Positions 1 through 64,000 of a DNA stretch of 64,000 nucleotides are shown in pieces. Within the stretch, counting starts at the first letter, position 1, and every line of letters starts with the position of its first letter. The stretch comes from an uncultured Chloroflexia bacterium (GTDB taxonomy: Bacteria > Chloroflexota > Ktedonobacteria > Ktedonobacterales > Ktedonobacteraceae). The notes under the pieces were generated by a model. That model was not told the DNA's origin. It saw only the letters and a program-made list of their open reading frames with translations, and ran no database searches. Location of the stretch: the NCBI GenBank assembly GCA_963791835.1, contig CAWBTV010000007.1, forward strand, positions 941,807-1,005,806. Reading direction: 5' to 3'. Position numbers and translations under genes: made by a program.

Positions 1-133
1 CAGAGATTAGGCCATAGCGTTGACCTCTTTGCAATGTACGTTGAATGCACAAAATACTCATAGGGCCAACAGCCGCCGCGATAGAGAGGCCAATGAAGAG
101 ACCTCGCAAAAAGAAACTTCCATCCATCAATAC
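1..133 (-). CDS. LysE/RhtB-family amino-acid exporter, N-terminal fragment (gene runs off the window start)
   Basis: Reverse-strand ATG at 131-133 preceded by AAAGGAG. The translation MDGSFFLRGLFIGLSIAAAVGPMSILCIQRTLQRG resembles a LysE/ArgO N-terminus. It is absent from the ORF track because it is truncated by the window edge. Confidence 0.5.
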
Positions 134-162
134 GCTCCTTTTTGAACTGCAATAAAACACAA

Positions 163-205
163 AAAAGTCGCCAGACCTAATGTTTAAGGTCTGGCGACTC
201 GTTGC
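163..205 (-). terminator. Hairpin (11-bp stem) followed on the minus strand by TTTTTTGTGTTTTATT; lies in the leader of the LysE-like gene
   Basis: GTCGCCAGACC...GGTCTGGCGAC inverted repeat followed by a T-tract, read on the minus strand. Confidence 0.5.
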
Positions 206-282
206 GTCTGCTTTTATGTAATCAGAGACATGCAAAGGAAACCATACCTGTGATAGGCTGGCTTTGCTGTTGACTTTCGCCT

Positions 283-311
283 GTTATAAGAAAATGGTAG
301 TGCATATGCAA
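283..311 (-). promoter_or_regulatory. Putative sigma70 promoter for the LysE-like gene (-35 TTGCAT, 17-bp spacer, -10 TATAAC on the minus strand)
   Basis: The reverse complement of 283-311 reads TTGCAT-N17-TATAAC, about 150 nt upstream of the LysE start. Confidence 0.45.
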
Positions 312-394
312 TCTCTTTGCTTTTCTGATAGAACATTATCATACCAGATTTTCAATGAAAAGGGAACGTTATGGAAAATTGCCTCTCAAAAGGC

Positions 395-425
395 TTGAGC
401 ATGACGTAACGTCATCCTTTATACT
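395..425 (+). promoter_or_regulatory. MerR-type promoter: -35 TTGAGC (395-400), 19-bp spacer containing perfect palindrome ATGACGT-A-ACGTCAT (401-415), -10 TATACT (420-425)
   Basis: The 19-bp spacer with a centred inverted repeat is the hallmark of MerR-family-controlled promoters. It is followed by AAAGGAGG and a GTG start at 448. Confidence 0.6.
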
Positions 426-447
426 CTTTACAGAAAGGAGGAACACC

Positions 448-1257
448 GTGGATCGCCGATTTTATCATACCAGCGAGTTCGCACAGAAAGCGTCTGTCTC
501 GGTACGCACGTTGCGCTACTACGACAAAGTGGGGTTGTTGTCGCCCTCGACCTATACAGAGAGTGGTTATCGGCTCTATACAGATACCGACCTGCTACGG
601 TTGCAACAAATCCTGGCCTTGAAATTTCTTGGTTTCTCGCTACAAGAGATTCAGCAATTTTTAGCGGCTGAACCACTGCTCCTACAAGAGTCGTTGGCGC
701 AACAGAAGGCCATGATGCAAGAGCGCAGAAGCCAGCTGGATACGGTTATCCAGGCTATAAGCGAGACAGAAGAGTTGTTACAGGCCAACAAACTTAACTG
801 GGAGTCTATTATACGGGTGATCCAGGTGATTCAAATGACACAAAATAACGAATGGCAAGACAAGTACTTCACGCCAGAACAACGCCAGCAGATGGAAGAC
901 TTGAGCAAGAAACATTATTCCGAAGAGCAACGACAACAGATAGCCGAGTGGGGTAAGAATTGGAGTGAGGAGGACCAACGCATTGTAAGCCAGAAATGGG
1001 ATGTCCTCTTTGCGGAGCTAAAGCGTCTCGTCTCAACTGGGCAGAACCCGGATGGGCCAGAGGCACAGGCACTCGTGTCACAATGGAAGGCTCTTGTAGG
1101 CGAGTTCACACACGGCGACTCAGGTATTCAACAAGGCTTGAACGGCATGTGGCAGGATGTTGGCAACACACCTGCCGAACAAAGGCCCTTCGCTATGCCA
1201 TATACACCGGAGGAGGGAGAATTTCTGCTCAAAGCGATGAAGATGCAGAACATCTAA
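448..1257 (+). CDS. MerR-family transcriptional regulator (N-terminal HTH, long C-terminal effector domain; possibly TipAS-like)
   Basis: HTH motif YHTSEFAQKASVSVRTLRYYDKVGLL. GTG at 448 with RBS AAAGGAGG. The ORF-track ORF 355..1257 is trimmed to the RBS-supported start. Confidence 0.75.
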   Translation: MDRRFYHTSEFAQKASVSVRTLRYYDKVGLLSPSTYTESGYRLYTDTDLLRLQQILALKFLGFSLQEIQQFLAAEPLLLQESLAQQKAMMQERRSQLDTVIQAISETEELLQANKLNWESIIRVIQVIQMTQNNEWQDKYFTPEQRQQMEDLSKKHYSEEQRQQIAEWGKNWSEEDQRIVSQKWDVLFAELKRLVSTGQNPDGPEAQALVSQWKALVGEFTHGDSGIQQGLNGMWQDVGNTPAEQRPFAMPYTPEEGEFLLKAMKMQNI

Positions 1258-1317
1258 AAAAGTGTCTACAGGAAATGCGTTGCATTTCCTGTAGACACTT
1301 TTTTAGATGTTCTGCAT
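1243..1317. repeat. 75-bp perfect palindrome (36-bp arms, 3-nt centre) spanning the stop codons and last 4 codons of two convergent genes; bidirectional terminator-like
   Basis: Left arm 1243-1278 is the exact reverse complement of right arm 1282-1317. The arms include ATGCAGAACATCTAA (MQNI*) of both flanking ORFs, with an A-tract and T-tract inside. Confidence 0.85.
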
Positions 1318-2992
1318 TACCAATTCTGCCACAATTTTGCCTGACAACATCACCAATGGCACACCACCACCGGGATGGGTGCTTCCTCCTACAAAGTAGA
1401 GATTACATATTTCGGATGTGTTGCCAGGGCGTGTGAAGGGTGCCATACGTGAGTTCGAGGAGAGGCCGTAGATTGAACCTGCATTCGCACCATATTTATC
1501 ATAGAAGTCCTGGGGGGTGAGCATAGTCTCACAGACAATATGCTCTCGCAGGTCGCTCAGGTCTACTTGTTTATAACTTGCGAGCAGGTCGAGAATACGC
1601 TCACGATATGCGGGTGCTTCGCGTTGCCAATCGCTTTTTGATGTGAGATAGGGCGCGTTGACCAGCACAAACAGGTTTTCGTGTCCTGGGGGTGCCTGTG
1701 TCGGGTCGCTACGCGTGGTAGCACAGACATAGATCGTTGGATTGTTCAAGGGTACATGGCGTTCAAACAGGTCGTCAAACTCGGCGTGATAGTCGTCGGA
1801 GAAAAAGATGTTGTGATGCGACAATTGCGGATACTGCTTATCGAGACCGAGCAGCAAGACAAAGCCAGAGCAGGACGGCTCTAGCTGTTCCAGGCGTTGC
1901 ACACGTCTTCTGTTGCGTATCGCTGGCGATAGCAGTTCGCGATGCGTTGTCACGACATCGCTATTGGCGATCACGATATCACTCCGTAGCACACGCCCGT
2001 CTGCCAGCACAACACCACGAGCAGTATTTCGCTCCACAAGAATACGCTGTACATTACAGCATGTCTCAATCGTGACATCCAATTCACGCGCAACTCGTTC
2101 TAATGCCTGTGCTACCGCATAGATACCACCACGCGGATACCAACCACCATCGGCAAGCTCAACATAGGGAATGATGCGATAGACTGAGGCAACTTGATAT
2201 GGTGAAGACCCGTTATAGGTTGCGTAACGATCAAACAACTGACGTAAGTGCTCATCCTCAAAAAAGTTGTGTACACTCTCATCTAAGGTCTGTGGTGAAA
2301 GGGCGGCAAGGACAGCTTTTAGACGCGAAAGGAGGGTGGAGGGGGGTATATTATTCGTAGGGACCAGATTTATCGCGTCCGTAGGCGATTTATCGCGCGA
2401 GATGCCTTCATGTTCATGTCGTTCTTTGTGTGATCTATAGGCGATAAATCGCCTACGGACGCGATAAATCTGGTCCCTACGACCATCTGGATGTCCTCGT
2501 AACACATAACGTACAAACGTCCTCAAAACATTCGAGCGGACTACCTAAGCTATGATAGAGAAACGGGTCTGCCGCAGCTTGAAAGATGTTATAAGCCGAA
2601 TCAAAGAAGTGCAAGAAGGTGGTGCCATCATGTAGATTGAGTTGTGCAAACTCCTGGGCTAGTCGCTCGTGGTCACGCCATGCATTGAGTATCAGGCCGT
2701 CATGATAAAAGTAACGGCATGTGATGTCGAGCGGAATCAGATCAAGATAGTCTTTGAGATTGCGTTGAGCCGATTGGAAGAGGTCTTCGAGGACGTAAGG
2801 CATGGTGATAAGTGATGGACCTGTATCGAAGCTAAAGCCGTCTATCTGGATAGAATTAAGTTTTCCGCCAACCTGTGCCTGTCGCTCTAAGATGGTGACA
2901 TGATGACCCTGTGCTGCTAAGCGAATGGCTGCTGAGAGACCACCAATACCCGCTCCTATGACGATAATGCTCTTATGTTTGGATGTAGACAC
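1303..2992 (-). pseudogene. CrtI/CrtD-family FAD-dependent carotenoid desaturase split into two ORFs by a 124-bp MITE (2357-2480)
   Basis: N-terminal fragment (2481-2992) has the Rossmann motif IIVIGAGIGGLSAAIRLA. The C-terminal fragment (1303-2356) has CrtI-like GGWYPRGG and a C-terminal GGSTHPGGG. The fragments are in different frames. Deleting exactly 2357-2480 restores one 521-aa ORF. Confidence 0.7.
2357..2480. mobile_element. MITE-like palindromic element, family A (GTAGGGACCnnTTTATCGCGTCC terminal inverted repeats), nested inner repeat
   Basis: Terminal inverted repeats gtagggaccagatttatcgcgtcc / ggacgcgataaatctggtccctac. The same termini recur at least 9 more times in the window. Confidence 0.75.
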
Positions 2993-3065
2993 GCTTGTTT
3001 ATACCTCGTTTGTTTTCGTTATTATAGTGATGTTATTATAGGTGATAAATGGGTAGGGGGTTTAT

Positions 3066-3818
3066 ATGATACCTGCACACAAATTTCCGCTCGGCGAATA
3101 TCTCGTCGAGGGCTTGATAGATGGCTCGTTCCGCAAATATTTTGACCGCATCCATTATCGGCAATATGGGACATATACGGATGAGCAACGGGCGTTACCG
3201 ATGATTATCTGTGCCAATCATTCGACATGGTGGGATGGCTATGTGGCGTTACTGGTGGCGCGTCAACTTGGTGTTGATCCGTATTTGATGATGGAAGAAG
3301 CACAGTTGCGCCGCTATTTCTTTTTTCGCTGGATTGGCTGCTTTTCGGTAGACCGACAGAATGCACGCTCAGCTATGCAGTCTCTGCAATACGCAGCCCG
3401 TATGCTTAAAGAGAAACAAGGACGTATGGTTTGGCTCTTTCCGCAGGGCGAGATTTCACCAAATGATCGTCGTCCGTTTGAATTTTTTACGGGTGCGGCA
3501 CATCTCGCACGCCTGACCACGACGAGTCTTGTTTATCCGCTTGCGATACGCATCGAATATCTCGCCGAACAACGACCTGATCTTTTTATTAGCCTCGGCG
3601 AACCCTTATGCGTTGATGCAGAGATGGCGCATACTCCTGGTTTCCTCAAACATTGTACGCATCAGCTAGAGGGTATGGTGACAGCCGAACTCGACCAGTT
3701 ACGTAGTGACATTGTAGCAGGGGATTACTCGTCCTTCACGTTGTTGATGCGTGGCACATCTTCGACAAACAGGATATTCGACTCGCTCTTACTGCGGAAA
3801 CAGATTGGCAGGCAGTAG
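3066..3818 (+). CDS. Lysophospholipid/PlsC-family acyltransferase (CruD-like carotenoid-glycoside acyltransferase candidate)
   Basis: HX4D acyltransferase motif NHSTWWD. Strong RBS GGGTAGGGGG upstream. Context with the CrtD-like and GT2 genes. Confidence 0.7.
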   Translation: MIPAHKFPLGEYLVEGLIDGSFRKYFDRIHYRQYGTYTDEQRALPMIICANHSTWWDGYVALLVARQLGVDPYLMMEEAQLRRYFFFRWIGCFSVDRQNARSAMQSLQYAARMLKEKQGRMVWLFPQGEISPNDRRPFEFFTGAAHLARLTTTSLVYPLAIRIEYLAEQRPDLFISLGEPLCVDAEMAHTPGFLKHCTHQLEGMVTAELDQLRSDIVAGDYSSFTLLMRGTSSTNRIFDSLLLRKQIGRQ

Positions 3819-3820
3819 AG

Positions 3821-5143
3821 ATGATGAGATTGTTCATAGAAAATGCCTGTAGGGGTCTAATTCATCACACCCTGTTGGCAATGAACCATGCCGGAGAATA
3901 TGGAAAACGTTTAATCAATATCTCACAAGTTTGTTTATCGCCAATAGGGTGTAATGAATTAGACCCCTACAGATACGTTGCCGCACTCGTACTTTGTATT
4001 CTTATCATCCTATTCGCTATCCTCATCATCAACCTGTTCACGTTTTATCGTCTACGACCTCATATTGAGACACAAAACACAGAACAGCCGCTTGTCTCTG
4101 TCCTGGTGCCAGCACGGGATGAAGCGCAATCTATCGAGCGATGTGTGCGTTCGTTGGTAGCCCAAACATATGAGCGATTAGAGATACTTGTATTGGACGA
4201 TCATAGTAGTGATGCGACGGCAACAATTGTGCAGAGCATCATGGATGAATTGCCTGTACAGCAACAAGGAAGGGTACGACTGTTGCAAGGCGAGGAGTTG
4301 CCGTTGGGATGGGGTGGCAAAAACTTTGCATGTCATCAACTGGCACAACACGCGACAGGGAACTATTTGTTTTTTACGGATGCTGATACTGTTCACGACC
4401 CTAAGATGATTGCATCCGTAGTTGATTGTATGCAAATCCGTAAGGTTGCATTGCTCACAGCACAACCAACCTATGAACTTGATAGTATAGGAGAACGTCT
4501 TGTCGTACCGCTCCTCACCTTTACCATTATGACGCTGCTTCCTGTGGCCCTTATTCCTGTGCGACCGGAGCCAAGTCTTGCTACGGGTAATGGACAACTG
4601 TTGTGTTTTGAACGTTCCGCATACGAACATATTGGTGGACATTCGTCGGTGAAGAATCGCATTTTGGAAGATGTGTTACTGGCACGTGCGGTCAAGGCGG
4701 CAGGCTTGCGTATGATTTTTGTGGATGCACAAGACCTTGTGCGTTGTCGCATGTATCGCTCGTTCGCGGAGGTCTGGTCGGGCTTCTCGAAAAACCTGTT
4801 CGCGTTTTATAACTATGCGTTACCCTTCGCGCTTATCGGACTTGTGCTAAATATCCTACTTTTTATTGTGCCAGCATTGCTCATTTTATCAGCCCTATTT
4901 ATACCATTCTCGTTTCCGACATTGCTTTTGGCGACAGGTGCCTATGCGCTTCCTGTCGTGATGCGCATGTTATTAACGCTGCGCTTTACACAGACGCAAC
5001 GAGGGTTGATGCTTTTGCTGTGTCTGCTGCATCCCGTTTCGATTGCGCTTGAATGCCTGATTTTGCTCAATTCGATACGCTGGCATTATCGTAAAGAGGG
5101 AACGGTGTGGAAGGGTCGGCAATATGTGACTTATCAGAAATGA
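3821..5143 (+). CDS. Family-2 glycosyltransferase with C-terminal multi-TM domain (CruC-like); true start uncertain because a MITE occupies the 5' end
   Basis: GT2 motifs VLVPARDE...LVLDDHSSD...FTDADT. Residues about 9-50 of the ORF are encoded by MITE D1, which contains an in-frame ATG at 3881. Confidence 0.7.
   Translation: MMRLFIENACRGLIHHTLLAMNHAGEYGKRLINISQVCLSPIGCNELDPYRYVAALVLCILIILFAILIINLFTFYRLRPHIETQNTEQPLVSVLVPARDEAQSIERCVRSLVAQTYERLEILVLDDHSSDATATIVQSIMDELPVQQQGRVRLLQGEELPLGWGGKNFACHQLAQHATGNYLFFTDADTVHDPKMIASVVDCMQIRKVALLTAQPTYELDSIGERLVVPLLTFTIMTLLPVALIPVRPEPSLATGNGQLLCFERSAYEHIGGHSSVKNRILEDVLLARAVKAAGLRMIFVDAQDLVRCRMYRSFAEVWSGFSKNLFAFYNYALPFALIGLVLNILLFIVPALLILSALFIPFSFPTLLLATGAYALPVVMRMLLTLRFTQTQRGLMLLLCLLHPVSIALECLILLNSIRWHYRKEGTVWKGRQYVTYQK
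3848..3969. mobile_element. MITE-like element, family D (GTAGGGGTCTAATTC terminal inverted repeats)
   Basis: gtaggggtctaattcat...atgaattagacccctac. Related copies at 15983-16130 and a remnant at 10963-10997. Confidence 0.7.
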
Positions 5144-5155
5144 ACACACGCTGAC

Positions 5156-5578
5156 CTAATTCTTCGTTCCATGAAGATGTTGTATCTCCTCTCGAATCTG
5201 GAAGTTCGCAAGCCGTGATTCTTGAAGCATAAAGTAAGCTCCTGCGAGTATCATACACATTCCGAGAATCGTTAGACTCACTGGAAGCCAGGTAAGCATA
5301 TCAGCAAAGTAGCGGTCTACTGCGATAGAGAGACAATCTAGTACCAAGATACCTACCGCGAGAAAGAAAGCGGTCACTGCTCGCTCTGCCAGCAGTGACC
5401 GCGAGGCATACCGATCAAGCCAACGTTTCGACATATCTTGCGTCCAGCCAAGCTTTCTCGTTTCCTCGTCAGACAATTGCAACATTGCTCTGGCACGATC
5501 AATAGCTCGTGCCAGTCGTTGAAGTGCCGTCGCCACAAGGGATGCAGAACCCAGAATCAAAAGAGCAGGTGTAATCAT
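5156..5578 (-). CDS. Small membrane protein (DUF2721-like), start uncertain
   Basis: ORF 5156..5803 trimmed to the internal Met (MITPALLILGSA) downstream of the preceding same-strand gene. Three predicted TM segments. Confidence 0.45.
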   Translation of the reverse strand: MITPALLILGSASLVATALQRLARAIDRARAMLQLSDEETRKLGWTQDMSKRWLDRYASRSLLAERAVTAFFLAVGILVLDCLSIAVDRYFADMLTWLPVSLTILGMCMILAGAYFMLQESRLANFQIREEIQHLHGTKN

Positions 5579-5624
5579 CGCGGATATGATGATGAGAGCA
5601 GGGGAATTTGTGTTATTCAACACC

Positions 5625-6206
5625 TCATTCTCCGCTAACCATATCAAAGAGAATTCCGATGGCCTTTTGTGCTGTTGGTTGCGAGAAATCGCCAGCCAAC
5701 TCTCCCGAAAGCGTTGCAATGGAGACGGTAGATGCTCCCACTTGCACAATACGACGAAGCGCAGCATCTTCCGTACGCCCACTAATTCCCGCGACTGCGT
5801 CAATCACAATAAACACACGATAGCCTAAATCGGAACCTGAAAGTGCAGGCAGTTGTACGGCAACTTCAGTTGCAGCCCCGGCAATCAAAATGGTTTTCCT
5901 CCCCGTCGCCTCAACAGCCTGTTTGATAGCCTGATTCTCGAATGAGTCGGCAGTGGTGCGATAGTAAATCGGCAGTTCTCCCAACCCCTGCGCGATTTCC
6001 GGCATAATCTGTGCCGGACTTCCGTCTTGCCCCTTGACTGCTGAAACAATCGCAGGCATTCCAAACAAATGTGCGAGCCGTGAAAGCGCAAGAACGCCCT
6101 TCTGTAACCTTGCATAGGGAACAGTGAGTGGCAGGTCGGCGATGCCTGCTTGCAAATCTGCGAACAGAACGAGTGTATCATTAACTTCTATTTTTGACTG
6201 CTTCAT
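5625..6206 (-). CDS. Isochorismatase-family cysteine hydrolase
   Basis: Isochorismatase-like fold signature (VLFADLQAG...ILIAGAATEVAVQ). ATG at 6206 preceded by AGGAGGAG. Confidence 0.7.
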   Translation of the reverse strand: MKQSKIEVNDTLVLFADLQAGIADLPLTVPYARLQKGVLALSRLAHLFGMPAIVSAVKGQDGSPAQIMPEIAQGLGELPIYYRTTADSFENQAIKQAVEATGRKTILIAGAATEVAVQLPALSGSDLGYRVFIVIDAVAGISGRTEDAALRRIVQVGASTVSIATLSGELAGDFSQPTAQKAIGILFDMVSGE

Positions 6207-6372
6207 ATTAATACTCCTCCTAGAATTAGAGATAAATCGTGGTCTACCTGTCATATCACCATCGCTCATCAAGCGATTGGTAAGAGCGATACTGCTGTAG
6301 ACATTCGTCATCGCGCACTTACATGATTATAGAATGAGGAAGACAAAGGCATCTTGGAAAAAGATGCTCTTT

Positions 6373-7248
6373 TTATGAGGAAATTGGTAAATTCTTGCTA
6401 TTCTGGCGCAGAAGCGTTTGAGGCGTTACACCAACTACGCGCTTGAAATAACGAGTAAAGTGGCTCTGATCAAAAAAGCCGACCTGCAGTGCAACTTCTG
6501 CAACGGACAATTTCCCTTGTAGCAACAAGCTCTTCGCGCGTTCAATTCGTGTATGCAGTATGTATTGATGAGGTGCCATACCAGTTGCTTGCTTAAAGGT
6601 GCGCGCAAAGTGGTAAGAACTCAGATTGGCAATAAAAGAGAGTTCCGCGAGGGTTAACTGATGGGCAAGGTTATCGTGAATGTACTCAATGACACGCTGT
6701 ATCACAATTCTTGAAGGATGACCTATTGCATCATCAATATTATGCTTCTGAACAGCATAACGACGTAGTACATGTGCCGATAATGCCGTTGCAAGTGCTT
6801 CGGCGTAAAGAGCAGAAGAGGCGACCATACCTGCATCAAGTTCTGCCTTGAGTGCCAACGCTATATGCTGTAATGAGGGATCTCGAAATTCCTTTTTACT
6901 TTCCATAATCTCGATAGGGTCGTAGCTTCCAAGGCTTTCTCCAGTCTGAGCTACAAGTGAGGGGTCGAGAAAGAGAAGTAAAAATTCTGTCTCATCCTGC
7001 CAACGTATCCAATGACGTGAAGATGCAGGATAGATCATCGCCTCGCCTTGTCCAGCATAACTGCTATACAAAGGACCACCATTTACACGCTTCTCAGTAT
7101 GAGACTCGTTGAGAAAAATACAAAAGGTATACTGTGGCGAGTAAAGTTCGCACTCCGCTGGCGGTTGACGATGATGCTCAATACTGATACCATTCCAGGT
7201 AGCACTTTGGGGCAATACAAGTGGTAACTGTTCATTCAGAGCCTGCAT
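6373..7248 (-). CDS. AraC-family transcriptional regulator
   Basis: C-terminal AraC HTH (SYHFARTFKQATGMAPHQY...FFDQSHFTRYFKRVVGVTP). Start set at the Met with upstream AGGA. Confidence 0.7.
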   Translation of the reverse strand: MQALNEQLPLVLPQSATWNGISIEHHRQPPAECELYSPQYTFCIFLNESHTEKRVNGGPLYSSYAGQGEAMIYPASSRHWIRWQDETEFLLLFLDPSLVAQTGESLGSYDPIEIMESKKEFRDPSLQHIALALKAELDAGMVASSALYAEALATALSAHVLRRYAVQKHNIDDAIGHPSRIVIQRVIEYIHDNLAHQLTLAELSFIANLSSYHFARTFKQATGMAPHQYILHTRIERAKSLLLQGKLSVAEVALQVGFFDQSHFTRYFKRVVGVTPQTLLRQNSKNLPISS

Positions 7249-7369
7249 ATTCCTGTATCCATTCTTTTCGTTGTGCTTCTGCACTGCCTTGCTATTTGCA
7301 GCAACTTCATCCTTGAACATCTCCGCAGGCTCCTTAGTGAATATAGCCACAAGGATGACGCAATCAACC

Positions 7370-7780
7370 TTACTTGGTATTCCGTTCTACGCTCGTACAC
7401 CACAAGGCCCATGAGATAAACACGGCTTGAAAGGGCAAGCGTCCCCACATGTAAATCGGTGAGTTCATGAAGCCACCTAGCTTGATATTTGCGACAGCTT
7501 GATAGACGTTGGCAGGAAAAATTCCGACAAGAAGCGCGACCAGGCCCCATGCCGATGCGCGTTGTACTTTGCGGTTGGGGATGAATAGGCCAACACCACC
7601 GAGAAATTCAAGGACACCTGTAATATAGAGTGCCTCACGCCGAAAAGGTAAGAACGGTGGAATGATTTTCAATTCCGCTTCACGCGCCGTAAAGTGCATG
7701 GTAGAGGCAAGAATAAAGAGAATACCCATTGTGAACCGTGCAAGTGTTTTCCATAGACGGGGTGAAGAGAGGTTACGCAT
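7370..7780 (-). CDS. DoxX-family membrane protein
   Basis: Four TM helices and DoxX-like sequence pattern. Confidence 0.6.
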   Translation of the reverse strand: MRNLSSPRLWKTLARFTMGILFILASTMHFTAREAELKIIPPFLPFRREALYITGVLEFLGGVGLFIPNRKVQRASAWGLVALLVGIFPANVYQAVANIKLGGFMNSPIYMWGRLPFQAVFISWALWCTSVERNTK

Positions 7781-8645
7781 ACAATTTTTTCCTTTTTATA
7801 AAAGATAATCCCACTAGAACCAGTCCAGCAAGTATACCAAGCAGTGCGGCCCAATAATAGCCGTGCGTGATATCGACCAGCCCAAACATAAAGAGGCTTG
7901 CGCCAAAGAGAATACGTGGCGTTAATAAAACAAGTCTATAAAATGGCAGGGAGACCGCAAGGGTCTCCCCTGCATTTTCGCGATACCCTCCATATAGGGG
8001 AGACCCTTGCGGTCTCCCTGTTTCCCGAAGTACTCTATCGACGAGTAAGAGTAGTATGAAGGCGACGACGAACCATGCCGCGAAATTTGCTAATGGCACA
8101 GCATAATAGTTGATAGGTCCGGGGGCAAGCCACTCCCAGTAGTGTTCCAGGTGGGCGGCGACAGGCTCAATTTCTAAGTCCAAGAGTGTCGCGAGTGCAG
8201 CACCCAATAATGCACCAGATACGCCAAGAGGCCGCTTTTCCGCACGTATCCAACCATAAGCCCCGAACACAATCAGTACCCACGCGAACATGACAGCCAT
8301 TGGGACTCCAACCGGCAGGCTGGGAAAAAGTACATCGGTATAACGATAAAGGCCAAAGGGAAAGCCTGTTCCTACCCCTATGGCCTCAACGATGTAAGAG
8401 AGAGTGATAACAAGCAAGCCTGCACATACACCACGCAGCCAACCATACTGTAAGCTTGCCGCCACAATGAGTAACATGCCTTCGAGGAAAAGCAGCGCAC
8501 TTCCAGCCCATGCCAGCGAAAAGGGCGGATGCACATCAAAGGCAACACCAGTTACAGCTATCGGATACGCAATACAAAATATGCCGAAAAGCACGAGAAA
8601 GATGCGTGGCCCCCATTTGAAGGTTGAATGTTGCTCAAATGTCAT
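7773..8645 (-). CDS. Polytopic membrane protein, possibly carotenoid 1,2-hydratase CruF-like (DUF422); contains an in-frame MITE (family E) insertion
   Basis: Seven or more TM segments. Sits in the locus with CrtD-, CruC- and CruD-like genes. Residues RETGRPQGSPLYGGYRENAGETLAVSLPF are encoded by repeat 7946-8019. Confidence 0.5.
   Translation of the reverse strand: MTFEQHSTFKWGPRIFLVLFGIFCIAYPIAVTGVAFDVHPPFSLAWAGSALLFLEGMLLIVAASLQYGWLRGVCAGLLVITLSYIVEAIGVGTGFPFGLYRYTDVLFPSLPVGVPMAVMFAWVLIVFGAYGWIRAEKRPLGVSGALLGAALATLLDLEIEPVAAHLEHYWEWLAPGPINYYAVPLANFAAWFVVAFILLLLVDRVLRETGRPQGSPLYGGYRENAGETLAVSLPFYRLVLLTPRILFGASLFMFGLVDITHGYYWAALLGILAGLVLVGLSFIKRKKLYA
7946..8019. mobile_element. MITE-like element, family E (two inverted copies of GGGAGACCGCAAGGGTCTCCC hairpin flanking a 24-nt spacer), translated in frame
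   Basis: Left 7946-7971 and right 7996-8019 are reverse complements. A single-hairpin relative lies at 52685-52749. Confidence 0.7.
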
Positions 8646-10033
8646 ACATTGCCACCCTGCACGGCTGCAATTCCTCGTGCATAGGCTGCTGTTTTTGTAA
8701 TGAGTGCAACTGCACCGTTGCTTGTGTCCAGAGCATAGAGCATACCATCAGAGTAGAATGTCGCAGTAGAGTTGCTAATCCAGGCTCCTAATTCAACAAA
8801 AAGGTCCGTCGAGTTTGCAAGCAATTGTGGCTTTCCCACAATTGGCTGTCCAGCAGAACTCCCGGTATGCACCATGTATACGGCATTGTGACGGTCAAAA
8901 GGAGTTTGGGCATCGCTCGAAAACACAATGTATAAGAGCGAGTGACTATCGGGTGCAAATGTCGGCGTTGTCACCCAATGATAGGCTGCGTTGTTACTAA
9001 GATCGTGCTGTTCGGGCAAAATCATGGATGTGTTTTGCAGTACAGGGTGATTAGCATCCGAAGAAACACCGATATGTGCAAGAGAAAGACTGTTTGCATA
9101 GTTGAGTGCCGAGATATCGCGTGGCACGCTTGAGTCATCGGTCGCAGGAACAACATCTTGCTTGGTCGAGTATAAAAGCGTCGTGCTATCAGGAGAAAGT
9201 GCCAATGGCCCCTGTGATGCATCGTCCGCAAGCAGTTCGAGTGGGTCTTCGAGAGGGGTAGTGGTGAGGCTCAGGCTCCACAAGCCATAATGTACAGCTT
9301 GATGGTCGCCTCGATCATCGGTAAGTAACAACGTCGAGTTTGGCTGTACCCCTTTGCCTTGCCAGAACGCAAAGACACGATAGCAGGGACAATCTGCTGC
9401 ATTATGTTGGTAAATTGGTGCGGATTTTTCTAACGGACCAACATAGAGCGTATTGTTACCAATCCCGTTCGCGGGTTCAGTACTCCATGCAACCGTTGTG
9501 CCATCGTTACTCAATATCATTGAAGTAATCACCTGCCCTGCTGGTAGCGTTGCAATTTGTTTCGGCATACCATTAAATATATCGGTGAGCCAGAGACCAT
9601 TGCCACTATAGAGAAGTTGACCCGAAGGCGTAATAAGTGGTGGGGCTGAGAGATTATAGATATAGCCAGGAGTTGTCAACACTGTCGCAAGTCCACCTGC
9701 AAGCGGAACAATAGAGATATTTTTAGGTTGCTGGTATACAACATATTTGTCCGTGGGAAGTGTAAGTTGTGGTGCTGCTGCCTGTCCAGGTGGGAGTAAA
9801 GGTCCAACATCTTTATCTGAATTGACAGTTGGCGTTGGACGAGGCACGGTACTCGTTCTGCGTGCTACCACCTGGGACAAGTTCCAGAATAACTGACCTG
9901 TAAAAAGCAAGAAAAGCATTCCAACAAGCACAAGTAACACAAATATTGCCTTTTTAGAAACAGGGCTTGAATGTGGTGATAATGGGAATGAAGCCTGTTC
10001 TGATGGAGGAGGGTTTTGTACTTGTTGTGTCAC
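8642..10033 (-). CDS. Membrane-anchored protein with TolB/PD40-like beta-propeller repeats
   Basis: N-terminal TM (IFVLLVLVGMLFLLF) followed by repeats such as LYSGNGLWLTD and TTLLYST. 4-nt overlap with the upstream gene. Confidence 0.5.
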   Translation of the reverse strand: MTQQVQNPPPSEQASFPLSPHSSPVSKKAIFVLLVLVGMLFLLFTGQLFWNLSQVVARRTSTVPRPTPTVNSDKDVGPLLPPGQAAAPQLTLPTDKYVVYQQPKNISIVPLAGGLATVLTTPGYIYNLSAPPLITPSGQLLYSGNGLWLTDIFNGMPKQIATLPAGQVITSMILSNDGTTVAWSTEPANGIGNNTLYVGPLEKSAPIYQHNAADCPCYRVFAFWQGKGVQPNSTLLLTDDRGDHQAVHYGLWSLSLTTTPLEDPLELLADDASQGPLALSPDSTTLLYSTKQDVVPATDDSSVPRDISALNYANSLSLAHIGVSSDANHPVLQNTSMILPEQHDLSNNAAYHWVTTPTFAPDSHSLLYIVFSSDAQTPFDRHNAVYMVHTGSSAGQPIVGKPQLLANSTDLFVELGAWISNSTATFYSDGMLYALDTSNGAVALITKTAAYARGIAAVQGGNV

Positions 10034-10058
10034 ACTACGTTCACTTTCTTCGCTTGGT

Positions 10059-10862
10059 TTATGCGGTCTGGTCGCCTTGAGCAGCCTGTTCTAGCTTCTG
10101 GACATGATGTTGCACAAAGGCAATCGTTTTGGCAAAGACCTCTTCGCGGTCATGGTCTTTCATGATGACATGATACGAACGATGGAATGTTACCAGATGT
10201 TTCTCTTGCGAACCGAGGAGACGGTAAATCGCGCGTCCATCTCGTGCAGGCACCACATGGTCACGCACCGAGGCCATGACGAGGGCAGGTGCGGTAATCT
10301 GTCTCAACTCGTTACGCAACCGAGGCAAGAAGCGAAGCATACTTTCAACGGGAGCCATCGGGGTCCAGCGATAGACATCGCGCGTATAACGACGCCGTGC
10401 CTCCGGGTCGCGTACATCTTCGCGCAATGTTGGTAACAAGGGAGTTACACGTTTCGCGAGTTGAATCATGGGCATCATCCATGGATGCATCGTGATGGGA
10501 GCACACATGGTCACAATACCGGCCACCTCTTCGTGTGCTGCGGCATGGAGACACAGGGCACCACCGAGGGAATGTCCGATCAGAAAGACAACATCACAGC
10601 GTTGCTTGAGTGCATGCAATTCTTCGCGTACCGCCTCAGCCCATTCAGGCCAACCAAGTGGCAACATATCCCGTACATGGCTTCCATGACCGGGTAGCAA
10701 GATATTTTCTGTCACCATCCCCTGTGCATAAAAAAGATCATTGAGTTCTTCCATATCATGCTTGCTTCCATTCAGCCCATGCACAAGCATAACACCAACT
10801 TTTAGCTTTGTGTTGGATGTCGTCTGTTGCTCCGTCTGTTGTAGTGGGGATGTGTTACCCAT
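10059..10862 (-). CDS. Alpha/beta-hydrolase (carboxylesterase/monoacylglycerol-lipase-like)
   Basis: Nucleophile elbow GHSLGG, with the HG oxyanion motif VMLVHGLNGS. Confidence 0.75.
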   Translation of the reverse strand: MGNTSPLQQTEQQTTSNTKLKVGVMLVHGLNGSKHDMEELNDLFYAQGMVTENILLPGHGSHVRDMLPLGWPEWAEAVREELHALKQRCDVVFLIGHSLGGALCLHAAAHEEVAGIVTMCAPITMHPWMMPMIQLAKRVTPLLPTLREDVRDPEARRRYTRDVYRWTPMAPVESMLRFLPRLRNELRQITAPALVMASVRDHVVPARDGRAIYRLLGSQEKHLVTFHRSYHVIMKDHDREEVFAKTIAFVQHHVQKLEQAAQGDQTA

Positions 10863-10962
10863 TTTCGTGTTCCCTTGTGTTTACATATCCGCCGCTATTC
10901 TATCTTATAGCATACCATATTGGATGCGTGAAATGCCCACTAGCCGCATACGATAATTAACG

Positions 10963-10997
10963 AATTGTAGGGGTCTAATTCATTAACCCCTACAATT
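10963..10997. repeat. Family D MITE remnant (solo terminal repeat gaattgtaggggtctaattcattaacccctacaattc)
   Basis: Shares the GTAGGGGTCTAATTCAT terminus with D1 and D3. Confidence 0.55.
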
Positions 10998-11112
10998 CAC
11001 GATCCATTCGTTACAGGAATAATTCCGCGTACATTTTTGGTTACATTAGTATGAACATCAGTCCTTATTTGTTGTACTTTTTCAGACAGAATGCTATATT
11101 TTTCCCATCCTA

Positions 11113-11182
11113 TAGGGACCGAGTTATCGCGTCCTTATAACACATGCAAGAACAGACAAGGACGCGATAAATCGGTCCCTAC
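11113..11182. mobile_element. MITE-like element, family A
   Basis: tagggaccgagttatcgcgtcc...ggacgcgataaatcggtccctac. Confidence 0.7.
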
Positions 11183-11213
11183 ATTTGACGCGCTCATTCT
11201 ATTAGGAGTTATT

Positions 11214-12350
11214 ATGAAATTTTCGACGAAAGCCATTCACGCGGGGCAAGAGCCAGACCCATCAACGGGCGCGATTATGACCCCCATTTATCAGACATCA
11301 ACCTATGCTCAGACGGGGATGGGAGAACATAAAGGGTTCGAGTACGCCCGTACAGGGAATCCAACACGGAGCGCATTGGAAGCATGTATCGCGGCCCTAG
11401 AGAACGGCACACATGGTCTTGCATTCGCAAGTGGTATGGCAGCCGAGAGCGCGGTTTTGAGCTTGTTGAGTGCTGGCGATCATATGATTTCCTGCGACGA
11501 CCTGTATGGTGGCTCATATCGTATCTTTGAACGCATCATGCGGCGTTATAATGTCGAAACGAGTTATGTTACGGCAGGCAACGTTGCGGAGTACGAGAAG
11601 GCTATTCGTCCCAACACCAAACTTATCTGGTTAGAGACTCCTACCAACCCACTACTGCGGCTTGTGGATATTCGTGCGGTGGCAGAGATAGCTCATCGCC
11701 ACAATCTGCTGCTCGTCGTAGACAACACCTTTTCAAGCCCCTACTTTCAGCAGCCCCTTGAACTAGGTGCGGACATCGTGTTGCACAGTACCACAAAATA
11801 TATCAATGGACATAGCGATGTCGTTGGTGGTGCTGTAGTTACCAGCAATGAAGAAGTCTATGAGGCTCTCAAGTTTCATCAAAATGCGGCTGGCGCGGTT
11901 CCTGGTCCTTTCGATGTGTGGCTCACCATGCGCGGTATCAAAACACTTGCGGTACGGATGCGTCAGCATGAAGAAAACGCGTATTCTGTCGCACGCTTCC
12001 TGATGGAACATAAGCGTGTAGAAAAAGTATATTATCCAGGCTTGCCATCGCATCCCGATCATGAGTTAGCCAAACAGCAGATGAGTGGCTTCGGAGGTAT
12101 GGTCTCCTTTCAAATCAAAGGAACGCTTGCCGATGTAGAGCAAGTGGTACGCCGTTTCAAGGTCTTCACCTTTGCCGAGAGTCTTGGCGGTGTAGAGTCG
12201 CTGGTATGTCATCCCGCGACCATGACGCATGGTTCCATTCCAAAAGATATTCGTGAAGCTCGTGGACTTGGTGACACCCTGCTACGCCTGTCTGTCGGTA
12301 TCGAGGATATCGAGGACATTTTGGGCGACCTTGAGCAAGCTTTAGCGTAA
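11214..12350 (+). CDS. Cys/Met-metabolism PLP-dependent enzyme (cystathionine gamma-synthase/beta-lyase family)
   Basis: MKFSTKAIHAGQEPDP...STTKYINGHSDVVGG (PLP lysine motif). The long ORF 11091..12350 is trimmed because its first 40 codons are encoded by MITE A2. Confidence 0.85.
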   Translation: MKFSTKAIHAGQEPDPSTGAIMTPIYQTSTYAQTGMGEHKGFEYARTGNPTRSALEACIAALENGTHGLAFASGMAAESAVLSLLSAGDHMISCDDLYGGSYRIFERIMRRYNVETSYVTAGNVAEYEKAIRPNTKLIWLETPTNPLLRLVDIRAVAEIAHRHNLLLVVDNTFSSPYFQQPLELGADIVLHSTTKYINGHSDVVGGAVVTSNEEVYEALKFHQNAAGAVPGPFDVWLTMRGIKTLAVRMRQHEENAYSVARFLMEHKRVEKVYYPGLPSHPDHELAKQQMSGFGGMVSFQIKGTLADVEQVVRRFKVFTFAESLGGVESLVCHPATMTHGSIPKDIREARGLGDTLLRLSVGIEDIEDILGDLEQALA

Positions 12351-12361
12351 GCAAATCCCTG

Positions 12362-12420
12362 TGCCAAAAAGCTATTGACTCAGCGTACATGTTGTACGCT
12401 GAGTCAATAGCTTTTTGGCA
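12362..12420. terminator. 59-bp perfect palindrome (28-bp arms) downstream of the PLP-enzyme gene
   Basis: tgccaaaaagctattgactcagcgtaca-tgt-tgtacgctgagtcaatagctttttggca. Confidence 0.7.
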
Positions 12421-12550
12421 TACTTCGTTACTTTTTGCTGATCAAACCGATGTATAATACAAAGGAACTATAATCTTTTCTTTCTACTATACTTTTCTAT
12501 TTCTAACTATCTTATTGACCCGTCTATATTCACGAGAGGCTCTTTCTCTA

Positions 12551-14260
12551 ATGATACAGCCCATCTTTCTTTCTACAAAGGGCATACGTCGATTGGTGCC
12601 AACCGCACTCACGATACTACTCTTGGGACTCGTCTTAAGTGCATGTGGTGGCAATGCTCAACTCCAACAACAAGCGACCACAAATAAAGCGTCACTTGAT
12701 ACGGCACTGACGCACGCAAAAGACATTGGTATACCGGACACGATGTTGCAACCCATTGTGCGTCAGGAGATGCAACTGAGTACGACCAATGCACCTGTCA
12801 CCTTGTTTAGCGATCAACCTGCGACGGACTATTATTCCAATCTTTCGCAGCGTTACCATATGCTCGCCATTCAAGTAAATGGCTTGATGACGCAGGCCAC
12901 CCAGCAATTTGATTATCAATCAACACTTGATTTGCAAGCATTCGAGAGTGTACTGGCAAAGCGTCAGGGGCAAGGATTTGTCGAGGCGAAGACATTTGCC
13001 GACCAATTGACCCAGGACCAGAAGTTACAGGCAAAAGCGCAGTATCCCAAAGATTACCTTGCCATTAGCGCAAGCGCGAAAAGTTCAGCACAGGCATTAC
13101 GACTGATGGGACCTGCCTTTGACAAACTCACGACACTGCAAAATACGATCAAGCAATTGCAATCCTCGCATCTCGATGTAACGGCGTTGAACCAGGAATA
13201 TCAGCTTGACGTTCAGCAGTTTCGCACGGCAACGAATTCAGATGGTTTTACACAAATTATTGACCAGTTGAATGCTCAGCTTCAAGAAACAACGACATTC
13301 TCAACGCAAGCCATTCCTTACGTTGGGGCCGCAAAGCTCAAACAACTCGGTAATAGTATTGACCAGATGAAGCAATATGGGCAAGATGTCAGCAGCTTCC
13401 AGAAAATGCTTACGACCGACCAAACAGCATTGAGTACCGCAAAGTCTCTCAGCGATTACCTGAAAGTGTCGGCGCAAATTGACACTGATGTTGCCTCTAT
13501 TCAAACACCGCTTATTAAAGGGCAAGCGAACTATCTCTTGACACAATTCCACCAAGAGGTTACAACGTGGGGCAATGCTCACCTGTATCATAATGCATTT
13601 GATAATAAAAACTACACTCAGGATTATGAATACGATCAGGCTGAGGGTTTCGGCTCCGATGCAGATGTAGCCGTGCAGTCAGCACAAACACCTGACGATT
13701 ATCAAGCCGCGATTGACCTGATTAACAATGACATGATGCATCTCAAAGCGATGGAAGCGGACTTAGCGGATACCACTCCCTGGAGTAAATCACATGCTAC
13801 TGATGTGCAATTGATGCAGCATTATGGCGTTATGACAGGTCCAACGGTTGTCATCTCGCTCATTGAGCAGACACTACGCTTTTATCAGGATGGTCAACTT
13901 GTCAAGGCTTATCAAATCACCTCCGGGCAATTCGATAAGCCATCACCTCCAGGCTTCTGGCATATCTTTGACCGCGAGTCACCTACGAAGTTCAAATCAA
14001 GCGAGCCAAAGGGATCGGCGTTCTGGTATCCAGACACAAAGATCAACTTTGCGATGGAATATCACGATGGCGGCTACTTTCTGCACGATAGCTGGTGGCG
14101 TGTGAACTACGGTGTGGGCACCAATTATCCACACTACGATACAGGTGGTGATGAGTCGTTTGCAGGAACTGGCAGTCACGGCTGTATCAATATGCAAGAA
14201 GATCAGATAGCATGGCTCTATGCCCATACGGGTTACGGCATGGCTGTTGTTATCTACTAA
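12551..14260 (+). CDS. L,D-transpeptidase (YkuD-domain) lipoprotein with long N-terminal domain
   Basis: Lipobox LVLSAC. C-terminal YkuD catalytic motif GTGSHGCINM. Confidence 0.75.
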   Translation: MIQPIFLSTKGIRRLVPTALTILLLGLVLSACGGNAQLQQQATTNKASLDTALTHAKDIGIPDTMLQPIVRQEMQLSTTNAPVTLFSDQPATDYYSNLSQRYHMLAIQVNGLMTQATQQFDYQSTLDLQAFESVLAKRQGQGFVEAKTFADQLTQDQKLQAKAQYPKDYLAISASAKSSAQALRLMGPAFDKLTTLQNTIKQLQSSHLDVTALNQEYQLDVQQFRTATNSDGFTQIIDQLNAQLQETTTFSTQAIPYVGAAKLKQLGNSIDQMKQYGQDVSSFQKMLTTDQTALSTAKSLSDYLKVSAQIDTDVASIQTPLIKGQANYLLTQFHQEVTTWGNAHLYHNAFDNKNYTQDYEYDQAEGFGSDADVAVQSAQTPDDYQAAIDLINNDMMHLKAMEADLADTTPWSKSHATDVQLMQHYGVMTGPTVVISLIEQTLRFYQDGQLVKAYQITSGQFDKPSPPGFWHIFDRESPTKFKSSEPKGSAFWYPDTKINFAMEYHDGGYFLHDSWWRVNYGVGTNYPHYDTGGDESFAGTGSHGCINMQEDQIAWLYAHTGYGMAVVIY

Positions 14261-14267
14261 TTTCCTA

Positions 14268-14321
14268 GAAAACATGGTATTGGTTGGTGCGTGAAGCACG
14301 TCAACCAATACCATGTTTTCT
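14268..14321. terminator. Palindromic terminator (20-bp outer stem plus inner gtgc-gtgaa-gcac hairpin)
   Basis: agaaaacatggtattggttg...caaccaataccatgttttct, directly after the ldt stop. Confidence 0.65.
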
Positions 14322-14332
14322 GTCCTATTGAT

Positions 14333-14362
14333 TTGACATATGAAGCGCATTTCTGCTATAAT
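14333..14362 (+). promoter_or_regulatory. Consensus sigma70 promoter for rpsT (-35 TTGACA, 18-bp spacer, -10 TATAAT) with about 90-nt structured leader
   Basis: TTGACA at 14333-14338 and TATAAT at 14357-14362. The leader contains hairpins ccgacggttcgtcgg and gcccggaacacgggc. Confidence 0.6.
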
Positions 14363-14450
14363 CGTTTGGCACTCAAGACCGACGGTTCGTCGGCATTTTT
14401 ATACAGAAAAGCCCGGAACACGGGCCGATTTCGGGGAGGATTTCTACCAC

Positions 14451-14717
14451 ATGCCCAATAATGCAGCCGCTGAAAAGCGCATGCGCCAGGAACAAACACG
14501 CCGCGCACATAATCGCAGCGTCAAAACGATTGTAAAAACGCAGATCACAAAGGCACGCACCGCCATCACAGCAAAAACAGTCAGTGCGGAAGATGCCGAG
14601 ACGGTAGTACGTGCGGCTGTTAGCGAACTTGATCGCGCCGCCAAAAAAGGTGTTATTCACAAAAACAATGCTGCTCGCCGCAAGTCGCGCTTGATGAAGC
14701 AGCTTAACGCAAAATAG
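14451..14717 (+). CDS. rpsT: 30S ribosomal protein S20
   Basis: MPNNAAAEKRMRQEQTRRAHNRSVKT. RBS GGGGAGGA. The ORF-track ORF is trimmed to this Met. Confidence 0.9.
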   Translation: MPNNAAAEKRMRQEQTRRAHNRSVKTIVKTQITKARTAITAKTVSAEDAETVVRAAVSELDRAAKKGVIHKNNAARRKSRLMKQLNAK

Positions 14718-14789
14718 GTTTTTGCGTCCATTGCTCTCCGGCCTATTCTTCGTTCGCCGAGCACTGAGCGCATTAGGAGGATTTTAGGG

Positions 14790-15311
14790 ATGGCTGATAA
14801 AGCTGACAACAAGGTTATCACGAAGCCAGCAGGTCATGCATTGATTGCTGCTGTCGAAAGCGCTCAGTTACGCAAAGATGTTCCAGAGCTTCGTTCCGGT
14901 GATACAGTACGCCTACAAATTAAGGTTGTTGAGGGAACGCGTGAGCGACTCCAGCCATTTGAGGGCGTGGTTATGCGTCTTCGTGGTGGTGGTATGAGCC
15001 AGAATTTCACCGTTCGGCGTATCACGAATGGTGTTGGGGTTGAACGTACATTTCTCATCAACTCTCCCCGTATCGAGAAGATTGAAGTCTTGCGTCATGC
15101 ACGCGTGCGCCGCCAGCAACTGTACTACCTGCGTGGCTTGACGGGTAAAGCGGCTCGCTTGAAGGAACTACGCCCGTTGACAGCAAAGCAGGTTGCCGCG
15201 AAAGAAGCTGCAAGGATTGCGAGAAACGCCGCAGCACCAACGCCAATCGCCAACACAACACCGACAACTGCACCGGTAGTACCAACACCAACAACGAATG
15301 CTGGCGAATAA
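14790..15311 (+). CDS. rplS: 50S ribosomal protein L19 with about 55-aa Ala/Pro/Thr-rich C-terminal extension
   Basis: L19 core [27 protein letters not shown]...[11 protein letters not shown]. Low-complexity tail. Confidence 0.9.
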
Positions 15312-15975
15312 AAAATACTCACCAACATTGGAAGAAGAAATGGCCCTGTATGAACAGGGCCATTCTTGTATCGCTGGCCTCGATGAGGCTGGTCGTGGTT
15401 GTCTTGCTGGTCCTGTCGTCGCGGCAGCTGTCATTCTTCCTCTTGATGCAGATACACTCACACGTTTCGCAGGTGTCAACGACTCAAAACAGTTGACAGC
15501 GCAGACGCGTGAACGCCTCTATGATGTTATTTATCAACATGCGCTTGCCGTTGGTGTCGGCTTTGGCTCTGTCGAACTGATTGACGAACGCAACATTCTA
15601 CAGGCCACAAAACAAGCGATGCGTAACGCCCTCGCACAGCTTTCTCTCGCGCCACAAGCCCTGTTGCTTGACGCCATTCTGCTAAAAGATATCGCCTTAC
15701 CACAACGTTCGCTCATCAAAGGCGACTCACGTAGCCTCTCCATAGCAGCCGCCTCGATTATTGCCAAAGTCACGCGTGACCGCTTCATGCTACAACTGCA
15801 CGAGCAATACCCCCTCTATGGTTTCGCCCAACACAAAGGGTATGGTACTGAGATGCATCTTGCCGCCCTACGCGAACATGGGGTCACGCCACATCATCGC
15901 CGCAGTTTTGCACCCGTTCGGGAGCGTGTGGAGCAGCTGAGTATGTTTGCAGGTGACGGAGATACATCAATTTGA
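15298..15975 (+). CDS. rnhB: Ribonuclease HII
   Basis: [17 protein letters not shown]...DSKQLT. The rplS-rnhB gene order is conserved. Confidence 0.9.
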
Positions 15976-15982
15976 TGCAATA

Positions 15983-16130
15983 AATACGAAACGTCCGTAG
16001 GGGTCTAATTCTATTACACCCTTGTGGCAATGAACAATCTTGGAAGAGAATGAGAATTGTTACAACATCCTCCCAAATTGTATATTGTTTACAGGGTGCA
16101 ATAGAATTAGACCCCTACGGACGTTTCGTA
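15983..16130. mobile_element. MITE-like element, family D with extended terminal repeats (ATACGAAACGTCCGTAGGGGTCTAATTC)
   Basis: Outer 28-nt terminal repeats are perfect reverse complements. The internal sequence is related to D1. Confidence 0.75.
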
Positions 16131-16137
16131 TCCTAAT

Positions 16138-16494
16138 TTAGCTATCGAGCGATGTTGAAAGATGTTCAAACAAACGCTCTCGGTCAGCATAATTCTTGAC
16201 AACAACTACTTTGTCCTTATACTTTTCGAGATGTATACGCACGAACTCCGCAGTAATTGGTATCTCAAGCATACACTTTTCAAGACGTGCCACTAAAATT
16301 GGTGAGTCAGGGAGTTCAGCATCCTCTGCTTGCTCAGCAAGATATACCTGTACTGCCTCTGCTACAGGTGTAGTGGGACGGATAGTGTCTTTATAGTAGT
16401 GACGTGTGAACTGCAGAAAGTTGAAGAGCGTCTTTACACCAGAATAGGGATTCGTGCCGTCACCAGGACCTCCAAGAATGTGTATTTTTACCAC
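16138..16494 (-). CDS. Hypothetical protein
   Basis: 118-aa ORF ending immediately after MITE D3, with no recognisable motif. It is divergent from tetR. Confidence 0.4.
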   Translation of the reverse strand: MVKIHILGGPGDGTNPYSGVKTLFNFLQFTRHYYKDTIRPTTPVAEAVQVYLAEQAEDAELPDSPILVARLEKCMLEIPITAEFVRIHLEKYKDKVVVVKNYADRERLFEHLSTSLDS

Positions 16495-16540
16495 CGTTTT
16501 TCCTTTTGGTGTTATTGACTTTTCTTTATTATATTATACA

Positions 16541-16557
16541 ATGAATGAGGTTCATTC
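16541..16557. promoter_or_regulatory. Putative TetR operator 1 (TGAATGA-GGT-TCATTCA) in the tetR promoter region
   Basis: Perfect 7-bp inverted repeat overlapping the TACAAT -10-like hexamer. A second, longer copy lies upstream of the P450 gene. Confidence 0.5.
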
Positions 16558-16578
16558 AAAGGTGAAGGAAAAAGAGAG

Positions 16579-17196
16579 ATGGCAGAGCGGATAAATGAAG
16601 AGACACGACCAAAACGAGAACTTATTCTCGCGGCGGCACGCGACCTTTTTGTGAACAGAGGATACGAGGAGACAACGATTGCCGATATAGCTCGGGCGGC
16701 TGGGGTCGCGGTTGGGACGGTTTATCTCTACTTTCGTAACAAGCACGAGGTCTATACAGGAGTTGCGCTTGATGTAAAGGCGATGATTGCAGGTGCATTT
16801 CAAGCACCCTCAATGCTTAACCTACCATTTGAGCAGATACCAGCAGCAATGATTGCAGCTTCGTTTCGTGTATGTCGCGAGCACAAAAATCTGGTCTCAC
16901 TCTTACAAATAGATATGCAATCTTCAGAAGAAATACTTCTGCATAAGCAATCAGAAGAGCGTGTCACGGAAGCCATTGACACTGTATTACGCATTGGTAT
17001 TGCTCAAGGGCATCTCGCTCCATTTAATACACAGATGTATGCTAGAATGCTTAATTTGTCTGCAAGTAGTGTTTTTCATCAATGCTACGCAGTTGAAAGA
17101 GGTGAGCGAGAGGACGTGTATCAAGAGTATCTAACAGAATTTGTTGAACGTCTCTTTTTTGGACCATCACTTCAAGAGGGCAAAAAAGAGTTGTAA
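16579..17196 (+). CDS. TetR/AcrR-family transcriptional regulator
   Basis: N-terminal HTH (AAARDLFVNRGYEETTIADIARAAGVAVGTVYLYFRNKHEV). Confidence 0.85.
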   Translation: MAERINEETRPKRELILAAARDLFVNRGYEETTIADIARAAGVAVGTVYLYFRNKHEVYTGVALDVKAMIAGAFQAPSMLNLPFEQIPAAMIAASFRVCREHKNLVSLLQIDMQSSEEILLHKQSEERVTEAIDTVLRIGIAQGHLAPFNTQMYARMLNLSASSVFHQCYAVERGEREDVYQEYLTEFVERLFFGPSLQEGKKEL

Positions 17197-17242
17197 TATG
17201 TCTAACCTAAGACATATTACAAACGTATACAGTGTAGTCTTT

Positions 17243-17263
17243 AATGAATGAACTTCATTCATT
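17243..17263. promoter_or_regulatory. Putative TetR operator 2 (AATGAATGA-ACT-TCATTCATT) upstream of the P450 gene
   Basis: Shares the TGAATGA/TCATTCA half-sites with operator 1. Located 70 nt upstream of the P450 start. Confidence 0.5.
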
Positions 17264-17334
17264 TTAATAAAGCTTACTTCTGAAGATGTTGTTTCAAGAT
17301 AAAGGATGCTAGCAACAAAGAAAGGTTGCAACCT

Positions 17335-18642
17335 ATGAGTAATGTTTTATCCTATAAAGCTATTCCGACCGTTGCGATTCCGGCGGATTATCAAACAAAT
17401 GTTGGACCGTTTCTCGCGAAGATGTATGAGCAGCATGGACCAATCTTTCGTTCAACGTCGTTTGGTAGTGAGGTTGTCTTCCTGGTCGGACCGGAGGCGA
17501 ACCGCTTTGTGCTGGTCAACAATCGCCAAAAGTTTTCAAACTACGAGGGTTGGGGCAAGATGTTTGGCACACTCGATATGTTTGGGAGGGGTTTGCTTGT
17601 CATGGATGGCAAAGAACATGACGACCATCGGCGCATGATGAACCCGGCCTTTACCATCAGCTATATGAACAACTACCTGCCATTGATGAATCGCATTATT
17701 CGTGAACGAGTGGCGACATGGGCAGAGCAAGGCACGGTAGACATCTATGATGAAGCACGCAAAATCACGTTTGATGTTGCCGCCGAAGCACTCGCCGGAC
17801 TGACTGATGTCGCAGAACGTGACCTGTTCCGTGACCTTTTTTTACGTCTACTTATGACGGGCGCGACGGCAACATCCGAGGAAGACTTTTTTCATAAAGT
17901 CAGTCTCATTCGCGGTGAACTCAACGCCCTGCTCACGCCAAAGATCGAAGAACGTCGTCAGCATCCAACAAACGACCTCTTCGGATTGCTTGTACAGGCA
18001 CGAGACGATGCAGGTAACGCGATGAGCAACGAACAACTGATTGCCCATCTCAACATCCTGCTTGTCGCTGGACATGAAACCTCGACCAGTCTCAGTACAT
18101 GGTTGCTCTACCTCTTAAATCAGCATCAAGACTATACGAAACGCGTGATGGATGAGCAGAATGCATTACTTACATCAGGGGCAGAGCCAACATTAGAAGG
18201 GATTAAACAAATGAAGGTGTTGGATAACGCGTTAAGCGAGGCTGAGCGTATGTATCCACCTGTCGCTAACGGGCCACGTGGTCTTTTTGAAGATGTGGAC
18301 TTTCACGGTTATCACCTGCCCAAAGGCACACCTGTTCTTTATGCTATCGCGGGTTCACACATGATTCCGAGCATTTTCGCGCATCCTGAAAGCTTCGATC
18401 CAGACCGTTTCGCTCCACCGCGTGAGGAACATAAAAAGACACCTTACGCTCTTGTTGGCTTCGGCGGAGGTCCACGTATCTGTATCGGCATCAACTTCGC
18501 GCAAATCGAAATCAAAGCGATGGTCTCGCACATTCTACGCAACTACCAATTAGACTTGATTCCGGGACAGCAAATTCTCCAGTACTATGGCGTCACGGGT
18601 GCGCCAATCAATGGTATTGGTATGCGCGTTACCGCGAAATAA
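17335..18642 (+). CDS. Cytochrome P450
   Basis: Heme loop FGGGPRICIGINFA, I-helix AGHETS, ExxR. ATG at 17335 with AAAGAAAGG upstream. Confidence 0.85.
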   Translation: MSNVLSYKAIPTVAIPADYQTNVGPFLAKMYEQHGPIFRSTSFGSEVVFLVGPEANRFVLVNNRQKFSNYEGWGKMFGTLDMFGRGLLVMDGKEHDDHRRMMNPAFTISYMNNYLPLMNRIIRERVATWAEQGTVDIYDEARKITFDVAAEALAGLTDVAERDLFRDLFLRLLMTGATATSEEDFFHKVSLIRGELNALLTPKIEERRQHPTNDLFGLLVQARDDAGNAMSNEQLIAHLNILLVAGHETSTSLSTWLLYLLNQHQDYTKRVMDEQNALLTSGAEPTLEGIKQMKVLDNALSEAERMYPPVANGPRGLFEDVDFHGYHLPKGTPVLYAIAGSHMIPSIFAHPESFDPDRFAPPREEHKKTPYALVGFGGGPRICIGINFAQIEIKAMVSHILRNYQLDLIPGQQILQYYGVTGAPINGIGMRVTAK

Positions 18643-18681
18643 TATGTAGTCAGGTGCTAGGGTGCCCGCAAGGGGACGCCC

Positions 18682-18746
18682 TGGTCGATGTATCGCGTCC
18701 TTGTTGGCAGTCGATTGCTCAAAAGGACGCGATACATCGGTCCCTA
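18682..18746. mobile_element. MITE-like element, family A (degenerate left terminus)
   Basis: ...ggtcgatgtatcgcgtcc...ggacgcgatacatcggtccctaa. Confidence 0.55.
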
Positions 18747-18781
18747 ATGAATATTGACAACCAAAAACGGGAATTCTTCTC

Positions 18782-18909
18782 GGTAGGGGCAGCAATTCAT
18801 TGCGCCCAATGATGGGGGCGGCGAGGCAACGTGTCGGCAACGATTCACGCTCCCAACGCGAACCCCTCTCGCCCCCATCATTGGGCGCAATGAATTGCTG
18901 CCCCTACCG
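18782..18909. mobile_element. MITE-like element, family B (GGTAGGGGCAGCAATTCATTGCGCCCAATGATGGGGG terminal repeats)
   Basis: 36-nt terminal inverted repeats. The core cgtgtcggcaacg is shared with the family A interior. Further copies at 60254-60383 and a chimera at 46829-46949. Confidence 0.75.
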
Positions 18910-18979
18910 CCATTGCCGTGTTCGATTGTCAAAGTTCATCAGGTGGTAAGATACAAGGAAAAACGTTGGAGGAATTGCT

Positions 18980-20080
18980 ATGTCCGACATACTTTCAGGT
19001 GAATACTTTTTCTTACCACAGGAACATATTGTCTTTGGTTCTGGAAGTCTCACACAACTTGCCGATGAGGTACGACGTGTTGGCGGACAGCGTGCCTTTC
19101 TCATTACGGGCAATTCGCTGGCAACACAGAGCGATGTTGTGACGCGTGTTGAGCAGGCACTTGGCTTTCTGCACGTTGGCACGTTTTCGGGTATCCGACA
19201 ACATTCACCCAAAGGTGATGTGGCACTGGCAGCACAGCAAGCACAAACGCTCAAGGCCGATGTGCTTGTGAGTGTCGGCGGTGGAAGTCCAATTGACGCA
19301 ACCAAAGCTGTTGCACAGGCACTCTATCAGCAAAGTGGGAGCTTATTGCCACATATTGCCATGCCGACAACGCTTTCTGCTGCTGAATTTTCGCATCTTG
19401 TCGGCGTTACTGACGAGAGCGCAAAAATGAAAAAAGGGTTTGCCGATGTGAAACTGACACCACGTAGTGTTATTCTCGATGCCAATCTCACACTTCCAAC
19501 ACCGATGCACCTATGGCTCTCAACGGGTATTCGCTCCCTCGATCATGCCGTCGAGTCGCTGTATGCCCCCGGCACACACCCTATTAACGATGTCTTAGCT
19601 CTGGAAGCCATCCGTAAGCTATTCACCTATTTACCACGTGCAAAGGCACAACCGGACGATTTGGACGCACGGACTGAACTTCAGCTTGCCTCGTGGATGA
19701 GTTTCTTTGGTGAGGTCAATACGCCAATGGGTCTCAGCCACAATTTAGGTAGGCGTATCGGGGCCAGTTATGATGTACCACATGGTATTACATCCTGTAT
19801 TATCTTGCCGCATGTTATGCGTGCCTTCGCGCCAATTTATACACAGCAACTCGGTAGAATAGCACAAGCTCTCGGTCTCATTTCAGAAAATGCAGAGGCA
19901 ACACAACTAGCCCTTTCTGCCGCTGATGCCGTGAGTGGCTTAATTGGACAACTTGCCTTGCCACAACATTTACATGATGTTGGTATTGACGAGAGTGAAC
20001 TACCAAAGATAGCTGCAACAACGCCTAACCGAGAATTTAGCACAGAGGAACTAGAAAAACTGTTACGTGGAATGCTATAA
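18980..20080 (+). CDS. Iron-containing alcohol dehydrogenase family protein (maleylacetate-reductase-like)
   Basis: Fe-ADH motifs GGGSPIDATKA and metal-binding His region. Confidence 0.75.
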   Translation: MSDILSGEYFFLPQEHIVFGSGSLTQLADEVRRVGGQRAFLITGNSLATQSDVVTRVEQALGFLHVGTFSGIRQHSPKGDVALAAQQAQTLKADVLVSVGGGSPIDATKAVAQALYQQSGSLLPHIAMPTTLSAAEFSHLVGVTDESAKMKKGFADVKLTPRSVILDANLTLPTPMHLWLSTGIRSLDHAVESLYAPGTHPINDVLALEAIRKLFTYLPRAKAQPDDLDARTELQLASWMSFFGEVNTPMGLSHNLGRRIGASYDVPHGITSCIILPHVMRAFAPIYTQQLGRIAQALGLISENAEATQLALSAADAVSGLIGQLALPQHLHDVGIDESELPKIAATTPNREFSTEELEKLLRGML

Positions 20081-20369
20081 AAGATAAAATTGAGATCTTT
20101 TTAGACGCGCTCAAGCATACGATCTCCACCATAGATACTCCGTGTTTTGAAAGCAGCAGGGGTCATAACAAGTTGTCTTGCCAGCAGAGCCATTCCACCA
20201 TAGATGCGCAGAAAGCTGTCCAGCGTAACATTTCGAGTGTAGGTGCTAAAGCGATTGGTGTCTCTGCTAACTCTGAATGATCCTCGACAGCAGAACGCCG
20301 CCAATCGTCTAAAAAATCACCAATTGCCACCCATGGACCTGTACCATGAAGAATAAGGAATAACAGTAT

Positions 20370-22199
20370 ATGAGCCTCTCGGTCGCACACAGGCCAAATT
20401 ATGCAACGTACACAAATCTTTTAACAAAATATCTAAAACCACAGTGGCGCAGAGCCGCATTGATGGTGTTCTTATTGCTAACAGGCATTGCTCTACAATT
20501 ACTCAATCCGCAAATCCTGCGCTATTTCATTGATGCCGCCACGACAGGTGTTGCTACGACAACGCTTATGCTCTCTGGCGCATTGTTCGTTGCTATCGCG
20601 CTTGCTAATCAGGTAGTGACGGTAATCGCGACCTACCTTAGCGAAAATGTAGCGTGGACAGCGACAAATAGGCTTCGCGCCGACCTTGTTGCTCATTGCC
20701 TTACGCTCGACATGGCCTTTCACAAAGCTCATACCTCCGGCGAACTTATCGAGCGTATTGACGGAGACGTTGATACACTCTCAACCTTTTTCTCGCAATC
20801 ATTTGTCTACTTGCTGGGAAACTCACTTCTTATTGTCGGCATCGTCGTGTTCTTATTCCTCGCGGACTGGCGCATCGGGTTGGTGATGGGATCATTTACG
20901 CTTATCGCGCTACTGGTCCTGATTCGTCTTCGCTCCTATGCAGTACCATTCTGGGTTCAGGAGCGTCAGAAGGATGGCGAGTTTTTTGGTTTTGTAGGTG
21001 AACAACTCGCGGGTACGGCTGACACACGAGCTAATGGTGCAACGGGTTATGTTATGTGGCGTTTTTATCATCTGCTTCGCGCATGGCTTCCGGCTAGCCG
21101 CAAGGCAAGCATCGCAGGATATGGAATGGTCATGACAACTATCGCCTTATTTGGCGTTGGTAATGCACTCGCGTTTGCCGTTAGTGCTTACCTGTGGAGT
21201 ATTCATGCGATCACGCTTGGAACGATCTATCTCGTTTTCTACTACACAAATCTGCTTGAGCAGCCAATGCAACAGATACGCATGGAGCTACAAAACCTGC
21301 AAAAAGCAGGTGCAGGCATTGAGCGTATCAATCAACTCTTACACACACAGACTGCTATCGACAATGGTGGCGACACAACACTTCCTGCTGGAGCACTTGC
21401 TGTCGAGTTTGAGCATGTCTCTTTTGGCTATACTGCTGCTGAGAAAATCTTACACGACCTGACCTTCACGCTCCAGGCAGGGAAAGTGCTTGGTGTACTT
21501 GGGCGTACCGGAAGTGGGAAAACGACACTCGCACGCCTCTTACTACGCCTTTATGACATACAAGAAGGACGTATTCGTCTCGGCGGTGTTCCTTTACGCG
21601 AAGCACAATTACAGGACATGCGGCGTCACATCGGAATGGTCACACAAGATGTGCAACTTTTTCACGCGTCCGTGCGCGACAATCTCACCTTTTTCAACAA
21701 AAGTATTCCTGATACACGTATCATAGACGTGTTGGACGATCTGGGGCTGACGACGTGGTATCGCTCACTCGCACAAGGGTTGGATACAGAACTTGGATCG
21801 GCTGGTGAAGGCTTATCAGCTGGTGAGGCACAATTGTTAGCCTTCACACGCGTCTTTCTTGCGAATCCTGGTCTGGTTATTCTTGATGAAGCTTCATCAC
21901 GGCTTGATCCAGCGACAGAGCAATTGATCGAACGCGCGGTAAATAAACTCTTTACAGGACGTACAGGCATTATTATTGCTCATCGCCTTAGCACCATACA
22001 ACGTGCCGACGACATTCTCATCCTGGAACGCGGAGGTATGCTTGAGTATGGTGAGAGACTGGCACTAGCACATGATGATACCTCACGTTTCGCTCAACTG
22101 CTGCAAACGGGTTTAGAAGTCTTGCCCATCTATCAAGTAGAGAATAACGATACATCGTCAGCCGTGGATGCGATTTCGCTGAAAGGGATACAAGCATGA
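20370..22199 (+). CDS. ABC exporter, fused permease/ATPase subunit 1
   Basis: Six TM segments, then Walker A GRTGSGKTT, signature LSAGEAQLL, Walker B ILDEASS. Confidence 0.85.
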   Translation: MSLSVAHRPNYATYTNLLTKYLKPQWRRAALMVFLLLTGIALQLLNPQILRYFIDAATTGVATTTLMLSGALFVAIALANQVVTVIATYLSENVAWTATNRLRADLVAHCLTLDMAFHKAHTSGELIERIDGDVDTLSTFFSQSFVYLLGNSLLIVGIVVFLFLADWRIGLVMGSFTLIALLVLIRLRSYAVPFWVQERQKDGEFFGFVGEQLAGTADTRANGATGYVMWRFYHLLRAWLPASRKASIAGYGMVMTTIALFGVGNALAFAVSAYLWSIHAITLGTIYLVFYYTNLLEQPMQQIRMELQNLQKAGAGIERINQLLHTQTAIDNGGDTTLPAGALAVEFEHVSFGYTAAEKILHDLTFTLQAGKVLGVLGRTGSGKTTLARLLLRLYDIQEGRIRLGGVPLREAQLQDMRRHIGMVTQDVQLFHASVRDNLTFFNKSIPDTRIIDVLDDLGLTTWYRSLAQGLDTELGSAGEGLSAGEAQLLAFTRVFLANPGLVILDEASSRLDPATEQLIERAVNKLFTGRTGIIIAHRLSTIQRADDILILERGGMLEYGERLALAHDDTSRFAQLLQTGLEVLPIYQVENNDTSSAVDAISLKGIQA

Positions 22200-24001
22200 G
22201 AACATACTCCTATATGTGGCGCATGATTCGCTATCGTCCCTGGCTGTACACACTAAACGCGATTCTCTGGATCACCATAGCAGTTTTACCTATTGTCCCA
22301 GGTTTAGTAGCCCAACAGTTTTTCAATACGCTTCCGAAAGAGGGGCACCTTACGCCGACGCTCTGGACGCTGATTGTGTTCTTAGTGGTTACAGCGTTTG
22401 CGCGTGTCGTACTTTACCTGGCTGGTGGGTTGGTTGATAACCTGCATCGCTTCTCTATGGCAAGTATTTTGCGTCGCAACTTGTTAGAGCGTATTCTTGA
22501 GCGACCAGGAGCGCGAGCGGTTCCCGACTCGCCTGGAGAGGCCATTAGCCGCTTTCGTGACGATGCAGAACAGGCCGAGAATGCAATCAGTTGGACATTA
22601 GATAATACAGGGGCGGCACTATTCGCTGTCATCGCCGTCCTCATCATGCTCAGAATCGACGTGTTGATTACATTGCTCGTCTTCGTGCCACTGGTGGGCG
22701 TTGTTATAACGGTACAAATCATGAGTACACGCCTGGAAAAATATCGTCGTGCAAGTCGCAAGGCAACAGGTCAAGTGACCAGTGCTATTGGTGAAATTTT
22801 TGGCACCGTGCAAGCTATTCAGGTGGCGGCAGCAGAACCATACATCGTCGAACACTTTCGAGGACTAAATGAGAAGCGACGCGTGACCATGTTGCGAGAC
22901 CGTGTACTTACTCAAGTACTCAATTCGACCTTTGCAAATACCGTTGGTATCGGTACAGGCTTCATTCTCATTCTTGCTGCTCAGGCGATTAGAGCAAAAC
23001 AGCTTGGTATCGGTGATCTCGCCCTGTTCATCTACTATCTGGCCTTTGCTACCGAATTTACGCAGTATTTTGGCGTCTTCCTGGCACATTATAAACAGAC
23101 AAACGTTGCCTTTCGACGCATGAATAAACTACTACAAGGTGCCCCACCAGAACAACTTGTCGCACACAACCCGTTATATCTGAGTGGAAACGTACCTGAC
23201 ATAACCATACACATAAAAACTGATGCACACCACTTACACGTCTTGGAGACAAGAGGGCTAAGCTATCATTATCCTGATACTGGAAGAGGTATTGAAGATA
23301 TTTCTCTACGCTTGCAACGTGGCACGCTGACCGTCGTAACAGGACGCATCGGCTCTGGCAAGACCACTTTTTTAGAGGTCTTGCTGGGTTTATTACCCAC
23401 GGATACAGGCGAAACATTTTGGAATGGACAGCGAGTAGAGGATGCGGCCTCATTCTTTGTCCCACCGCGTAGTGCCTATACCGCGCAAGTACCGCATCTC
23501 TTTAGCGCGACACTGAAAGAAAACATCTTGCTTGGTTTGCCAGAGGATAAGGTGGATATCACAGCTGCTATTCACTCTGCTGTGATGGAGAGCGACCTGG
23601 AAAGCCTGGAGCAGGGCTTAGCTACAACCATTGGCACACGTGGCGTCAAGCTTTCTGGTGGACAGGCACAACGCTCAGCCGCCGCACGTATGTTTGTACG
23701 CGATGCCGAACTCTTCGTCTTCGACGACCTCTCTAGCGCACTCGACGTAGAAACCGAACATATCCTGTGGGAGCGTCTCTTCGCGCAACGCAAAAGTACT
23801 TACCTCGTCGTCTCTCATAGAAGAGCGGTACTGCAGAGAGCTGATCATATTATCGTGCTCAAGAATGGCAGAGTTGATGCAGAAGGGACATTGGAGGAGC
23901 TATTGCGAACGTCACCAGAGTTACAACGCTTATGGTATGGTGATGCAGAGCATACCCTTGACGATGATGAGACAATACAGGTAGCAACACCATCCAATTA
24001 A
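22196..24001 (+). CDS. ABC exporter, fused permease/ATPase subunit 2 (heterodimer partner)
   Basis: Walker A GRIGSGKTT, signature LSGGQAQR, Walker B VFDDLSS. 4-nt overlap with the upstream gene. Confidence 0.85.
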   Translation: MRTYSYMWRMIRYRPWLYTLNAILWITIAVLPIVPGLVAQQFFNTLPKEGHLTPTLWTLIVFLVVTAFARVVLYLAGGLVDNLHRFSMASILRRNLLERILERPGARAVPDSPGEAISRFRDDAEQAENAISWTLDNTGAALFAVIAVLIMLRIDVLITLLVFVPLVGVVITVQIMSTRLEKYRRASRKATGQVTSAIGEIFGTVQAIQVAAAEPYIVEHFRGLNEKRRVTMLRDRVLTQVLNSTFANTVGIGTGFILILAAQAIRAKQLGIGDLALFIYYLAFATEFTQYFGVFLAHYKQTNVAFRRMNKLLQGAPPEQLVAHNPLYLSGNVPDITIHIKTDAHHLHVLETRGLSYHYPDTGRGIEDISLRLQRGTLTVVTGRIGSGKTTFLEVLLGLLPTDTGETFWNGQRVEDAASFFVPPRSAYTAQVPHLFSATLKENILLGLPEDKVDITAAIHSAVMESDLESLEQGLATTIGTRGVKLSGGQAQRSAAARMFVRDAELFVFDDLSSALDVETEHILWERLFAQRKSTYLVVSHRRAVLQRADHIIVLKNGRVDAEGTLEELLRTSPELQRLWYGDAEHTLDDDETIQVATPSN

Positions 24002-24055
24002 ACGCTATAATGCAACGCCAAATGTTGCAAATACTACAAAGACATAAGAAGATAC

Positions 24056-25231
24056 ATGCCACCATTTTCATTTACAATTGACGCCGAATGTCCTGATACA
24101 TGGGCGCGTGCTGGCACCATTCAGACACCACACGGCACGATTTCGACGCCTATCTTTATGCCCGTAGGCACACAGGCAACGGTGAAGAGTGTCGCACCTG
24201 AAGAACTTCATGCAGCCGGGGCGCAAATTATTCTCTCCAATACCTATCACTTAATGCTCCGTCCAGGCTCCGAATTGGTCGCTGATTTTGGTGGTCTCCA
24301 TTCGTTTATGCATTGGGATGGTCCAATTCTGACTGATAGCGGCGGCTTCCAGGTATGGAGTCTGGGCCATTTACGTAAGTTGAGTGAAGATGGCGTGACG
24401 TTTAAATCGCATCTCGATGGTTCAGCCCATACGCTTACACCCGAACGTGTAATGCAGATTGAGGCAGAGCTGGGCGCGGACATCATACTTCCGCTCGACA
24501 TCTGTGCTCCCTACCCATGCGCACCCTTAGAGGCACAGGCCGCGATGGAACGAACGCATCGCTGGGAGGAACGTGCGCTACTTGCCAAAGAACGCTATAA
24601 TCCAGCACAGGCCCTGTTTGGGATTGTACAGGGAGCATTTGAACCTGAGTTACGGAGACAGAGCGCGGAAATCATCGGCAATATGCCTTTTCCGGGTCTC
24701 TCTATTGGTGGGCTTTCTGTTGGAGAACCGAAAGCGATGATGTGGGATATGCTCAATGTCGTCACACCTGCACTACCTCGTAACAAGCCACGTCACCTGC
24801 TCGGTGTTGGTTCACCAGAAGACCTTGTGATAGGTGTCGGGCTAGGTATGGACATGTTTGATTGCGTTCTGCCCACACGCGTTGCCCGACACGGGGGACT
24901 CTTCACGCGTCAGGGTCGTGTTAGTATCAAGGGGGCACGTTTTCGAGCCGAACACAATCCCGTCGAGGTCGGCTGCGATTGCTACACGTGTCGTAACTAT
25001 AGCGCGGCCTACGTCCATCATCTAGCACGTACCGAAGAGCAACTCTATTATCGTCTCGGCAGCATTCACAATATTCGTTTTATGTTGCGTCTCGCGAGTG
25101 AACTACGTGCAGCCATTCTTGCCGGAACCTATACAGCGTTTCGTGATGAGTTCTTAGCAACCTACATGCCCGCATCCGAACAGGTACGCGAGGCGCAACG
25201 CGAAAAATGGAAGATAGCGCGTGGCAGGTAG
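24056..25231 (+). CDS. tgt: Queuine tRNA-ribosyltransferase
   Basis: TPHGTISTPIFMPVGT...LTDSGGFQ...CDCYTCRNYSAAYVHHL (zinc site). The stop TAG lies inside the terminus of MITE A4. Confidence 0.9.
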   Translation: MPPFSFTIDAECPDTWARAGTIQTPHGTISTPIFMPVGTQATVKSVAPEELHAAGAQIILSNTYHLMLRPGSELVADFGGLHSFMHWDGPILTDSGGFQVWSLGHLRKLSEDGVTFKSHLDGSAHTLTPERVMQIEAELGADIILPLDICAPYPCAPLEAQAAMERTHRWEERALLAKERYNPAQALFGIVQGAFEPELRRQSAEIIGNMPFPGLSIGGLSVGEPKAMMWDMLNVVTPALPRNKPRHLLGVGSPEDLVIGVGLGMDMFDCVLPTRVARHGGLFTRQGRVSIKGARFRAEHNPVEVGCDCYTCRNYSAAYVHHLARTEEQLYYRLGSIHNIRFMLRLASELRAAILAGTYTAFRDEFLATYMPASEQVREAQREKWKIARGR

Positions 25232-25330
25232 GGACCGATTTATCACGTCCTGGGGGTGGGGTGGGGCAGCGTGTCGGCGACGATGTGTTTGCCCCACCCC
25301 ACCCCCAGGACGTGATAAATCGGTCCCTAC
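25228..25330. mobile_element. MITE-like element, family A (inner G-rich palindrome); its GTAGGG terminus supplies the tgt stop codon
   Basis: gtagggaccgatttatcacgtcc...ggacgtgataaatcggtccctac. Confidence 0.75.
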
Positions 25331-25344
25331 AGAGGAGATTTCTC

Positions 25345-26166
25345 ATGTCTATAACAACATATCGTTTTGTCAACACAGAACCGTTAGGAGCCGCGTTCAA
25401 CATGGCAGTTGACGAGGCCATCCTGACACATTACCTGCAAGGGTTGGTCCCACCTACGTTACGCACGTTTCGCTGGACACAGACATCTATCACGCTTGGA
25501 CGCTTTCAGAATGTCGAGCGCGAAATCGAGCAGGAACGTTGTCAACAAGAGGGTGTTGCGCTTGTACGGCGTCCTACGGGAGGGCGTGCGGTGTATCACC
25601 GGGACGAGTTCACCTATAGCCTTGTGATTGGCAAACGCGAGCATGTCCCGTCTGGGGTTGTCGCGGCCTATGCCTATCTCGCGCAAGGACTACAGGCAGC
25701 CCTACAACAACTTGGGATTGCGTCTGAACTGAGCGAAGAGCATGTTAGCAAAAACCCATCTGCGGCCTGTTTTGCATCATCGACACAGGCAGATTTGACC
25801 GCGCGTGGCTTCAAAATTATCGGTAGTGCGCAAGTCTGGAAGGATGATGCATTGCTTCAACAAGGATCGCTCCCACTCGATGACCGATCTCAGGAGTTCT
25901 TTTCATTTTTGCGCTTTCCGACTGAGGCCGCGCGTGCCGAAGCACTGGCCCTCTATCAAACAAAAACAACACCGCTTCACACATTTGAGGCAACTATCAC
26001 AAGAGAACAAGTGGGTAAAGCATTTGTTACCGGATTTGGAGAAGCATTACACTCGCAATTCGTACAGGAAGAACTCAGCCAATCAGAATGGGACATGGCG
26101 CGACAACTGGTTGAAGAGAAGTATAATACGCTTGTGTGGATGAAAGAACGCGTCACCCTTCTATAG
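25345..26166 (+). CDS. Lipoate-protein ligase / octanoyltransferase family (BPL_LplA_LipB domain)
   Basis: FRWTQTSITLGRFQNVERE...VRRPTGGRAVYH. The ORF-track ORF 25207..26166 is trimmed because its 5' end is MITE-encoded. Confidence 0.75.
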   Translation: MSITTYRFVNTEPLGAAFNMAVDEAILTHYLQGLVPPTLRTFRWTQTSITLGRFQNVEREIEQERCQQEGVALVRRPTGGRAVYHRDEFTYSLVIGKREHVPSGVVAAYAYLAQGLQAALQQLGIASELSEEHVSKNPSAACFASSTQADLTARGFKIIGSAQVWKDDALLQQGSLPLDDRSQEFFSFLRFPTEAARAEALALYQTKTTPLHTFEATITREQVGKAFVTGFGEALHSQFVQEELSQSEWDMARQLVEEKYNTLVWMKERVTLL

Positions 26167-26274
26167 GATTGCTCAAACAGGTTGAATGATGTACAATAGG
26201 CGCAACGTAGAGGTTCGCCACACACAGGAAAGTCGCCATTTGAATACCGTCACGTTAGAAGGAGAAAACCGGGC

Positions 26275-26982
26275 GTGAGCATGTCTATAGACACAGCGCG
26301 GAAAATATTAGAGGCTAGCAAACAACGCGCTAGAGAATTACGTAGTCCTGTTAGTATTGCGATTGTTGACGCCGGAGGCCATCTGGTCCTCTTTGAGCGC
26401 ATGATGTCTCCCTATGGGTGGGCGACCGGAAATATCAGCATCGCGAAGGCAAGCACCGCTGTTATGTTCAATCAGTCCACAGATGCGGTCGCGCAATGGG
26501 GGGCTGGCATCCCTGGTTTTGCTTCAAGCATGGCAACTATGACTGAAGGAAAATTTATTATGGCGGCTGGCGGTTGGCCCATTCGTGCGGCTGGCGCAAC
26601 CATTGGCGGTATCGGTGTGAGCGGCGGCAACGCTCCGGGACGTGATGATGAAATCGCGCGTGCAGGTATCGCGGCGGTTGATGCTCCTGCAATGCAACCA
26701 GTACAAGCACAGCCAGTGCAGCCACCACCCTCGATTGCATCACAATCGTTACCACCCATTTCTCCTATGCGACCAGTGACGCCATCTTCCTACTCGAATG
26801 TGTTGCCACCATATTATCAACAGGCACCGCAACAGGCACAACCAGACAATACGGCAGGTTCACAGAGCGAGTTTTCAGGTCAGCCACACATCACAAAAGA
26901 TATCGTACCCGATCAGGACGATCCTTATAACGATAACGCGTACAATTCATACAACCCAGACCGTTCGGGAGGTCAAGCATGA
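26275..26982 (+). CDS. GlcG/HbpS-like (DUF336) protein with about 100-aa Pro/Gln-rich C-terminal tail
   Basis: DUF336 core (IAIVDAGGHLVLFERM...GGIGVSGG). GTG start with GAAGGAGAA RBS. Confidence 0.6.
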   Translation: MSMSIDTARKILEASKQRARELRSPVSIAIVDAGGHLVLFERMMSPYGWATGNISIAKASTAVMFNQSTDAVAQWGAGIPGFASSMATMTEGKFIMAAGGWPIRAAGATIGGIGVSGGNAPGRDDEIARAGIAAVDAPAMQPVQAQPVQPPPSIASQSLPPISPMRPVTPSSYSNVLPPYYQQAPQQAQPDNTAGSQSEFSGQPHITKDIVPDQDDPYNDNAYNSYNPDRSGGQA

Positions 26983-27791
26983 GTCAAGAATATTCCAGTA
27001 GCAAACGTACAAGACGGACAGCACGCTCACAACGCAACAAGCCTGTTCTTGTCACAGCTTCAAACAACGACACAGATAATGGCGAGATTGAGAACTCTGC
27101 GGTAAGTACTGCAACGATTGCTGAGCCGAAACCGCTTCTCGTTCCCACACCAGAGCCAATTGAGAAGCCAGCACGCAAGTTACCGGGCTTCTTCTCTACG
27201 GTAAAAAAGAGTGAGCAAGACACAACACCAAAAGAGGCAGAGGTTGTACAAGCACGTCTTGCGCGTGCGACGCGAGGCAAGACACCTGTGGAAGCGACTG
27301 GAACGGTTCCTGCCAAAACGAGTAAAAGTCCCGTTGTTGAAGGAAAAAGCGGTACTTCAACTCCTGCGGCCACCAAACCAAAGGGTTTGTTTAAGACGCG
27401 CTACATCATCGGCATGGGCGTGTACCTGATCGCGGCAGATTTTCTAGGGCTATATGAGCAAAAGTTTTTGCAGTATCTTGGCCTGGAAAAAGAATTGACG
27501 CAGTTTAACCTTTTCGGCGGCACGTTGCACGTAAACACATCAACGATTGTGTTTTTGGCATCCCTCGTCATTATTCTTGTTCTTCTCGCACGCTTCGACC
27601 TCATTCCTCGCAGTCTTGGCGGTGCCACCGCCGCACAAAGACGCGCCGGTCAAACACAAACAAAAAACACTGGTACAACCACGACCGGGGAACGGGTTAT
27701 ACCGCCAACGGTGCGTCAAGGCGTCAAAGGCTCCGACGATACACTTTACCAACAGTATCGAACCAGCCAGCGCCGCCAGAAAAAGAGATAA
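26979..27791 (+). CDS. Hypothetical membrane protein with about 130-aa disordered N-terminal region
   Basis: ATGA overlap with the upstream gene. Two TM helices. Basic low-complexity N- and C-termini. Confidence 0.5.
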   Translation: MSQEYSSSKRTRRTARSQRNKPVLVTASNNDTDNGEIENSAVSTATIAEPKPLLVPTPEPIEKPARKLPGFFSTVKKSEQDTTPKEAEVVQARLARATRGKTPVEATGTVPAKTSKSPVVEGKSGTSTPAATKPKGLFKTRYIIGMGVYLIAADFLGLYEQKFLQYLGLEKELTQFNLFGGTLHVNTSTIVFLASLVIILVLLARFDLIPRSLGGATAAQRRAGQTQTKNTGTTTTGERVIPPTVRQGVKGSDDTLYQQYRTSQRRQKKR

Positions 27792-27792
27792 C

Positions 27793-27857
27793 AAAAGAGC
27801 AGAGAGTGTACATTATGTCCTGATTCTCAGGACATAATGTACACTCTCTGCTCTTTT
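27793..27857. terminator. 65-bp perfect palindrome (31-bp arms) one nt after the stop codon
   Basis: aaaagagcagagagtgtacattatgtcctga-ttc-tcaggacataatgtacactctctgctctttt. Confidence 0.7.
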
Positions 27858-28009
27858 GGAAAATTATACTTGACTTATTTGGAGAGGGTCTCTATAATCA
27901 AAATAGAGACCAAAAAAGATATGGTCAAGAAAGCACACGGACTTATAAAAATGCTCAGCTACAAACAACCAGTACAACAGAATAGCTTTTATTATTGGTT
28001 TAGCCCCCC

Positions 28010-28098
28010 AGCATGATGGTGGGCCTTTTTAGGCTGAGCGACAAACACCACCAGCGTGCTGGGAAAGCAGAGGAAAACAACCTCTGCTTTTTTGTTTC
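28010..28098 (+). promoter_or_regulatory. Structured 5' leader upstream of DAHP synthase: 15-bp long-range stem plus intrinsic terminator (gcagagg-aaaacaa-cctctgc-TTTTTT)
   Basis: ccagcatgatggtgg pairs with ccaccagcgtgctgg (one mismatch, one G-U). The terminator hairpin at 28066-28098 lies about 55 nt before the start codon. Confidence 0.4.
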
Positions 28099-28150
28099 TC
28101 AAAATTTGTACAGGGTTTAACGCCCACAACATGAAAAGAGGATTTATTCC

Positions 28151-29215
28151 ATGATTATCACCATTCGTAGCCAGGCCACAAGCGAAGAACGTACTCAACT
28201 CATGACGCAGGTATGCCGCGTCACAGGCAGTCTACATCCCATCACAACCACTATCATGGATGGACATGAGTTGATCGTCCTTGACGGCACATGCCTTGAC
28301 CGTGAAGCACAGACGCACTTGAGCGAGCAAGCAGCAGTCGAGCGTATCACACGCGTTAAAACAGCCTATAAGCTGGTAAGCCGTGCATTCAAGGCCGAAG
28401 ACACTCGTGTGCTTATCGGTACAGGTCATGACTGCGAGCAGGTGATCATTGGGAACGCAACACCCACCATTATCGCGGGTCCGTGTGCGGTCGAGAACAG
28501 GGAACAGCTTTTACATACCGCTCATGAGGTCAAACATGCAGGTGCGCATGTCCTGCGTGGTGGTGCCTTCAAGCCACGCACTTCACCCTATCAGTTCCAG
28601 GGACTCGGTATCGAAGGGTTGCATCTTTTAGCAGAGGCACGTAATGCAACTGGCTTGCCCATTATCACAGAGGTGATGGAGCCAGATTTGGTTGACGCAG
28701 TTGCTCAGCACGCCGACATTCTGCAAATTGGTAGTCGTAACATGCAAAACTTCCCCTTGCTCCTCGCCGCCGGACGCCATGCCGAGAGACGACCCGTTCT
28801 ATTGAAGCGTGGACTCTCTGCAACGATTGACGAATGGTTATTGGCGGCAGAGTACATTGTCGCGGCGGGCAATCCGAACGTGATTCTATGCGAACGAGGT
28901 ATCCGCAGCTACGATCAGCAAACGCGTAACGTCCTCGACCTCTCCTGTGTTCCCTTGCTCCACGAACTGACACATCTGCCCATCATTGTCGATCCCAGTC
29001 ATGCCACTGGAAAACGTGAGCTTGTGCCTACGATGTCACGTGCAAGTATCGCGGCTGGAGCCAATGGCCTCATCATTGAGGTGCATCAAGACCCCAATAG
29101 TGCGCTTTGCGATGGTCGGCAATCCATCACCCCCGAACAATTGCAAAAAATCGTGCGCGAAACAAGGATGTTGACTGCCATGATGCGCGAAGTAGTCATG
29201 GCGAATGTGGCATAA
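28151..29215 (+). CDS. aroF: 3-deoxy-7-phosphoheptulonate (DAHP) synthase, type I-beta, with about 95-aa N-terminal regulatory extension
   Basis: [28 protein letters not shown] motifs of the KDO8PS-like DAHP synthases. The N-terminal extra domain resembles the Thermotoga-type regulatory domain. Confidence 0.85.
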
Positions 29216-29241
29216 ACAGGCACGTAAAGCGAGTTCACTAA

Positions 29242-29341
29242 CATGACAGGGGCAAGCCCAGTCACTACTATACACGGAACCGCCTGGCTTCGCCCCACAG
29301 GGGCGAACAGTATAGTAGTGACTGGGCTTGCCCCTGTCATG
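29242..29341. mobile_element. MITE-like element, family C (CATGACAGGGGCAAGCCCAGTCACTACTATAC terminal repeats)
   Basis: 32-nt terminal inverted repeats. Further copies at 50119-50205 and 54480-54578. Confidence 0.75.
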
Positions 29342-29482
29342 TTGGCAACATCGGCTTCAACAGCTTTTACATGTCGATTTTCTCTCGACTCATCTTAAAC
29401 AGTATGATATACTCTGTGTACGTAGAGAGGGATTGTTTGTAATACTTGGTCGGGATAGACCAAAGGCTTTGAGGTGAACACG

Positions 29483-30055
29483 ATGCCAACACGGATTATT
29501 ATCGCGGATGATGAGACAATTCAGCGCATGGACTTGAAAGATGTGCTGACCAAGCAGGGCTACCTCGTGGTCGGGGAGGCAGGAGACGGTTTGAGTGCTG
29601 TCAATTTAGCCCGTGAACTACGACCGGACCTGATTATCATGGATATTCGGATGCCCGACATGGACGGCATTGCTGCCGCCGAAACACTCACACAAGAAAA
29701 GATTGCACCAGTGTTGTTGCTCACAGCCTTCGGGGACTTACCTCTTGTTGAACGCGCTAAAGAAGCAGGCGTTGTCAACTATATCGTGAAACCGTTGCGT
29801 GAAAGTGAAGTCACACCAGCTATTGAAGTGGCTCTTGCACGCTATAATGAGTTTCGTGCGCTCGAAGAGAAGACGCGTACTCTCAGCGAACAGCTAGAGA
29901 CACGCAAGATCGTCGAGCGAGCGAAGGGTCTCCTCATGGAAAAGCAAGGCTTATCTGAGTCAGATGCATTCCGTAAGATTCAGCGAGCGAGCATGAACAA
30001 TCGCAAGTCAATGCGTGAAGTTGCGGAGGCCATCCTCCTCACCAACGAAATGTAA
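29483..30055 (+). CDS. ANTAR-domain response regulator (REC + ANTAR RNA-binding antiterminator), no adjacent histidine kinase
   Basis: REC domain (IIIADDE...DLIIMDIRMPDMDG). C-terminal ANTAR (KIVERAKGLLMEKQGLSESDAFRKIQRASMNNRKSMREVAEAIL). Confidence 0.8.
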   Translation: MPTRIIIADDETIQRMDLKDVLTKQGYLVVGEAGDGLSAVNLARELRPDLIIMDIRMPDMDGIAAAETLTQEKIAPVLLLTAFGDLPLVERAKEAGVVNYIVKPLRESEVTPAIEVALARYNEFRALEEKTRTLSEQLETRKIVERAKGLLMEKQGLSESDAFRKIQRASMNNRKSMREVAEAILLTNEM

Positions 30056-30136
30056 AACAATGTATGTGTAGCAATGGTGCTACACATCTTGTAAGGACCG
30101 ATGATACGCTTTGATACATTCATAAGGTACGTCGCC

Positions 30137-30207
30137 TGTAGGGACCGATTTATCGCGTCCTCTTGCGATATCAATTATCGGTGAGGACGCGATAAATCGG
30201 TCCCATT
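30137..30207. mobile_element. MITE-like element, family A
   Basis: gtagggaccgatttatcgcgtcc...ggacgcgataaatcggtccc. Confidence 0.7.
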
Positions 30208-30234
30208 ATATATACAAATAGAGATTGAGCAACT

Positions 30235-31185
30235 ATGTCATTGGCAACGAGTATAGAAAATACCGTGATCGTTACTGGCATTCGTTTCCGTCCTGCTGGG
30301 CGCATCTACCATTTTGATCCGCAGGGCCAAACGTATGCTACAGGTCAGTTTGTTATTGTCGAGACGGTACGCGGTGTTGAGGCTGGTCGTGTGGTGATTG
30401 CCGCAAAAAAAATGGCTGAAAGCGACCTCAGTGACCCACTTAAACCTATCCTGCGCCTGGCAACTGAAGACGAATTACGTATGATGCTTTCCTTCAAAAG
30501 TAAAGAGAAAGAGGCTATCGTGCGTTGTGGTGAGCGTATCGTGCAGCATCAGTTGCCAATGAAGCTAGTCGAGGCCGAATACACGTTTGATGGGAGTCGC
30601 TTGACCTTTTACTTTACAGCCGAAGAACGTGTTGATTTCCGTGCGCTCGTGCGTGATCTTGCGGCGACATTTCGCACACGTATCGAACTACGTCAAATTG
30701 GGGCACGCGATCAGGCCAAGCAACAGGGAGGAGTGGGACCATGTGGAAAAACGCTCTGTTGCAGTTCCTGGATTACAGACTTTGGCGTTGTCTCAATTAA
30801 AATGGCAAAGGAACAAGGGCTACCGCTCAACCCCTCAAAAATATCTGGTGTCTGTGGTCGGCTCTTGTGTTGCCTTTCCTATGAGAACGATAACTATATT
30901 CAGGCGAAACAACAAATGCCACAAATTGGGGCGATGCTTCCAACACCCGATGGGCCGGGGAAAGTTATTTCAGTCAACGTTCCTAAAGATTTAGTGGACG
31001 TAATGCTCGAAAGCGGAGCCATTATTCAAGTACCAGTCAATCCAGCAGTAGTTACAGACTCGGTAGCAAGTAAAGTAGGCGGTTGTGGTTCATGTGGTAG
31101 TGGCGGTTCGTGTGGTAGCGGCGGTTGTGGCACAGGGGGCGGTGGTTGTGGCTCCTGTGGTGTCAAAAAGAAGCTTCAGGTCTAA
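30235..31185 (+). CDS. PSP1-domain protein (YaaT/RicT-like) with Cys/Gly/Ser-rich C-terminal tail
   Basis: PSP1 C-terminal domain pattern with conserved cysteines (GPCGKTLCCSSW...CGRLLCCLSYE). Tail GGCGSCGSGGSCGSGGCGTGGGGCGSCG. Confidence 0.7.
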   Translation: MSLATSIENTVIVTGIRFRPAGRIYHFDPQGQTYATGQFVIVETVRGVEAGRVVIAAKKMAESDLSDPLKPILRLATEDELRMMLSFKSKEKEAIVRCGERIVQHQLPMKLVEAEYTFDGSRLTFYFTAEERVDFRALVRDLAATFRTRIELRQIGARDQAKQQGGVGPCGKTLCCSSWITDFGVVSIKMAKEQGLPLNPSKISGVCGRLLCCLSYENDNYIQAKQQMPQIGAMLPTPDGPGKVISVNVPKDLVDVMLESGAIIQVPVNPAVVTDSVASKVGGCGSCGSGGSCGSGGCGTGGGGCGSCGVKKKLQV

Positions 31186-31217
31186 CAAGAGAAGACGAGA
31201 GAAAGGTATACACGCTC

Positions 31218-32783
31218 ATGCCTTTAGACAGGAAAGACTCAGGCTCTACCTGGCAAGCTCCTCCAACATATAAGAACACTGAGTTTCAGCCAGACGCGCC
31301 CTGGGAACCAGACGACGATGAAATGGATATTCCATCAATTCAGCAGGAACAGGAAATTCCAACGGTTCCAACAGCTATCAATAGCATTCATATTGGAGCA
31401 AACGACCCGGTTGAAAACGAAAGTGAAGAAGCAGTGACCACTGGACGCACTGCACTCATGAGCCAGATTGGTCGTTATTCCTCATTCATCTTGGCCCCAC
31501 TGCTCTTTGCGGGGCTTACCAGTCTGATTGTGTTGCCAACAGTCGCTATTGGTCGTGCCAATTTACCACCGTCAACACTTTTCCCCCTTGCAATTATTAT
31601 CCTGGCGATTGCCCTTGCTCAGGGTGTCGCAACGTATTATACTGATACCACAAGCGGTTTATGGGCTATTTATACTGTTGCAGGCTTTTTCCTTTTTATG
31701 CTTGTCGGCTGTTTCGCGCTCTTTGGTGCCGTTCCGGGTATCATTCTCCTACTCATCCTTGTCGTTCTCTCTATTTTTCTCGCACGACGCTACATTCATC
31801 CAGTGGCAGAGGAATATGTGGATATTGTGCGCTCATTTGGAAAATACAAGCGCACACTCTACCCAGGCTTCAATATCCTGTTGCCGTGGGAGCAAATTTC
31901 GCATCATCTGAGTACGGCTGAAACAATTTGGAAAACGCCTATACAGCGTGTGCAGATGACACGTGACGAGGATGTTGTATTGCGTGGCAGTATGAGCTAC
32001 CAACTATTGCCAGAAGATGCGTATCTTGTGACAGGTGTAAAAAACTGGGAAGAGAGTTTACAAGACATTTTCGTCGCATCACTACAATTAGTTGCGAAGA
32101 CCTTTACACCCGAAGATTTCATTGCATGGCCTCAGGGGATGTATACTCGTCCTACACACGGAAGCGCGATGCCCCTTTCTGAGGGTGAAACTCGCTGGGA
32201 ACAGGTCAATGGGCAAGTCTTGCAGCGAGTGCGAGACCGTGCCGCACTTTGGGGTGTGCAGATTAACGAGGTTCGCCTCTATGATATTGCTCTTGCTCCA
32301 CATGGGCATGGATTACAAGATGAAATAACAGAGCCAATCGCACCAAAAAAGGGAGGAGCGGCGATTCCTCAACAGGCAGCGCCTGCGTTTCAGCCAGTTC
32401 CTCATCCTCAGCCAGTAGCGGTACAGCCACCACAACCCAAGCAGCCTACACCACCACAGCAAGCGGTAGCGAATGTCCAGGTTCCAAAGGGGCTAAAAGA
32501 AGAGACGTTACGTAAAGCATACACCGAAGTAAAGAATGGGAATATCAAAGAACCGGAAACCATTCGCAACCTTGCGGCCCAATTTGAAGCCGTTGCCAAT
32601 AATCCAGAACTGAATAACGCGTTTACCTTTGATGCAAGAAGAGCGGCGATTAACTTGTATGCGGAGGCAGATAGACGACAGGAAGAGGAAGAAGCCAATG
32701 CTGGTACGCTCTTCACGGATGAAACAAAAGTTGATTGGCCCAGACGCCGTGCGACCGATGAAAATATCATGAGTGGGGGGTAG
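31218..32783 (+). CDS. SPFH/band-7 domain membrane protein with Pro/Gln-rich C-terminal region
   Basis: N-terminal TM helices. SPFH-like VRDRAALWGVQINEVRLYDI. Start set at ATG 31218, downstream of the preceding gene's stop. Confidence 0.6.
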   Translation: MPLDRKDSGSTWQAPPTYKNTEFQPDAPWEPDDDEMDIPSIQQEQEIPTVPTAINSIHIGANDPVENESEEAVTTGRTALMSQIGRYSSFILAPLLFAGLTSLIVLPTVAIGRANLPPSTLFPLAIIILAIALAQGVATYYTDTTSGLWAIYTVAGFFLFMLVGCFALFGAVPGIILLLILVVLSIFLARRYIHPVAEEYVDIVRSFGKYKRTLYPGFNILLPWEQISHHLSTAETIWKTPIQRVQMTRDEDVVLRGSMSYQLLPEDAYLVTGVKNWEESLQDIFVASLQLVAKTFTPEDFIAWPQGMYTRPTHGSAMPLSEGETRWEQVNGQVLQRVRDRAALWGVQINEVRLYDIALAPHGHGLQDEITEPIAPKKGGAAIPQQAAPAFQPVPHPQPVAVQPPQPKQPTPPQQAVANVQVPKGLKEETLRKAYTEVKNGNIKEPETIRNLAAQFEAVANNPELNNAFTFDARRAAINLYAEADRRQEEEEANAGTLFTDETKVDWPRRRATDENIMSGG

Positions 32784-32846
32784 CTATCGACGCAATAAAA
32801 TACGCGTGTGCTTTGGCACACGCGTATTTTATTGCGTCGATAGCTA
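32781..32846. terminator. 66-bp perfect palindrome (31-bp arms) running exactly from the TAG stop of the + gene to the CTA (TAG) stop of the convergent - gene
   Basis: tagctatcgacgcaataaaatacgcgtgtgc-tttg-gcacacgcgtattttattgcgtcgatagcta. Confidence 0.8.
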
Positions 32847-33365
32847 CTTTTTCACAAGTGTCGAAGCAACCTTTTCGGCGTTCCCTTCGTCCATCGTGCG
32901 GAGAGCGGCAACGGCTTCATTCGAGATAACTTTGCTTACTTCGGGATCAAACACCACGTCGTCACGCTTGCAATAGCGAAGTTTGTTCCAGGCAGCCGTA
33001 GCACGATCCCAGGCAGGGAAACGCTCTGTTGCCTCGGCATCACCCTTGACGACCCGTTGGAAAGCGTTGTAGGAAACAACAAGCGCGGTCACAATACTGA
33101 TGAATGTTAAAGCGACAAGCACAATCATCCAGAATGGATTCAGGCTTGCTTCCAACCCTCCAATCAGCACAATGATAAGAAAGATGCAAATACCTACGAG
33201 GACGCCACACGCGATGATATATGGCATCATTGATATGTTTCTTGTTGGCATATCTGGTGGCGCAGCACGCGACACACCTGATTCATATGCGGCCTGCATC
33301 GTCATGACCATATCATTTTGATGACATACAGGACAGGTTGGTTTTTCTGCTTCAGTCGTTGCCAT
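32844..33365 (-). CDS. Hypothetical membrane protein with N-terminal CxxC zinc-ribbon-like motif
   Basis: CPVCHQ motif. Two TM helices. No known family recognised. Confidence 0.5.
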   Translation of the reverse strand: MATTEAEKPTCPVCHQNDMVMTMQAAYESGVSRAAPPDMPTRNISMMPYIIACGVLVGICIFLIIVLIGGLEASLNPFWMIVLVALTFISIVTALVVSYNAFQRVVKGDAEATERFPAWDRATAAWNKLRYCKRDDVVFDPEVSKVISNEAVAALRTMDEGNAEKVASTLVKK

Positions 33366-33592
33366 AAAAAAATATACCTCCCTTATAGATGATACATACT
33401 GCTCGAACTGCTGATGAATATGTGGAGCAAAAGTTGCTCTGTTTTTCCTCTATCAAAGGTAGCATAACACGTTGTTGCGTTTTCGACAATGCTTTCTCTT
33501 CTCTGTGAAAGCTTGACAAGGGCAAAAAGATGTACTAGTGTACGCGTAGATGATAAGAACAAATGTTTGTTTGAAAAGGATGGCACGCTGGC

Positions 33593-35626
33593 ATGACCCT
33601 TCCGTCTTACCTCTTTTGTGATACGTGTGGCGCGGCAAATCGTGTACAGGCGACCTTTTGTAAGGCTTGTGGGCAATCTCTGCATATATCTATAACGAAT
33701 GGGACAACCAGTTCCTCTACACAGACAGGGCTTCTTTCACATCAACACGTGTTAAAACAACGCTATATAGTGCTCGCGCAGGTGGGACGTGGTGGCTTCG
33801 GTGCCGTCTACAAAGCGGCGGATACACAGTTTGGCAATCGGCTCGTAGCAATCAAAGAGATGAGCCAGAGCAATATGAATGCCCAAGAACTCCTGGAAGC
33901 CACGCTTTCATTCAAGCGCGAAGCCCTCATGCTAGCAGGACTCACGCATCCTAATTTGCCGCGTATCTATGAGCAGTTCACGGATAATGGACGCTCATAT
34001 CTTGTGATGGACTTTATTGATGGCAAGACACTAGAGCATCATCTCGCGGACCTGGGACACGCACGTCTTCCTATCACGAAAACGCTCACTATCGGCATAC
34101 AGCTCTGCGATGTCCTTAGCTATCTGCACTCACGTCAACCACCAATCATCTTCCGTGACCTGAAACCAGCCAATGTGATGCTCACTCTAACAGGCCATAT
34201 CTACCTGATTGATTTTGGTATCGCGCGTCACTTTAAACCCGGACAAAGCAAAGACACAAGCGCACTCGGCTCAACCGGCTATGCGGCACCAGAGCAGTAT
34301 GGCAAGTCCCAAACAACGGTTCGCGCCGACATTTACAGTCTTGGCGCAACATTACATCAGCTTGTTACAGGACATGATCCCTCGGACACACCGTTTACCT
34401 TTGCGCCCGTTGTTCTCAAAGATATGCCAACGTTGACTGGACTGGGTAGCTTGCTAGCAACTATGGTAAGTGTCGATATTAATAAACGACCTGCAACCAT
34501 TCTGGCGGTGAAACAAGAACTTCAACGCATTGCAACGCAACATCAACAAAGCCAATTCCAACCTATACGAAGTTCTCTTTCCGCTATCTATCAAGCACCT
34601 GCAACGCTCCCGAAAATGCCTGAAAAAGCGACAAGGAGTACTGTCGCGCCACAAATACCACCCATGTCGAACATGTTGTACACCTGCTATGGGCACGGGA
34701 GCCGTGTTACCGCGCTCGCATGGTCGCCTGATGGCAAGTGGCTCGCTTCAGCGAGTTATGACAAGACGGTGCGTGTATGGGATGCTATGAATGGCAAATA
34801 CCTCTTGACTTATAAGGAACATTCTGATCGTGTCAACGCTCTTGCATGGTCGCCGGATAGCACAAAACTTGTTTCAGCAAGCGATGATGGAACCGCACGC
34901 GTGTGGAACGCACTTACAGGAACTCCGGTAGTGGCCTATTACGGACATAACGGACCAGTTCATGCCCTTTCGTGGTCGCCAGCACAATCAGCATATGGGA
35001 ATGCACTCCCATCACACATTGCATCAGCTGGAACAGACAAAACGGTACATGTTTGGGAGAGTTCGCAGGGGACCAATCAGTATATCTTCCGTAACCATAC
35101 CGATGTAGTCTATACAGTCGCGTGGTCGCCTGATGGGAAACGTGTAGCTTCGGCAGGTGAGGATCGCGTGGTATACGTGTGGTATCCAGTCAAAGAGCAA
35201 CCAAAGAAGTCCTTTTTTACGACCCTGACCTCCTTGCTCTCCACGCAACGCGACGTACTGAAAATGGGGAGTCACGAAGGGCGTGTAAATGGTCTTGCAT
35301 GGTCGCCTGATAGTAAATATATTGCCTCAGCGAGTAGCGATCATTGGGTTCTTATTCGAGACGCCATAACTGGGACGACAGCGTATTCTTATGGTATTGG
35401 TAGAAAAGGCATGAAAAACTGTGTTGCATGGGCACCGAACGGAAAGCATATTGCCTCTGGTGGCAATGATAAAACGGTCGAGTTATGGAGTTTGGCAACA
35501 AAAAGCTCCAGTTTCGTCTATCATGGTCACATAGGCTATGTTACCTCGGTTGCGTGGTCGCCCGATAGTACGCGTATCGCGTCCGCTGGTGTTGACCGTA
35601 TCATACAAGTGTGGCAAGCAGTATAG
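33593..35626 (+). CDS. Ser/Thr protein kinase fused to N-terminal zinc ribbon and C-terminal WD40 beta-propeller
   Basis: CDTCGAANRVQATFCKACG. Hanks kinase motifs (VAIKEM, HRDLKPANVML, DFGIA, GSTGYAAPE). At least seven WD repeats (AWSPDGKWLASASYDKTVRVWD...). Confidence 0.85.
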   Translation: MTLPSYLFCDTCGAANRVQATFCKACGQSLHISITNGTTSSSTQTGLLSHQHVLKQRYIVLAQVGRGGFGAVYKAADTQFGNRLVAIKEMSQSNMNAQELLEATLSFKREALMLAGLTHPNLPRIYEQFTDNGRSYLVMDFIDGKTLEHHLADLGHARLPITKTLTIGIQLCDVLSYLHSRQPPIIFRDLKPANVMLTLTGHIYLIDFGIARHFKPGQSKDTSALGSTGYAAPEQYGKSQTTVRADIYSLGATLHQLVTGHDPSDTPFTFAPVVLKDMPTLTGLGSLLATMVSVDINKRPATILAVKQELQRIATQHQQSQFQPIRSSLSAIYQAPATLPKMPEKATRSTVAPQIPPMSNMLYTCYGHGSRVTALAWSPDGKWLASASYDKTVRVWDAMNGKYLLTYKEHSDRVNALAWSPDSTKLVSASDDGTARVWNALTGTPVVAYYGHNGPVHALSWSPAQSAYGNALPSHIASAGTDKTVHVWESSQGTNQYIFRNHTDVVYTVAWSPDGKRVASAGEDRVVYVWYPVKEQPKKSFFTTLTSLLSTQRDVLKMGSHEGRVNGLAWSPDSKYIASASSDHWVLIRDAITGTTAYSYGIGRKGMKNCVAWAPNGKHIASGGNDKTVELWSLATKSSSFVYHGHIGYVTSVAWSPDSTRIASAGVDRIIQVWQAV

Positions 35627-35633
35627 ATAATAG

Positions 35634-35990
35634 TCACAGTTCTATCGTGTAGCGAACAGGGCTTACGGACTCGATGAAGACGAACACTTTGTCACCAAGT
35701 TGTTGCTTCGGACGCATCTCTTGTGGCGCACTTTTGAAACTGTAAGATTGCTGCGTTTTCTCATCCACCCATAATGCATTCACAACCCACCCGTCGTGCC
35801 AGGTTGCATCTTCTAGCGTCACATGCGTTACTCTGGCAGGAACACAACCAACACAGGTACGTAACCTGTTCACTTTTCGCTTATGTTTATAGATGGCTCG
35901 GCCCACATAAAAACCAACAACTGGAACCATACTTGCAAGTAGCACAAGCAATGCCGTTGGCACGCCGAAACATAGGCTAGAAATAGCCAT
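35634..35990 (-). CDS. Small membrane-anchored protein (DUF3592-like)
   Basis: N-terminal TM then a beta-rich domain. ATG with AAAGGA RBS. Confidence 0.45.
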   Translation of the reverse strand: MAISSLCFGVPTALLVLLASMVPVVGFYVGRAIYKHKRKVNRLRTCVGCVPARVTHVTLEDATWHDGWVVNALWVDEKTQQSYSFKSAPQEMRPKQQLGDKVFVFIESVSPVRYTIEL

Positions 35991-36045
35991 ATCTATCCTT
36001 TCCGGGGCGAGTAGGAAGATGACGAGCATCTTCCTACTCGCTTAC

Positions 36046-37017
36046 TTATCCTCTTTTTTGAGCTTCGTTTTCTAACGTTGTCGTCATGTGTGCTCTCATT
36101 CGATCGATATGTCGAGACTCCATTAATGTTGTCACCTCGGCACGAAGTCGTTTATTTTCTTGCTCTAACTGCCCCGTTCGCATTAAACGTGTCAGAAGCA
36201 GGTTGAGCGAGTTACCAATTCGCCACAACATATTGTCTGAATTCATGTGAGCGCGAACGCTACGGTCTCCATTAGCAGCCTGCACTAATATCTGTGAAAG
36301 ATGTTGAACACCTTCGTCAAGATGGCGTTGACGCTCGACTTCGCGGTGCTGAAGTTCTACCTCTCGTTGCTGCAGCCGGGCAATCTCTTCCGCGCGGTCC
36401 GCACGTGCCAGAGCAACAAGGGCACTCCGTACCCAGATGAAGGAAACGATAGCCACAACAATTTGCAAGCCGATTGGTTGCGCGATAGCATTGAAACCCA
36501 TGCTAGAAGTTAACACCATGTGCAATTCATCTGTTTTTGGTTGAAACACGAGATCGGCAACAATAAATGTAATATTGCTGAGCGCAACGGGAAAAACGCT
36601 CATCGGAGGCAGGAGAGAGACAGCAATAAGTTCAGACACAATTAGCACATCAAAGGTTGGAAGATCACTTACACCTAACCCCATAGGCGTTGTGAGCAGC
36701 ATCAGACCACATCCAAGGTCTACCACAGCGATCAGAAGAATGCTTACGATCGTGACTTTGCCCATTTGATTGAACAGCAGAGCAATGGCGCACAAGGCTA
36801 GACCCAGGACAACAGTTCCAATGTCAGCTGGACTCTTCATCAGCACGGCCCCAGGCAAATCAATCAGTTGGAACAGCGCAATAACGAGAAGAATAGCATT
36901 CACAACCTGTTTACGATGTACTTGCTCGCGCAGAGTGCCATACATATTACGTGCCGTTGTCAGTGGCGTATACGAGTTCGCAGGAGTCGTGGTACGGTTT
37001 GTGAGTGGTAGTGCCAT
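36046..37017 (-). CDS. Hypothetical polytopic membrane protein with C-terminal coiled-coil
   Basis: Five or six TM helices followed by a REVELQHREVERQRHL heptad-rich region. Confidence 0.5.
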   Translation of the reverse strand: MALPLTNRTTTPANSYTPLTTARNMYGTLREQVHRKQVVNAILLVIALFQLIDLPGAVLMKSPADIGTVVLGLALCAIALLFNQMGKVTIVSILLIAVVDLGCGLMLLTTPMGLGVSDLPTFDVLIVSELIAVSLLPPMSVFPVALSNITFIVADLVFQPKTDELHMVLTSSMGFNAIAQPIGLQIVVAIVSFIWVRSALVALARADRAEEIARLQQREVELQHREVERQRHLDEGVQHLSQILVQAANGDRSVRAHMNSDNMLWRIGNSLNLLLTRLMRTGQLEQENKRLRAEVTTLMESRHIDRMRAHMTTTLENEAQKRG

Positions 37018-37154
37018 GATCTTTCTCCTTTTCTGTATGCTCTGAAAACATATGCAATACTTGCATGTCCTACTTTTGCTGATAGGTTGGCAAAAGTAGG
37101 ATATGTGTTCTCATGTAGAACGTCCACTTTCTTCACGAGAATATGGCTATCCGA

Positions 37155-38696
37155 TTATTGTGCAGTGCCGTTGATGTATGTTTGTGCTTTTGTCCAAGCC
37201 TGTGTAGCGACCTGTTGACCTAATGCTCTACCATCTTCGTCCGCTTGTTGAAAGTGAATACCACCGTAGCGGCGCGACATGCCTGCTTGTACAGCCGAAG
37301 ACGTAAAGCTAGGCCAGGATAATGTGATACTGGTTGCTGGTGTGACCCCAGGTTCAACAAGAGAGGAGCCAGTGGTAGCTGTAAAGGAGTTGCCGAAAGT
37401 ATCACTTCCGACCACTTGTGTCAGAATATAGCCACCTGCTGCACTAAAGGTACTGTGACCCGATACATACTCGGCGAACGCGGGTGTTGGAAGATAACTC
37501 GCCCATTTGCCCCCGTCAAAGGTCTGCGTACCTTTTCCAGAACCGCCCCATGCAGTGATCGGTTGGCCTGTGTAGAGGTAATGAATAGCAGTCACTGGAC
37601 GAACAGAGTCAAAGGCCCGTTTGCAATCCCAGCAGGCAATACTTGCATCAAATATTGCATTGGTAACAGCAAAGAACATCTTGATATCACCATTAATGTC
37701 ATGTTTGTTCTTGTGTGAAACGAACTGTGCTGAGATAATCTGAGAAAAAAGATCCCAGTGACCGGGAGGGGTTACAGTGTGAGGACCATCAGACCAGTAC
37801 TCGGCAATCACTTTACTTGTATCATCAAGGCCAGCACTCAGTTGAAGCACAGCATCGGCCTGACTCTTATAGCCTGGTTGCGAAACGATAGCTGGACCAG
37901 AAGGGCGAAATTGAGAACCGGAGGAGAGCGCAAAAGGTGTTACCTTGCCCCAATGTGGTGTGAGAAACTGTTGTGCGGAGCCGTTTGCAAGCAGCAAAGG
38001 TTGCCAACGGTTAGGATCGTTAATTGTTGTTGGTGTGTTCACAGGAGCATAGCCTGTGTAATCAGAGTAAGCACCCGTATGAAGGTCTCCTAATTGGTTT
38101 GAGCCATCACTATGTCGGTAATTCAGTACAGCCTGTGCCGCAACATTACCGATGCCGCTAGGAGTTGTCGTGTCAGTAGAGGTATCATTTGGATCGTAGC
38201 CCTGGTTACTTAATAAGGTCGTGAAGGTAGATGCCTGTGATGGGAACAAATCAAGCAACGCACGATAGGCCGCGTAGCATACAGCTTCTGTTGCATCTTT
38301 CCATTTGTTTTTGGCGATACGTGTAATGCCATTTGGACGTGTCGGAACTGCGACAACATCCCAGACTGTCCATGCATCATACATACAAGTGTGAGCAATA
38401 GCGAGTGCGCGTGCGCCAATTGTAGGACCTGTTCCAGTTATTGCGATGGCTTGAAGTGCTGCATTGTTCCACTGAAGAACCACGTTATCGGTTCCTTTAT
38501 CATTTTTCGCCAATGTTGTACTTCGGTGCGTTCCTAGCCAGGCACCTACACCCGTTGCCGTTACCGCTAGCCCTAGCCCTGCCTGTACCACAGTACGACG
38601 GCTGATGTGTTGCTCCATTCTTGTCAGCGGTGCATCATGCTTTGTTTGCTCCTCTGATTGTTGCATTGAGCGTTGATACTTCCTTGTGTCCACCGT
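37155..38696 (-). CDS. Tat-secreted PAP2-superfamily protein, vanadium-dependent haloperoxidase-like
   Basis: Twin-arginine signal SRRTVVQAGLGLAVTATG. PAP2/V-HPO motifs KRAFDSVRP, SGHSTFS, SRRYGGIHFQQAD. Start set at GTG with an AAAGGAGAG RBS (uncertain). Confidence 0.65.
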   Translation of the reverse strand, partial: TVDTRKYQRSMQQSEEQTKHDAPLTRMEQHISRRTVVQAGLGLAVTATGVGAWLGTHRSTTLAKNDKGTDNVVLQWNNAALQAIAITGTGPTIGARALAIAHTCMYDAWTVWDVVAVPTRPNGITRIAKNKWKDATEAVCYAAYRALLDLFPSQASTFTTLLSNQGYDPNDTSTDTTTPSGIGNVAAQAVLNYRHSDGSNQLGDLHTGAYSDYTGYAPVNTPTTINDPNRWQPLLLANGSAQQFLTPHWGKVTPFALSSGSQFRPSGPAIVSQPGYKSQADAVLQLSAGLDDTSKVIAEYWSDGPHTVTPPGHWDLFSQIISAQFVSHKNKHDINGDIKMFFAVTNAIFDASIACWDCKRAFDSVRPVTAIHYLYTGQPITAWGGSGKGTQTFDGGKWASYLPTPAFAEYVSGHSTFSAAGGYILTQVVGSDTFGNSFTATTGSSLVEPGVTPATSITLSWPSFTSSAVQAGMSRRYGGIHFQQADEDGRALGQQVATQAWTKAQTYINGTAQ

Positions 38697-39071
38697 TCTC
38701 TCCTTTTTCAAGCCTCATACAATATCGTTATCTCCTTGCTACACAAGATATTGATGAGACTATTTCAAATATTTCCTACGATATTCTATAGAACGAGTAA
38801 TGGAAACAAAAGTAATTCGTTTGATAGGGGAAGTACTTTTGACTATTTAAGTTGAGAAAAATACATTTTGAGTAGTTCCCCAAAAGCTCATCTTTTACAA
38901 ATACACTACGTTTAGCACCGAAATAGCCCTTGTAGGTCATAGATTAAACTTTTCATGTAGCGATACGTCTTTGTAGGCAGAAGAATACTCTATGTGGTGA
39001 GATAGTGTAGTAGACAGGGGATGGTATCATGTAAGAACACGGATACCTGTCTATCATAGAGTAGGGAAAAC

Positions 39072-40028
39072 ATGTTTTGCCAACACTGCGGAACGTTGAA
39101 TAGCGTTGATACAGTTCTTTGTAGTTCTTGTCGTTACATTTTAAAGATACCAGAGCCTCCTGAGATACATTCTACCGTTGCGAATCTCGTCGTAGCGGCC
39201 TCTCAGACGCTTCTTCACGATAGGTATCGTCTTCTTTCCAGCCTCGGTCAAGGTGGTTTTGGGTCCGTTTTCAAAGCTCAGGACATCCTCTCTCACAACA
39301 AGATCATCGCGATAAAAGAGATTAGCCTCACAGGGCTACAACAGCAAGAGGTACTTGACGCCACCGCATCCTTTAATCGAGAGGTACAGGTTCTTTCTGA
39401 CCTGCACCATCCAGGTTTACCAAAACTTTACGACTATTTTACTGATACAGAACATTGGTATCTTGTGATGGACTTTATTGAAGGTGAAACGCTGGAACGT
39501 CACCTGGAACAAACTATTGGAGGACATTTTCTGCATCTGCTTGATGTATTGCGTGTTGGTGCCCAGCTCTGTGACATCCTTGACTATATGCATACACATC
39601 AACCGCCGATCATCTTCCGTGATCTTAAACCCTCCAATGTGATGTTGATTCCGAACGGCAATATACGCTTAATTGACTTTGGTATCGCCCGCTATTTTAA
39701 GCCGGGGCAATTTCGAGATACGATGGCGTTTGGCTCTCCTGGCTATGCCGCGCCCGAACAATATGGGAAAACACAAACCACGCCCTATGCCGATATTTAT
39801 AGTCTTGGCGCACTTCTGCATCAGATGTTGACGGGCAACGACCCCACTGAAACTCCTTTCCGTTTTCAGCCTTTGCACACCTATAATCTTCATCCACAAA
39901 CTGCCGCACTCCAGCTACTGGATCGCTTACTTATGCAAATGGTTGATTTGGACCCTGCTAACCGCCCTGGTAGCATGGCTCATGTGAAACAGCAATTGGA
40001 GTATATCGCCCAACAATGCGTGGTATGA
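39072..40028 (+). CDS. Ser/Thr protein kinase with N-terminal zinc ribbon (no WD40 domain)
   Basis: MFCQHCGTLNSVDTVLCSSCRY. Kinase motifs HRDLKPSNVML, DFGIA, GSPGYAAPE. Paralogous to the 33593 kinase domain. Confidence 0.85.
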   Translation: MFCQHCGTLNSVDTVLCSSCRYILKIPEPPEIHSTVANLVVAASQTLLHDRYRLLSSLGQGGFGSVFKAQDILSHNKIIAIKEISLTGLQQQEVLDATASFNREVQVLSDLHHPGLPKLYDYFTDTEHWYLVMDFIEGETLERHLEQTIGGHFLHLLDVLRVGAQLCDILDYMHTHQPPIIFRDLKPSNVMLIPNGNIRLIDFGIARYFKPGQFRDTMAFGSPGYAAPEQYGKTQTTPYADIYSLGALLHQMLTGNDPTETPFRFQPLHTYNLHPQTAALQLLDRLLMQMVDLDPANRPGSMAHVKQQLEYIAQQCVV

Positions 40029-40048
40029 TGAATGTAAATGTGTTTGTT

Positions 40049-40118
40049 GTAGGGATCGATGTATCTCGTCCTCGCTGGCAGTCGATTTGGCAAGAGGACG
40101 CGATGCATCGGTCCCTAC
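40049..40118. mobile_element. MITE-like element, family A
   Basis: gtagggatcgatgtatctcgtcc...ggacgcgatgcatcggtccctac. Confidence 0.7.
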
Positions 40119-40149
40119 AATAGGCTATATCATATAAAGGATGCCAAAC

Positions 40150-41295
40150 ATGAATTTTGATCTCAACGACGAGCAATCAGATATACGTGACATGGTACGG
40201 CGTTTCACTGCCCATGAGATTACGCCCTATGCGGAAGAGTGGGACGAGACGCACCATTTTCCACGCGATGTGTACGCGAAGATGGCGGACCTCGGTCTAA
40301 TGGGCATGACCACGCCGGAAGAGCATGGTGGCGTTCTGCTCAGTCGTCTTATGGGAGCCATCGTCTACGAAGAATTGGCACAGGGTGAGATGGCAACCGC
40401 TGTAGGACTTTCTGTTCATAACATGGTTACGGGTTCGTTGGCCCGCTTTGGCAATGACGAACAACGGCGGAGATGGGTGGCACGACTGGCAACAGGTGAA
40501 GTGTTGGGAGCGTTTTCGTTGAGTGAAGCCGCATCCGGTTCAGACGCTGCAAGCTTGCAATGTCGGGCAGAACGTGATGGAGATGCCTATATCCTCAATG
40601 GCTCAAAACTCTGGGTGACAAACGGTGGCGAGGCTGATATTTATCTGCTCATGGTGCGCACAAGGCAAGAACAAGGTTCCTCTGGCATCACCTGCCTTGT
40701 TGCGGAGAAAGACACACCTGGCTTCTCCTTTGGCAAGACCGAGCGCAAAATGGGTCTTCATTCTTCACCCACGCGTGAACTCGTTTTCGAGGATTGTAAG
40801 CTTGCCATTGCCAATCGTATCGGTGAAGAGGGGCAAGGCTTCAAAATCGCGCTGGCCTCACTAGATGGTGGACGCATCAACATTGGAGCCATTGCGGTTG
40901 GAGTCGCACAGGCCGCATTCAATACCGCGCGTACTTATGCACAAGAACGCAAGCAATTTGGCAGAGCCATCGCCAGTTTTCAGGGTATTCAGTTTATGCT
41001 GGCGGACATGGCGATGAAGATCGAAGCCTCGCGTCTCCTCGTCTATGAAGCCGCGCACAAACTTGACACAGGCCAAAACGCAGGTATGTATGCATCAATG
41101 GCAAAGTGCTTCGCGACGGATGCCGCAATGGAAATCGCCACGAATGCGGTTCAGATACTTGGTGGTGCTGGCTATGTTCGCGACTACCCCACGGAACGCT
41201 ATATGCGCGACATTAAGGTCTCGCAGATATTCGAGGGCACGAATCAAATACAGCGCGTCGTGATCGCACGAGCATTATTAGGGGAGATACGGTGA
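40150..41295 (+). CDS. Acyl-CoA dehydrogenase (short/branched-chain type)
   Basis: ACAD signatures (GLMGMTTPEEHGG, SEAASGSDAASL, QILGGAGYVRDYPTERYMRD). Catalytic Glu in the C-terminal FEGTNQIQ region. Confidence 0.85.
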   Translation: MNFDLNDEQSDIRDMVRRFTAHEITPYAEEWDETHHFPRDVYAKMADLGLMGMTTPEEHGGVLLSRLMGAIVYEELAQGEMATAVGLSVHNMVTGSLARFGNDEQRRRWVARLATGEVLGAFSLSEAASGSDAASLQCRAERDGDAYILNGSKLWVTNGGEADIYLLMVRTRQEQGSSGITCLVAEKDTPGFSFGKTERKMGLHSSPTRELVFEDCKLAIANRIGEEGQGFKIALASLDGGRINIGAIAVGVAQAAFNTARTYAQERKQFGRAIASFQGIQFMLADMAMKIEASRLLVYEAAHKLDTGQNAGMYASMAKCFATDAAMEIATNAVQILGGAGYVRDYPTERYMRDIKVSQIFEGTNQIQRVVIARALLGEIR

Positions 41296-41452
41296 ATTAG
41301 CGAGAAACTTAGAGGTGGATAGTTCAAACCTCACAATACCGACGAAAAGTAGTGTTGCATGTGTATAGTATTATGTAATCCTTTTTTCTCCATTGTTTTA
41401 TGCTATACTCATCTTATAATCTTTGCTATTTCTCTGTTTGAAGGAGACATAC

Positions 41453-42247
41453 ATGGATGCAACATTAAGAGGGCCGCACGACATTTTTAAATTAGGCTCA
41501 ACAGTAATACAGGTTGGTCGTGCGCCAAACAATCAACTACGGCTGGACGATACTCAAGTTTCCACGTTTCATGCGCAAATTTTTCCTCAAGGACAAGGGC
41601 ACGCCGTTAAAGATTTGGGAAGCAGAAATGGTACCTTCGTGAACGAACAGAGGCTTGTACCCAATAGCCCGCGTCAGCTTACCGCAGGAGATACAATTCG
41701 GTTTGGCAACACGATATTCGATTATACTCTGGATTTAGTTCCTACAACATTGATGAATACAAATACATCACAGAGCGATGTGCCAAACTGGATAAAAATA
41801 GCAGGCGGATTGGCATCACTGGCGACAATATTTGCAGCGATTTGGGGAATTTACATCTATTTGCATCCCACTCCTACGTCCTCCTCCACGTCACTAGTCG
41901 CGACTTCCTCCATACCTGTTCTTGCTCATTTCTATCAAGGAACGATGAATCGAATTAATGATGGTGCTGTGCTTCCATTTAATTTACAGCAACTCAGTGA
42001 AAATTCCAATGATGGGACTTTTACAGCATCCGCAGTTATCAACGGATGTCCAGCTAATGTAAATGGGCAAATAAAGGCGGACAACACGCTTACATTTAAT
42101 GCGACGCAAACTAACGCTGGTGGCTGTAATGGATTTGAAGGCGAATTTAGGGGGGTGTTACAGTCAGATCGTTCAATTAGCGGGCAATGGAACGTACCAA
42201 ACACGCAAGTAGGTGGTTCATGGTCTGCTAAACCTCAAAAAAGTTAG
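41453..42247 (+). CDS. FHA-domain protein with TM segment and C-terminal extracytoplasmic domain
   Basis: FHA motifs (IQVGRAPNNQLRLDDTQVSTFHAQI...GSRNGTFVN). RBS GAAGGAGA. Confidence 0.75.
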   Translation: MDATLRGPHDIFKLGSTVIQVGRAPNNQLRLDDTQVSTFHAQIFPQGQGHAVKDLGSRNGTFVNEQRLVPNSPRQLTAGDTIRFGNTIFDYTLDLVPTTLMNTNTSQSDVPNWIKIAGGLASLATIFAAIWGIYIYLHPTPTSSSTSLVATSSIPVLAHFYQGTMNRINDGAVLPFNLQQLSENSNDGTFTASAVINGCPANVNGQIKADNTLTFNATQTNAGGCNGFEGEFRGVLQSDRSISGQWNVPNTQVGGSWSAKPQKS

Positions 42248-42352
42248 GAGGTATTTTCCAGGTAAAACGTGTACAGATACTTGAATAGCCAGACAGATAG
42301 AGAAAAGTACTCTCATAGTCTTACTCTTCCCTATCTGCTGTTCTCGTTTGGA

Positions 42353-43321
42353 CTACTTTATGGATGCCGTAGCAAATTCACGAATGAGATTGTTGAACTG
42401 AGCGGCCTGCTCATCCTGGACCTGGAAACTGCTCTTGTCAATGATACGTGTCTCGATACGTGGGTTGACGCGTTTGAATGCCTCGGATGACTCTGCCGGT
42501 GTCAAGAGTGCCTCACGACCCCAGACCGCGACTACAGGCATCTGTAGGCGTGCGAATGCCTCATGGACATCAAGTGTCAGGAAGTTGCTGATGAATGATG
42601 CGGCGGCGTAACGGCTATTCGACTGGTGCGCGGACGTGTAGATGTATTCGACCAGTTCATCGGTGATGAGACCGGGATTGTGATAGCCCTGACGGTCATA
42701 GTAGGCACGAATAGCCTGACGTGAGGTCAACAGATTGTAGACGAACTCACCGAGAATAGGAGTGCGTAATACTCCCTTCCATACGGAGTTCAGAGGTCCG
42801 GGCAGGGACTCTTGCAGGATGGTTGGGTTTGGTGCAACAAGGATTAAACGCTCGAACAACTGGGGCTTGCGGAAGGCTGTGGCAATGACATACGCGCTGG
42901 TCAGACCATGTGCGACAACCGTTGTGGGCTTATTGATAACTTCCTTGATGAAATCACTAATCAGATCGGTGAATGTCTCGGCGGTATAATCAATGGCGGG
43001 ACGATCAGAGAGACCGAAGCCGAGCAGGTCGATTACATAGACGCGGTACTGCTCAGCAAGTGTATCGACGTTCTTGCGCCACTCATAGGATGAAGCACCG
43101 GGACCGAAGCCATGAACCAGCAAGAGTGGCTTGGCATCGCGTACACCCTTTACCTCATAGAACATATCGCCATATTTCCAGGGATAGCGGCGCTCTTCAC
43201 CACGAAGGACGGTGTCAAGTTCGCCAGCCATCGACTGCGTTACTTTGTTATACGCAGCAAGTGCGCCAACCGCGCCACCAAGAACGGCAGTGGTTGTAAG
43301 TAGATTTTTCGTAAAACCCAT
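42353..43321 (-). CDS. Secreted alpha/beta-hydrolase fold protein
   Basis: N-terminal signal peptide. HG motif LLVHGFGPGAS. The nucleophile elbow is atypical (VVAHGLTSAY). Confidence 0.6.
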   Translation of the reverse strand: MGFTKNLLTTTAVLGGAVGALAAYNKVTQSMAGELDTVLRGEERRYPWKYGDMFYEVKGVRDAKPLLLVHGFGPGASSYEWRKNVDTLAEQYRVYVIDLLGFGLSDRPAIDYTAETFTDLISDFIKEVINKPTTVVAHGLTSAYVIATAFRKPQLFERLILVAPNPTILQESLPGPLNSVWKGVLRTPILGEFVYNLLTSRQAIRAYYDRQGYHNPGLITDELVEYIYTSAHQSNSRYAAASFISNFLTLDVHEAFARLQMPVVAVWGREALLTPAESSEAFKRVNPRIETRIIDKSSFQVQDEQAAQFNNLIREFATASIK

Positions 43322-43561
43322 TTTTTATCACTCCTACATTGTGTTGTATATTGTACAAAATAGACTTCGAGAGGTTATCTATAGATATTATAACCCCTAT
43401 GAGTAATCAATAAAATCGCTACAATAATTCTCTCCAGAGAATAGGGACAGCACAAAGGCTACTATAGCATGGACGTATGCGAAGTGCAAATAATCCGCAA
43501 GAGGTCATGTTTAGACACTAGTGATATAGTACAGAAGTATGGATGATAACACACATTTTTT

Positions 43562-44494
43562 ATGGACAGAGGAATGATGCAAAATTTTTCAGCACACATC
43601 GTCATTTCGGACGAAGTACAAACCGCGCTACACGAGCAGAGGCCAGTAGTCGCACTTGAGTCTACCGTCATCGCACATGGGCTGCCCTATCCTGATAATG
43701 TCACGGTGGCACAGGCGATGGAGGCAACTATTCGGCGTGAAGACGCAGTACCAGCCACGATTGGTATTTTCAATGGGAAGATTGTCGTTGGACTGGCACA
43801 GGATGAAATTCTACAGCTTGGTACCGCTCCTGTTGTGCAAAAAGTCAGTCGCCGTGACCTTGCTGTCACGCTGGCAACACGCCAACTGGGGGCCACAACG
43901 GTTGCGGGAACGATGCTTTGTGCAAGTATGGTTGATATTCGCTTTTTCGCGACGGGTGGTATTGGTGGGGTTCATCGTGGAGCCGAGACGAGCATGGATA
44001 TCTCAGCCGACCTGATCGAGTTGAGCCAGACGCCTGTACTGGTGGCCTGTGCTGGCGCGAAGTCCATTCTCGACCTCGACCTGACGCTTGAATATTTAGA
44101 GACGCATGGTGTACCCGTTGTGGGCTGGCAGACCGATGAATTGCCCGCCTTTTATGTGCGTCATAGTGGACGCCGCCTGACGCATCGCGTTGATGATGTA
44201 GCTGTAATAGCCGATATCGCACGGACGCAATGGGAACTTGGTCTGCATGGTATTGTTGTAGGCTGTCCCATCCCTGAACAGTATGCAATGGACGCCGTAC
44301 CCTTAGAGCGTGCAACAGAAGAGGCATTGCAACTCGCAAAACAACAGGGTATACAGGGATCCGCAACGACGCCATTTCTGCTCTCACATGTCGCGAAGGT
44401 GACTGCTGGCGAAAGCGTTGAAGCTAACAAAGCCTTGTTGCTCAATAATGCTATGTGGACGGCACGTTTTGCTAACGCGTATTACAACATGTAG
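43562..44494 (+). CDS. psuG: Pseudouridine-5'-phosphate glycosidase
   Basis: Indigoidine_A/PsuG family motifs (VVALESTVIAHGLPYP, ATGGIGGVHRGAE, VLVACAGAKSILD). The stop TAG lies inside the terminus of MITE A7. Confidence 0.85.
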   Translation: MDRGMMQNFSAHIVISDEVQTALHEQRPVVALESTVIAHGLPYPDNVTVAQAMEATIRREDAVPATIGIFNGKIVVGLAQDEILQLGTAPVVQKVSRRDLAVTLATRQLGATTVAGTMLCASMVDIRFFATGGIGGVHRGAETSMDISADLIELSQTPVLVACAGAKSILDLDLTLEYLETHGVPVVGWQTDELPAFYVRHSGRRLTHRVDDVAVIADIARTQWELGLHGIVVGCPIPEQYAMDAVPLERATEEALQLAKQQGIQGSATTPFLLSHVAKVTAGESVEANKALLLNNAMWTARFANAYYNM

Positions 44495-44566
44495 GGACCG
44501 ATGTATCACGTCCTTTCCTTGTCAGCATGTCAATCGCCAAAGAGGACGTGATACATCGGTCCCTAC
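44491..44566. mobile_element. MITE-like element, family A; supplies the psuG stop codon
   Basis: gtagggaccgatgtatcacgtcc...ggacgtgatacatcggtccctac. Confidence 0.7.
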
Positions 44567-44598
44567 CATCGACATATCCAGATTATCTTGTTAAACCC

Positions 44599-44658
44599 CA
44601 TTATCGCGCCCTCCTGGCGTGTCGATTGCCGACGAGGACGCGATGAATCGGTCCCTAC
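44599..44658. mobile_element. Family A MITE, degenerate copy in tandem with the previous one
   Basis: ...ttatcgcgccctcc...ggacgcgatgaatcggtccctac. Confidence 0.5.
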
Positions 44659-44762
44659 CATATTGATTTATTGAGCAAGTAGGACTACAATACGGATATA
44701 CATTCTATTGGCAAGCGTTCGACGTTCTAATTTCTTCACTCCTCGAAAGGAGCTTTATAGCA

Positions 44763-45152
44763 GTGAATAATCCACTAGAAATACGCAAGGTCATTGGCGG
44801 CGTTCTTCTTACGCTTATCTATGTCTGCTGCTTCTTATTTATCAAATCTTCGTTGGTGATAGACTGGGTGGGAGATGGTAGCGTCACCACAAGCCTCATT
44901 CTATTGGTGGCGGTTATTGGCCTTCTTGTCTTGGTCTTCTATCACATTCTCTATCGGTCCAGTCCAGAAACAACAAAATTAAGCCTGACAGCATCACTGA
45001 CACTCTTGTGGCTCGCGCTGATCATTTTTTATCCATTCCAGCCTCTACAGGCAGGTCAGAATGATGGCTCGGTTGGTTTCTTCGCCCTCATCGGCGGTCT
45101 TGCTGTCTGTGTTCTCTGGGTTCGCTTCTTCTCAGACGAGATTATTGCATAA
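44763..45152 (+). CDS. Hypothetical small membrane protein
   Basis: Four TM helices. GTG start with GAAAGGAG RBS. Confidence 0.5.
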   Translation: MNNPLEIRKVIGGVLLTLIYVCCFLFIKSSLVIDWVGDGSVTTSLILLVAVIGLLVLVFYHILYRSSPETTKLSLTASLTLLWLALIIFYPFQPLQAGQNDGSVGFFALIGGLAVCVLWVRFFSDEIIA

Positions 45153-45214
45153 AAGAATAGAACAACAAAGATGCCAACCGCTCGCGGTTGGCATCTTTGT
45201 TGTTCTATTCTTTT
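45151..45214. terminator. 64-bp perfect palindrome (30-bp arms) bridging the TAA stop of the + gene and the TTA (TAA) stop of purH
   Basis: aaaagaatagaacaacaaagatgccaaccg-ctcg-cggttggcatctttgttgttctattctttt. Confidence 0.8.
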
Positions 45215-46769
45215 AATGTCTAAAGTGTCTTTGGCCTGTAAAGATCATCGCGATGGCGTAATGGTTCGCCATACGAATCGTCTCTTCGTCACGAACGGAA
45301 CCTCCGGGCTGAATGATCGCCGTTACACCTGCTTTCGCAGCAGTTTCGACGCCATCAGCAAAGGGAAAGAATGCGTCGGAGGCAAGGACTGCTCCACGAG
45401 CGCGATTAGAGGCTTTCTCAACGGCAATCTGTACGCTGGTGACACGGTTCATTTGCCCCGCTCCCACACCGACAAGTGATAGCTTATGTGCAAGTACAAT
45501 AGCATTTGACTTAACATGGCGCACGGCCTTCCATGCAAACATCAAGTCCGTCACCTCGTCCAATGTTGGTTCGCGCTCACTCACAACATTGTAGGCGGTG
45601 TCACGATCTCCAACTGCGTCAGGCGTTTGGAGTAAGAGACCGCCGCTTACAGAGCGTACATCAAGTTTCCCTGCACCTATTCCCATAGGCTCAACAGGAC
45701 GATGTGTGGCAAGCAAACGGATATTTTTCTTTTTACGAAGTATCTCAAGCGCATCTGCGGTAAACTCTGGTGCAATCACAGCCTCGTAGAATAGTTGGTT
45801 TATCTCTTGCGCAGTTGCCGCATCTATTGGACGATTGCTGCCAATAATGCCACCATAGGCTGAAATGGGATCACCAGCGTGTGCCTTCTTATACGCCTCT
45901 ACAAGCGACTCATCACACGATAGACCACATGGATTGGTATGCTTGATAATGGCAATGGTCGGCGCGGTAAAACTTTGCGCGGCTGCCAATGCACCATCCA
46001 GATCAAGCAGATTGTTAAATGATAACTCCTTGCCGTGCAAGACTTCGGCGTCGGCAACCGTCGCAGTGGTTGCATCGTTGCCTCGTGTACCCGACCAGCG
46101 ATAGAAGGCTGCTTGCTGATGAGGATTTTCACCGTAGCGCAGTGTTTGCGCACGTTCGAGCGGTAGTGTCACAGTCTGTGGGAAGGTTTCAGTTGTAGAG
46201 GAACGCAGATATTCAGCGATAGTCGTGTCATAGCTGGCAGTTTGCTGAAGGGCGATAGCGGCAAGATGACGACGTGTTGCAAGACTTACCTCACCCTGTT
46301 CACGCCACTCCTGCATAACCGCAGGATAGTCTTCTGGACGTGTCAGGATTAGCACATCTTGAAAGTTTTTCGCGGCTGCACGAGTGAGTGTCACGCCACC
46401 GATGTCTATCTTCTCCAATGCCTCCATCAACGTCACATTTGATTGCGCGATGGTTTTCGCAAATGGATAGAGGTTTGAGACCACAATATCAATTGGGACC
46501 ATATTGTGTATGCGCAACTCCTCTTCGTGTGAAGGGAGGTTTCGACGGGCAAGAATGCCACCCAGAATGGCAGGGTGTAATGTCTTGACACGCCCATCAA
46601 GTATTTCAGGGAAATTTGTCAAGACACTTACCGACTCAGCTTCAATGCCACCAGCGTGTAGTGCTTTTAAGGTTCCACCCGTTGCAAAAATAGTTACGTC
46701 ATGACTTCTTAGTTCTTGCGCTAACTCAAGAAGGCCATTGCGATTGTCAACGCTCATCAATGCTCGCAT
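45213..46769 (-). CDS. purH: Bifunctional AICAR transformylase / IMP cyclohydrolase
   Basis: MGS-like N-terminal domain (RALMSVDNRNGLLELAQELRSHDVTIFATGGT) and AICARFT domain. Confidence 0.9.
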   Translation of the reverse strand: MRALMSVDNRNGLLELAQELRSHDVTIFATGGTLKALHAGGIEAESVSVLTNFPEILDGRVKTLHPAILGGILARRNLPSHEEELRIHNMVPIDIVVSNLYPFAKTIAQSNVTLMEALEKIDIGGVTLTRAAAKNFQDVLILTRPEDYPAVMQEWREQGEVSLATRRHLAAIALQQTASYDTTIAEYLRSSTTETFPQTVTLPLERAQTLRYGENPHQQAAFYRWSGTRGNDATTATVADAEVLHGKELSFNNLLDLDGALAAAQSFTAPTIAIIKHTNPCGLSCDESLVEAYKKAHAGDPISAYGGIIGSNRPIDAATAQEINQLFYEAVIAPEFTADALEILRKKKNIRLLATHRPVEPMGIGAGKLDVRSVSGGLLLQTPDAVGDRDTAYNVVSEREPTLDEVTDLMFAWKAVRHVKSNAIVLAHKLSLVGVGAGQMNRVTSVQIAVEKASNRARGAVLASDAFFPFADGVETAAKAGVTAIIQPGGSVRDEETIRMANHYAIAMIFTGQRHFRH

Positions 46770-46828
46770 TTATGTATCCTTTCGTAAAAATCTTATGAAC
46801 ATAACCCGAACACGATCATTCCTCTTGG

Positions 46829-46949
46829 TAGGGACCGATGTATCGCGTCCAAAGATGGGCAGGGAGGGGTCCGCATTGAAGCGAGAAATCGTTGCCGACA
46901 CGTTGCCTTTCCACCCCATCTTTGGGCGCAATGAATTGCTGCCCCTACC
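46829..46949. mobile_element. Chimeric MITE: family A left terminus joined to family B right terminus
   Basis: gtagggaccgatgtatcgcgtcc...cgttgccgacacg...tgggcgcaatgaattgctgcccctacc. Confidence 0.7.
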
Positions 46950-47324
46950 GACCTTTTCCGTTTTCGGGTACTCACATACATTACTAGAAGTGAAAGTTCT
47001 TTCCCAACAGTATACGACATGGAGGTAAAGAAACCTTAACCTACCTGTGGTACTTTCATGCCAATTTACCATGATATATGCCAATATATTGACGCGGATG
47101 TGGTAATATCGCAACCAGAAGCATACAGAGGTGTATCAAAAACAGCATCAAGGAAGGTTACATCTGCTTTACCGGCGTCTTGTGTGGGGAAAACGCTGAT
47201 AGGCAAGTATTCAAACAACTCTATTTGCTCCATATGTAGGAGCCTGGTTTCTTGTACTCATTTTTCTGAGAAAAAGCACAAAATTGGGTACATAGTGTAA
47301 GTATTTGGAAGGAAGAACGTAGCA

Positions 47325-48920
47325 ATGCAAACAGTAACACGTCCACACGTATCGAGTCCAGATAGTCGGCTACCTAAGCCGAGACGAGGCCGACGTTTTT
47401 CACCATTGATGCTCATCGGCATTACCGTGACAGTGCTTGTCGTAGCAGGTGCGGGAGCATTTCTTGTTGTGCAGAAGTTGACGGGTTCACATGCTGCCGC
47501 TGGCGCCGCAGTGAATATGGACTGCACACTCATTGTACCAAATAATCCGCTTACAGCACAGGGCTTAGCCACTCCCTATCAACTTGTTGCCACTGATGCA
47601 AACAACGGACCGTGTAATGAGACAAATGGAAATCAGACAGCGTTTGTCCAGGGAGCGGTCTTCGATACAGAGACAGGTCAGATATCGGCCTACAATCCTC
47701 TTGTTGTTGACAAAGGAACGAAGGCAGCTGTGGCACCCGTCGTACCAACGCTTCCACAAGGGGCAATCGTCGCACTCTGGTTTGGCTTCAATGGCAATAA
47801 CCTGACGCTAAAGGGAAGCGGCAACAGTCTGCGTAGTGGCAAGTGTGTTAACGGGGTGAATGGTTCGATATTTGGGCAGTTTTCGTACTGTAACGCCCCT
47901 GCATTCTTCCAAGCGGCCAAACGCGCAGTCGCGAGTGGACAGCTTGTTCCGCCCGCACTGGGTATTGGCAAAGATGGACAGATATGCCCAACAGTGCGTG
48001 ACTTCTCGGTTGTGGACCAGGATCAGAGCGACAACGTGACAACCGCGTATCTCATCTCAGGAAACAATCAGATTGCTCAATTAACGGCGGCAAATATGGC
48101 TCAGATGCCCACTGCACAAATACTAAAGAATGGTAGTGATAATCGTCTTTTGAGTGTCGCGCTTGATGGTGCTTTAGGGTGTACACCGTGGAAAGTTGCC
48201 GATCTTGCCGACCCCGGTCAGACAGTGACATCACTACCACTCAACGAAATACAAGCGGCAGCATTACAAGCCAAACCAGTCGCAATGGTACCAAACTTTG
48301 ACCCCATGGTTCTTGTCAACAACCAGCGCAATATAAACAAGCTGAACGCGTATCGCGCAGGTGTCAATCAGCCACAAGTAAATAATCCACAGCAGGCGAG
48401 TGGAAGAGCGTATTGCCTCAATCTTATGAATGTTGCGCCCGCACGTCTCGCACTCGACGCACAGTTTACATCAAAATCAGCATCACCGGATGCAGCTGCC
48501 GCGGATAATCTTTTCAACTTCCTGGGTCAGCGTTTCGCCGCTACCTGGACAAACCTCACCTGCCAGCAGTTGACAGGCAAAGCTAGCCCTATCACTGTCA
48601 AGACGGATGCCAACGGCGTTGCCATTGACACGATGATCAATGGTGTCACGATGAATCCACCAGTAGGCAAAGCTTTAAATTGTACCGTTAATGGAACAGT
48701 GATTGCTGGTTGCACAGGTACAACCGTTATCAATGGACAAACATGCTCGTTTGCGATGGATGCAAACACAAATCAGGTCAACATCACCTGTCCAGCGACC
48801 AAGGTTGGTGGTCAACCAGTGGGTCAGCCTACGATAACCAAAACCGAGGTTACAGGGCAACAAGTGCCAACAGACCCGGTTCAAGGTGGTAAGACGCCCA
48901 ATCAGGTCAAAAACCAGTAG
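47325..48920 (+). CDS. Hypothetical secreted/membrane-anchored Cys-containing protein
   Basis: N-terminal TM (LMLIGITVTVLVVAGAGAFLVV). Large extracytoplasmic domain. No recognised family. Confidence 0.5.
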   Translation: MQTVTRPHVSSPDSRLPKPRRGRRFSPLMLIGITVTVLVVAGAGAFLVVQKLTGSHAAAGAAVNMDCTLIVPNNPLTAQGLATPYQLVATDANNGPCNETNGNQTAFVQGAVFDTETGQISAYNPLVVDKGTKAAVAPVVPTLPQGAIVALWFGFNGNNLTLKGSGNSLRSGKCVNGVNGSIFGQFSYCNAPAFFQAAKRAVASGQLVPPALGIGKDGQICPTVRDFSVVDQDQSDNVTTAYLISGNNQIAQLTAANMAQMPTAQILKNGSDNRLLSVALDGALGCTPWKVADLADPGQTVTSLPLNEIQAAALQAKPVAMVPNFDPMVLVNNQRNINKLNAYRAGVNQPQVNNPQQASGRAYCLNLMNVAPARLALDAQFTSKSASPDAAAADNLFNFLGQRFAATWTNLTCQQLTGKASPITVKTDANGVAIDTMINGVTMNPPVGKALNCTVNGTVIAGCTGTTVINGQTCSFAMDANTNQVNITCPATKVGGQPVGQPTITKTEVTGQQVPTDPVQGGKTPNQVKNQ

Positions 48921-48925
48921 TAGGG

Positions 48926-49000
48926 AAAAGAGAAGAGAAAAGGGTGGGGGCAATGCATGAGAATCTCATGCATTGCCCCCACCCTTTTCTCTTCTCTTTT
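48926..49000. terminator. 75-bp perfect palindrome (36-bp arms) between two convergent stop codons
   Basis: aaaagagaagagaaaagggtgggggcaatgcatgag-aat-ctcatgcattgcccccacccttttctcttctctttt. Confidence 0.8.
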
Positions 49001-49003
49001 TAG

Positions 49004-49330
49004 CTATTGACCAGCGACAGCGGTCTGCTCGGCCTCAAAGCTTGCGAGAATTTCGGCGATTGAGGGGCGATTGGGAAACTCTGTCACGATGCTCACATCG
49101 CGATGTTTGCGCGAGTCATGCCCAAACTTGACGTAGCCATCGATCAAGGCAAAGAGCGTATGGTCGCGACCAACACCGACCTTCACTCCTGGCTTGATCT
49201 TCGTGCCACGCTGACGCACAATGATGCTACCAGCGGAGACAAGCTCGCCATCATATTTTTTCACACCAAGCATCTTCGGCTGGCTATCTCGTCCATTACG
49301 AGAGCTGCCCATACCTTTTTTATGTGCCAT
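49004..49330 (-). CDS. rpmA: 50S ribosomal protein L27 (with short C-terminal extension)
   Basis: [48 protein letters not shown]. Confidence 0.9.
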
Positions 49331-49336
49331 AACGTT

Positions 49337-49831
49337 TTATACCTCTGTATTGCTTTCAGTACTCTCATCAGACAAGGTACGACGGCGACGCGTGCGTGTC
49401 TCGGTCTCGGAGGTCTCGTCTACAGGTGCAAGTGTGTCAGCATCAGCGTTTGTTGCGACACCCTCATCCTGTGCGACCACTCTAGCCTGAGGAGCCTCGC
49501 CCGTTATCAGGCTCTTCCCATCAGCTACAATATCGTCGATGCTTAGAAGGGTCAATTCCTGGCGATGACCCTTGCGATGACGAATACGTTTTTTCGGTTT
49601 GTATCGGAAAACGATCAATTTTTCTCCGCGTGCCTGTTTGACCGCAGTTGCGACCACCGATGCATTCGCCACAAATGGTGTTCCCACCATGGCACGTTCA
49701 GCATCGGAAATCAGTAACACTTCGTCGAACAGGACCTGCGCTCCGTCTTCGACTGCGAGTCGATTGACTTCGAGCGTCTGGCCCACAGAAACCTTGTATT
49801 GTCTTCCACCACTTTTAATTACCGCGAACAT
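49337..49831 (-). CDS. rplU: 50S ribosomal protein L21 with about 60-aa acidic/Thr-rich C-terminal extension
   Basis: MFAVIKSGGRQYKVSVGQTLEVNRL...KLIVFRYKPKKRIRHRKGHRQELT. Confidence 0.9.
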   Translation of the reverse strand: MFAVIKSGGRQYKVSVGQTLEVNRLAVEDGAQVLFDEVLLISDAERAMVGTPFVANASVVATAVKQARGEKLIVFRYKPKKRIRHRKGHRQELTLLSIDDIVADGKSLITGEAPQARVVAQDEGVATNADADTLAPVDETSETETRTRRRRTLSDESTESNTEV

Positions 49832-50063
49832 GATTTCTCCTTATATTTTCCTGCCCCACTGCCCCTTTGCATAGCACCAGGGGATACGTGGGAGGCATAG
49901 GTGGAGAGCCATCCAGCACAGTTCCGTGTCCTGATTGCTTACGTGTCTCACATGTTCATTTCGTCATGGGAGACGCATTGAACCGAGTTTCGTGCTTCGC
50001 CTTGTGGCGTAAGGGGTTGCCTACATGCAGATAGAACAGCCGTAGGCATACGGTAGCCACACT

Positions 50064-50092
50064 ATGATAGCAGGATGGGACGGATGTGTCAA
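50064..50092 (-). promoter_or_regulatory. Putative rplU-rpmA promoter (-35 TTGACA, 17-bp spacer, -10 TATCAT on the minus strand) with about 230-nt leader
   Basis: The reverse complement reads TTGACAcatccgtcccatcctgcTATCAT. The leader contains hairpins gcctacggctgttctatctgcatgtaggc and cgccacaaggcg. Confidence 0.45.
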
Positions 50093-50118
50093 GTGTAGCA
50101 CTAATTTAAAAGCGGCGG

Positions 50119-50205
50119 CATGACAGGGGCAAGCCCAGTCACTACTATACAACGCTCTGCCACGCGACCCATTGTATAGTAGTGACTGGGCTTGCCCCTG
50201 TCATG
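50119..50205. mobile_element. MITE-like element, family C
   Basis: catgacaggggcaagcccagtcactactatac...gtatagtagtgactgggcttgcccctgtcatg. Confidence 0.75.
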
Positions 50206-50241
50206 CCGAATATACTTCAATGACCTTTAAATCATCCTATA

Positions 50242-51243
50242 TTAAGTGTAAGAACGTTGCGCCTCACGAATGAAACGATAGGGATAAATGTCTTCTACCG
50301 CACTAGCCTCAGAAAGATGGTGTACCTGCTCCTCGCTTAAGGCCCAATCGACGGCCCCAAGATTGTCGTTCAGTTGTTCGAGTGAACGAGCACCAATAAT
50401 AGGAGCGGTAATGCCAGGAGTGCGCAGTAACCAGTTGAGCGCAATCTGGGCATAGGATTTACCAGTTTCTTTCGAGATAGCATCCATTTCGTCGATAACG
50501 CACCAGTTTTGCTCGGTTGCGCGGCGTTGCCAGTGCTCTTCCAGGCGTTCACCAGCTTGAGCAATGCGTGTGCCTTCTGGTGGTTGCTCTCCCTTTTTGT
50601 ATTTGCCGGAGAGGAACCCACCACCGAGTGGACTCCACGGGAGAACGGCGATATTTTCTTCACGGCACAAGGGCAGTATTTCGTAGTCAAGGTGACGCTC
50701 GACAAGCGAATATTGCGGCTGCAGCGAGACGATACGTTCAAAACTGTGTGTACGGCTCACGTGGAGTGCGTTCATAATTTGCCAAGCGGTAAAGTTTGAG
50801 ACTCCAATGTAGCGTACTTTTCCCTGACGCACAAGGTCGGTGAAGGCCGAAAGCGTTTCTTCCAGGGGCGTGGCAGCATCCCAACAATGCGCCTGATAGA
50901 GGTCGATATAGTCGGTACCCAACCGCCGTAAGCTAGCCTCGCAGCCCTCGATGATGTGCTTACGCGATAAGCCAACATCGTTTGGCCCTTTGCCCATAGG
51001 GAAACGCACCTTCGTTGCTAATACTAGTTCTCTTCGTCTCTCCCGAATGGCACGCCCTGTAATTTCCTCAGAGATGCCCTGTGAATACACATCTGCGGTA
51101 TCAAGAAAATTGCCACCAGCGTCTATAAAACGGGAAATGATGGCTTTAGATTGTTCTTCGTTTGCCTCTTTCCCAAAGGTCATGCAACCCAGACATAGCT
51201 CAGAAACTATAGTGCCTGTCGCACCTAAACGTCGCATTTGCAT
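50242..51243 (-). CDS. Aldo/keto reductase
   Basis: AKR signature (LGCMTFG, active-site [15 protein letters not shown]). Start at MQMRRLG with AAAGGAGAGG upstream. Confidence 0.8.
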
Positions 51244-51497
51244 AGTGTAGTGTCCTCTCCTTTGTCGCACATTTCTCTAATACACACGTTTGAAGCTATA
51301 TTTTCGTTCCTAAATGCCGTCTTTCATGGTTTTGTTTTTCTCTCCACCTTTTTGTGAACTAGCACTTGCAACATTCGAGAGAGTCCTGTTCTTGCAACCA
51401 TTCTGGTATGTATGAGGGCTACCTTGTTACGCAATTGTGTTCAATCCGTTGAGTAAGCAGGGGAAAAAATATTTAATAAGGGGATGCTAAAATATTT

Positions 51498-52673
51498 ATG
51501 AATACACATTCATCAATTTTTGTACACAAAAATATTGGTACTTCACTACGTTTTCTGTTTTCGCTCACTGCTATCGTAATCGCTATGGTAACAGCCTTTG
51601 CCATGCTTGCTAGTGCGCTTCATGCTACAAAGGCGGCATCAAGTTTCCGTGAAATCACTTTACCTTCTTCATATCCGTGGGGTATTGCCTCTGATACAAA
51701 GGGGAATGTATGGGTAGCGGAACCGGGCTGCGATCCGCATCCCTTTGTGTGTAGCAGTACACAGACGGGAAGTATTGCTTTAGTGAATTGTTCCTCGTTC
51801 AGCGTCACCACGAATTTCACGGAACCGTCAGGATTTACTAGCCCATTCTTCCTTATTCTTGATTCATTTGGGCACCTCTGGTTCGCAGAGCCAAATGCCA
51901 ACGCGATTGGCGAATTGATTCCGAACCTGCACAATCCCTCTGCCTCCATATGGCACCAATGGGCTGTTCCAACGTACAATGCTGCTCCATTTCAGGTTGC
52001 ATTTGACAACCGTGGCTTACTCTGGTTCACGGAACCCCAGGCCAATCAGATCGGCTCATTCAACACGACAAAACATACATTCACTGAAACGGCCACACCG
52101 AGTGCTCAAAGCACCCCTTATGGCATCACAGGACCTGATGCAAAGGGTGGCATGTGGTTTACCGAAAATAATTCGGCAGTAGCTCGTGTTGCCAGTTTTG
52201 TACCACCTAAGAAGGGCGCACTTAAAACAGCAGCGATAAGCGAGTATCTCTCGGTCAATCCTAGTGGGGGTACAACGATACACCTCATCACACTTGACCA
52301 TAAGGGTCGCGTCTGGTGGACTGAGGGTTTTGATGGACGAATTGGTAGTCTGACTATCAGTCAGGCAGTGAAGGGAACGTCTAAAGGCGTGCATGAGTAC
52401 TCAATTCCAGCGTGTAACAACTGTGGCACGCACGTCTCTGGTATAGCTGTCGATAATGCAGGAATTGTGTGGTTCGACGACTCGTTAAGAAATTGGGTTG
52501 ACTCTTATAATCCTGCCACCAACACTTTCTCAACTCCATTTCAACTCGCGAACGGAAGTCATCCACATGATGGCTTGATAGTGGCAAGTGACAATAGCGT
52601 CTTCTTTGCCGAAGAGTTTTCGCAGAAACTTGGTCAAATCCCACAAGCCAGTGCAAACAAAAACGAGAAATAA
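51498..52673 (+). CDS. Secreted beta-propeller protein with Vgb (streptogramin-B lyase)-like repeats
   Basis: Signal peptide. Seven repeats of the xWFtE/aE....IGxx pattern (VWVAEPG, LWFAEPNANAIGEL, LWFTEPQANQIGSF, MWFTENN, VWWTEGFDGRIGSL, VWFDDS, VFFAEEFSQKLGQI). Confidence 0.6.
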   Translation: MNTHSSIFVHKNIGTSLRFLFSLTAIVIAMVTAFAMLASALHATKAASSFREITLPSSYPWGIASDTKGNVWVAEPGCDPHPFVCSSTQTGSIALVNCSSFSVTTNFTEPSGFTSPFFLILDSFGHLWFAEPNANAIGELIPNLHNPSASIWHQWAVPTYNAAPFQVAFDNRGLLWFTEPQANQIGSFNTTKHTFTETATPSAQSTPYGITGPDAKGGMWFTENNSAVARVASFVPPKKGALKTAAISEYLSVNPSGGTTIHLITLDHKGRVWWTEGFDGRIGSLTISQAVKGTSKGVHEYSIPACNNCGTHVSGIAVDNAGIVWFDDSLRNWVDSYNPATNTFSTPFQLANGSHPHDGLIVASDNSVFFAEEFSQKLGQIPQASANKNEK

Positions 52674-52684
52674 GCCCTTTTATG

Positions 52685-52749
52685 AAGATAAGAAAATAAT
52701 CGAACAGGAGACCGCAAGGGTCTCCTGTTCGATTATTTTCTTATCTTCT
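52685..52749. repeat. Family E single hairpin (CAGGAGACCGCAAGGGTCTCCTG) embedded in a 65-bp palindrome between convergent genes; terminator-like
   Basis: gaagataagaaaataatcgaacaggagaccgcaagggtctcctgttcgattattttcttatcttc. Confidence 0.7.
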
Positions 52750-52763
52750 TTTGGGTACAACAA

Positions 52764-53516
52764 TTATGTTTTGTTAAACAGCGCGATAGGACGCAAAGGG
52801 GAGCCTGAGCCGCCCTTGATTTTTAGTGGTAGGGCAATGAAGTAGAAGCTTGTCGGAACGTTGGCAAGACCATATAGCCCCTCGATGATAAAGATGCCAT
52901 TGGGCAAAAAATACTTCATATGCCCAAAACCAGATTTTAGTTTCCCGTTGACCTGGGCGATATCACATGCTGCCGTATCGGAACCAACAGCTTTTACACC
53001 GGCTTCGTAGAGAAAACGGCAGGTATCCTCGGCAAGCCCTGGCTCGTTTTGACCCCACCAGTTACGCTCGTGGGGTGCCTTCTTCTCAACATCGACAAGA
53101 TATTTGTCATAGCCAAAATCAATAATCGCGATATCACCCTTCTCAAGCGTGATAGCTGATCTCTGCATGACTTCTTGCACCTTGCTCAACGGCACGAGTT
53201 CACCGGGGGCGTAGTTTTCTTGCGACAAATCAATCTTTTTGGCAACACCTATGAGGGATGTAGCCGGAAAAATATCTATCGTTTGATCGGCTTTATTAGG
53301 CAGCATATGCGCTGGCGCATCAACATGACAGCCACTATGTTCCGGCAAAATCAACGTTTGTAGGAAATAGCCGCTCTGCCCAAAGTTACGCGCGTCTTCG
53401 ATGATCGACACGTCGGGATGTGAGTGCCAGTGGGGCATGTTCGAGTATAACAGAGGCGAAAGATCAACCGCTTCCATACTGCCTAACAAGCTAGCTAATT
53501 CCTGGATTGACGCCAT
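52764..53516 (-). CDS. Cyclase-family protein (kynurenine-formamidase-like metal hydrolase)
   Basis: HxGxHxDxPxH-type motif (SGCHVDAPAHM). Start at MASIQ with a GAGGAG RBS. Confidence 0.65.
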   Translation of the reverse strand: MASIQELASLLGSMEAVDLSPLLYSNMPHWHSHPDVSIIEDARNFGQSGYFLQTLILPEHSGCHVDAPAHMLPNKADQTIDIFPATSLIGVAKKIDLSQENYAPGELVPLSKVQEVMQRSAITLEKGDIAIIDFGYDKYLVDVEKKAPHERNWWGQNEPGLAEDTCRFLYEAGVKAVGSDTAACDIAQVNGKLKSGFGHMKYFLPNGIFIIEGLYGLANVPTSFYFIALPLKIKGGSGSPLRPIALFNKT

Positions 53517-53644
53517 GTTCTTATGCTCCTCTTTGATATTGAAAGAACAATGTTTGTTCTGGAATTGTACAAGTATGGTATCACATGAACGGGCTAAAAG
53601 CGTGCTATGATGTAGCACACACATGTCCGTTGAAGGAGGATGTT

Positions 53645-54454
53645 ATGGAACAGCGAATGCTAGGGAAAACAGGATTGCAAGTACCAGTAGTGGGTATGGG
53701 AACATGGCGCACGTTTGATGTACGTGGCAATGAGGCAAAACGCAATACGCAGAATATTGTCGATACAGCACTGGCATCGGGCGCGAACTTCCTGGATTCC
53801 TCTCCGATGTATGGAGCAGCAGAGCAGGTACTAGGCGAGGCACTACAGGGGAGACGCGATAAGGCATTGATCGCGACAAAGGTATGGACACCAACACGAA
53901 GTGAGGCACAAGCACAAATCAAGCGTGCGCTCTCATTCTTTCAAAATAGAATTGACCTGTATCAAATCCATAATCTTGTCAACTGGTTAGAGCACCTGGC
54001 ATTGTTAGAACGGTTACGCGATGAAGGTAAGGTACGCGCTATAGGGGCCACACACTATAGCAGTTCGGCTTTCAAAGAGTTACGGCAGGTGATGAAGACG
54101 GGTCGTATTACGGCGGTTCAGATACCCTATAATCCACTACAACGCGAGGTTGAGCGCGACATTTTACCACTCGCCGCCGACCTCGGTTTAGGTGTGGTCG
54201 TCATGCGTCCCTTCGCGGAAGGTAGCTTGATGCGTCGTAGTCCTTCACAGGCAGAACTTGAACCCCTTAAACCATTTGGGGTGACAACATGGGGACAGGC
54301 TTTGCTCAAGTGGGTCTTGAGCGATACACGTTGTCATGTGGCTATACCAGCCACAACACGTCCCGAACGTGTAAGCGAAAACGCGCTAGCTGGCAATGCA
54401 CCATGGTTTGGCACAGAAGAAAGAGCGTTGGTAGCAAGATTGGCTGGGGTGTAA
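53645..54454 (+). CDS. Aldo/keto reductase
   Basis: MEQRMLGKTGLQVPVVGMGTW...FLDSSPMYG. Strong RBS GAAGGAGGA. Confidence 0.8.
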   Translation: MEQRMLGKTGLQVPVVGMGTWRTFDVRGNEAKRNTQNIVDTALASGANFLDSSPMYGAAEQVLGEALQGRRDKALIATKVWTPTRSEAQAQIKRALSFFQNRIDLYQIHNLVNWLEHLALLERLRDEGKVRAIGATHYSSSAFKELRQVMKTGRITAVQIPYNPLQREVERDILPLAADLGLGVVVMRPFAEGSLMRRSPSQAELEPLKPFGVTTWGQALLKWVLSDTRCHVAIPATTRPERVSENALAGNAPWFGTEERALVARLAGV

Positions 54455-54479
54455 ATTATTATATGAGAGGCAAAAGAGG

Positions 54480-54578
54480 CATGACAGGGGCAAGCCCTGT
54501 CACTACTATACACGGGTGACGCATGGCAGAGCCACGCTGTGAGGTCAGTATAGTAGTGACAGGGCTTGCCCCTGTCGT
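54480..54578. mobile_element. MITE-like element, family C
   Basis: catgacaggggcaagccctgtcactactatac...gtatagtagtgacagggcttgcccctgtcgtg. Confidence 0.75.
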
Positions 54579-54732
54579 GCTGATAATCAAACAAATGTAC
54601 GCGTTAGTTAGAGTCAATGACATGAATTTCATTCCCTGGAAATTCTCGTGTTGACAACAGAAGAACAAAGTAGGTATACTACGATAGTTGGCTAGCCAAT
54701 TAAAAATAAGTTACAATCCAGGAGAACAAACG

Positions 54733-55644
54733 ATGGAAACATGGCCTGAATTACCCTATGAGGCGTGGAAGGATACGCGCGACACGTTGCATTTAATGAC
54801 GCAAATCGTGGGAAAGGTCAAGCTGGAACTTTGTCCCTTTCTCAATCAGTGGTGGGAAATTTCCTTCCACCTGACAGCGCGTGGCCTGAATACAGGTTCT
54901 ATTCCCTGGCAAGGAGAGAGCTTTGAAATCGACCTTGATTTCATTGACCATCGTCTCTCCATTCGTGTAAGTGATGGCCGTATTGAGGCGATACCGCTTG
55001 AGCCACGCACAGTCGCCGATTTCTATTCTTTGTTCATGCAGACACTCACATCCCTTAGTATTGAAGTGGCGATTTCGACTCAGCCGGCAGAGATGCAAAA
55101 TGGCATTCCATTTGAGCAAGACACGACTCATGCATCGTATGATAAAGATTTTGTGTACCGTTGGTGGCGTGTGATGCTGGCAACGGGGCGCGTCATGGAG
55201 CAGTTTAGAACACCGTTTCATGGCAAGAGTAGTCCAGTGCAGTTCTTCTGGGGTGGCTTTGATTTAGATGCCACACGCTTCAATGGGAAGCGAGCAACGC
55301 CACCATCATACGGGGGACGTATCATGAAATTTGGCGAGAACGAAGAAAACTTCGCGATTGGTTTCTGGCCCGGTACCGACCAGTTTCCGCACGCGGCCTT
55401 TTACGCCTATATGTCGCCCGCTCCCAACAACATCGAGAAAGCTCATATTCAGCCCAATATTGCTCACTTCGACACGACACTCAGCGAGTTCGTTCTGCTC
55501 TATGATGATATGCGGCGTGCATCATCTCCCGAAGAGACACTTGGCACATTTTTTCAAAGTACTTATGAAGCGTGTGCGCTCCTGGCAGGATGGGACCGTG
55601 CATCGCTAGAAGGCAATGTACCAAACTTGACAAGGGTGAAATAG
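54733..55644 (+). CDS. Conserved hypothetical protein (family assignment uncertain; possibly DUF5996-like)
   Basis: ATG with AGGAGAA RBS. 303-aa soluble protein with no recognised catalytic motif. Confidence 0.5.
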   Translation: METWPELPYEAWKDTRDTLHLMTQIVGKVKLELCPFLNQWWEISFHLTARGLNTGSIPWQGESFEIDLDFIDHRLSIRVSDGRIEAIPLEPRTVADFYSLFMQTLTSLSIEVAISTQPAEMQNGIPFEQDTTHASYDKDFVYRWWRVMLATGRVMEQFRTPFHGKSSPVQFFWGGFDLDATRFNGKRATPPSYGGRIMKFGENEENFAIGFWPGTDQFPHAAFYAYMSPAPNNIEKAHIQPNIAHFDTTLSEFVLLYDDMRRASSPEETLGTFFQSTYEACALLAGWDRASLEGNVPNLTRVK

Positions 55645-55667
55645 GAAGATAAGAAAGGAACACTTCT

Positions 55668-56141
55668 ATGTCCGATACAGTACAACCAATCGTCGAGCAT
55701 ACTGGAGAGGGTCATGTCCTCCAATTTAGCCCAAGTGAGAAGCTTATCTGGAAAGCAACGGCGGCTACAACTGGTGGTGTTATGGACCAGTTCGAGTTGA
55801 TAGCTTTGCCCGACCACTTCGGCGCACCAGAGCATGTGCATCACGCCGTCGATGAATTTTTCTATATATTGGAGGGCGCATTCCGCTTCAAAGTAGGGGA
55901 TGAGATACTACTCGCCGAAGCTGGCTCCTTCCTCTTCGTGCCACGCGAGACGAATCACACATGGCGCAATGGAGCGGAGACAACATCGCGTATGCTACTT
56001 ACCTATATCCCCGGCGGTATGGAGCCATTTTTCGAGGAAGTATCGCCATACATGTTTGTCAATCCGCCCGATCAGGATGGTATCGAAAAGATCAATCAGA
56101 AATATAATACAGACGTTGTGGGACCGCCACTACCAGCGTAA
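55668..56141 (+). CDS. Cupin-domain protein
   Basis: Two-His/Glu cupin motifs (GAPEHVHHAVDEFFYILEG...FVPRETNHTWRN). Confidence 0.7.
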   Translation: MSDTVQPIVEHTGEGHVLQFSPSEKLIWKATAATTGGVMDQFELIALPDHFGAPEHVHHAVDEFFYILEGAFRFKVGDEILLAEAGSFLFVPRETNHTWRNGAETTSRMLLTYIPGGMEPFFEEVSPYMFVNPPDQDGIEKINQKYNTDVVGPPLPA

Positions 56142-56293
56142 ACGAATGCATGGACGCCCACAAATCACAACGGACGCCCACAAGGGGCTACCCTTGTGGG
56201 CGTCCTGTCCTTCTCATTCATAAAGCGTTGTCGCAAGCCAGGCGGATGACGTATACTGGTGCATTATTGGTAATAAAGAGAAGGACACAGATA

Positions 56294-56716
56294 ATGGTTT
56301 CCATTCAAGAGACGACAGGCTTTCACCTGGCACTGGTCTGTCGTTCTCGCCGTAACCTGATTGCTACCGCAGTTGAGCCATTCGGATTGTATGTGGGTCA
56401 AGACCTCATTATGGTACAACTGTGGAATGAGGAAGGGTTGACCCAATCACATCTTGCTGAGCGCGTGGGCATAGAGGTTTCCACGATGACGAAGGCTTTA
56501 CAACGCCTGGAGCGGTATGGATTTGTCGAGCGTCGCCAGGATACGCAGGATACACGCGTCTGGCGCGTCTTTTTGACCGAGCAAGGACGCGCTCTTTGTC
56601 CTATCGTGACGGAAAAATGGAATCAAGCGGAGCAATGCACATTCGCAGACTTTACTACTGATGAACAGGCACTTCTTGTCAGCTTTTTACAGCGTATTGA
56701 GAAAAATCTTGCCTGA
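56294..56716 (+). CDS. MarR-family transcriptional regulator
   Basis: Winged HTH (LTQSHLAERVGIEVSTMTKALQRLERYGFVERRQDTQDTRV). Confidence 0.8.
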   Translation: MVSIQETTGFHLALVCRSRRNLIATAVEPFGLYVGQDLIMVQLWNEEGLTQSHLAERVGIEVSTMTKALQRLERYGFVERRQDTQDTRVWRVFLTEQGRALCPIVTEKWNQAEQCTFADFTTDEQALLVSFLQRIEKNLA

Positions 56717-56863
56717 TTCTTTACGTTAGCAACAACACTTGTGTATACTATTCTTGACCATAGGAAGCCTATTCTTGTGTATAAAAGCTTGGTTAACCAA
56801 ATACATAAGCGAAATTACGACCACTTTCAACATCAACAACCAATAATTAAGGAGAAGAGAACC

Positions 56864-57574
56864 ATGGATATACAAAAAGACGAACAGAAACCTATGGAGC
56901 TACCTTCACAACTGGTAACAATCATCACCACGGAACACTATAACCTACAAACGGGCCGCTCAATGACCATCTCAGAGGCGAATGGTCGAGCGAGCTTATT
57001 TCTCTCAACCGTATCAAGTACACTGGTTGCGCTGGCTTTTGTGGGACAAATCGCTCATTTAGGGGTGGCTTTTTTTGTATTCAGCCTTGTTCTGTTCCCC
57101 TCACTCTTATTTCTCGGTCTGGTGACATTTGAACGCGTCTTGCAATCGAGCATCGAAGACACGATCTATGCACGTGGCATCAATCGGCTCCGCCACTTGT
57201 ACCTGGAATATGCACCACAGATGGAGCCATATTTCATTCTTTCGCGCTACGATGATAGCACTGGCATCATGACTAATATGGGTGTGCGTGGCAGTTGGTG
57301 GCAGACGTTTCTCTCGATGCCTGGGATGATCGAGGTAATCAATAGTATTCTCACGGGTGCCTTTGTGGGCTTGTTGCTATACGCCATCTTTCTTGGTGCA
57401 TCCGCAACATTCGCACAAACATCGTTGGCACTGGTAATATGTGCATTAGGTGGAATTGTAAGCTTTCTGATTAGTGTCTTATTACATCAAAGATACCAAC
57501 TTATCCAATGGCAACACGCGGACAAGCATCTTGCTGTACGTTTCCCAAGCCCTGCCATATCAGAGAAAGCATAG
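56864..57574 (+). CDS. Hypothetical membrane protein
   Basis: ATG with AAGGAGAAG RBS. Five or six TM helices. Confidence 0.5.
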   Translation: MDIQKDEQKPMELPSQLVTIITTEHYNLQTGRSMTISEANGRASLFLSTVSSTLVALAFVGQIAHLGVAFFVFSLVLFPSLLFLGLVTFERVLQSSIEDTIYARGINRLRHLYLEYAPQMEPYFILSRYDDSTGIMTNMGVRGSWWQTFLSMPGMIEVINSILTGAFVGLLLYAIFLGASATFAQTSLALVICALGGIVSFLISVLLHQRYQLIQWQHADKHLAVRFPSPAISEKA

Positions 57575-57587
57575 GAGTTATATTCAT

Positions 57588-58259
57588 ATGGATGAGAAAG
57601 AAACTGGACGGGTGGAGGCGTTTAGCGATGGCGTTTTTGCCGTCGCTATTACGCTGCTTGTCTTGAATATTCAACCACCACCCATTACTAATGCTGACGC
57701 ATTTAGAGATGGTGTGCTACGTGATTACGTTTTAGCACAATGGCCTGTGCTTCTGGCTTTTGTCGCCAGCTTTGCCACGATAGGCATCATGTGGACAAAC
57801 CATCATAAGGTGTTTAGCCGTGTCAAATACGTAGACAATAACCTGCTCTTGCTCAACTTGTTGCTCTTACTTGTCATCGTCTTTATTCCCTATCCTACGG
57901 CCCTATTGGCGGAGCAGTACAGAAATTATCCTTCGGGACATGACGCGGCAATACTTTACACTGGTACAAACGTAGTGCTGTCAATCTGTTTTAATTTACT
58001 CTGGTTTTACGCCGCGCATCACCGTCGGCTCTTGCGAGAGGACGCGGACCCAGAGGATACGAAGGCAATCAGCCGACAATATATCTTTGGCCCCATTGTG
58101 AACACTCTCATCTTCATTCTGGCGTGGATCAGTGTGCCTATAAGCATCCTGCTCAACTTGCTCCTCGCATTATTCTTTGCTCTCGCGGGTCGCTCTCCAC
58201 AGCTAAGCAAAGCCAGGGAACCATTGGGGGAGTCTATAAAGGCTGAGGATGCAGTTTGA
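57588..58259 (+). CDS. DUF1211 / TMEM175-like potassium-channel family membrane protein
   Basis: Signature RVEAFSDGVFAVAITLLVL near the N-terminus. Six TM helices. Confidence 0.7.
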   Translation: MDEKETGRVEAFSDGVFAVAITLLVLNIQPPPITNADAFRDGVLRDYVLAQWPVLLAFVASFATIGIMWTNHHKVFSRVKYVDNNLLLLNLLLLLVIVFIPYPTALLAEQYRNYPSGHDAAILYTGTNVVLSICFNLLWFYAAHHRRLLREDADPEDTKAISRQYIFGPIVNTLIFILAWISVPISILLNLLLALFFALAGRSPQLSKAREPLGESIKAEDAV

Positions 58260-58435
58260 GGTTGAACGAATTGTGAGATACCTTGCCCCTTATGAGTGAT
58301 TTGATTCTCATCTTTGTGTTGTATAGTATCAAGTGCATCTGACATTTCATAACCTACGTGACACGAGTGTATGAAAGAAACTACTTGATAGGGTTGGGTG
58401 TGGAAATTTGGAATAGTTATTGAGGAGTATAAAGT

Positions 58436-59473
58436 ATGACTCTTTTCAAGCGTTTACTCCTTTTCGCGGTGCTTCTTGTGCCGTTGGCACTCGCGGTTAT
58501 CGGTTTGCAAGCACATGTTGCATATGCTAAACAGGCAACGCCAACGGGGTCGTGTGGCGATACGGTGGCTGATGATGCACAGTTGTTTGGCAACCGAGTT
58601 GGCGATGTGCTGAATCAGGCACAAGCCATGAATAAGGCGTTACAGGCGGATACAAGGGTCGTAACGGTGAGTCAGACGACACTGGGTGGTAAGAGTTTGA
58701 GCGATTACTATTATTATGTGCAGTCGAAATGCCCGAATTGGGCGGGACAAAATTTCATTGTTTTTGTGGTTGCCAAGGGGTTTGACCCATTTCTACATCT
58801 TGGTAGTTCGTTCAATGGCAAGCTGACAAGTGCCGATTATCAGCAAATGACGCTCGGTGTTCGTTCGCAACTGACGGGCGGCAACTACGCTCAGGGTACG
58901 ATTGACGTGATGCAGCAGGTGCAGAGTAAACTTAGCCCGAACTATACATGGATATGGGTTACACTCGCGGTTCTCGTTGTACTGATTGTGGCAGGAGTTT
59001 TGGGCTTTACGTTTGTGCGACGACGACAGAATGTCGCGGTAGAAGCAAATGTGCGCGAACAAGCGATGGCGACAAAGCAAGCGGCAGTCGATCTCGTGAC
59101 TGCTTTGGGCAAGCAGAGCAAAGAGTTAGCACCACGCGTTGAGGTCTTGCTGGCACTTGTCCCTACAGCGACGGCAAATTCGTTGCGTTCGTTGTTTCAA
59201 ACGGCACAGGGGCAACAGAGTAGGACAGAGGAACACCTGGGCAATTTATTGAGCAGTCTGAATGCACCGCCTAATGGGAGTGGACCACAGGTTGACTATT
59301 ACAGACGGATGCAGTTGAACTATCAGCAGGTCTACAATGAAGCACGTGGACCGCAGAACTTGCTACAGGGTGTCGAAACAGCCGTGACAACGCTTGAACA
59401 AAATCCACAGGCACAGATTAATTTCCGACAGTTAACGATGCTCAATGCACCGCAAGAGGGTATCAGACAGTAG
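58436..59473 (+). CDS. TPM-domain (TLP18.3/Psb32/MOLO-1 family) protein with signal peptide, TM helix and cytoplasmic C-terminal region
   Basis: TPM-like core (VADDAQLF...TRVVTVSQTTLGGKSLSDYYYYV...FIVFVVAKG). Confidence 0.6.
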   Translation: MTLFKRLLLFAVLLVPLALAVIGLQAHVAYAKQATPTGSCGDTVADDAQLFGNRVGDVLNQAQAMNKALQADTRVVTVSQTTLGGKSLSDYYYYVQSKCPNWAGQNFIVFVVAKGFDPFLHLGSSFNGKLTSADYQQMTLGVRSQLTGGNYAQGTIDVMQQVQSKLSPNYTWIWVTLAVLVVLIVAGVLGFTFVRRRQNVAVEANVREQAMATKQAAVDLVTALGKQSKELAPRVEVLLALVPTATANSLRSLFQTAQGQQSRTEEHLGNLLSSLNAPPNGSGPQVDYYRRMQLNYQQVYNEARGPQNLLQGVETAVTTLEQNPQAQINFRQLTMLNAPQEGIRQ

Positions 59474-59507
59474 GGTGTAATGTATATAGGAAAAGGAAAG
59501 GTCTATC

Positions 59508-60234
59508 ATGGAAAACTTAGGACAGAAGGCACGCGTGTTGTCTCTGGCATGGCTCCATCAAGTTGCTGATGCTGCGATCGATGCCCATTCAATTCCGGTT
59601 GTGCAACAATATATTCGTGACCTGGAAAAGGCCATGTCCGATTTACGCGAGGCCCAGGCGACGAATACTGGGAGCCATTGCTGGTCTGAACCGACGCATC
59701 AGTCAGTTGCATCAGCAGCAAGCAACGTTGAATACACAGGCAGACGCGTTGCTACAGTTGAGTCCTCCACGGGAAGATTTAGCGGCTACAGTTGAGCAAC
59801 GACTACAGGTGGTAGAGGGAGACCTGACACCGCTCAACAATGAGCTAGAGAAAGTTCGTGCTATTCAGGGACAGTACGAGCAAGCGATGGATTCGCTTGA
59901 GGCGAAACATTCCACCATGATACGCCAACTGCAATCGCTACAATCTATTGATGCCTCGGCAAACGCGGAAACGCGTGCCGCGCAAGCACTGCATTCGGTC
60001 AATAACGCATTGGGCAGTACAAACTCTATCGACAACATTTCTGGCCGTATTCAAAATCGTGCGGATGTCGCACATGCACGCCTTCAACAAGAACTGAACG
60101 CAGCGACTCCGCCAGAAGATCCCGTTGCCGATGTGTTAGCGCAATCCGAAATGCAACAACGTATCGCCGCCCGTAAAGCACGACTCGGTATTGGCGGTGG
60201 TGGGACGAAGGTGACGGAGGAGCCGCAACAATAA
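59508..60234 (+). pseudogene. PspA/IM30-family gene with apparent +1 frameshift near 59650-59700 (either a genuine pseudogene or a sequencing error)
   Basis: N-terminal part in frame 0 (ORF 59508..59795) and coiled-coil remainder in frame +1 (ORF 59563..60234). Together they give a PspA-like coiled-coil protein. Confidence 0.45.
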
Positions 60235-60253
60235 CAGGGAACACATGCACATC

Positions 60254-60383
60254 GGTAGGGGCAGCAATTCATTGCGCCCAATGATGGGTTGGGAGGGGTT
60301 CGTGTCGGGTGAAGGAATTGTCGCTGATAGATTGCCCTTCCGCCGCCCCCATCTTTGGGCACAATGAATTGTTGCCCCTACCG
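60254..60383. mobile_element. MITE-like element, family B
   Basis: ggtaggggcagcaattcattgcgcccaatgatggg...cccatctttgggcacaatgaattgttgcccctacc. Confidence 0.75.
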
Positions 60384-60410
60384 CCCTTTGCATTTCTGAA
60401 AGAGAACACA

Positions 60411-60905
60411 ATGCATTTCACCTTTACATCGATGAATGAGGAGGATGCAAGGGCCATTCAATCATGGCATTATGAAGAACCATACACTACATATAACATG
60501 GATGAAGGGCCAGATGCGTTGACGGAAATGTTGGACAAGCGTAGCCCGTATTATGCGGTTCGTGATGAGCAGAACGTGCTGGTTGGTTTCTATAACTATG
60601 GTACTTCAGCACACGTTGATGGCGAGATGGAGCCGGGGTTGTTTGTCGAGGATCGCATGGTAACTATAGGACTTGGCTTACGACCAGATATGACAGGGCG
60701 AGGTTTGGGACTGGCATTTGTTCATGCTGGGCTGGATATTGCGCGTAAAGCATTCGCGCCGAAGCGTTTTCGTTTGTATGTGTTTGCGTGGAATGAACGC
60801 GCGATACGGGTCTATGAACGTGCTGGTTTTCAACGCATCGGACCGCGTATTGTGCATCATGCAGAGGGAGACCGCGTATTTATCGAGATGCAACGCGAAG
60901 CATAG
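60411..60905 (+). CDS. GNAT-family N-acetyltransferase
   Basis: GNAT motif A region (RGLGLAFVHAGLDIARKAF). ORF trimmed to the first ATG outside MITE B3. Confidence 0.7.
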   Translation: MHFTFTSMNEEDARAIQSWHYEEPYTTYNMDEGPDALTEMLDKRSPYYAVRDEQNVLVGFYNYGTSAHVDGEMEPGLFVEDRMVTIGLGLRPDMTGRGLGLAFVHAGLDIARKAFAPKRFRLYVFAWNERAIRVYERAGFQRIGPRIVHHAEGDRVFIEMQREA

Positions 60906-61099
60906 TATAGCAACCTGTCCTTTCGTTCAGTGTTTTACGCTTCGGCTTGACATCTACCCTTGCTATGGCATACAACTACGGTGTGGGAAGGAACATACGC
61001 ATACACTTTGCCGAACGACGACGTTTTGTGCGTAGTGATTTACCCAAAGAATAAGAGGGGAACAACCCTCATAGTATAGTCGATTGAAGGAGACGTATC

Positions 61100-61717
61100 A
61101 TGGCCTTTGAATTACCACCACTGCCGTATGACTACAACGCATTGGAGCCATACATTGATACTCAAACCATGCAATTGCACCATGACAAACACCATCAAAC
61201 ATACGTGACGAACCTGAACAATGCATTGAAGGATTCCGAGTTCGCTTCATTGCAACCAGAGCAAGTACTGAGCCGCTTGAATGAAGTTCCCGACGCTGTA
61301 CGCGCGGCTGTCCGCAACAACGGCGGTGGTCATGTCAACCACACAATGTTCTGGCAAATCATGAAGCCAAATGGTGGCGGAGAACCAACGGGCGAGATCG
61401 CGAACGCCATTCAGTCTTCTTTTGGCTCGTTTGATGCCTTCAAGACCGCATTCAATGATGCTGGCGTCAAGCAATTTGGTTCTGGCTGGGCATGGGTTAC
61501 ACTTGGTCAGGATGGCAAGCTCCAGATTAGCTCGACTCCAAACCAGGACAGCCCTCTGCTGAATGGCGTCTATCCTATTCTCGGCAATGACGTATGGGAA
61601 CATGCCTATTATCTCAAGTACCAGAACCGTCGTCCAGAGTACCTCAGCAACTGGTGGAACGTCGTTAACTGGGACGAGATCAATAAACGCTACGCGCAGG
61701 CAAAAGGCGCGAAATAA
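61100..61717 (+). CDS. sodA: Fe/Mn superoxide dismutase
   Basis: [25 protein letters not shown]...DVWEHAYYL. Confidence 0.9.
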
Positions 61718-61739
61718 GCGTTTTTATCAACAAAATGTC

Positions 61740-61807
61740 GTAGGGACCACGTTTACGGCGTCCATAGGCAATTAATTGCCTATGGACGCCGTAAACGTGG
61801 TCCCTAT
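61740..61807. mobile_element. MITE-like element, family A variant (GTAGGGACCACGTTTACGGCGTCC termini)
   Basis: Perfect 68-bp palindrome-like element with the same GTAGGGACC...GGTCCCTA ends. Confidence 0.65.
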
Positions 61808-61813
61808 GACATT

Positions 61814-62047
61814 CTATGCTGCGACGTTTATAACAATAGCTTGCGTGTGTTCATGTTCCTCTGGTACTGGCTCACCATCAGCTATAAGAGACTCTATATA
61901 AAGTTGGATAGCCTCTTTTGCCATTACGGTAGTTTCATCGATAGTATCACCCTCTGTAATACATCCAGGCAATGCGGGCACTGTTACTGTATAGCCACCT
62001 TGTTCTTCATCAGGATGAAGTAGTATAGTATAACGGTATTCACTCAT
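61814..62047 (-). CDS. HicB-like (UPF0150) antitoxin-family small protein, no hicA partner seen
   Basis: YTVTVPALPGCITEGDTIDETTVMAKEAIQLYIE. Its start overlaps the stop of the upstream glucosidase gene. Confidence 0.6.
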   Translation of the reverse strand: MSEYRYTILLHPDEEQGGYTVTVPALPGCITEGDTIDETTVMAKEAIQLYIESLIADGEPVPEEHEHTQAIVINVAA

Positions 62048-63654
62048 GTTTTCTCTTCTCCCAACTCAACCAGCAAGCCCTCATTCTCTCGAAGATGTAT
62101 TTCTGATAATGGGATGGGTCCCACGCGGTCTACATATGTAGAGAGCAAGATACGACCTTGACCCTGTTCTGGCAATATCACAGGTTGGTCGTGTGCTGAG
62201 AAGTTGAGGGTTATCAAGCAACGCTGCCCTTCGTATTGGCGCCGGTAAACGAAACAGGAGGTGTTCTCCTGCTCCACGGTTTGATACGAACCAAGCGTAA
62301 GAGCTGGATGAGAACGCCGAATGTCAAGTAAGGCGCGTGTTAACATCAGGAAGGAGCGCGACTCATGTTGCTCAGCCGACACATTGAAGGTCTGGTAGTC
62401 ATGTGCAATGGGCAACCACGGCTGTACCCCATCAGGACAGAAGCCTGCATTAGCACTGGTATCCCATTGCATAGGTGTACGAACGGGATCACGACCAAAC
62501 TCAGGATAGACCTTTCCGCGTGGATCCTGGATCGCCTCTTGCGGCAACTGAACGTCCTGCATACCCAACTCGTCACCATAATAGCAAGTAGGAGTTCCAC
62601 GCAATGTGAGCAACAACATCTGAGTCAGCCTCGCTTGCTTACGTCCCACGCGTGTAGCAATACGTTTTTGATCATGATTACCCAGGACCCAATTAGGCCA
62701 AGCTCCCTGAGGTAGAACTGCTTCATACCTCTCAACGGCCTGACGAACGGTGCTTGCTTCCCAGATTGGCATGTTCACGAAATGGAAATTGAAGGGGAGA
62801 TGGATTTCATCAAGCTGTTTTCCGTAGTATGACATCAAACGCTCAGTTGGTAGGGAGAGTTCGCCAATAAGGACACGTTGACCATAGCTTTCGGTCAAGG
62901 TACGCATTTCCTGCATAATCTCGTGCATTCCTGGTTGATCTACAGCGTAGATTTCGAGCAGACGAGCGTAGAAGGGATCGGTGGGCTGCCACAGAGGATT
63001 TAGCGGATTATCAAGGAAACGCTCGTCTTTGAGAAGCACTTCGAGCGCGTCCACGCGGAAGCCGTCAACGCCTCGGTCGAGCCAGAAGCGCATACCATTC
63101 AACATCGTCTGACGTACATGAGGGTTACGCCAATTCAGATCAGGTTGTTTTCCATCGTACAAGTGTAAGTAGTATTGCTCGGTCCGTGGGTCAAATTGCC
63201 ATGCGGAGCCACCAAATCTGCTTATCCAGTTATTGGGGGGACCGCCATCAGGAGCAGGGGCGCGCCAGATATACCAGTCACGCTTTTCGCTCATGCGACT
63301 GGAACGCGACTCTTGGAACCACGGGTGTTCATCAGAGGTGTGATTAGGGACAAAATCCAGGATGAGCTTGAGGTTACGCCGATGAGCCTGTTGTAATAGA
63401 GTATCCAGGTCCTCAAGAGTTCCGAAGAGTGGATGAACGTTAGTGTAGTTTGTAATATCGTAGCCAAAGTCAGCCATTGGGGACGGATAGATTGGCGAGA
63501 GCCAGATCGCATCAACACCGAGCCAGCACAAGTAATCCAGCTTATGAGTAATGCCAGGAATATCTCCTACTCCATCGCCATTACTATCGAAAAAACTGCG
63601 TGGATAGACCTGATAAACCACTCCCGTTTGCCACCAGAAATGGGGCTGCATCAT
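62044..63654 (-). CDS. GH13 alpha-glucosidase / oligo-1,6-glucosidase
   Basis: QPHFWWQTGVVYQVYPRSFFDSNGDGVGD...GVDAIWLSPIY...GFRVDA...GELS...LGNHD. Start set at MMQPHF (63654) downstream of palindrome 63688-63753. Confidence 0.85.
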   Translation of the reverse strand: MMQPHFWWQTGVVYQVYPRSFFDSNGDGVGDIPGITHKLDYLCWLGVDAIWLSPIYPSPMADFGYDITNYTNVHPLFGTLEDLDTLLQQAHRRNLKLILDFVPNHTSDEHPWFQESRSSRMSEKRDWYIWRAPAPDGGPPNNWISRFGGSAWQFDPRTEQYYLHLYDGKQPDLNWRNPHVRQTMLNGMRFWLDRGVDGFRVDALEVLLKDERFLDNPLNPLWQPTDPFYARLLEIYAVDQPGMHEIMQEMRTLTESYGQRVLIGELSLPTERLMSYYGKQLDEIHLPFNFHFVNMPIWEASTVRQAVERYEAVLPQGAWPNWVLGNHDQKRIATRVGRKQARLTQMLLLTLRGTPTCYYGDELGMQDVQLPQEAIQDPRGKVYPEFGRDPVRTPMQWDTSANAGFCPDGVQPWLPIAHDYQTFNVSAEQHESRSFLMLTRALLDIRRSHPALTLGSYQTVEQENTSCFVYRRQYEGQRCLITLNFSAHDQPVILPEQGQGRILLSTYVDRVGPIPLSEIHLRENEGLLVELGEEKT

Positions 63655-63687
63655 AGGCTGTTTCTCTCTTCCTCGCACAGGATGTTC

Positions 63688-63753
63688 AGCCAATGAGTGT
63701 AAGTAGGCACCCATTTGAGAACTCAAATGGGTGCCTACTTACACTCATTGGCT
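63688..63753. terminator. 66-bp perfect palindrome (32-bp arms) between the permease stop and the glucosidase start
   Basis: agccaatgagtgtaagtaggcacccatttgag-aa-ctcaaatgggtgcctacttacactcattggct. Confidence 0.75.
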
Positions 63754-63767
63754 AAAACATGCTGGCT

Positions 63768-64000
63768 TTAGCCTTTTACGGCACCAGCCGTCAACCCGGA
63801 CACGATTCGTCGTTGCAAGAACAACACCATAATCACCAGTGGAATGGTGACGATAATCGCAGCGGCACTGACCTCGCCAAAAGCAATCTGATGCTCTCCG
63901 TTAAAGAGAGGAATAGCCACGGTTACTGTCTGTGCATTCGAGTCAGTAGTCAGAGTTAAACCGAACAGGAAGTCGTTCCAGACGGTGATGAAGGACAGGA
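63768..64000 (-). CDS. Carbohydrate ABC-transporter permease (MalG-like), C-terminal fragment running off the window end
   Basis: Reverse-strand translation ...IPLVIMVLFLQRRIVSGLTAGAVKG* is a typical sugar-permease C-terminus. The + strand ORF 63759..63959 in the track is its antisense artefact. Confidence 0.6.
   Translation of the reverse strand, partial: LSFITVWNDFLFGLTLTTDSNAQTVTVAIPLFNGEHQIAFGEVSAAAIIVTIPLVIMVLFLQRRIVSGLTAGAVKG

Follow-up and report, generated by a model that had tools for sequence, protein, structure and literature searches.

A TipA-class operator in the probable autoregulated promoter of a MerR-family gene from an uncultured member of the Ktedonobacteria

We analysed a 64-kb stretch of DNA, hereafter the window, from an uncultured Ktedonobacteria-like organism. 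Positions 395-425 probably form a sigma-70-type promoter of a TipA-class regulator gene, with the palindrome at 401-415 as the operator of that same regulator, an explanation to which, taken as a whole, we give a probability of about 0.85. The features on which this reading is built, with their coordinates in the window, are as follows.

375-393, plus strand: two conserved A-tracts, AAAATTG (375-381) and CAAAAGG (387-393), 5' of the -35 hexamer in the logo of 80 promoters
395-400, plus strand: -35 hexamer TTGAGC; TTG in register at 76 of 80 loci, the consensus of relatives being TTGAC[CT]
401-415, no strand assigned: predicted operator, a perfect 7-1-7 palindrome (ATGACGT-A-ACGTCAT) with its dyad centre at A408 and a conserved core, TGACGT-W-ACGTCA, at 402-414
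416-419, plus strand: CCTT between the palindrome and the -10 hexamer, as read from the sequence
420-425, plus strand: -10 hexamer TATACT, 19 bp from the -35; TAnnnT in register at 77 of 80 loci and exact TATACT at 48 of 80
432-433, plus strand: predicted transcription start, A432 or G433, from the usual spacing of 7-8 nt after a -10
434-441, plus strand: Shine-Dalgarno sequence AAAGGAGG, 6 nt 5' of the GTG at 448; GAAAGGAGG is conserved in relatives
448-1257, plus strand: TipA-class regulator gene with a GTG start, 269 aa (open reading frame, Pfam, homologues and model)
463-669, plus strand: MerR winged helix-turn-helix (HTH), residues 6-74 (Pfam and model)
Residues 76-112 of the same gene, plus strand: long dimerisation helix of the AlphaFold model
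824-837, plus strand: candidate internal start, AGGTGAT (824-830) followed by ATG (835-837, Met130), from conservation and the precedents of TipAS and AlbAS
907-1242, plus strand: Pfam match to the TipAS domain, residues 154-265 (PF07739, 3.7e-14)
1243-1317, no strand assigned: perfect inverted repeat with 36-nt arms and a 3-nt loop, a probable bidirectional terminator

In the sequence, positions 395-450 read TTGAGC, ATGACGTAACGTCAT, CCTT, TATACT, CTTTACAG, AAAGGAGG, AACACC and GTG, which bore out every element of the initial annotation, namely the hexamers, the 19-bp spacer, the palindrome, the ribosome-binding site and the GTG. The palindrome fills the first 15 bp of the spacer, with the dyad centre, 408, at the eighth of these; a dyad operator inside a spacer of 19-20 bp is the arrangement of target promoters in the MerR family. 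With 19 bp between them, the hexamers are too far apart for good recognition by RNA polymerase alone. TTGAGC was found as the exact -35 hexamer in the eight closest loci. A transcript starting at 432 or 433 would carry a leader of about 15 nt, and in the 80-promoter logo GAAAGGAGG stands at a near-constant distance 3' of the -10 hexamer. In that logo the A-tracts at 375-381 and 387-393 reach 0.3 to 0.7 bits per position, compared with approximately 0 in adjacent positions. Their location, at about -57 to -51 and -45 to -39 from the predicted start, is the sole basis on which they may resemble an UP element.

A 7-1-7 palindrome is not significant in itself, since five perfect ones were present in the 64-kb window and 4.05 ± 1.9 were expected from Markov-1 simulations. 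The composite of TTGNNN-N19-TANNNT with a perfect 6-1-6 repeat in the spacer occurred once in the window, namely at 395-425, and had a mean of 0.055 in the simulations, 11 of 200 of which contained at least one. For comparison we gathered 80 loci by protein profile from species-representative genomes, with 47 to 91% protein identity to the window protein; they are mostly Ktedonobacteria and also include bins of Trueperaceae, Rubrobacter, Herpetosiphonaceae, Chloroflexaceae and Chthonomonadaceae. Upstream of the regulator gene, TGACGT-N-ACGTCA was perfect in 61 of these 80 loci, carried one mismatch in 16 and two mismatches in 2, and was absent from a single locus (L009). The TTG, the core and TAnnnT were all in the register of the window in 74 of the 80. 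A weighted logo (effective N of about 68) gave the consensus C-TTGAC[CT]-A-TGACGT-W-ACGTCA-T-CCTT-TATACT, with 1.4 to 1.9 bits at the core and at the hexamer anchors (TTG; T, A and the final T of the -10) and 0.6 to 1.4 bits at the remaining hexamer positions. In the same sequences the flanks held approximately 0 bits, for instance from -50 to -34 and from +18 to +24 relative to the dyad centre, and the block between them is therefore under selection as one unit. The perfect 7-1-7 repeat of the initial annotation is present at 401-415; however, only 40 of the 80 loci have a complementary seventh pair, and hence the conserved unit is the 6-1-6 repeat at 402-414.

An independent scan of metagenome contigs with the pattern TTG-N4-TGACGTNACGTCA-N5-TANNNT retrieved 120 loci of widely differing base composition. 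Among their 98 callable downstream ORFs, 61 were of MerR type, 38 of them also with TipAS, and many of the non-MerR ORFs were interrupted by contig ends. These counts confirm that the operator and the regulator gene travel together. On this comparative evidence the operator is real and strongly conserved, and it is conservation across relatives, rather than the palindrome itself, that is decisive for the site.

The gene at 448-1257 encodes a protein with the three parts of a TipA-class regulator. Its N-terminal region matched the Pfam families PF13411 MerR_1 (6e-20) and PF00376 MerR (6.9e-14), as well as PF09278 MerR-DNA-bind (9.3e-06), just above its cut-off. The AlphaFold model (pLDDT 78.5) has a winged HTH, one long helix at 76-112 and an all-helical C-terminal domain. 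A MerR-type HTH is indicated by Pfam, by the match to MtaN (7e-21) and by the Foldseek match to 1r8d, and the modelled N-terminal domain superposes on this DNA-bound MtaN structure with a TM score of 0.83 and 41% identity. PF09278 and the single modelled helix 76-112 point to a coiled coil, the dimer itself being predicted. PF07739 and a model that is helical throughout 118-267 point to a TipAS-type effector domain. The nearest solved proteins were MtaN, a MerR protein of Bacillus cereus, Listeria Lmo0526 (3qao), TipAN and SkgA, and the C-terminal part matched the albicidin-binding protein AlbA, weakly in both sequence and fold. The alpha6-alpha7 region, which is the switch in TipA-class proteins (PMC7762955), is present at residues 118-140, where the model is least confident. 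A Q/W-rich C-terminal ligand sensor of about 200 aa had been proposed; its composition stands, with 12.7% Q and 4.5% W, or seven tryptophans, over residues ~113-269, but this region has 157 aa, in line with a TipAS domain of about 150 aa. The 269 residues include no cysteine, which excludes covalent capture of thiopeptides of the thiostrepton type.

The closest database protein is 93% identical to the regulator, and homologues are mostly 268 aa long. These lengths, together with the conserved GAAAGGAGG, support the GTG at 448 as the start codon and the ribosome-binding site assigned to it in the initial annotation. A longer ORF from an ATG at 355 (300 aa) was rejected because it would read through the promoter, because homologues have mostly 268 aa and because the Shine-Dalgarno sequence precedes the GTG at 448. 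In annotation terms, the gain is GTG 448 as the true start instead of the upstream ATG 355 used in some database entries of relatives, and the promoter, operator, likely transcription start and transcription unit of a drug-sensor-type regulator from an uncultured Ktedonobacteria-like organism. Some database entries of relatives are extended at the N terminus by translation of the promoter itself. P0101 renders the operator as LEHDVTSS, indicating that its start codon was annotated too far upstream; P0026 (304 aa) and P0050 (319 aa) are presumably extended likewise. In most orthologues the start codon seems to be TTG, and in several CTG, at a distance of 5-7 nt downstream of GAAAGGAGG (for example ...GGAGGAAGCACCTGGAT), as seen in L013, L018, L019, L021, L022, L027, L031 and others. 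The use of non-ATG and CTG starts in this regulator gene thus seems unusually high.

The hairpin at 1243-1317 separates the regulator gene from a convergent crtI-like gene, which makes the regulator a single-gene unit, like tipA. The final five codons and the stop codon of each convergent gene lie within it, so that both proteins end in MQNI. Long perfect palindromes of unrelated sequence also begin at the stop codon in L003 to L007, suggesting that these hairpins evolve fast yet remain perfect. The crtI-like (phytoene desaturase-type) gene on the minus strand (1303-2992) is split into two overlapping ORFs, 2477-2992 and 1303-2526, which hold the N- and C-terminal parts of an amine-oxidase fold; the split reflects a frameshift, which would make it a pseudogene, or else a sequencing error near 2477-2526. 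Beyond it lie genes for an acyltransferase (3066-3818) and then a glycosyltransferase (3821-5143). Control of the crtI-like gene by the operator was considered and rejected, as the gene has no operator and the terminator stands between it and the regulator gene. Its synteny with the regulator gene was limited to the closest clade plus one divergent case (L076). On the other side, a minus-strand gene seems to start near 127 and to leave the left end of the window; from its sequence it may encode a LysE/RhtB-like exporter. Control of this upstream gene was likewise rejected, its strand having no operator-containing promoter. Just upstream of its ribosome-binding site there is a strong terminator-like hairpin (165-200, 14 pairs) that gave no match in Rfam and that may terminate another transcript or serve as a leader/attenuator.

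We compared the window site with the 26-bp promoter probes of a 2020 structural and biochemical study (PMC7762955). The tipA probe reads TTGCAC-C-TCACGT-C-ACGTGA-GGAGGC, the mta probe TTGACC-C-TAACGT-T-GCGTGA-TTGTTT and the skgA probe TTGACC-C-TCACGC-C-ACGTCA-GACCTG (PMC7762955), and their counterpart in the window is TTGAGC-A-TGACGT-A-ACGTCA-TCCTTT. The window site shares its register, the ACGT-N-ACGT core and the 6-1-6 geometry with these probes, which were assayed with purified TipAL, Mta and SkgA. The order of a -35 hexamer, one base and then a 6-1-6 repeat with an ACGT-N-ACGT core, placed in the regulator's own promoter, is that of a TipA-class operator as far as sequence can tell. For AlbA, a SELEX motif, ACNCTNACG, covers the -35 end and the 19-bp spacer (preprint 10.64898/2026.09.21.753095). 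The window operator is compatible with this motif, and relatives with TTGACTCTGACG, such as L013, match it exactly, whereas the window flank AGCATGACG differs from it at two positions. Since the -35 hexamer TTGAGC departs from the ACNCT flank of the AlbA type, contacts beyond the palindrome may differ. The conserved site, the register common to tipA, mta and skgA and the fit to the AlbA motif together indicate a TipA-class autoregulated promoter. Conservation in relatives and the register of the assayed sites also support the earlier proposal that the palindrome is the operator of the adjoining MerR-family gene. Judged by its letters, the window site is a TipA-class operator in unusually perfect form.

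The motif is also found in front of rmlA, rfbB, DUF2268 and other genes in metagenomes, as would be expected if the palindrome were the operator of another, unlinked transcription factor or a general promoter element, and the MerR gene merely a target. We regard this as very improbable, because the motif accompanies MerR/TipAS genes across several phyla (the 61 of 98 downstream ORFs given above), because most non-MerR targets with enough flank adjoin a MerR-type gene with a similar DNA-binding domain and because the register is that of sites assayed with purified TipAL, Mta and SkgA. Moreover, the motif occurs only once in the 64-kb window, which argues against a general promoter element. It is more improbable still, to the point of being negligible, that the inverted repeat works at the RNA level, as a terminator or attenuator hairpin, or arose by chance, even though a simple scan listed 401-415 as terminator-like (six pairs and a T-rich tail) and 7-1-7 palindromes are about as common in the window as expected. 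What the scan took for a T-rich tail is the conserved -10 hexamer, and the predicted transcription start comes only downstream of the site. No Rfam family matched the region, and a permissive-threshold Rfam search of positions 1-1400 gave only spurious microRNA matches on the long terminator hairpin. Every core position is conserved in base identity (1.4 to 1.9 bits) and compensatory changes are absent, which points to protein-DNA recognition and not to RNA pairing. Chance is excluded by the presence of the site in 79 of the 80 loci.

How the regulator would use its operator is less clear-cut. In the canonical MerR switch, the protein is always on its operator, represses without ligand and activates with it, and there is neither autoinhibition nor a second product. 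This always-bound mode is the main rival to a reading based on autoinhibition, and sequence alone cannot choose between the two. Indeed, the promoter anatomy is identical to that of the classical MerR, BmrR and CueR targets, with a dyad in a 19-bp spacer; repression followed by activation is described as the family norm in reviews and cryo-EM work (PMC9909328, PMC7722741, PMC8113463); and a perfectly palindromic operator would favour tight constitutive binding. However, TipAL, Mta and SkgA bind their promoters far more weakly as full-length apo proteins than as isolated N-terminal domains, and thiostrepton raises the DNA affinity of TipAL approximately 12-fold (PMC7762955). AlbA behaves similarly, by an "equilibrium-shift" mechanism, and TipAL was reported not to be a repressor (preprint 10.64898/2026.09.21.753095). 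Given this published behaviour of TipAL, Mta, SkgA and AlbA, we prefer ligand-released autoinhibition followed by spacer distortion for the window regulator; the textbook model of an always-bound repressor turned activator may not apply to it and seems unlikely to us, though well short of implausible.

Under the preferred mechanism of ligand-released autoinhibition, the unliganded TipAS domain probably masks the DNA-binding domains, as described for TipAL, SkgA, Mta and AlbA, and binding of a bulky hydrophobic ligand would free them. Any capture of the ligand would be non-covalent, as the protein has no cysteine. The regulator dimer would then bind both ACGTCA half-sites through its winged HTH domains, as is typical of the family. 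The bound dimer is expected to bend and undertwist the spacer so that the -35 and -10 hexamers can be recognised together, by analogy with the structures of BmrR, EcmrR, CueR and AlbA. Transcription would begin near 432 and yield a short-leader, single-gene mRNA ending at the hairpin 1243-1317, and induction would set up a positive feedback loop in which the regulator raises its own expression. More tentatively, a 140-aa ligand-binding protein started at Met130 may sequester the ligand and damp the loop, as TipAS and AlbAS do.

Whether Met130 is in fact used as a start, which would yield a 140-aa TipAS-like product, is in our estimate close to an even bet. Among the precedents, TipAS is an in-frame product from residue 110 (PMC7762955) and AlbAS from residue 128 (preprint 10.64898/2026.09.21.753095). 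AGGTGAT is complementary to the 16S rRNA tail, assuming a canonical tail. In 81 sequences (the 80 loci and the window), an ATG stands at alignment column 130 in 77, and an anti-Shine-Dalgarno match of at least 6 nt lies suitably upstream in 55, compared with 2.8% of codon positions elsewhere in the same genes, all of these counts being inflated by phylogenetic non-independence. The GTG codon is used at Val124 in 0.90 and at Val127 in 0.87 of the sequences, compared with 0.44 gene-wide. Of the 18 codons under the strongest synonymous constraint, five fall within 121-129, and the codons that replace Gln126 usually retain a G (CGG, GAG). A subfamily at greater distance has GAGGTGAT or GGAGGTGAT ahead of this Met, which are Shine-Dalgarno-like and stronger. 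The confidence of the model is lowest at residues 128-134. These signals are confounded by the conservation of the peptide VIQVIQM, for which the use of common codons would by itself produce AGGTGAT in roughly 28% of sequences.

A search of the genome for the palindrome had been suggested as a way to define a regulon. Run in the 64-kb window, with up to three mismatches in the 15-mer and up to two in the 13-mer, it returned, apart from 401-415, only 42716/42717 and 32503, no more than chance would give and neither flanked by promoter hexamers. The search thus yielded no second site in a promoter context, and no regulon member can be named in the window. The window also contains no DUF2268 gene. 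Some 170 bp further upstream, another perfect site is present in Ktedonobacter racemifer, K. robiniae, Ktedonospora formicarum, Tengunoibacter and strain brp13, where it is part of a divergent promoter (TTGCAT-N19-TAGACT) of a gene for a predicted zinc protease of the DUF2268 type; the motif is thus a reusable operator. In this Ktedonobacter group the DUF2268 targets, behind an operator promoter with a 19-bp spacer, are those of L059, L060, L062 (for example at 2775-2800), L064, L070 and L073. In the metagenome contigs, the DUF2268 gene was divergent from a TipAS-type regulator gene in L110 and formed an operon with the regulator gene, which it overlapped by 8 nt, in L135; in L134, L176, L190 and L198 no regulator gene was visible on the available DNA. 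DUF2268 would thus be a recurrent and apparently undescribed regulon member; no DUF2268-MerR link was found in the literature searched.

Other genes carry the same promoter as well. In AT-rich contigs, one of which (L126) is labelled human gut metagenome, the promoter and operator precede dTDP-rhamnose genes and a UDP-GlcNAc 2-epimerase gene. The targets there were rmlA (L096, L100, L113, L121, L123, L126, L140, L149, L152, L156, L178, L182, L192, L193, L195, L199 and L200), rfbB (L084 and L167) and the epimerase gene (L133). A gene for a fusion of a MerR domain and a SAM-methyltransferase (3396-4586, 396 aa) lies just upstream in L192, a fusion gene of the same type lies just downstream of the epimerase gene in L133, and several other rmlA loci have a MerR-type match within approximately 1-2 kb. 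The operator promoter was also seen before alpha/beta-hydrolase genes (L136 and L142) and before an ABC-transporter ATPase gene in L128, with a MerR/TipA-like gene nearby; these hydrolase and ATPase genes may belong to the regulon in other lineages.

Only the DUF2268 link and the candidate internal start go beyond routine annotation here, and neither a DUF2268 link nor a short isoform was described for Chloroflexota in the literature searched. That a pan-bacterial TipA-class operator defines a small regulon with DUF2268, and that the regulator gene may in addition encode two proteins through Met130, is a tentative proposal that we consider somewhat doubtful. If it is true, DUF2268 becomes a candidate antibiotic-inactivating or detoxifying partner. 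The DUF2268 target and the candidate short isoform offer testable leads on minimal resistance modules.

Among characterised systems, TipAL/TipAS from the tipA gene of Streptomyces lividans has the same order of MerR HTH, coiled coil and TipAS domain, encoded by a single autoregulated gene. The tipA promoter likewise has a 19-bp spacer and an operator one base after the -35 with an ACGT-N-ACGT core, and the resemblance possibly extends to a second in-frame product made up of nothing but the ligand-binding domain. However, its half-site is TCACGT and not TGACGT, TipAS starts at residue 110 whereas the candidate here is at 130, and TipAS captures thiopeptides covalently via a cysteine that the window protein lacks. 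The hosts also differ, the window coming from an uncultured member of the Ktedonobacteria. Mta of Bacillus subtilis gave the best match to the DNA-binding domain (E-value, TM score and identity as above) and has its operator in the same register. Mta also activates the multidrug-efflux genes bmr and blt, of which no counterpart is visible in the 64-kb window. SkgA of Caulobacter crescentus (7cla), a full-length member of the TipA class, has a right half-site, ACGTCA, identical to that of the window, but its similarity is lower (E-value of 1e-12) and it is tied to stationary-phase katG regulation. The autoinhibited apo state of the class was defined on SkgA (PMC7762955).

AlbA/AlbAS of Klebsiella oxytoca is similar in being self-upregulating from a promoter with a 19-bp spacer and in having a short form, which starts close to the candidate site here (residue 128). 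In contrast, AlbA has two tandem TipAS-like domains in 348 aa, where the window protein has one. BmrR, EcmrR, CueR and MerR of Tn501 share the DNA-distortion logic, the spacers of 19-20 bp and the N-terminal fold, but have GyrI-like or metal-binding-loop effector parts and act as always-bound repressor/activators. The window system is therefore a fresh, uncharacterised example of a well-studied switch, and its mechanism is not new. From Actinobacteria and Firmicutes to Chloroflexota and Deinococcota, the core of the TipA-class operator is conserved both in sequence and in its place within the promoter, so that a simple pattern is enough to trace TipA-class regulons in any genome.

Follow-up and report, generated by a model that had tools for sequence, protein, structure and literature searches.

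Near the start of the window, by which we mean the whole 64-kb stretch of DNA that was analysed, a MerR-family regulator gene with a TipAS C-terminal domain and a CrtD-like gene of the phytoene-desaturase family converge (Table 1). The intergenic gap between them is wholly filled and overlapped by a perfect palindrome at 1243-1317. A repeat search of the window found its arms (1243-1278 and 1282-1317) complementary at 36 of 36 positions around the asymmetric 3-nt loop GTT, exactly the 36+3+36 structure that had been claimed for this site. Among 20 shuffled versions of the window, no perfect arm was longer than 12 nt. Each arm holds ATGCAGAACATCTAA, that is, 12 coding nucleotides plus the stop codon, for both genes. 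The two proteins do indeed share the C-terminal tetrapeptide MQNI, as the original prediction stated: the MerR/TipAS protein ends in KAMKMQNI-stop (+ strand, stop at 1255-1257), its last four codons and stop (1243-1257) lying in the left arm, and the CrtD-like protein ends in AELVMQNI-stop (- strand, stop at 1303-1305), its last four codons and stop (1317-1303) lying in the right arm. The CrtD-like gene is here broken into two parts (2992-2477 and 2526-1303) by a private 1-nt insertion (+1 frameshift) near 2532, beside which an inverted-repeat element of the GTAGGGACC type is inserted at 2355-2482. The extra base at about 2532 is a possible indel error.

Within the palindrome, the core hairpin is bordered by A6 (1256-1261) and T6 (1299-1304), so that a stem followed by a U-tract can be read on either strand. 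Its G+C-containing stem measures 17 bp, of which 8 are G-C pairs, and not the 18 bp proposed earlier. The RNA of the full palindrome folds with -63 kcal/mol on one strand and -62 kcal/mol on the other (z about -13), and the 49-nt segment made of A6, stem and T6 (1256-1304) with -33.5 (+) and -32.1 (-) kcal/mol (z about -11.7). A stable stem-loop containing G+C is thus found on each strand, with a U-rich tract 3' of the stem on both strands and at the stops of two convergent genes. From this anatomy and placement, the hairpin at 1262-1298 is a putative bidirectional intrinsic transcription terminator. A consensus terminator scan of the window was uninformative for this class: it listed neither this hairpin, probably owing to a pairing or stem rule that runs through the A-T pairs of the tracts, nor that of the palindrome at 12362. 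Rfam gave no family match anywhere in the window.

The palindrome is not a singular event, contrary to what had been assumed. Eight unique-sequence perfect palindromes with arms of 28-37 nt occur in the 64-kb window (Table 1), all eight at gene 3' ends, and those at gene junctions occupy 5 of the 11 convergent, 2 of the 38 tandem and none of the 10 divergent ones. The - strand ORF next to the last of them ends in LTAGAVKG-stop, as translated by eye from the sequence, and runs off the window end.

Table 1. Positions in the window of the two convergent genes, the palindrome that joins them and the other palindromes of the same class.
Feature	Position	Strand	Details
MerR-family regulator, TipAS C-terminal domain	448..1257	+	269 aa, GTG start at 448; Pfam MerR_1 and TipAS
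75-bp perfect palindrome	1243..1317	.	36-nt arms, loop GTT at 1279-1281
Core hairpin	1262..1298	.	17-bp stem GTGTCTACAGGAAATGC / GCATTTCCTGTAGACAC, loop GTT
CrtD-like phytoene-desaturase-family gene, C-terminal part	1303..2526	-	Pfam Amino_oxidase / NAD_binding_8
CrtD-like gene, N-terminal part	2477..2992	-	Same gene, separated by frameshift
28+3+28 perfect palindrome	12362..12420	.	11 nt past the stop of a + ORF; tandem junction
32+3+32 perfect palindrome	27792..27858	.	Begins right after a TAA stop; tandem junction
32+4+32 palindrome	32780..32847	.	Convergent junction; arms take in both TAG stops (4/4 nt overlap)
32+2+32 palindrome	45150..45215	.	Convergent junction; two TAA stops form the outermost 3 nt of each arm
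37+1+37 palindrome	48926..49000	.	Convergent junction; 21-bp G+C-rich stem, mirrored 16-nt T/C-rich tail
30+5+30 palindrome	52684..52748	.	Convergent junction
32+2+32 palindrome	63688..63753	.	About 15 nt downstream of a - strand ORF stop

The same class of palindrome was found in relatives, including cultured Ktedonobacter (two isolate genomes). Related loci amounting to 1.32 Mb contained 73 unique perfect palindromes with arms of 16 nt or more. Arms reached 24 nt or more in 49 palindromes, of which 43 were located at ORF 3' ends (about 20% expected under the null) and 19 at convergent junctions (1.8% expected). The MerR / CrtD-like junction itself carries a long palindrome in about 15 related genomes (loci L001, L002, L005-L009, L083/84, L086, L088, L095, L124, L113-115 and L164-L166), with a stem sequence that is different in each. 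Most of these palindromes are perfect or have 1-2 mismatches, they carry A/T tracts, and the CrtD stop codon already lies inside them; synteny around the junction is intact on both sides. The claim that a single rearrangement had created a bidirectional terminator therefore does not hold, since a palindrome with A/T tracts pre-exists at this junction in the relatives, and the change specific to the window is only that the symmetric zone was pushed further into MerR. Shared gene ends also recur in unrelated gene pairs: the last codon and stop are common to both genes in L006, L008, L009 and L086, and both genes end in LQ-stop in L005 and in K-stop in L014.

Comparison of orthologous palindromes indicated concerted evolution of the arms. 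Over 14 such pairs, three of them between the K. racemifer and K. robiniae isolates, 32 substitutions and 3 indels were mirrored in the opposite arm against 13 unmirrored changes, counts that come from few loci, some of the pairs having common ancestry. At the MerR / CrtD-like junction, 8-9 mirrored changes separate L001 from L002 and 4 separate L008 from L009. Homogenisation evidently takes some time, since about a quarter of the arm differences (13/48, mirrored indels counted), most of them at tips and edges, are unmirrored. In two comparisons, the arms differed at 9/33 and 4/28 positions where the 4-fold-site distances were 0.39 and 0.26, respectively. The arms thus change at some 55-70% of the rate of 4-fold sites, yet mismatches affect only about 0.45% of pairs. 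In a mismatch-tolerant scan that took in imperfect centres and larger loops, 103 hairpins were paired over 24 nt or more, and 92 of these are perfect. From the proportion of mismatched pairs, a rough estimate, not fitted, places conversion on the order of several hundred times the per-site mutation rate. Mismatch types (G-T versus others) were left out as a criterion for RNA- versus DNA-level constraint, since transitions yield G-T mismatches under either model. Loops were found inverted in 4-5 orthologous pairs of the class: GAA/TTC and C/G in contigs with identical flanks, CTCGT/ACGAG in contigs with nearly identical flanks, and GCA/TGC in more diverged loci; the relatives of the palindrome at 1243-1317 are too diverged for such scoring. 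Arm identity beyond chance and functional need, mirrored differences between orthologous repeats and visible reverse-complement copying, in the loops of the class and on the MerR side here, are features of repeats homogenised by template switching. In line with this, rapid arm divergence combined with rare mismatches is better explained by arm-to-arm copying of this kind than by compensatory selection.

The direction of the copying could be read from the C-termini of orthologs. In relatives, the CrtD-like tails are TQNI-stop, TQSI-stop, SQNT-stop, MQKKT-stop and MQDR-stop, and CrtD-like orthologs commonly end in [VI][MST]Q[NDEK]x; QNI-stop is native there, which points to the CrtD-like gene as the original owner of this end. 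The CrtD side of the window junction is colinear with orthologs, with no indel. By contrast, MerR orthologs have 268 aa and tails VEK, VQK, AQK or VQN, and the MerR of the window, the sole 269-aa member of its 90% cluster, is one residue longer than every other ortholog. A role for MerR as donor was rejected, none of the 120 listed MerR homologs ending in MQN, whereas CrtD-like orthologs have ends of this kind. The MerR side is here the reverse complement of the CrtD side, and it is the side on which the length changed: it is about 6 nt shorter than in L165, and the loss takes in the old stop. In both L165 and L164, mirrored CrtD codons directly follow an intact MerR stop. That one gene end was copied in inverted orientation onto the other, and that a C-terminus was rewritten, is thus supported by these comparisons, the CrtD side being the donor and the MerR side the recipient; moreover, no ortholog was found in which both genes end in MQNI without a palindrome. 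The closest relatives available are distant from the window (4-fold p 0.38-0.52, and about 0.38-0.45 for the nearest), so that the state before the change is drawn by analogy and one event is indistinguishable from several. The change in MerR may accordingly have taken one step or more, and it need not have been the single event first proposed: an L165-like ancestor could have lost AAAACT by slippage between direct repeats, and further homogenisation would then have given the same result. The tails of MerR and of the CrtD-like protein fall outside the Pfam domains and vary among orthologs, and the C-terminal change of MerR was therefore probably tolerated rather than selected.

From a mechanistic point of view, we consider it likely that an old bidirectional terminator, the arms of which copy each other by template switching, reached the tail of MerR. 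A long-standing bidirectional intrinsic terminator, common to the convergent MerR/TipAS and CrtD-like genes, would use its 17-bp stem and the A6/T6 tracts as U-tracts in both directions, and Ktedonobacteraceae would keep such terminators as near-perfect palindromes of 55-80 bp. Each arm would repeatedly serve as template for the other, through Ripley-type template switching in replication or repair synthesis, so that a change in one arm would be either erased or transferred to the other, and the loop would often be inverted during arm copying. The return switch may sometimes occur beyond the old stem, which would lengthen the palindrome into its flanks. At this junction, the symmetric zone would earlier have spanned the CrtD-like stop and last 2-4 codons, with their mirror image just past the MerR stop. 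In the lineage of the window, the MerR side would then have been overwritten, or would have lost about 6 nt including its stop, and translation of MerR would continue into the CrtD tail, exactly copied in inverted orientation, hence MQNI-stop. Template switching and hairpin-templated repair had both been put forward at the outset. Template switching is the best supported mechanism, and we infer that it takes place in replication rather than as another form of templated repair, replication and repair synthesis being indistinguishable in these data.

That indistinguishability is also what speaks for the nearest alternative, in which the arms were homogenised by recombination or repair and not by replication template switching; short-tract gene conversion, mismatch correction in an extruded hairpin or cruciform, and hairpin-primed fill-in at a break are candidate routes. 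Exchange between inverted repeats, reciprocal or not, also gives mirrored changes and loop inversions. However, with 25-37 nt the arms barely attain, or fall short of, the length that RecA-dependent exchange usually requires. Correction of mismatches in a hairpin cannot carry identity into unpaired flanks, whereas the extent of the symmetric zone varies from one relative to another and here takes in 15 nt of each gene, and mirrored indels suit copying more than base-by-base repair. We thus regard this alternative as rather unlikely. Compensatory evolution, in which selection for a stable RNA terminator hairpin would pair the arms and the shared MQNI would be a by-product of selection for A-/T-rich tracts, is less probable still. 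The elements are indeed located where terminators are expected, and A-rich codons (K, N, Q, E, T, I) make up both protein tails in all relatives, as expected if these tails double as the U-tract of the opposite strand. Nevertheless, selection that purges mismatches would slow divergence far below the rate observed, and RNA selection would tolerate G-U pairs, when 92 of the 103 long hairpins of the survey are without any. Termination requires neither exact identity over 15 nt of the two coding ends nor mirrored non-T bases in the tails, and it has no need of mirrored indels or inverted loops; none of these arises by point compensation. Under the favoured reading too, strong selection for full-length pairing, for instance for a hypothetical dsRNA- or DNA-binding factor, may contribute to making the arms so perfect.

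Two further explanations concern the origin of the sequence itself. MITE-like inverted-repeat families are abundant in the window, one such family is present in frame within the CrtD-like gene of a relative, and one occupies the MerR / CrtD-like junction in L019, which would be compatible with insertion of a mobile palindromic element (MITE, REP or RPE-like) bringing both stop codons. This origin was rejected, the arm being unique and homologous to the native sequence of orthologs, and its probability is very low. No second copy of the arm, with up to 3 mismatches, was found in the window, nor any copy in the first 162 related loci. Homology links the outer arm with the native coding end of CrtD-like orthologs and the stem tip CAGGAAATGC with the stems of relatives (CCAGAAAAC[AG]C). 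Orthologous sites hold homologous palindromes rather than empty sites, and no target-site duplication was seen in flanks read by eye. It is just as improbable that the palindrome arose as an artefact of assembly or polishing. Palindromic sites do disturb assemblers, a short-read contig (L163) stopping where the palindrome begins, and the base at 2532 may be a nearby indel error. However, the same junction architecture is present in about 15 independent assemblies from different projects, the class occurs in two isolate genomes, synteny is conserved on either side, the loop is asymmetric, and the same 269-aa MerR and CrtD-like fragment are found on a 1.59-Mb public contig.

Returning to template switching between the arms of an old terminator, a broader extension can be offered tentatively, and we hold it as possible but doubtful: in Ktedonobacteraceae, the palindromes at gene 3' ends may go through an unusually active cycle, as a lineage-specific mutational regime. 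Switching would then flip and homogenise terminator palindromes much faster than point mutation alters them, with outward growth by copying the end of one gene and shrinkage by central deletion (L164 versus L002). If this were true, terminator stems would be continually rebuilt from gene-end sequence, the C-terminal tails of unrelated neighbour proteins would be repeatedly rewritten to match, exonucleases or hairpin nucleases would perhaps be missing or altered, and the lineage would offer a natural system to measure template-switch rates. More generally, long terminator stems can keep their perfect pairing and still evolve at a substantial part of the neutral rate, which bears on the old question of how compensatory stem changes arise. 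Small clusters of mutations are the usual evidence for template-switch mutagenesis. Here its probable footprint is large and readable, two unrelated proteins having the same C-terminal tetrapeptide through a putative terminator that their genes have in common. For annotation and alignment of Ktedonobacteria, inverted copying should be expected to shape gene 3' ends and C-terminal tails, and short-read assemblers can break at such palindromes.

Several known systems resemble the one described here. Bidirectional intrinsic terminators between convergent genes have been described by transcript-end mapping in E. coli and B. subtilis, likewise with one hairpin, an A-tract and a T-tract in a short gap. 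They typically have stems of 5-14 bp and flanks that are only roughly symmetric, whereas symmetry is here exact over 55-80 bp, including the stops and up to 4 sense codons per gene. Minute inversions of hairpin loops were reportedly described in chloroplast non-coding DNA by Kelchner and Wendel in 1996, likewise as frequent and repeated flips with intact stems, but in an organelle setting, and they are not known to be linked to terminators that overlap coding ends. Template switching is an established mechanism that perfects and conserves inverted repeats (PMC5941160, PMC8794818). In quasipalindrome correction (Ripley, 1982; Lovett and colleagues in E. coli), an imperfect inverted repeat is likewise perfected from one arm, and identity can likewise be extended past the old arms; this process is known from work in E. 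coli, and the copying proposed in Ktedonobacteraceae from sequence comparison. Conserved perfect inverted repeats of Proteobacteria likewise persist at orthologous sites while their sequence changes, but in the 4.6-Mb genome of E. coli MG1655 every perfect inverted repeat has arms below 20 bp (PMC5941160), whereas arms of 25-40 bp are routine in Ktedonobacteraceae, concentrated at gene 3' ends and entering coding sequence. The high density in the window, where eight palindromes in 64 kb have arms of 28 bp or more, suggests that replication or repair differs in this lineage. In structured RNA genes, a single template-switch event likewise produces multi-base compensatory changes and perfect stems, which resolves how long stems remain paired (PMC8794818), but those stems have few bp, in contrast with terminator palindromes of at least 30 pairs overlapping two coding ends. 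In mitochondrial genes of Nematomorpha, perfect inverted repeats likewise overlap protein-coding sequence and their arms evolve in concert, with paired substitutions even when non-synonymous, and template switching was proposed (PMC6649704). These repeats lie inside single genes, reach 284 bp and encode conserved residues, whereas the arms described here lie in two convergent genes and involve only unconstrained C-terminal tails and a terminator.

The 75-bp perfect palindrome and the MQNI terminus shared by the convergent MerR/TipAS and CrtD-like genes were both borne out, the two arms being fully complementary and both ORF ends having been read, while the longest perfect arm obtained by chance in 20 shuffles of the window was 12 nt. 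The stem between the A6 and T6 runs, previously given as 18 bp, actually measures 17 bp. The overlap with the two genes in the window, 15 nt on each side, was the largest seen. According to Pfam, the plus-strand protein comprises MerR_1 and TipAS domains (residues 6-74 and 154-265 of 269) and the minus-strand protein is an enzyme of the flavin amine-oxidase/phytoene-desaturase family, with a match reaching residue 403 of 407, so that the four shared residues lie outside both domain models. The exact MerR protein (P0241) and a fragment of the CrtD-like protein (P0121) are recorded on a public 1.59-Mb contig. The A6-stem-T6 structure folds at -33.5 and -32.1 kcal/mol on the two strands, and the hairpin has, as far as sequence can indicate, the anatomy and the expected placement of an intrinsic terminator in both directions. 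Both protein tails are A-rich in all relatives (K, N, Q, E, T, and I codons), which fits a double role as a putative U-tract of the opposite strand. An ordinary, one-directional terminator-like hairpin was also seen 3′ of the gene upstream of MerR; terminators here are therefore not all long perfect palindromes.

Palindromes, gene ends and inverted-repeat elements located in the window
Feature	Position	Strand	Description
Perfect palindrome	1243-1317		arms 1243-1278 and 1282-1317 (36 nt each, 100% complementary), loop GTT
MerR ORF end	stop 1255-1257	+	C-terminus ...EGEFLLKAMKMQNI
CrtD-like ORF end	stop 1303-1305	-	C-terminus ...GKIVAELVMQNI
Class palindromes	1243, 12362, 27792, 32780, 45150, 48926, 52684, 63688		long perfect palindromes
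Terminator-like hairpin	165-200	-	11-14 bp stem, 8-10-nt loop, T6 on - strand only
GTAGGGACC...GGTCCCTAC element	2355-2482		42-nt perfect arms, inside CrtD-like coding sequence
GTAGGGACCGAT(T/G)TATC(G/A)CGTCC-type inverted repeats	11113-11181, 18686-18739, 25228-25330, 30141-30204, 44491-44566, 46831-46943, 61734-61813		mostly intergenic
Second inverted-repeat family (C[GT]GTAGGGGCAGCAATTCATTGCGCCC...)	3847-3972, 18781-18909, 60253-60383		
Third inverted-repeat family (CATGACAGGGGCAAGCCC[AT]GTCACTACTATAC...)	29240-29343, 50116-50208, 54479-54580		intergenic gaps
Longest inverted repeat	15984-16131		64-nt arms, 83% complementary, 20-nt spacer, convergent junction

The convergent order of the CrtD-like and MerR genes is kept among relatives, and the gap between them holds a long palindrome in the related loci L001, L002, L005-L009, L083/84, L086, L088, L095, L124, L113-115, and L164-L166. 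These palindromes are mostly perfect, with one or two mismatches in L005, L007, and L124; eight were counted in L003, whose CrtD-like gene has a truncated end, and in L019 the site is taken by a MITE. The stems differ widely in sequence and have recognizably homologous tips (CCAGAAAAC[AG]C in several relatives versus CAGGAAATGC in the window), and in all intact cases one arm encloses the CrtD-like stop and last codons. Both genes end in K in L006 (AAATAA mirrored) and in Q in L008 and L009 (CAATAA mirrored), while AATAAG is mirrored in L086. Because long palindromes with homologous tips occupy this junction across relatives, the terminator-like palindrome is older than the divergence of these genomes, which contradicts the original prediction that the copying event had created the terminator. 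The L164 palindrome (3558-3591), compared with that of L002 (4686-4754), retains the outer part of the latter (TAACAAGAGGAC), lacks the central approximately 12 bp of each arm and the loop, and its outer edge penetrates farther into the coding end of the CrtD-like gene, which looks like a central deletion combined with edge growth.

Changes in the arms were coordinated. Between L001 and L002, 9 of 33 arm positions differ, all nine mirrored, for a MerR 4-fold-site distance of 0.39; between L008 and L009, the corresponding values are 4 of 28, 4/4 mirrored, and 0.26, so that the arms change at approximately 55-70% of the putatively neutral rate. Of the hairpins in all related sequence and the window whose paired span reaches 24 nt or more (n = 103), 92 are perfect, eight have one mismatch and three have two (approximately 0.45% of mismatched pairs). 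Fourteen orthologous palindrome pairs, three of which oppose Ktedonobacter racemifer to K. robiniae (including one mirrored 1-nt indel), displayed 32 mirrored substitutions and 3 mirrored indels versus 13 unmirrored changes, mostly at the outer edge or adjoining the loop. Loops are also flipped between loci: GAA versus TTC (L041/L145) and C versus G (L114/L115) are the sole differences between loci with identical flanks, CTCGT versus ACGAG is accompanied by three arm changes within near-identical flanks (L095/L124), and GCA versus TGC (L067/L069) and TTC versus GAA, with one further change (L022/L143), were also found. This combination of quick divergence, near-zero mismatches, mirrored indels and flipped loops is the expected outcome of reverse-complement copying between arms, for which template switching is the established mechanism (PMC5941160, PMC8794818), and for which another form of templated repair is conceivable. 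Purely compensatory selection at the RNA level, which would also keep the arms paired, is disfavored, as stepwise mutation would not yield these four features together. Recombination or mismatch repair between the arms constitutes a mechanistic alternative for their homogenization, but does not readily explain growth into unpaired flanks.

An assembly artefact is an unlikely origin for the palindrome. A short-read contig encoding a 93%-identical MerR (L163, ERZ22827476 NODE_9684) does terminate there, at 2524, 9 nt past the stop codon, where the palindrome starts, which suggests that class palindromes break short-read assemblies; however, isolate genomes and numerous independent assemblies display the same architecture, and gene order is conserved on either side. 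A mobile element was ruled out, the arm being homologous to native orthologous sequence and unique, with no further copy in the window at up to 3 mismatches and none in 162 related loci.

Regarding the direction of arm-to-arm copying, CrtD-like orthologs end in AELVMQKKT, ISQNT, VMQEN, VMQQN, VMQDR, or VTQDR, and the nearest kin in LITQNI (L165; CAA AAC ATA TAA) and ITQSI (L166), so that the CrtD-like gene is the native carrier of Q-N-I-stop. The orthologs of MerR have 268 aa, with KAMK followed by VEK, AQK, VQK, VQQ, or, in L165, VQN, and the MerR of the window is the only 269-aa protein in its 90% cluster. Alignment with L165 and L166 is gap-free on the CrtD side of the junction; on the MerR side, the window is approximately 6 nt shorter. 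There, L165 reads gtt caa aac TAA AAC ATA TAA AAAG, so that the MerR stop is followed immediately, and in frame, by the CrtD tail in mirror image; the same holds for L164, where the MerR 3′UTR contains 14 mirrored coding nucleotides. The MerR end of the window (atg cag aac atc TAA AAAAG) may have arisen through a single template switch with a return point further out, or through slippage loss of one AAAACT unit, then more homogenization. Under either route, MerR is the recipient. All available relatives lie at 4-fold distances of 0.38-0.52 from the window. This comparison of ortholog C-termini had been proposed as a check in the original prediction, whose claim of an inverted copy of one gene end onto the other, with template switching as one of two mechanisms offered, is supported.

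The CrtD-like gene is itself split in the window. One extra base at approximately 2532 (CGAATG versus CG-ATG in L001, L002, L165, and L166) shifts the frame and yields pieces of 171 and 400/407 aa; since it is private to the window, it reflects either recent pseudogenization or an assembly indel. The gene is also split in L165, but differently. The GTAGGGACC...GGTCCCTAC element recurs, with the reading frame preserved, in the L002 ortholog (approximately 3500-3640), which is intact at 564 aa; a different one (GTAGGGGC...AATT family) occupies the site in L165 and L166, and L001 carries a further, distinct insert. Orthologs are approximately 512 to 587 aa long, and the site resembles a surface loop into which MITEs preferentially insert in frame. 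MITE-like families are separate from the eight class palindromes of the window. The GTAGGGACCGAT type is the junction occupant in L019, and sequence related to the third family was seen downstream of MerR in L012. The first listed copy of the second family lies within the 5′ part of an ORF called at 3821-5143 (glycosyltransferase-like), the true start of which is therefore probably downstream of the call.

Gene ends shared through palindrome arms also occur in other, unrelated pairs of genes. The two convergent ORFs at the L005 palindrome (2679-2753, 35-nt arms) both end in LQ, with 11 nt of each within the arms; their sequence motifs, the sole basis for an assignment, suggest a histidine kinase and a membrane protein of the PAP2 type. 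Two membrane proteins in L014 (3234-3303) both end in K. Within the window, which protein searches placed in Ktedonobacteraceae, a search for perfect palindromes whose loops did not exceed 8 nt found eight in unique sequence (arms 28-37 nt, loops 1-5 nt), all at gene 3′ ends. They occupy 5/11 convergent, 2/38 tandem, and 0/10 divergent junctions on a rough gene map, and nearly fill convergent gaps of 45-90 nt. Each has a G+C-richer inner stem, then a T-rich tail to which an A-rich tract on the opposite side corresponds exactly; the arms enclose both TAG stops at 32780, and two TAA stops are the outermost triplets at 45150. In 1.32 Mb (MerR-anchored loci of relatives plus the window), 73 unique perfect palindromes had arms of at least 16 nt, with a mode of 26-35 nt. 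For arms of at least 24 nt (n = 49), 43 were located at ORF 3′ ends (versus approximately 20% at random positions) and 19 between convergent ORFs (versus 1.8%). The class extends to Dictyobacter and to two Ktedonobacter isolates, K. racemifer and K. robiniae, and was not found in outgroup loci from Rubrobacter, Chloroflexaceae, and Trueperaceae (three loci, only approximately 52 kb in total). The element belongs to this lineage-wide class encroaching on coding ends, and appears to be a bidirectional terminator of unusual length, the perfect symmetry of which is kept by arm-to-arm copying. No earlier description of the class in Ktedonobacteria was found in the searchable literature. By comparison, every perfect inverted repeat of Escherichia coli MG1655 has arms shorter than 20 bp (PMC5941160), in contrast to the 28-37 nt of the eight in the window.

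Follow-up and report, generated by a model that had tools for sequence, protein, structure and literature searches.

A probable four-gene kit for hydration, desaturation, glycosylation and acylation of carotenoid ends in a stretch of soil Ktedonobacteria DNA

The whole stretch of DNA that was analysed (64,000 nucleotides, hereafter the window) comes from a member of the soil Ktedonobacteria. When examined by ORF calling, Pfam and NCBIfam, positions 1303-8645 were found to code for a CrtI-family desaturase, a PlsC-superfamily acyltransferase, a membrane GT2 glycosyltransferase and a PF04240 protein, which bore out the four genes and the coordinates given in a preliminary description of this DNA. 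The genes and their neighbours are the following:

355 to 1257, plus strand: MerR/TipAS-family regulator, convergent with crtD (Pfam)
2992 to 1303, minus strand: crtD-like desaturase, both fragments (TIGR02734, PF13450)
2477 to 2992, minus strand: crtD N-terminal fragment, 171 aa, with the FAD/NAD Rossmann GxGxxG
1303 to 2526, minus strand: crtD C-terminal fragment, 407-aa ORF
2531 to 2533, minus strand: extra-base site, crtD frame +1 (DNA alignments, three-frame translation)
2993 to 3065: divergent crtD/acyltransferase intergenic region, 73 bp (promoter scan)
3066 to 3818, plus strand: cruD-like acyltransferase
3821 to 5143, plus strand: cruC-like GT2 with N- and C-terminal membrane segments
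5156 to 7350, minus strand: DUF2721, isochorismatase-like and AraC genes (Pfam)
7370 to 7780, minus strand: DoxX-family small membrane protein (PF13564, 26.5 bits)
8645 to 7773, minus strand: cruF-like PF04240 protein, 290 aa
10033 to 8642 and 10862 to 10059, minus strand: membrane-anchored PD40-like protein and alpha/beta hydrolase (Pfam)

The same description had presented four genes within 7.4 kb. All are present in this interval, but the desaturase is not a single ORF, being read as two ORFs in different frames, and the genes are not contiguous: 2.6 kb containing four unrelated genes (DUF2721, isochorismatase-like, AraC and DoxX, 5156-7780) separate the GT2 gene from the PF04240 gene.

The membrane protein was tested for PF04240 membership and found inside the family, with 100 bits, four times the cut-off of 25. 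It has seven hydrophobic segments, its homologues are PF04240 proteins without exception (159/159), and it is predicted to be a carotenoid 1',2'-hydratase. The CruF equivalog models of NCBIfam matched it below cut-off (34.8/400, 74.3/154.7 and 42/300, score/cut-off), and all of the window proteins stayed under the curated NCBIfam cut-offs for equivalogs of the characterised enzymes CruF, CrtD and CruG.

The acyltransferase (250 aa, PF01553, 57 bits) has no predicted membrane helix and carries the HX4D motif (H52-x4-D57). The residues N51-H52-x2-W55-W56-D57 and F125-P126-Q127-G128 are kept in 89-100% of the 138 nearest cluster representatives. An identity as PlsC proper was ruled out by TIGR00530 (41 bits, cut-off 103). 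One homologue, 33% identical and named carotenoid biosynthesis protein, is a PF04240-PF01553 fusion (P0186); another, 36% identical, joins a GT2 to PF01553 (P0179); and a third, 41% identical, is named chlorobactene lauroyltransferase (P0130). The fusions, the latter name and a TIGR00530 score far under its cut-off support the grouping of this enzyme with CruD, apart from PlsC proper.

The GT2 protein (PF00535, 80 bits; PF13506, 48 bits) has hydrophobic segments both towards its N-terminus (residues 52-70) and in its last third (338-416), and its D126-D127, D187-x-D189 and E283-D284 showed no variation in 17 orthologues. Orthologues of 80-81% identity are named hydroxychlorobactene glucosyltransferase CruC in NCBI records and chlorobactene glucosyltransferase at JGI. 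With NCBIfam, the CruG model gave 148 against a cut-off of 600 and the top match was HpnB, a hopanoid-associated (hopene-associated) glycosyltransferase, with 201 bits. This match, like the name given by NCBI to the acyltransferase orthologues (merely 'lysophospholipid acyltransferase family protein'), would fit a GT2/acyltransferase pair acting on some other membrane lipid, e.g. a hopanoid or glycolipid, next to carotenoid genes that are incidental neighbours. We consider this very improbable, as the HpnB score is well under its cut-off of 379, acyltransferase homologues occur as fusions with PF04240 or with a GT2 of this kind, and the pair stays between CruF and CrtD across genera and was lost jointly in several lineages that retained CruF and CrtD.

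The genomic context was compared in 49 genome loci retrieved with the CruF-like protein. Conserved synteny joins all four genes: CruF, GT2, acyltransferase and CrtD occur together in about 30 independent Ktedonobacteria loci, far more often than chance would allow. The four genes are contiguous in Dictyobacter, and in Dictyobacter alpinus (L018) they lie back to back (10001-14466 of that locus). CruF adjoins the acyltransferase in Chloroflexales and Herpetosiphonaceae loci too. In Ktedonobacter racemifer, K. robiniae, SOSP1-85 and two further loci (L028, L042), CruF and CrtD are adjacent and both GT2 and acyltransferase are missing from the stretch compared.

Dictyobacter, Tengunoibacter and most other loci have no DUF2721, isochorismatase-like or AraC gene between CruF and GT2. 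These genes were found only in the closest relatives (L005, with a remnant in L001) and are a lineage-specific insert outside the ancestral block. The DoxX gene, whose start shares 8 nt with the cruF stop, is limited to the subclade nearest the window (L001-L005, L009-L011, L016). On the other side, the stop of the PD40-like gene overlaps the cruF start, and the order hydrolase-PD40-CruF holds for almost every Ktedonobacteria locus and for none of the Chloroflexales/Herpetosiphonaceae loci. The MerR/TipAS gene adjoins crtD in six loci (L001, L002, L003, L011, L051, L053) and lies about 2.3 kb beyond it in L005; a MerR gene is also part of the carotenoid cluster of Rhodothermus marinus (PMC7414004), and the MerR/TipAS protein is a possible regulator of the module. 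The region 2993-3065 is presumed to be a promoter region shared by crtD and the acyltransferase gene. The top promoter-like match of the scan, TTATCA-16-TATAAT on the minus strand (3048 to 3021), falls in this region; as the scan overall was not above shuffles, we only infer this role.

In the desaturase, the N-terminal fragment matched PF13450, the NAD_binding_8 Rossmann domain (59.8 bits), and positions 1-150 of TIGR02734 (137.9 bits), and the C-terminal fragment matched TIGR02734 (crtI_fam) with 305 bits for a cut-off of 238. The top equivalogs of the latter fragment were the CrtD models NF042421 (263 bits) and NF045637 (261 bits), both under cut-off; on intact orthologues the CrtD models scored 376/580 and 365/500 (score/cut-off), still too low. 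Among PDB structures, an orthologue matched the gamma-carotene desaturase CrtD (4REP, 328 bits, E 1e-96) better than the phytoene desaturase CrtI (4DGK, 253 bits). By these scores, the enzyme is closer to CrtD than to CrtI. The likeness to the 1'-hydroxy-carotenoid 3,4-desaturase CrtD (4REP) spans the FAD-binding and substrate domains, whereas the Ktedonobacteria protein remains under the NCBIfam CrtD equivalog cut-offs and the window copy is frameshifted.

Other names point to a staphyloxanthin-type C30 (diapocarotenoid) pathway, in which the desaturase would act as a CrtP-like oxidase and the GT2, in the manner of CrtQ, would esterify a carotenoid carboxyl group. In UniRef, Dictyobacter orthologues of the desaturase are named '4,4'-diaponeurosporene oxygenase' and a Ktedonosporobacter orthologue of the GT2 is named '4,4'-diaponeurosporenoate glycosyltransferase', which are CrtP- and CrtQ-type names, respectively; furthermore, the backbone-forming genes are outside the window, which would be compatible with a C30 chain. 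However, the tightly linked PF04240 hydratase is needed for a 1'-OH glycoside and not for a carboxyl glycosyl ester, and the nearest curated models (in a set without CrtP and CrtN) and the nearest solved structure are CrtD. The staphyloxanthin acyltransferase CrtO, a small membrane protein, is not known to be related to PF01553, which also counts against this pathway. A C30 route seems very unlikely. We regard it as probable that the four genes form a CruF/CrtD/CruC/CruD-type module that tailors the psi end of a carotenoid. For this reading, which was also that of the preliminary description, support came from the profile scores, from the fusions and names of homologues and from the four-gene synteny. 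The two profile checks which that description had proposed as possible refutations, on PF04240 membership and on PlsC proper, both favoured it.

That MITEs touch three of the four genes was correctly noticed before, palindromes being present in crtD, at the GT2 5' end and in the PF04240 gene:

2355 to 2482: palindrome in crtD, 128 nt, perfect (42-nt arms, 100% complementary)
3847 to 3972: palindromic element at the GT2 5' end, 126 nt (40-nt arms, 90%)
7947 to 8020: palindrome in cruF, 74 nt, perfect, in frame (25-nt arms, 100%)
1243 to 1317: 75-nt hairpin over the convergent MerR/crtD stop codons (36-nt arms, 100% complementary, 3-nt loop)

The crtD palindrome, with the ends GTAGGGACC...GGTCCCTAC, is in frame in a variable loop and is translated within the first ~60 codons of the C-terminal ORF; only one of its six frames is stop-free, and this is the crtD frame. 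The length of the loop, from residue ~165 to ~225, is 16-23 aa in basal Ktedonobacteria and reaches 90 aa with palindromic insertions; in the AlphaFold model of an orthologue (P0393), the part encoded by the element has a pLDDT <50 and lies between two helices. In four related lineages (L001, L053, L051, L052), crtD carries the same element, likewise in frame, at this site. The loop that joins hydrophobic segments 5 and 6 of cruF holds its palindrome; this loop is hypervariable and carries differing inserts in relatives (protein alignment). The GT2 element has replaced the original N-terminus together with the region of the start codon: orthologues free of it begin at about its end, and since no start codon follows the element, translation must start at ATG 3821/3824 or at ATG 3890. 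In related species, other elements occupy the crtD and cruF loops, likewise without breaking the frame. Rather than disrupting the genes, the palindromic elements are tolerated, as in-frame insertions in loops or at an N-terminus. The two arms of the hairpin code for MQNI, with which both the MerR-gene and crtD proteins end. Such short multi-copy palindromes with GTAG-type ends resemble Rickettsia RPEs and Coxiella MITEs (PMC5896051) and GTAG-tagged REPs (PMC3733652); as with the RPEs and MITEs, they lie in coding sequence, leave the frame unbroken and add a peptide loop. A literature search did not find in-frame palindromic elements described for Ktedonobacteria.

The splitting of crtD into 171-aa and 407-aa ORFs results from one extra base at about 2531-2533, where the window reads CTCGAATG and relatives read CTTG-ATG or CTGA-ATG in DNA alignments; owing to this frameshift, a premature TAG ends the N-terminal fragment. 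In the same four lineages, crtD is intact as single ORFs of 564-578 aa. The module may be decaying or truncated in this genome, with crtD a pseudogene and the pathway stopping at a 1'-hydroxy glycoside ester not desaturated at 3',4', or inactive. The frameshift stands in the deposited assembly, where crtD is annotated as separate 171-aa and 400-aa proteins on the same 1.59-Mb contig. The extra base lies outside any long homopolymer, and indels are not widespread in the assembly, as the other ~50 window genes checked give full-length domain matches. In addition, the inserted genes interrupt the module and a palindromic element displaces the cruC start. On the other hand, there is one lesion only in 1.7 kb, and the fragments show 86-91% protein identity to the intact L001 orthologue for 84% DNA identity, as is typical of a gene that was under purifying selection until a very short time ago. 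The extra base may also be a single-base long-read assembly error, similar split genes being found in related MAGs (L002, L024, L025, L029, L033). On balance, we give decay slightly less than an even chance. It would be limited to this genome and does not conflict with the function assigned to the module.

The closest known systems of psi-end tailoring by CruF, CruC and CruD (with CrtD), those of Thermomicrobium roseum (trd_1161-1162), Herpetosiphon aurantiacus and Roseiflexus, belong to the same phylum and involve the same families (PF04240, GT2, PF01553). T. roseum has a CruF-acyltransferase fusion beside cruC and makes acylated carotenoid glycosides (PMC2615216). The H. aurantiacus genome was reported with cruF, cruC and cruD, and the related strain H. 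giganteus Hp a2 produces gamma-carotene glycosides as well as fatty-acyl esters of these (PMC3368417). The Ktedonobacteria genes are likewise linked, and carotenoid glycoside fatty-acid esters would be the expected products (PMC2615216, PMC3368417). In contrast, hydratase and acyltransferase are separate genes here, CruF and acyltransferase have only ~35-40% identity to their Chloroflexales/Herpetosiphonaceae counterparts, and the block adds CrtD and the upstream conserved hydrolase and PD40-like genes, with no crtB or crtI nearby. In Rhodothermus marinus, the glycosyl-acyl modifications were gone when the fused cruF-crtB was deleted and a foreign crtB added back (PMC7414004). As cited in PMC3368417 from Maresca and Bryant (2006), Chlorobaculum tepidum CruC is the chlorobactene glucosyltransferase and CruD the chlorobactene lauroyltransferase. 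The GT2/acyltransferase pair would similarly act on a 1'-hydroxy carotenoid, a likeness that comes through automatic name transfer to the orthologues; an aromatic substrate is unlikely here.

Family membership, the linkage of the four genes and the fusions tying the acyltransferase to the other two functions are observed; by analogy with characterised relatives, we infer which reaction each enzyme carries out and in what sequence, as well as the sugar, acyl chain and backbone involved. First, by hydrating the 1',2' double bond, the PF04240 protein would place a 1'-hydroxyl on an acyclic carotenoid end. Then, the CrtI-family flavoenzyme would form the 3',4' double bond, the membrane GT2 would move a sugar onto the 1'-hydroxyl, and the soluble PlsC-superfamily acyltransferase would join a fatty acid to this sugar by an ester bond. 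The 64-kb window was found to lack crtB, crtI and cyclase genes, and these early genes are placed elsewhere in the genome. A literature search found no published pigment chemistry for Ktedonobacteria; cultured members are orange to pinkish-orange (PMC12453558; PMC3236041). With the acyltransferase placed with CruD and GT2 orthologues (80% identity) already public as CruC, the interpretation is supported but not new: the kit belongs to a known kind and is ordinary for it, apart from the in-frame palindromic mobile elements and the one-base frameshift in crtD. This frameshift, if real, would leave the product without the 3',4' double bond unless another enzyme carried out this step.

The genes of the window were taken from an ORF listing combined with profile searches (Pfam, NCBIfam). 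The four genes that the preliminary description had grouped as a carotenoid 1'-glycoside ester tailoring cluster, with members of the CrtD, CruD, CruC and CruF types, proved to be real, positions included. The host belongs to the class Ktedonobacteria, phylum Chloroflexota; every protein tested was closest to Ktedonobacteraceae genomes or MAGs.

Genes in and around the cluster (ORF listing and profile searches)
355-1257, plus strand, MerR/TipAS regulator (Pfam), convergent with the desaturase gene
2992 to 1303, minus strand, CrtI-family flavoenzyme, in two pieces (crtD-like)
3066-3818, plus strand, PF01553 acyltransferase (cruD-like)
3821-5143, plus strand, GT2 glycosyltransferase (cruC-like)
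5803 to 5156, minus strand, DUF2721 gene
6311 to 5625, minus strand, isochorismatase-like hydrolase
7350 to 6373, minus strand, AraC regulator
7780 to 7370, minus strand, DoxX-family protein, overlapping the cruF stop
8645 to 7773, minus strand, PF04240 'carotenoid biosynthesis' membrane protein (cruF-like)
10033 to 8642, minus strand, membrane-anchored PD40-like protein
10862 to 10059, minus strand, alpha/beta hydrolase

In the whole 64-kb window, Pfam searches detected no crtB/phytoene synthase, second crtI, lycopene cyclase or ketolase, and an Rfam search of positions 1-14000 returned zero RNA families. The promoter scan did no better than shuffled sequences (18 vs 15.8), and any promoter claim is one of position only. 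A TetR regulator and a cytochrome P450 are found at 16579-18642, 8 kb off the module, and the same pair lies near the module in the related locus L001; the P450 is the sole conceivable extra tailoring gene, and nothing ties the pair to the module or to carotenoids. Further along, positions 33593-35626 encode a Ser/Thr kinase-WD40 propeller fusion, the repeats of which explain the direct-repeat families D3 and D4.

With the PF04240 protein aligned to its homologues as the query, forty-nine loci were retrieved from species-representative genomes, and the window proteins were placed in these loci by tblastn. An identical locus was absent from the genome collection, the best match being partial, at 87%. 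About 30 Ktedonobacteria loci share one order: a cystathionine-lyase-like gene (minus strand); the hydrolase, PD40-like and CruF-like genes (plus); the GT2 and acyltransferase genes (minus); and the CrtD-like gene (plus). The block is contiguous in Dictyobacter alpinus (L018; CruF 10001-10792, GT2 10882-11970, acyltransferase 12097-12846, CrtD 12916-14466), as it is in D. vulcani, D. aurantiacus, D. kobayashii and Tengunoibacter. Only the nearest relatives of the window have the DoxX, AraC, isochorismatase-like and DUF2721 genes (all of them in L005, a remnant in L001), which are a lineage-specific insertion in an older four-gene block.

In Ktedonobacter racemifer, K. robiniae and SOSP1-85, and in loci L028 and L042, CruF adjoins CrtD, and both the GT2 and the acyltransferase genes are missing from the locus stretch compared. 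Loss of these two genes with retention of CruF and CrtD fits the prediction of a two-plus-two modular pathway. The Ktedonobacter loci concerned are L038, L039 and L044, where the two genes were lost jointly, as in L028 and L042. In three other loci (L026, L043 and L049), the acyltransferase is kept and the GT2 was undetected in the stretch compared. Outside the class, a PF04240 gene lies near a homologous acyltransferase gene in the Chloroflexales/Herpetosiphonaceae loci L046, L047 and L050.

Almost every Ktedonobacteria locus (L001-L045) has the alpha/beta hydrolase and PD40-like genes ahead of cruF, and both are absent from the Chloroflexales/Herpetosiphonaceae loci. In the window, the stop of the PD40-like gene overlaps the start of cruF (ATGA, 8642-8645). 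This hydrolase/PD40-like/CruF arrangement is conserved and translationally coupled.

The placing of the membrane protein in PF04240 was borne out by a score of 100.2 bits (cut-off 25), which makes it a clear family member, and its polytopic character by seven hydrophobic 19-residue segments (Kyte-Doolittle). The curated equivalog cut-offs for CruF were all missed (score/cut-off in bits): 34.8/400 for NF045693 (gamma-carotene 1'-hydroxylase), and 74.3/154.7 for TIGR03460 and 42/300 for NF041333 (both bisanhydrobacterioruberin hydratase). Judged by these profiles, the protein is a member of the family and the equivalog of no characterised subgroup. The PF04240 match settles family membership; the fold could not settle the substrate.

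The acyltransferase (ACYLTRANSFERASE) was the weakest link of the first reading. It is of the PlsC type with an HX4D motif, as proposed (PF01553, 57.3 bits; catalytic H52-D57), and H52 and D57 are 100% conserved in the 138 nearest representatives, which have the clade-specific motifs NHxxWWD and FPQG in common. Its score with TIGR00530 (1-acylglycerol-3-phosphate acyltransferase) was 41.1 bits, so far under the cut-off of 102.95 that the enzyme is distinct from PlsC proper, the family that would have spoken against a CruD role. A complete HMMER search through 1.84 billion cluster representatives yielded 1892 relatives. Among the best 150 of these, P0186 (33% identity, Alteribacillus) is a PF04240-acyltransferase fusion annotated as 'carotenoid biosynthesis protein'; in P0179 (36% identity), a GT21-type GT2 is joined to the acyltransferase; and P0130 (41% identity) bears the JGI name chlorobactene lauroyltransferase. 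The fusion seen in P0186 is the same as that of trd_1162 in Thermomicrobium roseum, which adjoins the cruC gene trd_1161 in an organism that produces acylated carotenoid glycosides (PMC2615216). The functional link sought for a CruD was thus found in the fusions to PF04240 and GT2 and in the CruF neighbourhood across Chloroflexota.

The GT2 has the C-terminal membrane domain ascribed to it (PF00535, 80 bits; membrane segments 52-70 and 338-416), and 17 orthologues share its acidic motifs D126-D127, D187-A-D189 and E283-D284 without variation. NCBI MAG records give the name 'hydroxychlorobactene glucosyltransferase CruC' to orthologues at 80-81% identity, and many at 61-78% have the JGI name 'chlorobactene glucosyltransferase'. 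It is solely from such transferred names that the putative CruC label derives: the NCBIfam matches included no curated CruC model, and the best curated ones, HpnB (201/379) and CruG (148/600), were both under cut-off, which leaves the GT2 unassigned as far as curated models go.

The desaturase falls in the crtI_fam family TIGR02734 (cut-off 238), with 305 bits for the C-terminal and 138 bits for the N-terminal fragment, an intact orthologue reaching 445; the N-terminal FAD-binding Rossmann motif was recognised by PF13450 (59.8 bits). Its top-scoring equivalogs are two CrtD models, ahead of CrtID, isomerase and CrtO, and the cut-offs of these models (NF045637 and NF042421) were missed even by the intact orthologues P0393 and P0487 (376-378/580 and 358-365/500). 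When P0393 was compared with solved structures, it gave 328 bits with 4REP ('gamma-carotene desaturase') and 253.5 bits with the CrtI structure 4DGK. By these alignment scores, the desaturase is closer to the solved CrtD than to the phytoene desaturase CrtI.

The interpretation as carotenoid tailoring is thus supported in terms of families and pathway logic; no protein of the four is the equivalog of a characterised enzyme. In the sequence of steps predicted from characterised relatives, the PF04240 protein would hydrate the 1',2' double bond, the CrtD-like enzyme would form the 3',4' double bond, the GT2 would glycosylate the 1'-hydroxyl, and the acyltransferase would esterify the sugar. Consistent with this order, Rhodothermus marinus lost the subsequent glycosyl and acyl modifications when its fused cruF-crtB gene was deleted and a foreign crtB supplied (PMC7414004). 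The colour of cultured Ktedonobacteria ranges from orange to pinkish orange (PMC12453558, PMC3236041), and carotenoid-linked terpene clusters are widespread on Ktedonobacteria chromosomes (PMC13289182); our literature search found no published carotenoid structures or pigment chemistry for the class.

That MITEs touch three of the four genes, as had been noticed at the outset, also held.

Palindromic elements in the pigment genes
2355-2482, 128-nt perfect palindrome with GTAGGGACC ends, in crtD
3847-3972, palindromic element between the acyltransferase stop and the conserved GT2 body (GT2 5' end)
7947-8020, perfect palindrome of 74 nt, in frame within cruF, at the loop that joins hydrophobic segments 5 and 6

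Only one of the six frames of the crtD palindrome is stop-free, and it is in register with crtD. Four related lineages carry this element in frame at the same position of crtD, their flanking coding DNA being only 78-84% identical; its persistence despite diverged flanks implies that the insertion is old and that the carrier protein was retained. The insertion loop counts 16-23 residues in basal orthologues and up to 90 in others, with at least six unrelated insert sequences, and the inserts in L002, L005, L011 and L042 are different hairpin elements at the DNA level. In the AlphaFold model of P0393 (pTM 0.81), residues 172-216, situated between two helices, have pLDDT values <50, and the remainder folds confidently. 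The cruF loop behaves similarly, relatives bearing different inserts there; because the in-frame palindrome divides the domain, the PF04240 match of the window protein spans profile positions 5-163 only, against 3-206 (135 bits) in relatives without insert. At the GT2 gene, no start codon is found between the 3847-3972 element and the GT2 body, so that translation must run through the element from ATG 3821/3824 or begin at ATG 3890 within it. Orthologues without the element start about at its end, and close relatives have other elements at this place. In these enzymes, the loops repeatedly receive palindromic elements and tolerate them.

The repeated nature expected of a MITE/REP-type element was observed, the core GTAGGGRC...CC occurring 11 times in 64 kb where 0.03 matches would be expected, and several palindrome families being present in the window. 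The GTAG-ended core resembles the GTAG-tagged REP superfamily (PMC3733652). No transposase domain was detected among the scanned ORFs of at least 180 aa of the window. In-frame palindromic elements have been reported in Rickettsia and Coxiella (PMC5896051), and we found no description of them for Ktedonobacteria in the literature.

In each arm of the crtD palindrome, the outermost 24 nt are nearly identical in the window, L001, L053, L051 and L052. The window differs from L001 at two neighbouring left-arm positions (TA to AG), and the right arm has the matching changes, leaving both palindromes 100% self-complementary; the L053 copy has unpaired changes. Arm conservation with mirrored changes points to homogenisation templated by the hairpin, to selection acting on the stem, or to re-insertion. 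One could go further and propose, as a rather improbable reading, that the CrtD and CruF loops and the CruC start do more than tolerate junk and are recurrent sites for translated GTAG palindromes where a hairpin within the coding sequence is maintained by templated repair or selection, and could affect pigment-gene expression at the DNA or mRNA level.

Further palindromes were noted in the window. A perfect hairpin at 1243-1317 (36-nt arms, 3-nt loop) covers the convergent stops of the MerR/TipAS gene (1257) and crtD (1303), and its arms encode the identical final residues MQNI of both proteins; one possibility is a bidirectional terminator, another a further inserted palindrome that gave both genes their stop codons. 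The perfect hairpin at 12362-12420 (28-nt arms, 3-nt loop), directly after the cystathionine-lyase-like gene, has the same architecture. Just ahead of that lyase-like gene, at 11113-11181, is a GTAG-type palindrome that ORF 11091-12350 reads through, the roughly 40 added residues being non-homologous to the proteins of relatives. Likewise, ORF 25207-26166 runs through a perfect palindrome at 25228-25330 (41-nt arms), located between the queuine tRNA-ribosyltransferase and lipoate-ligase-like genes, and its Pfam match begins only at residue 62. A second family (CGGTAGGGGCAGCAATTCATTGCGCCC...) occupies at least three sites (18781-18909, 46895-46955 and 60252-60388), and a third (CATGACAGGGGCAAGCCC...) is found at 29242-29288 and 50159-50205, its type occurring also in frame in the crtD loop of L005.

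The desaturase gene itself is not intact. One extra base at about 2531-2533 leaves two ORFs in different frames, the window reading CTCGAATG vs CTTG-ATG or CTGA-ATG in relatives (alignment with L001, 84% identical in DNA outside the insert). The N-terminal frame terminates at a TAG inside the palindrome, and the +1 frame resumes with VLRTFVRYVL..., a segment that hardly varies among 51 orthologues. The source assembly lists the fragments separately, with 171 aa and 400 aa on one contig of 1,592,738 bp; intact orthologues measure 564 aa (L001), 565 aa (L053), 567 aa (L051) and 578 aa (L052). The palindrome was rejected as a cause of crtD inactivation, being in frame, with an ORF continuous through it in four related lineages. 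Programmed +1 frameshifting was also rejected: the nearly invariant TFxRYVL would survive only if the shift fell precisely at CTC-GAA, a site not known to be slippery, and relatives need no shift.

The break could possibly stem from a single-base assembly error. Related long-contig MAGs do show split genes: in L002, L024, L025, L029 and L033, several conserved genes (the lyase-like gene, GT2, crtD) are divided into two adjacent matches, the pattern expected from assembly indels. Full-length domain matches were obtained for all other window genes checked, which argues that the present assembly is not generally indel-ridden. The crtD of the window may be a real, very recent pseudogene, a view that we hold tentatively and at somewhat less than even confidence.

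With the 3,4-desaturase frame broken and the block split by inserted genes, the anatomy first given for the cluster is corrected. The module is textbook and its orthologues are already auto-annotated or half-annotated in public records, so that the gain is modest; what is added is this corrected anatomy (frameshift, split block, in-frame palindromes), a testable cross-genus prediction and the finding that palindromic elements recur in the loops of these enzymes. For annotation, the lesson is that palindromes in frame or at start codons enlarge ORFs and divide domain matches, the genes not being inactivated by them. The CruF/CrtD/CruC/CruD module is now extended to the non-phototrophic, actinomycete-like Ktedonobacteria, in which genera with all four genes (e.g. 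Dictyobacter) should produce acylated carotenoid glycosides, and Ktedonobacter spp., with only CruF and CrtD at the locus, should end at hydroxylated, desaturated carotenoids.
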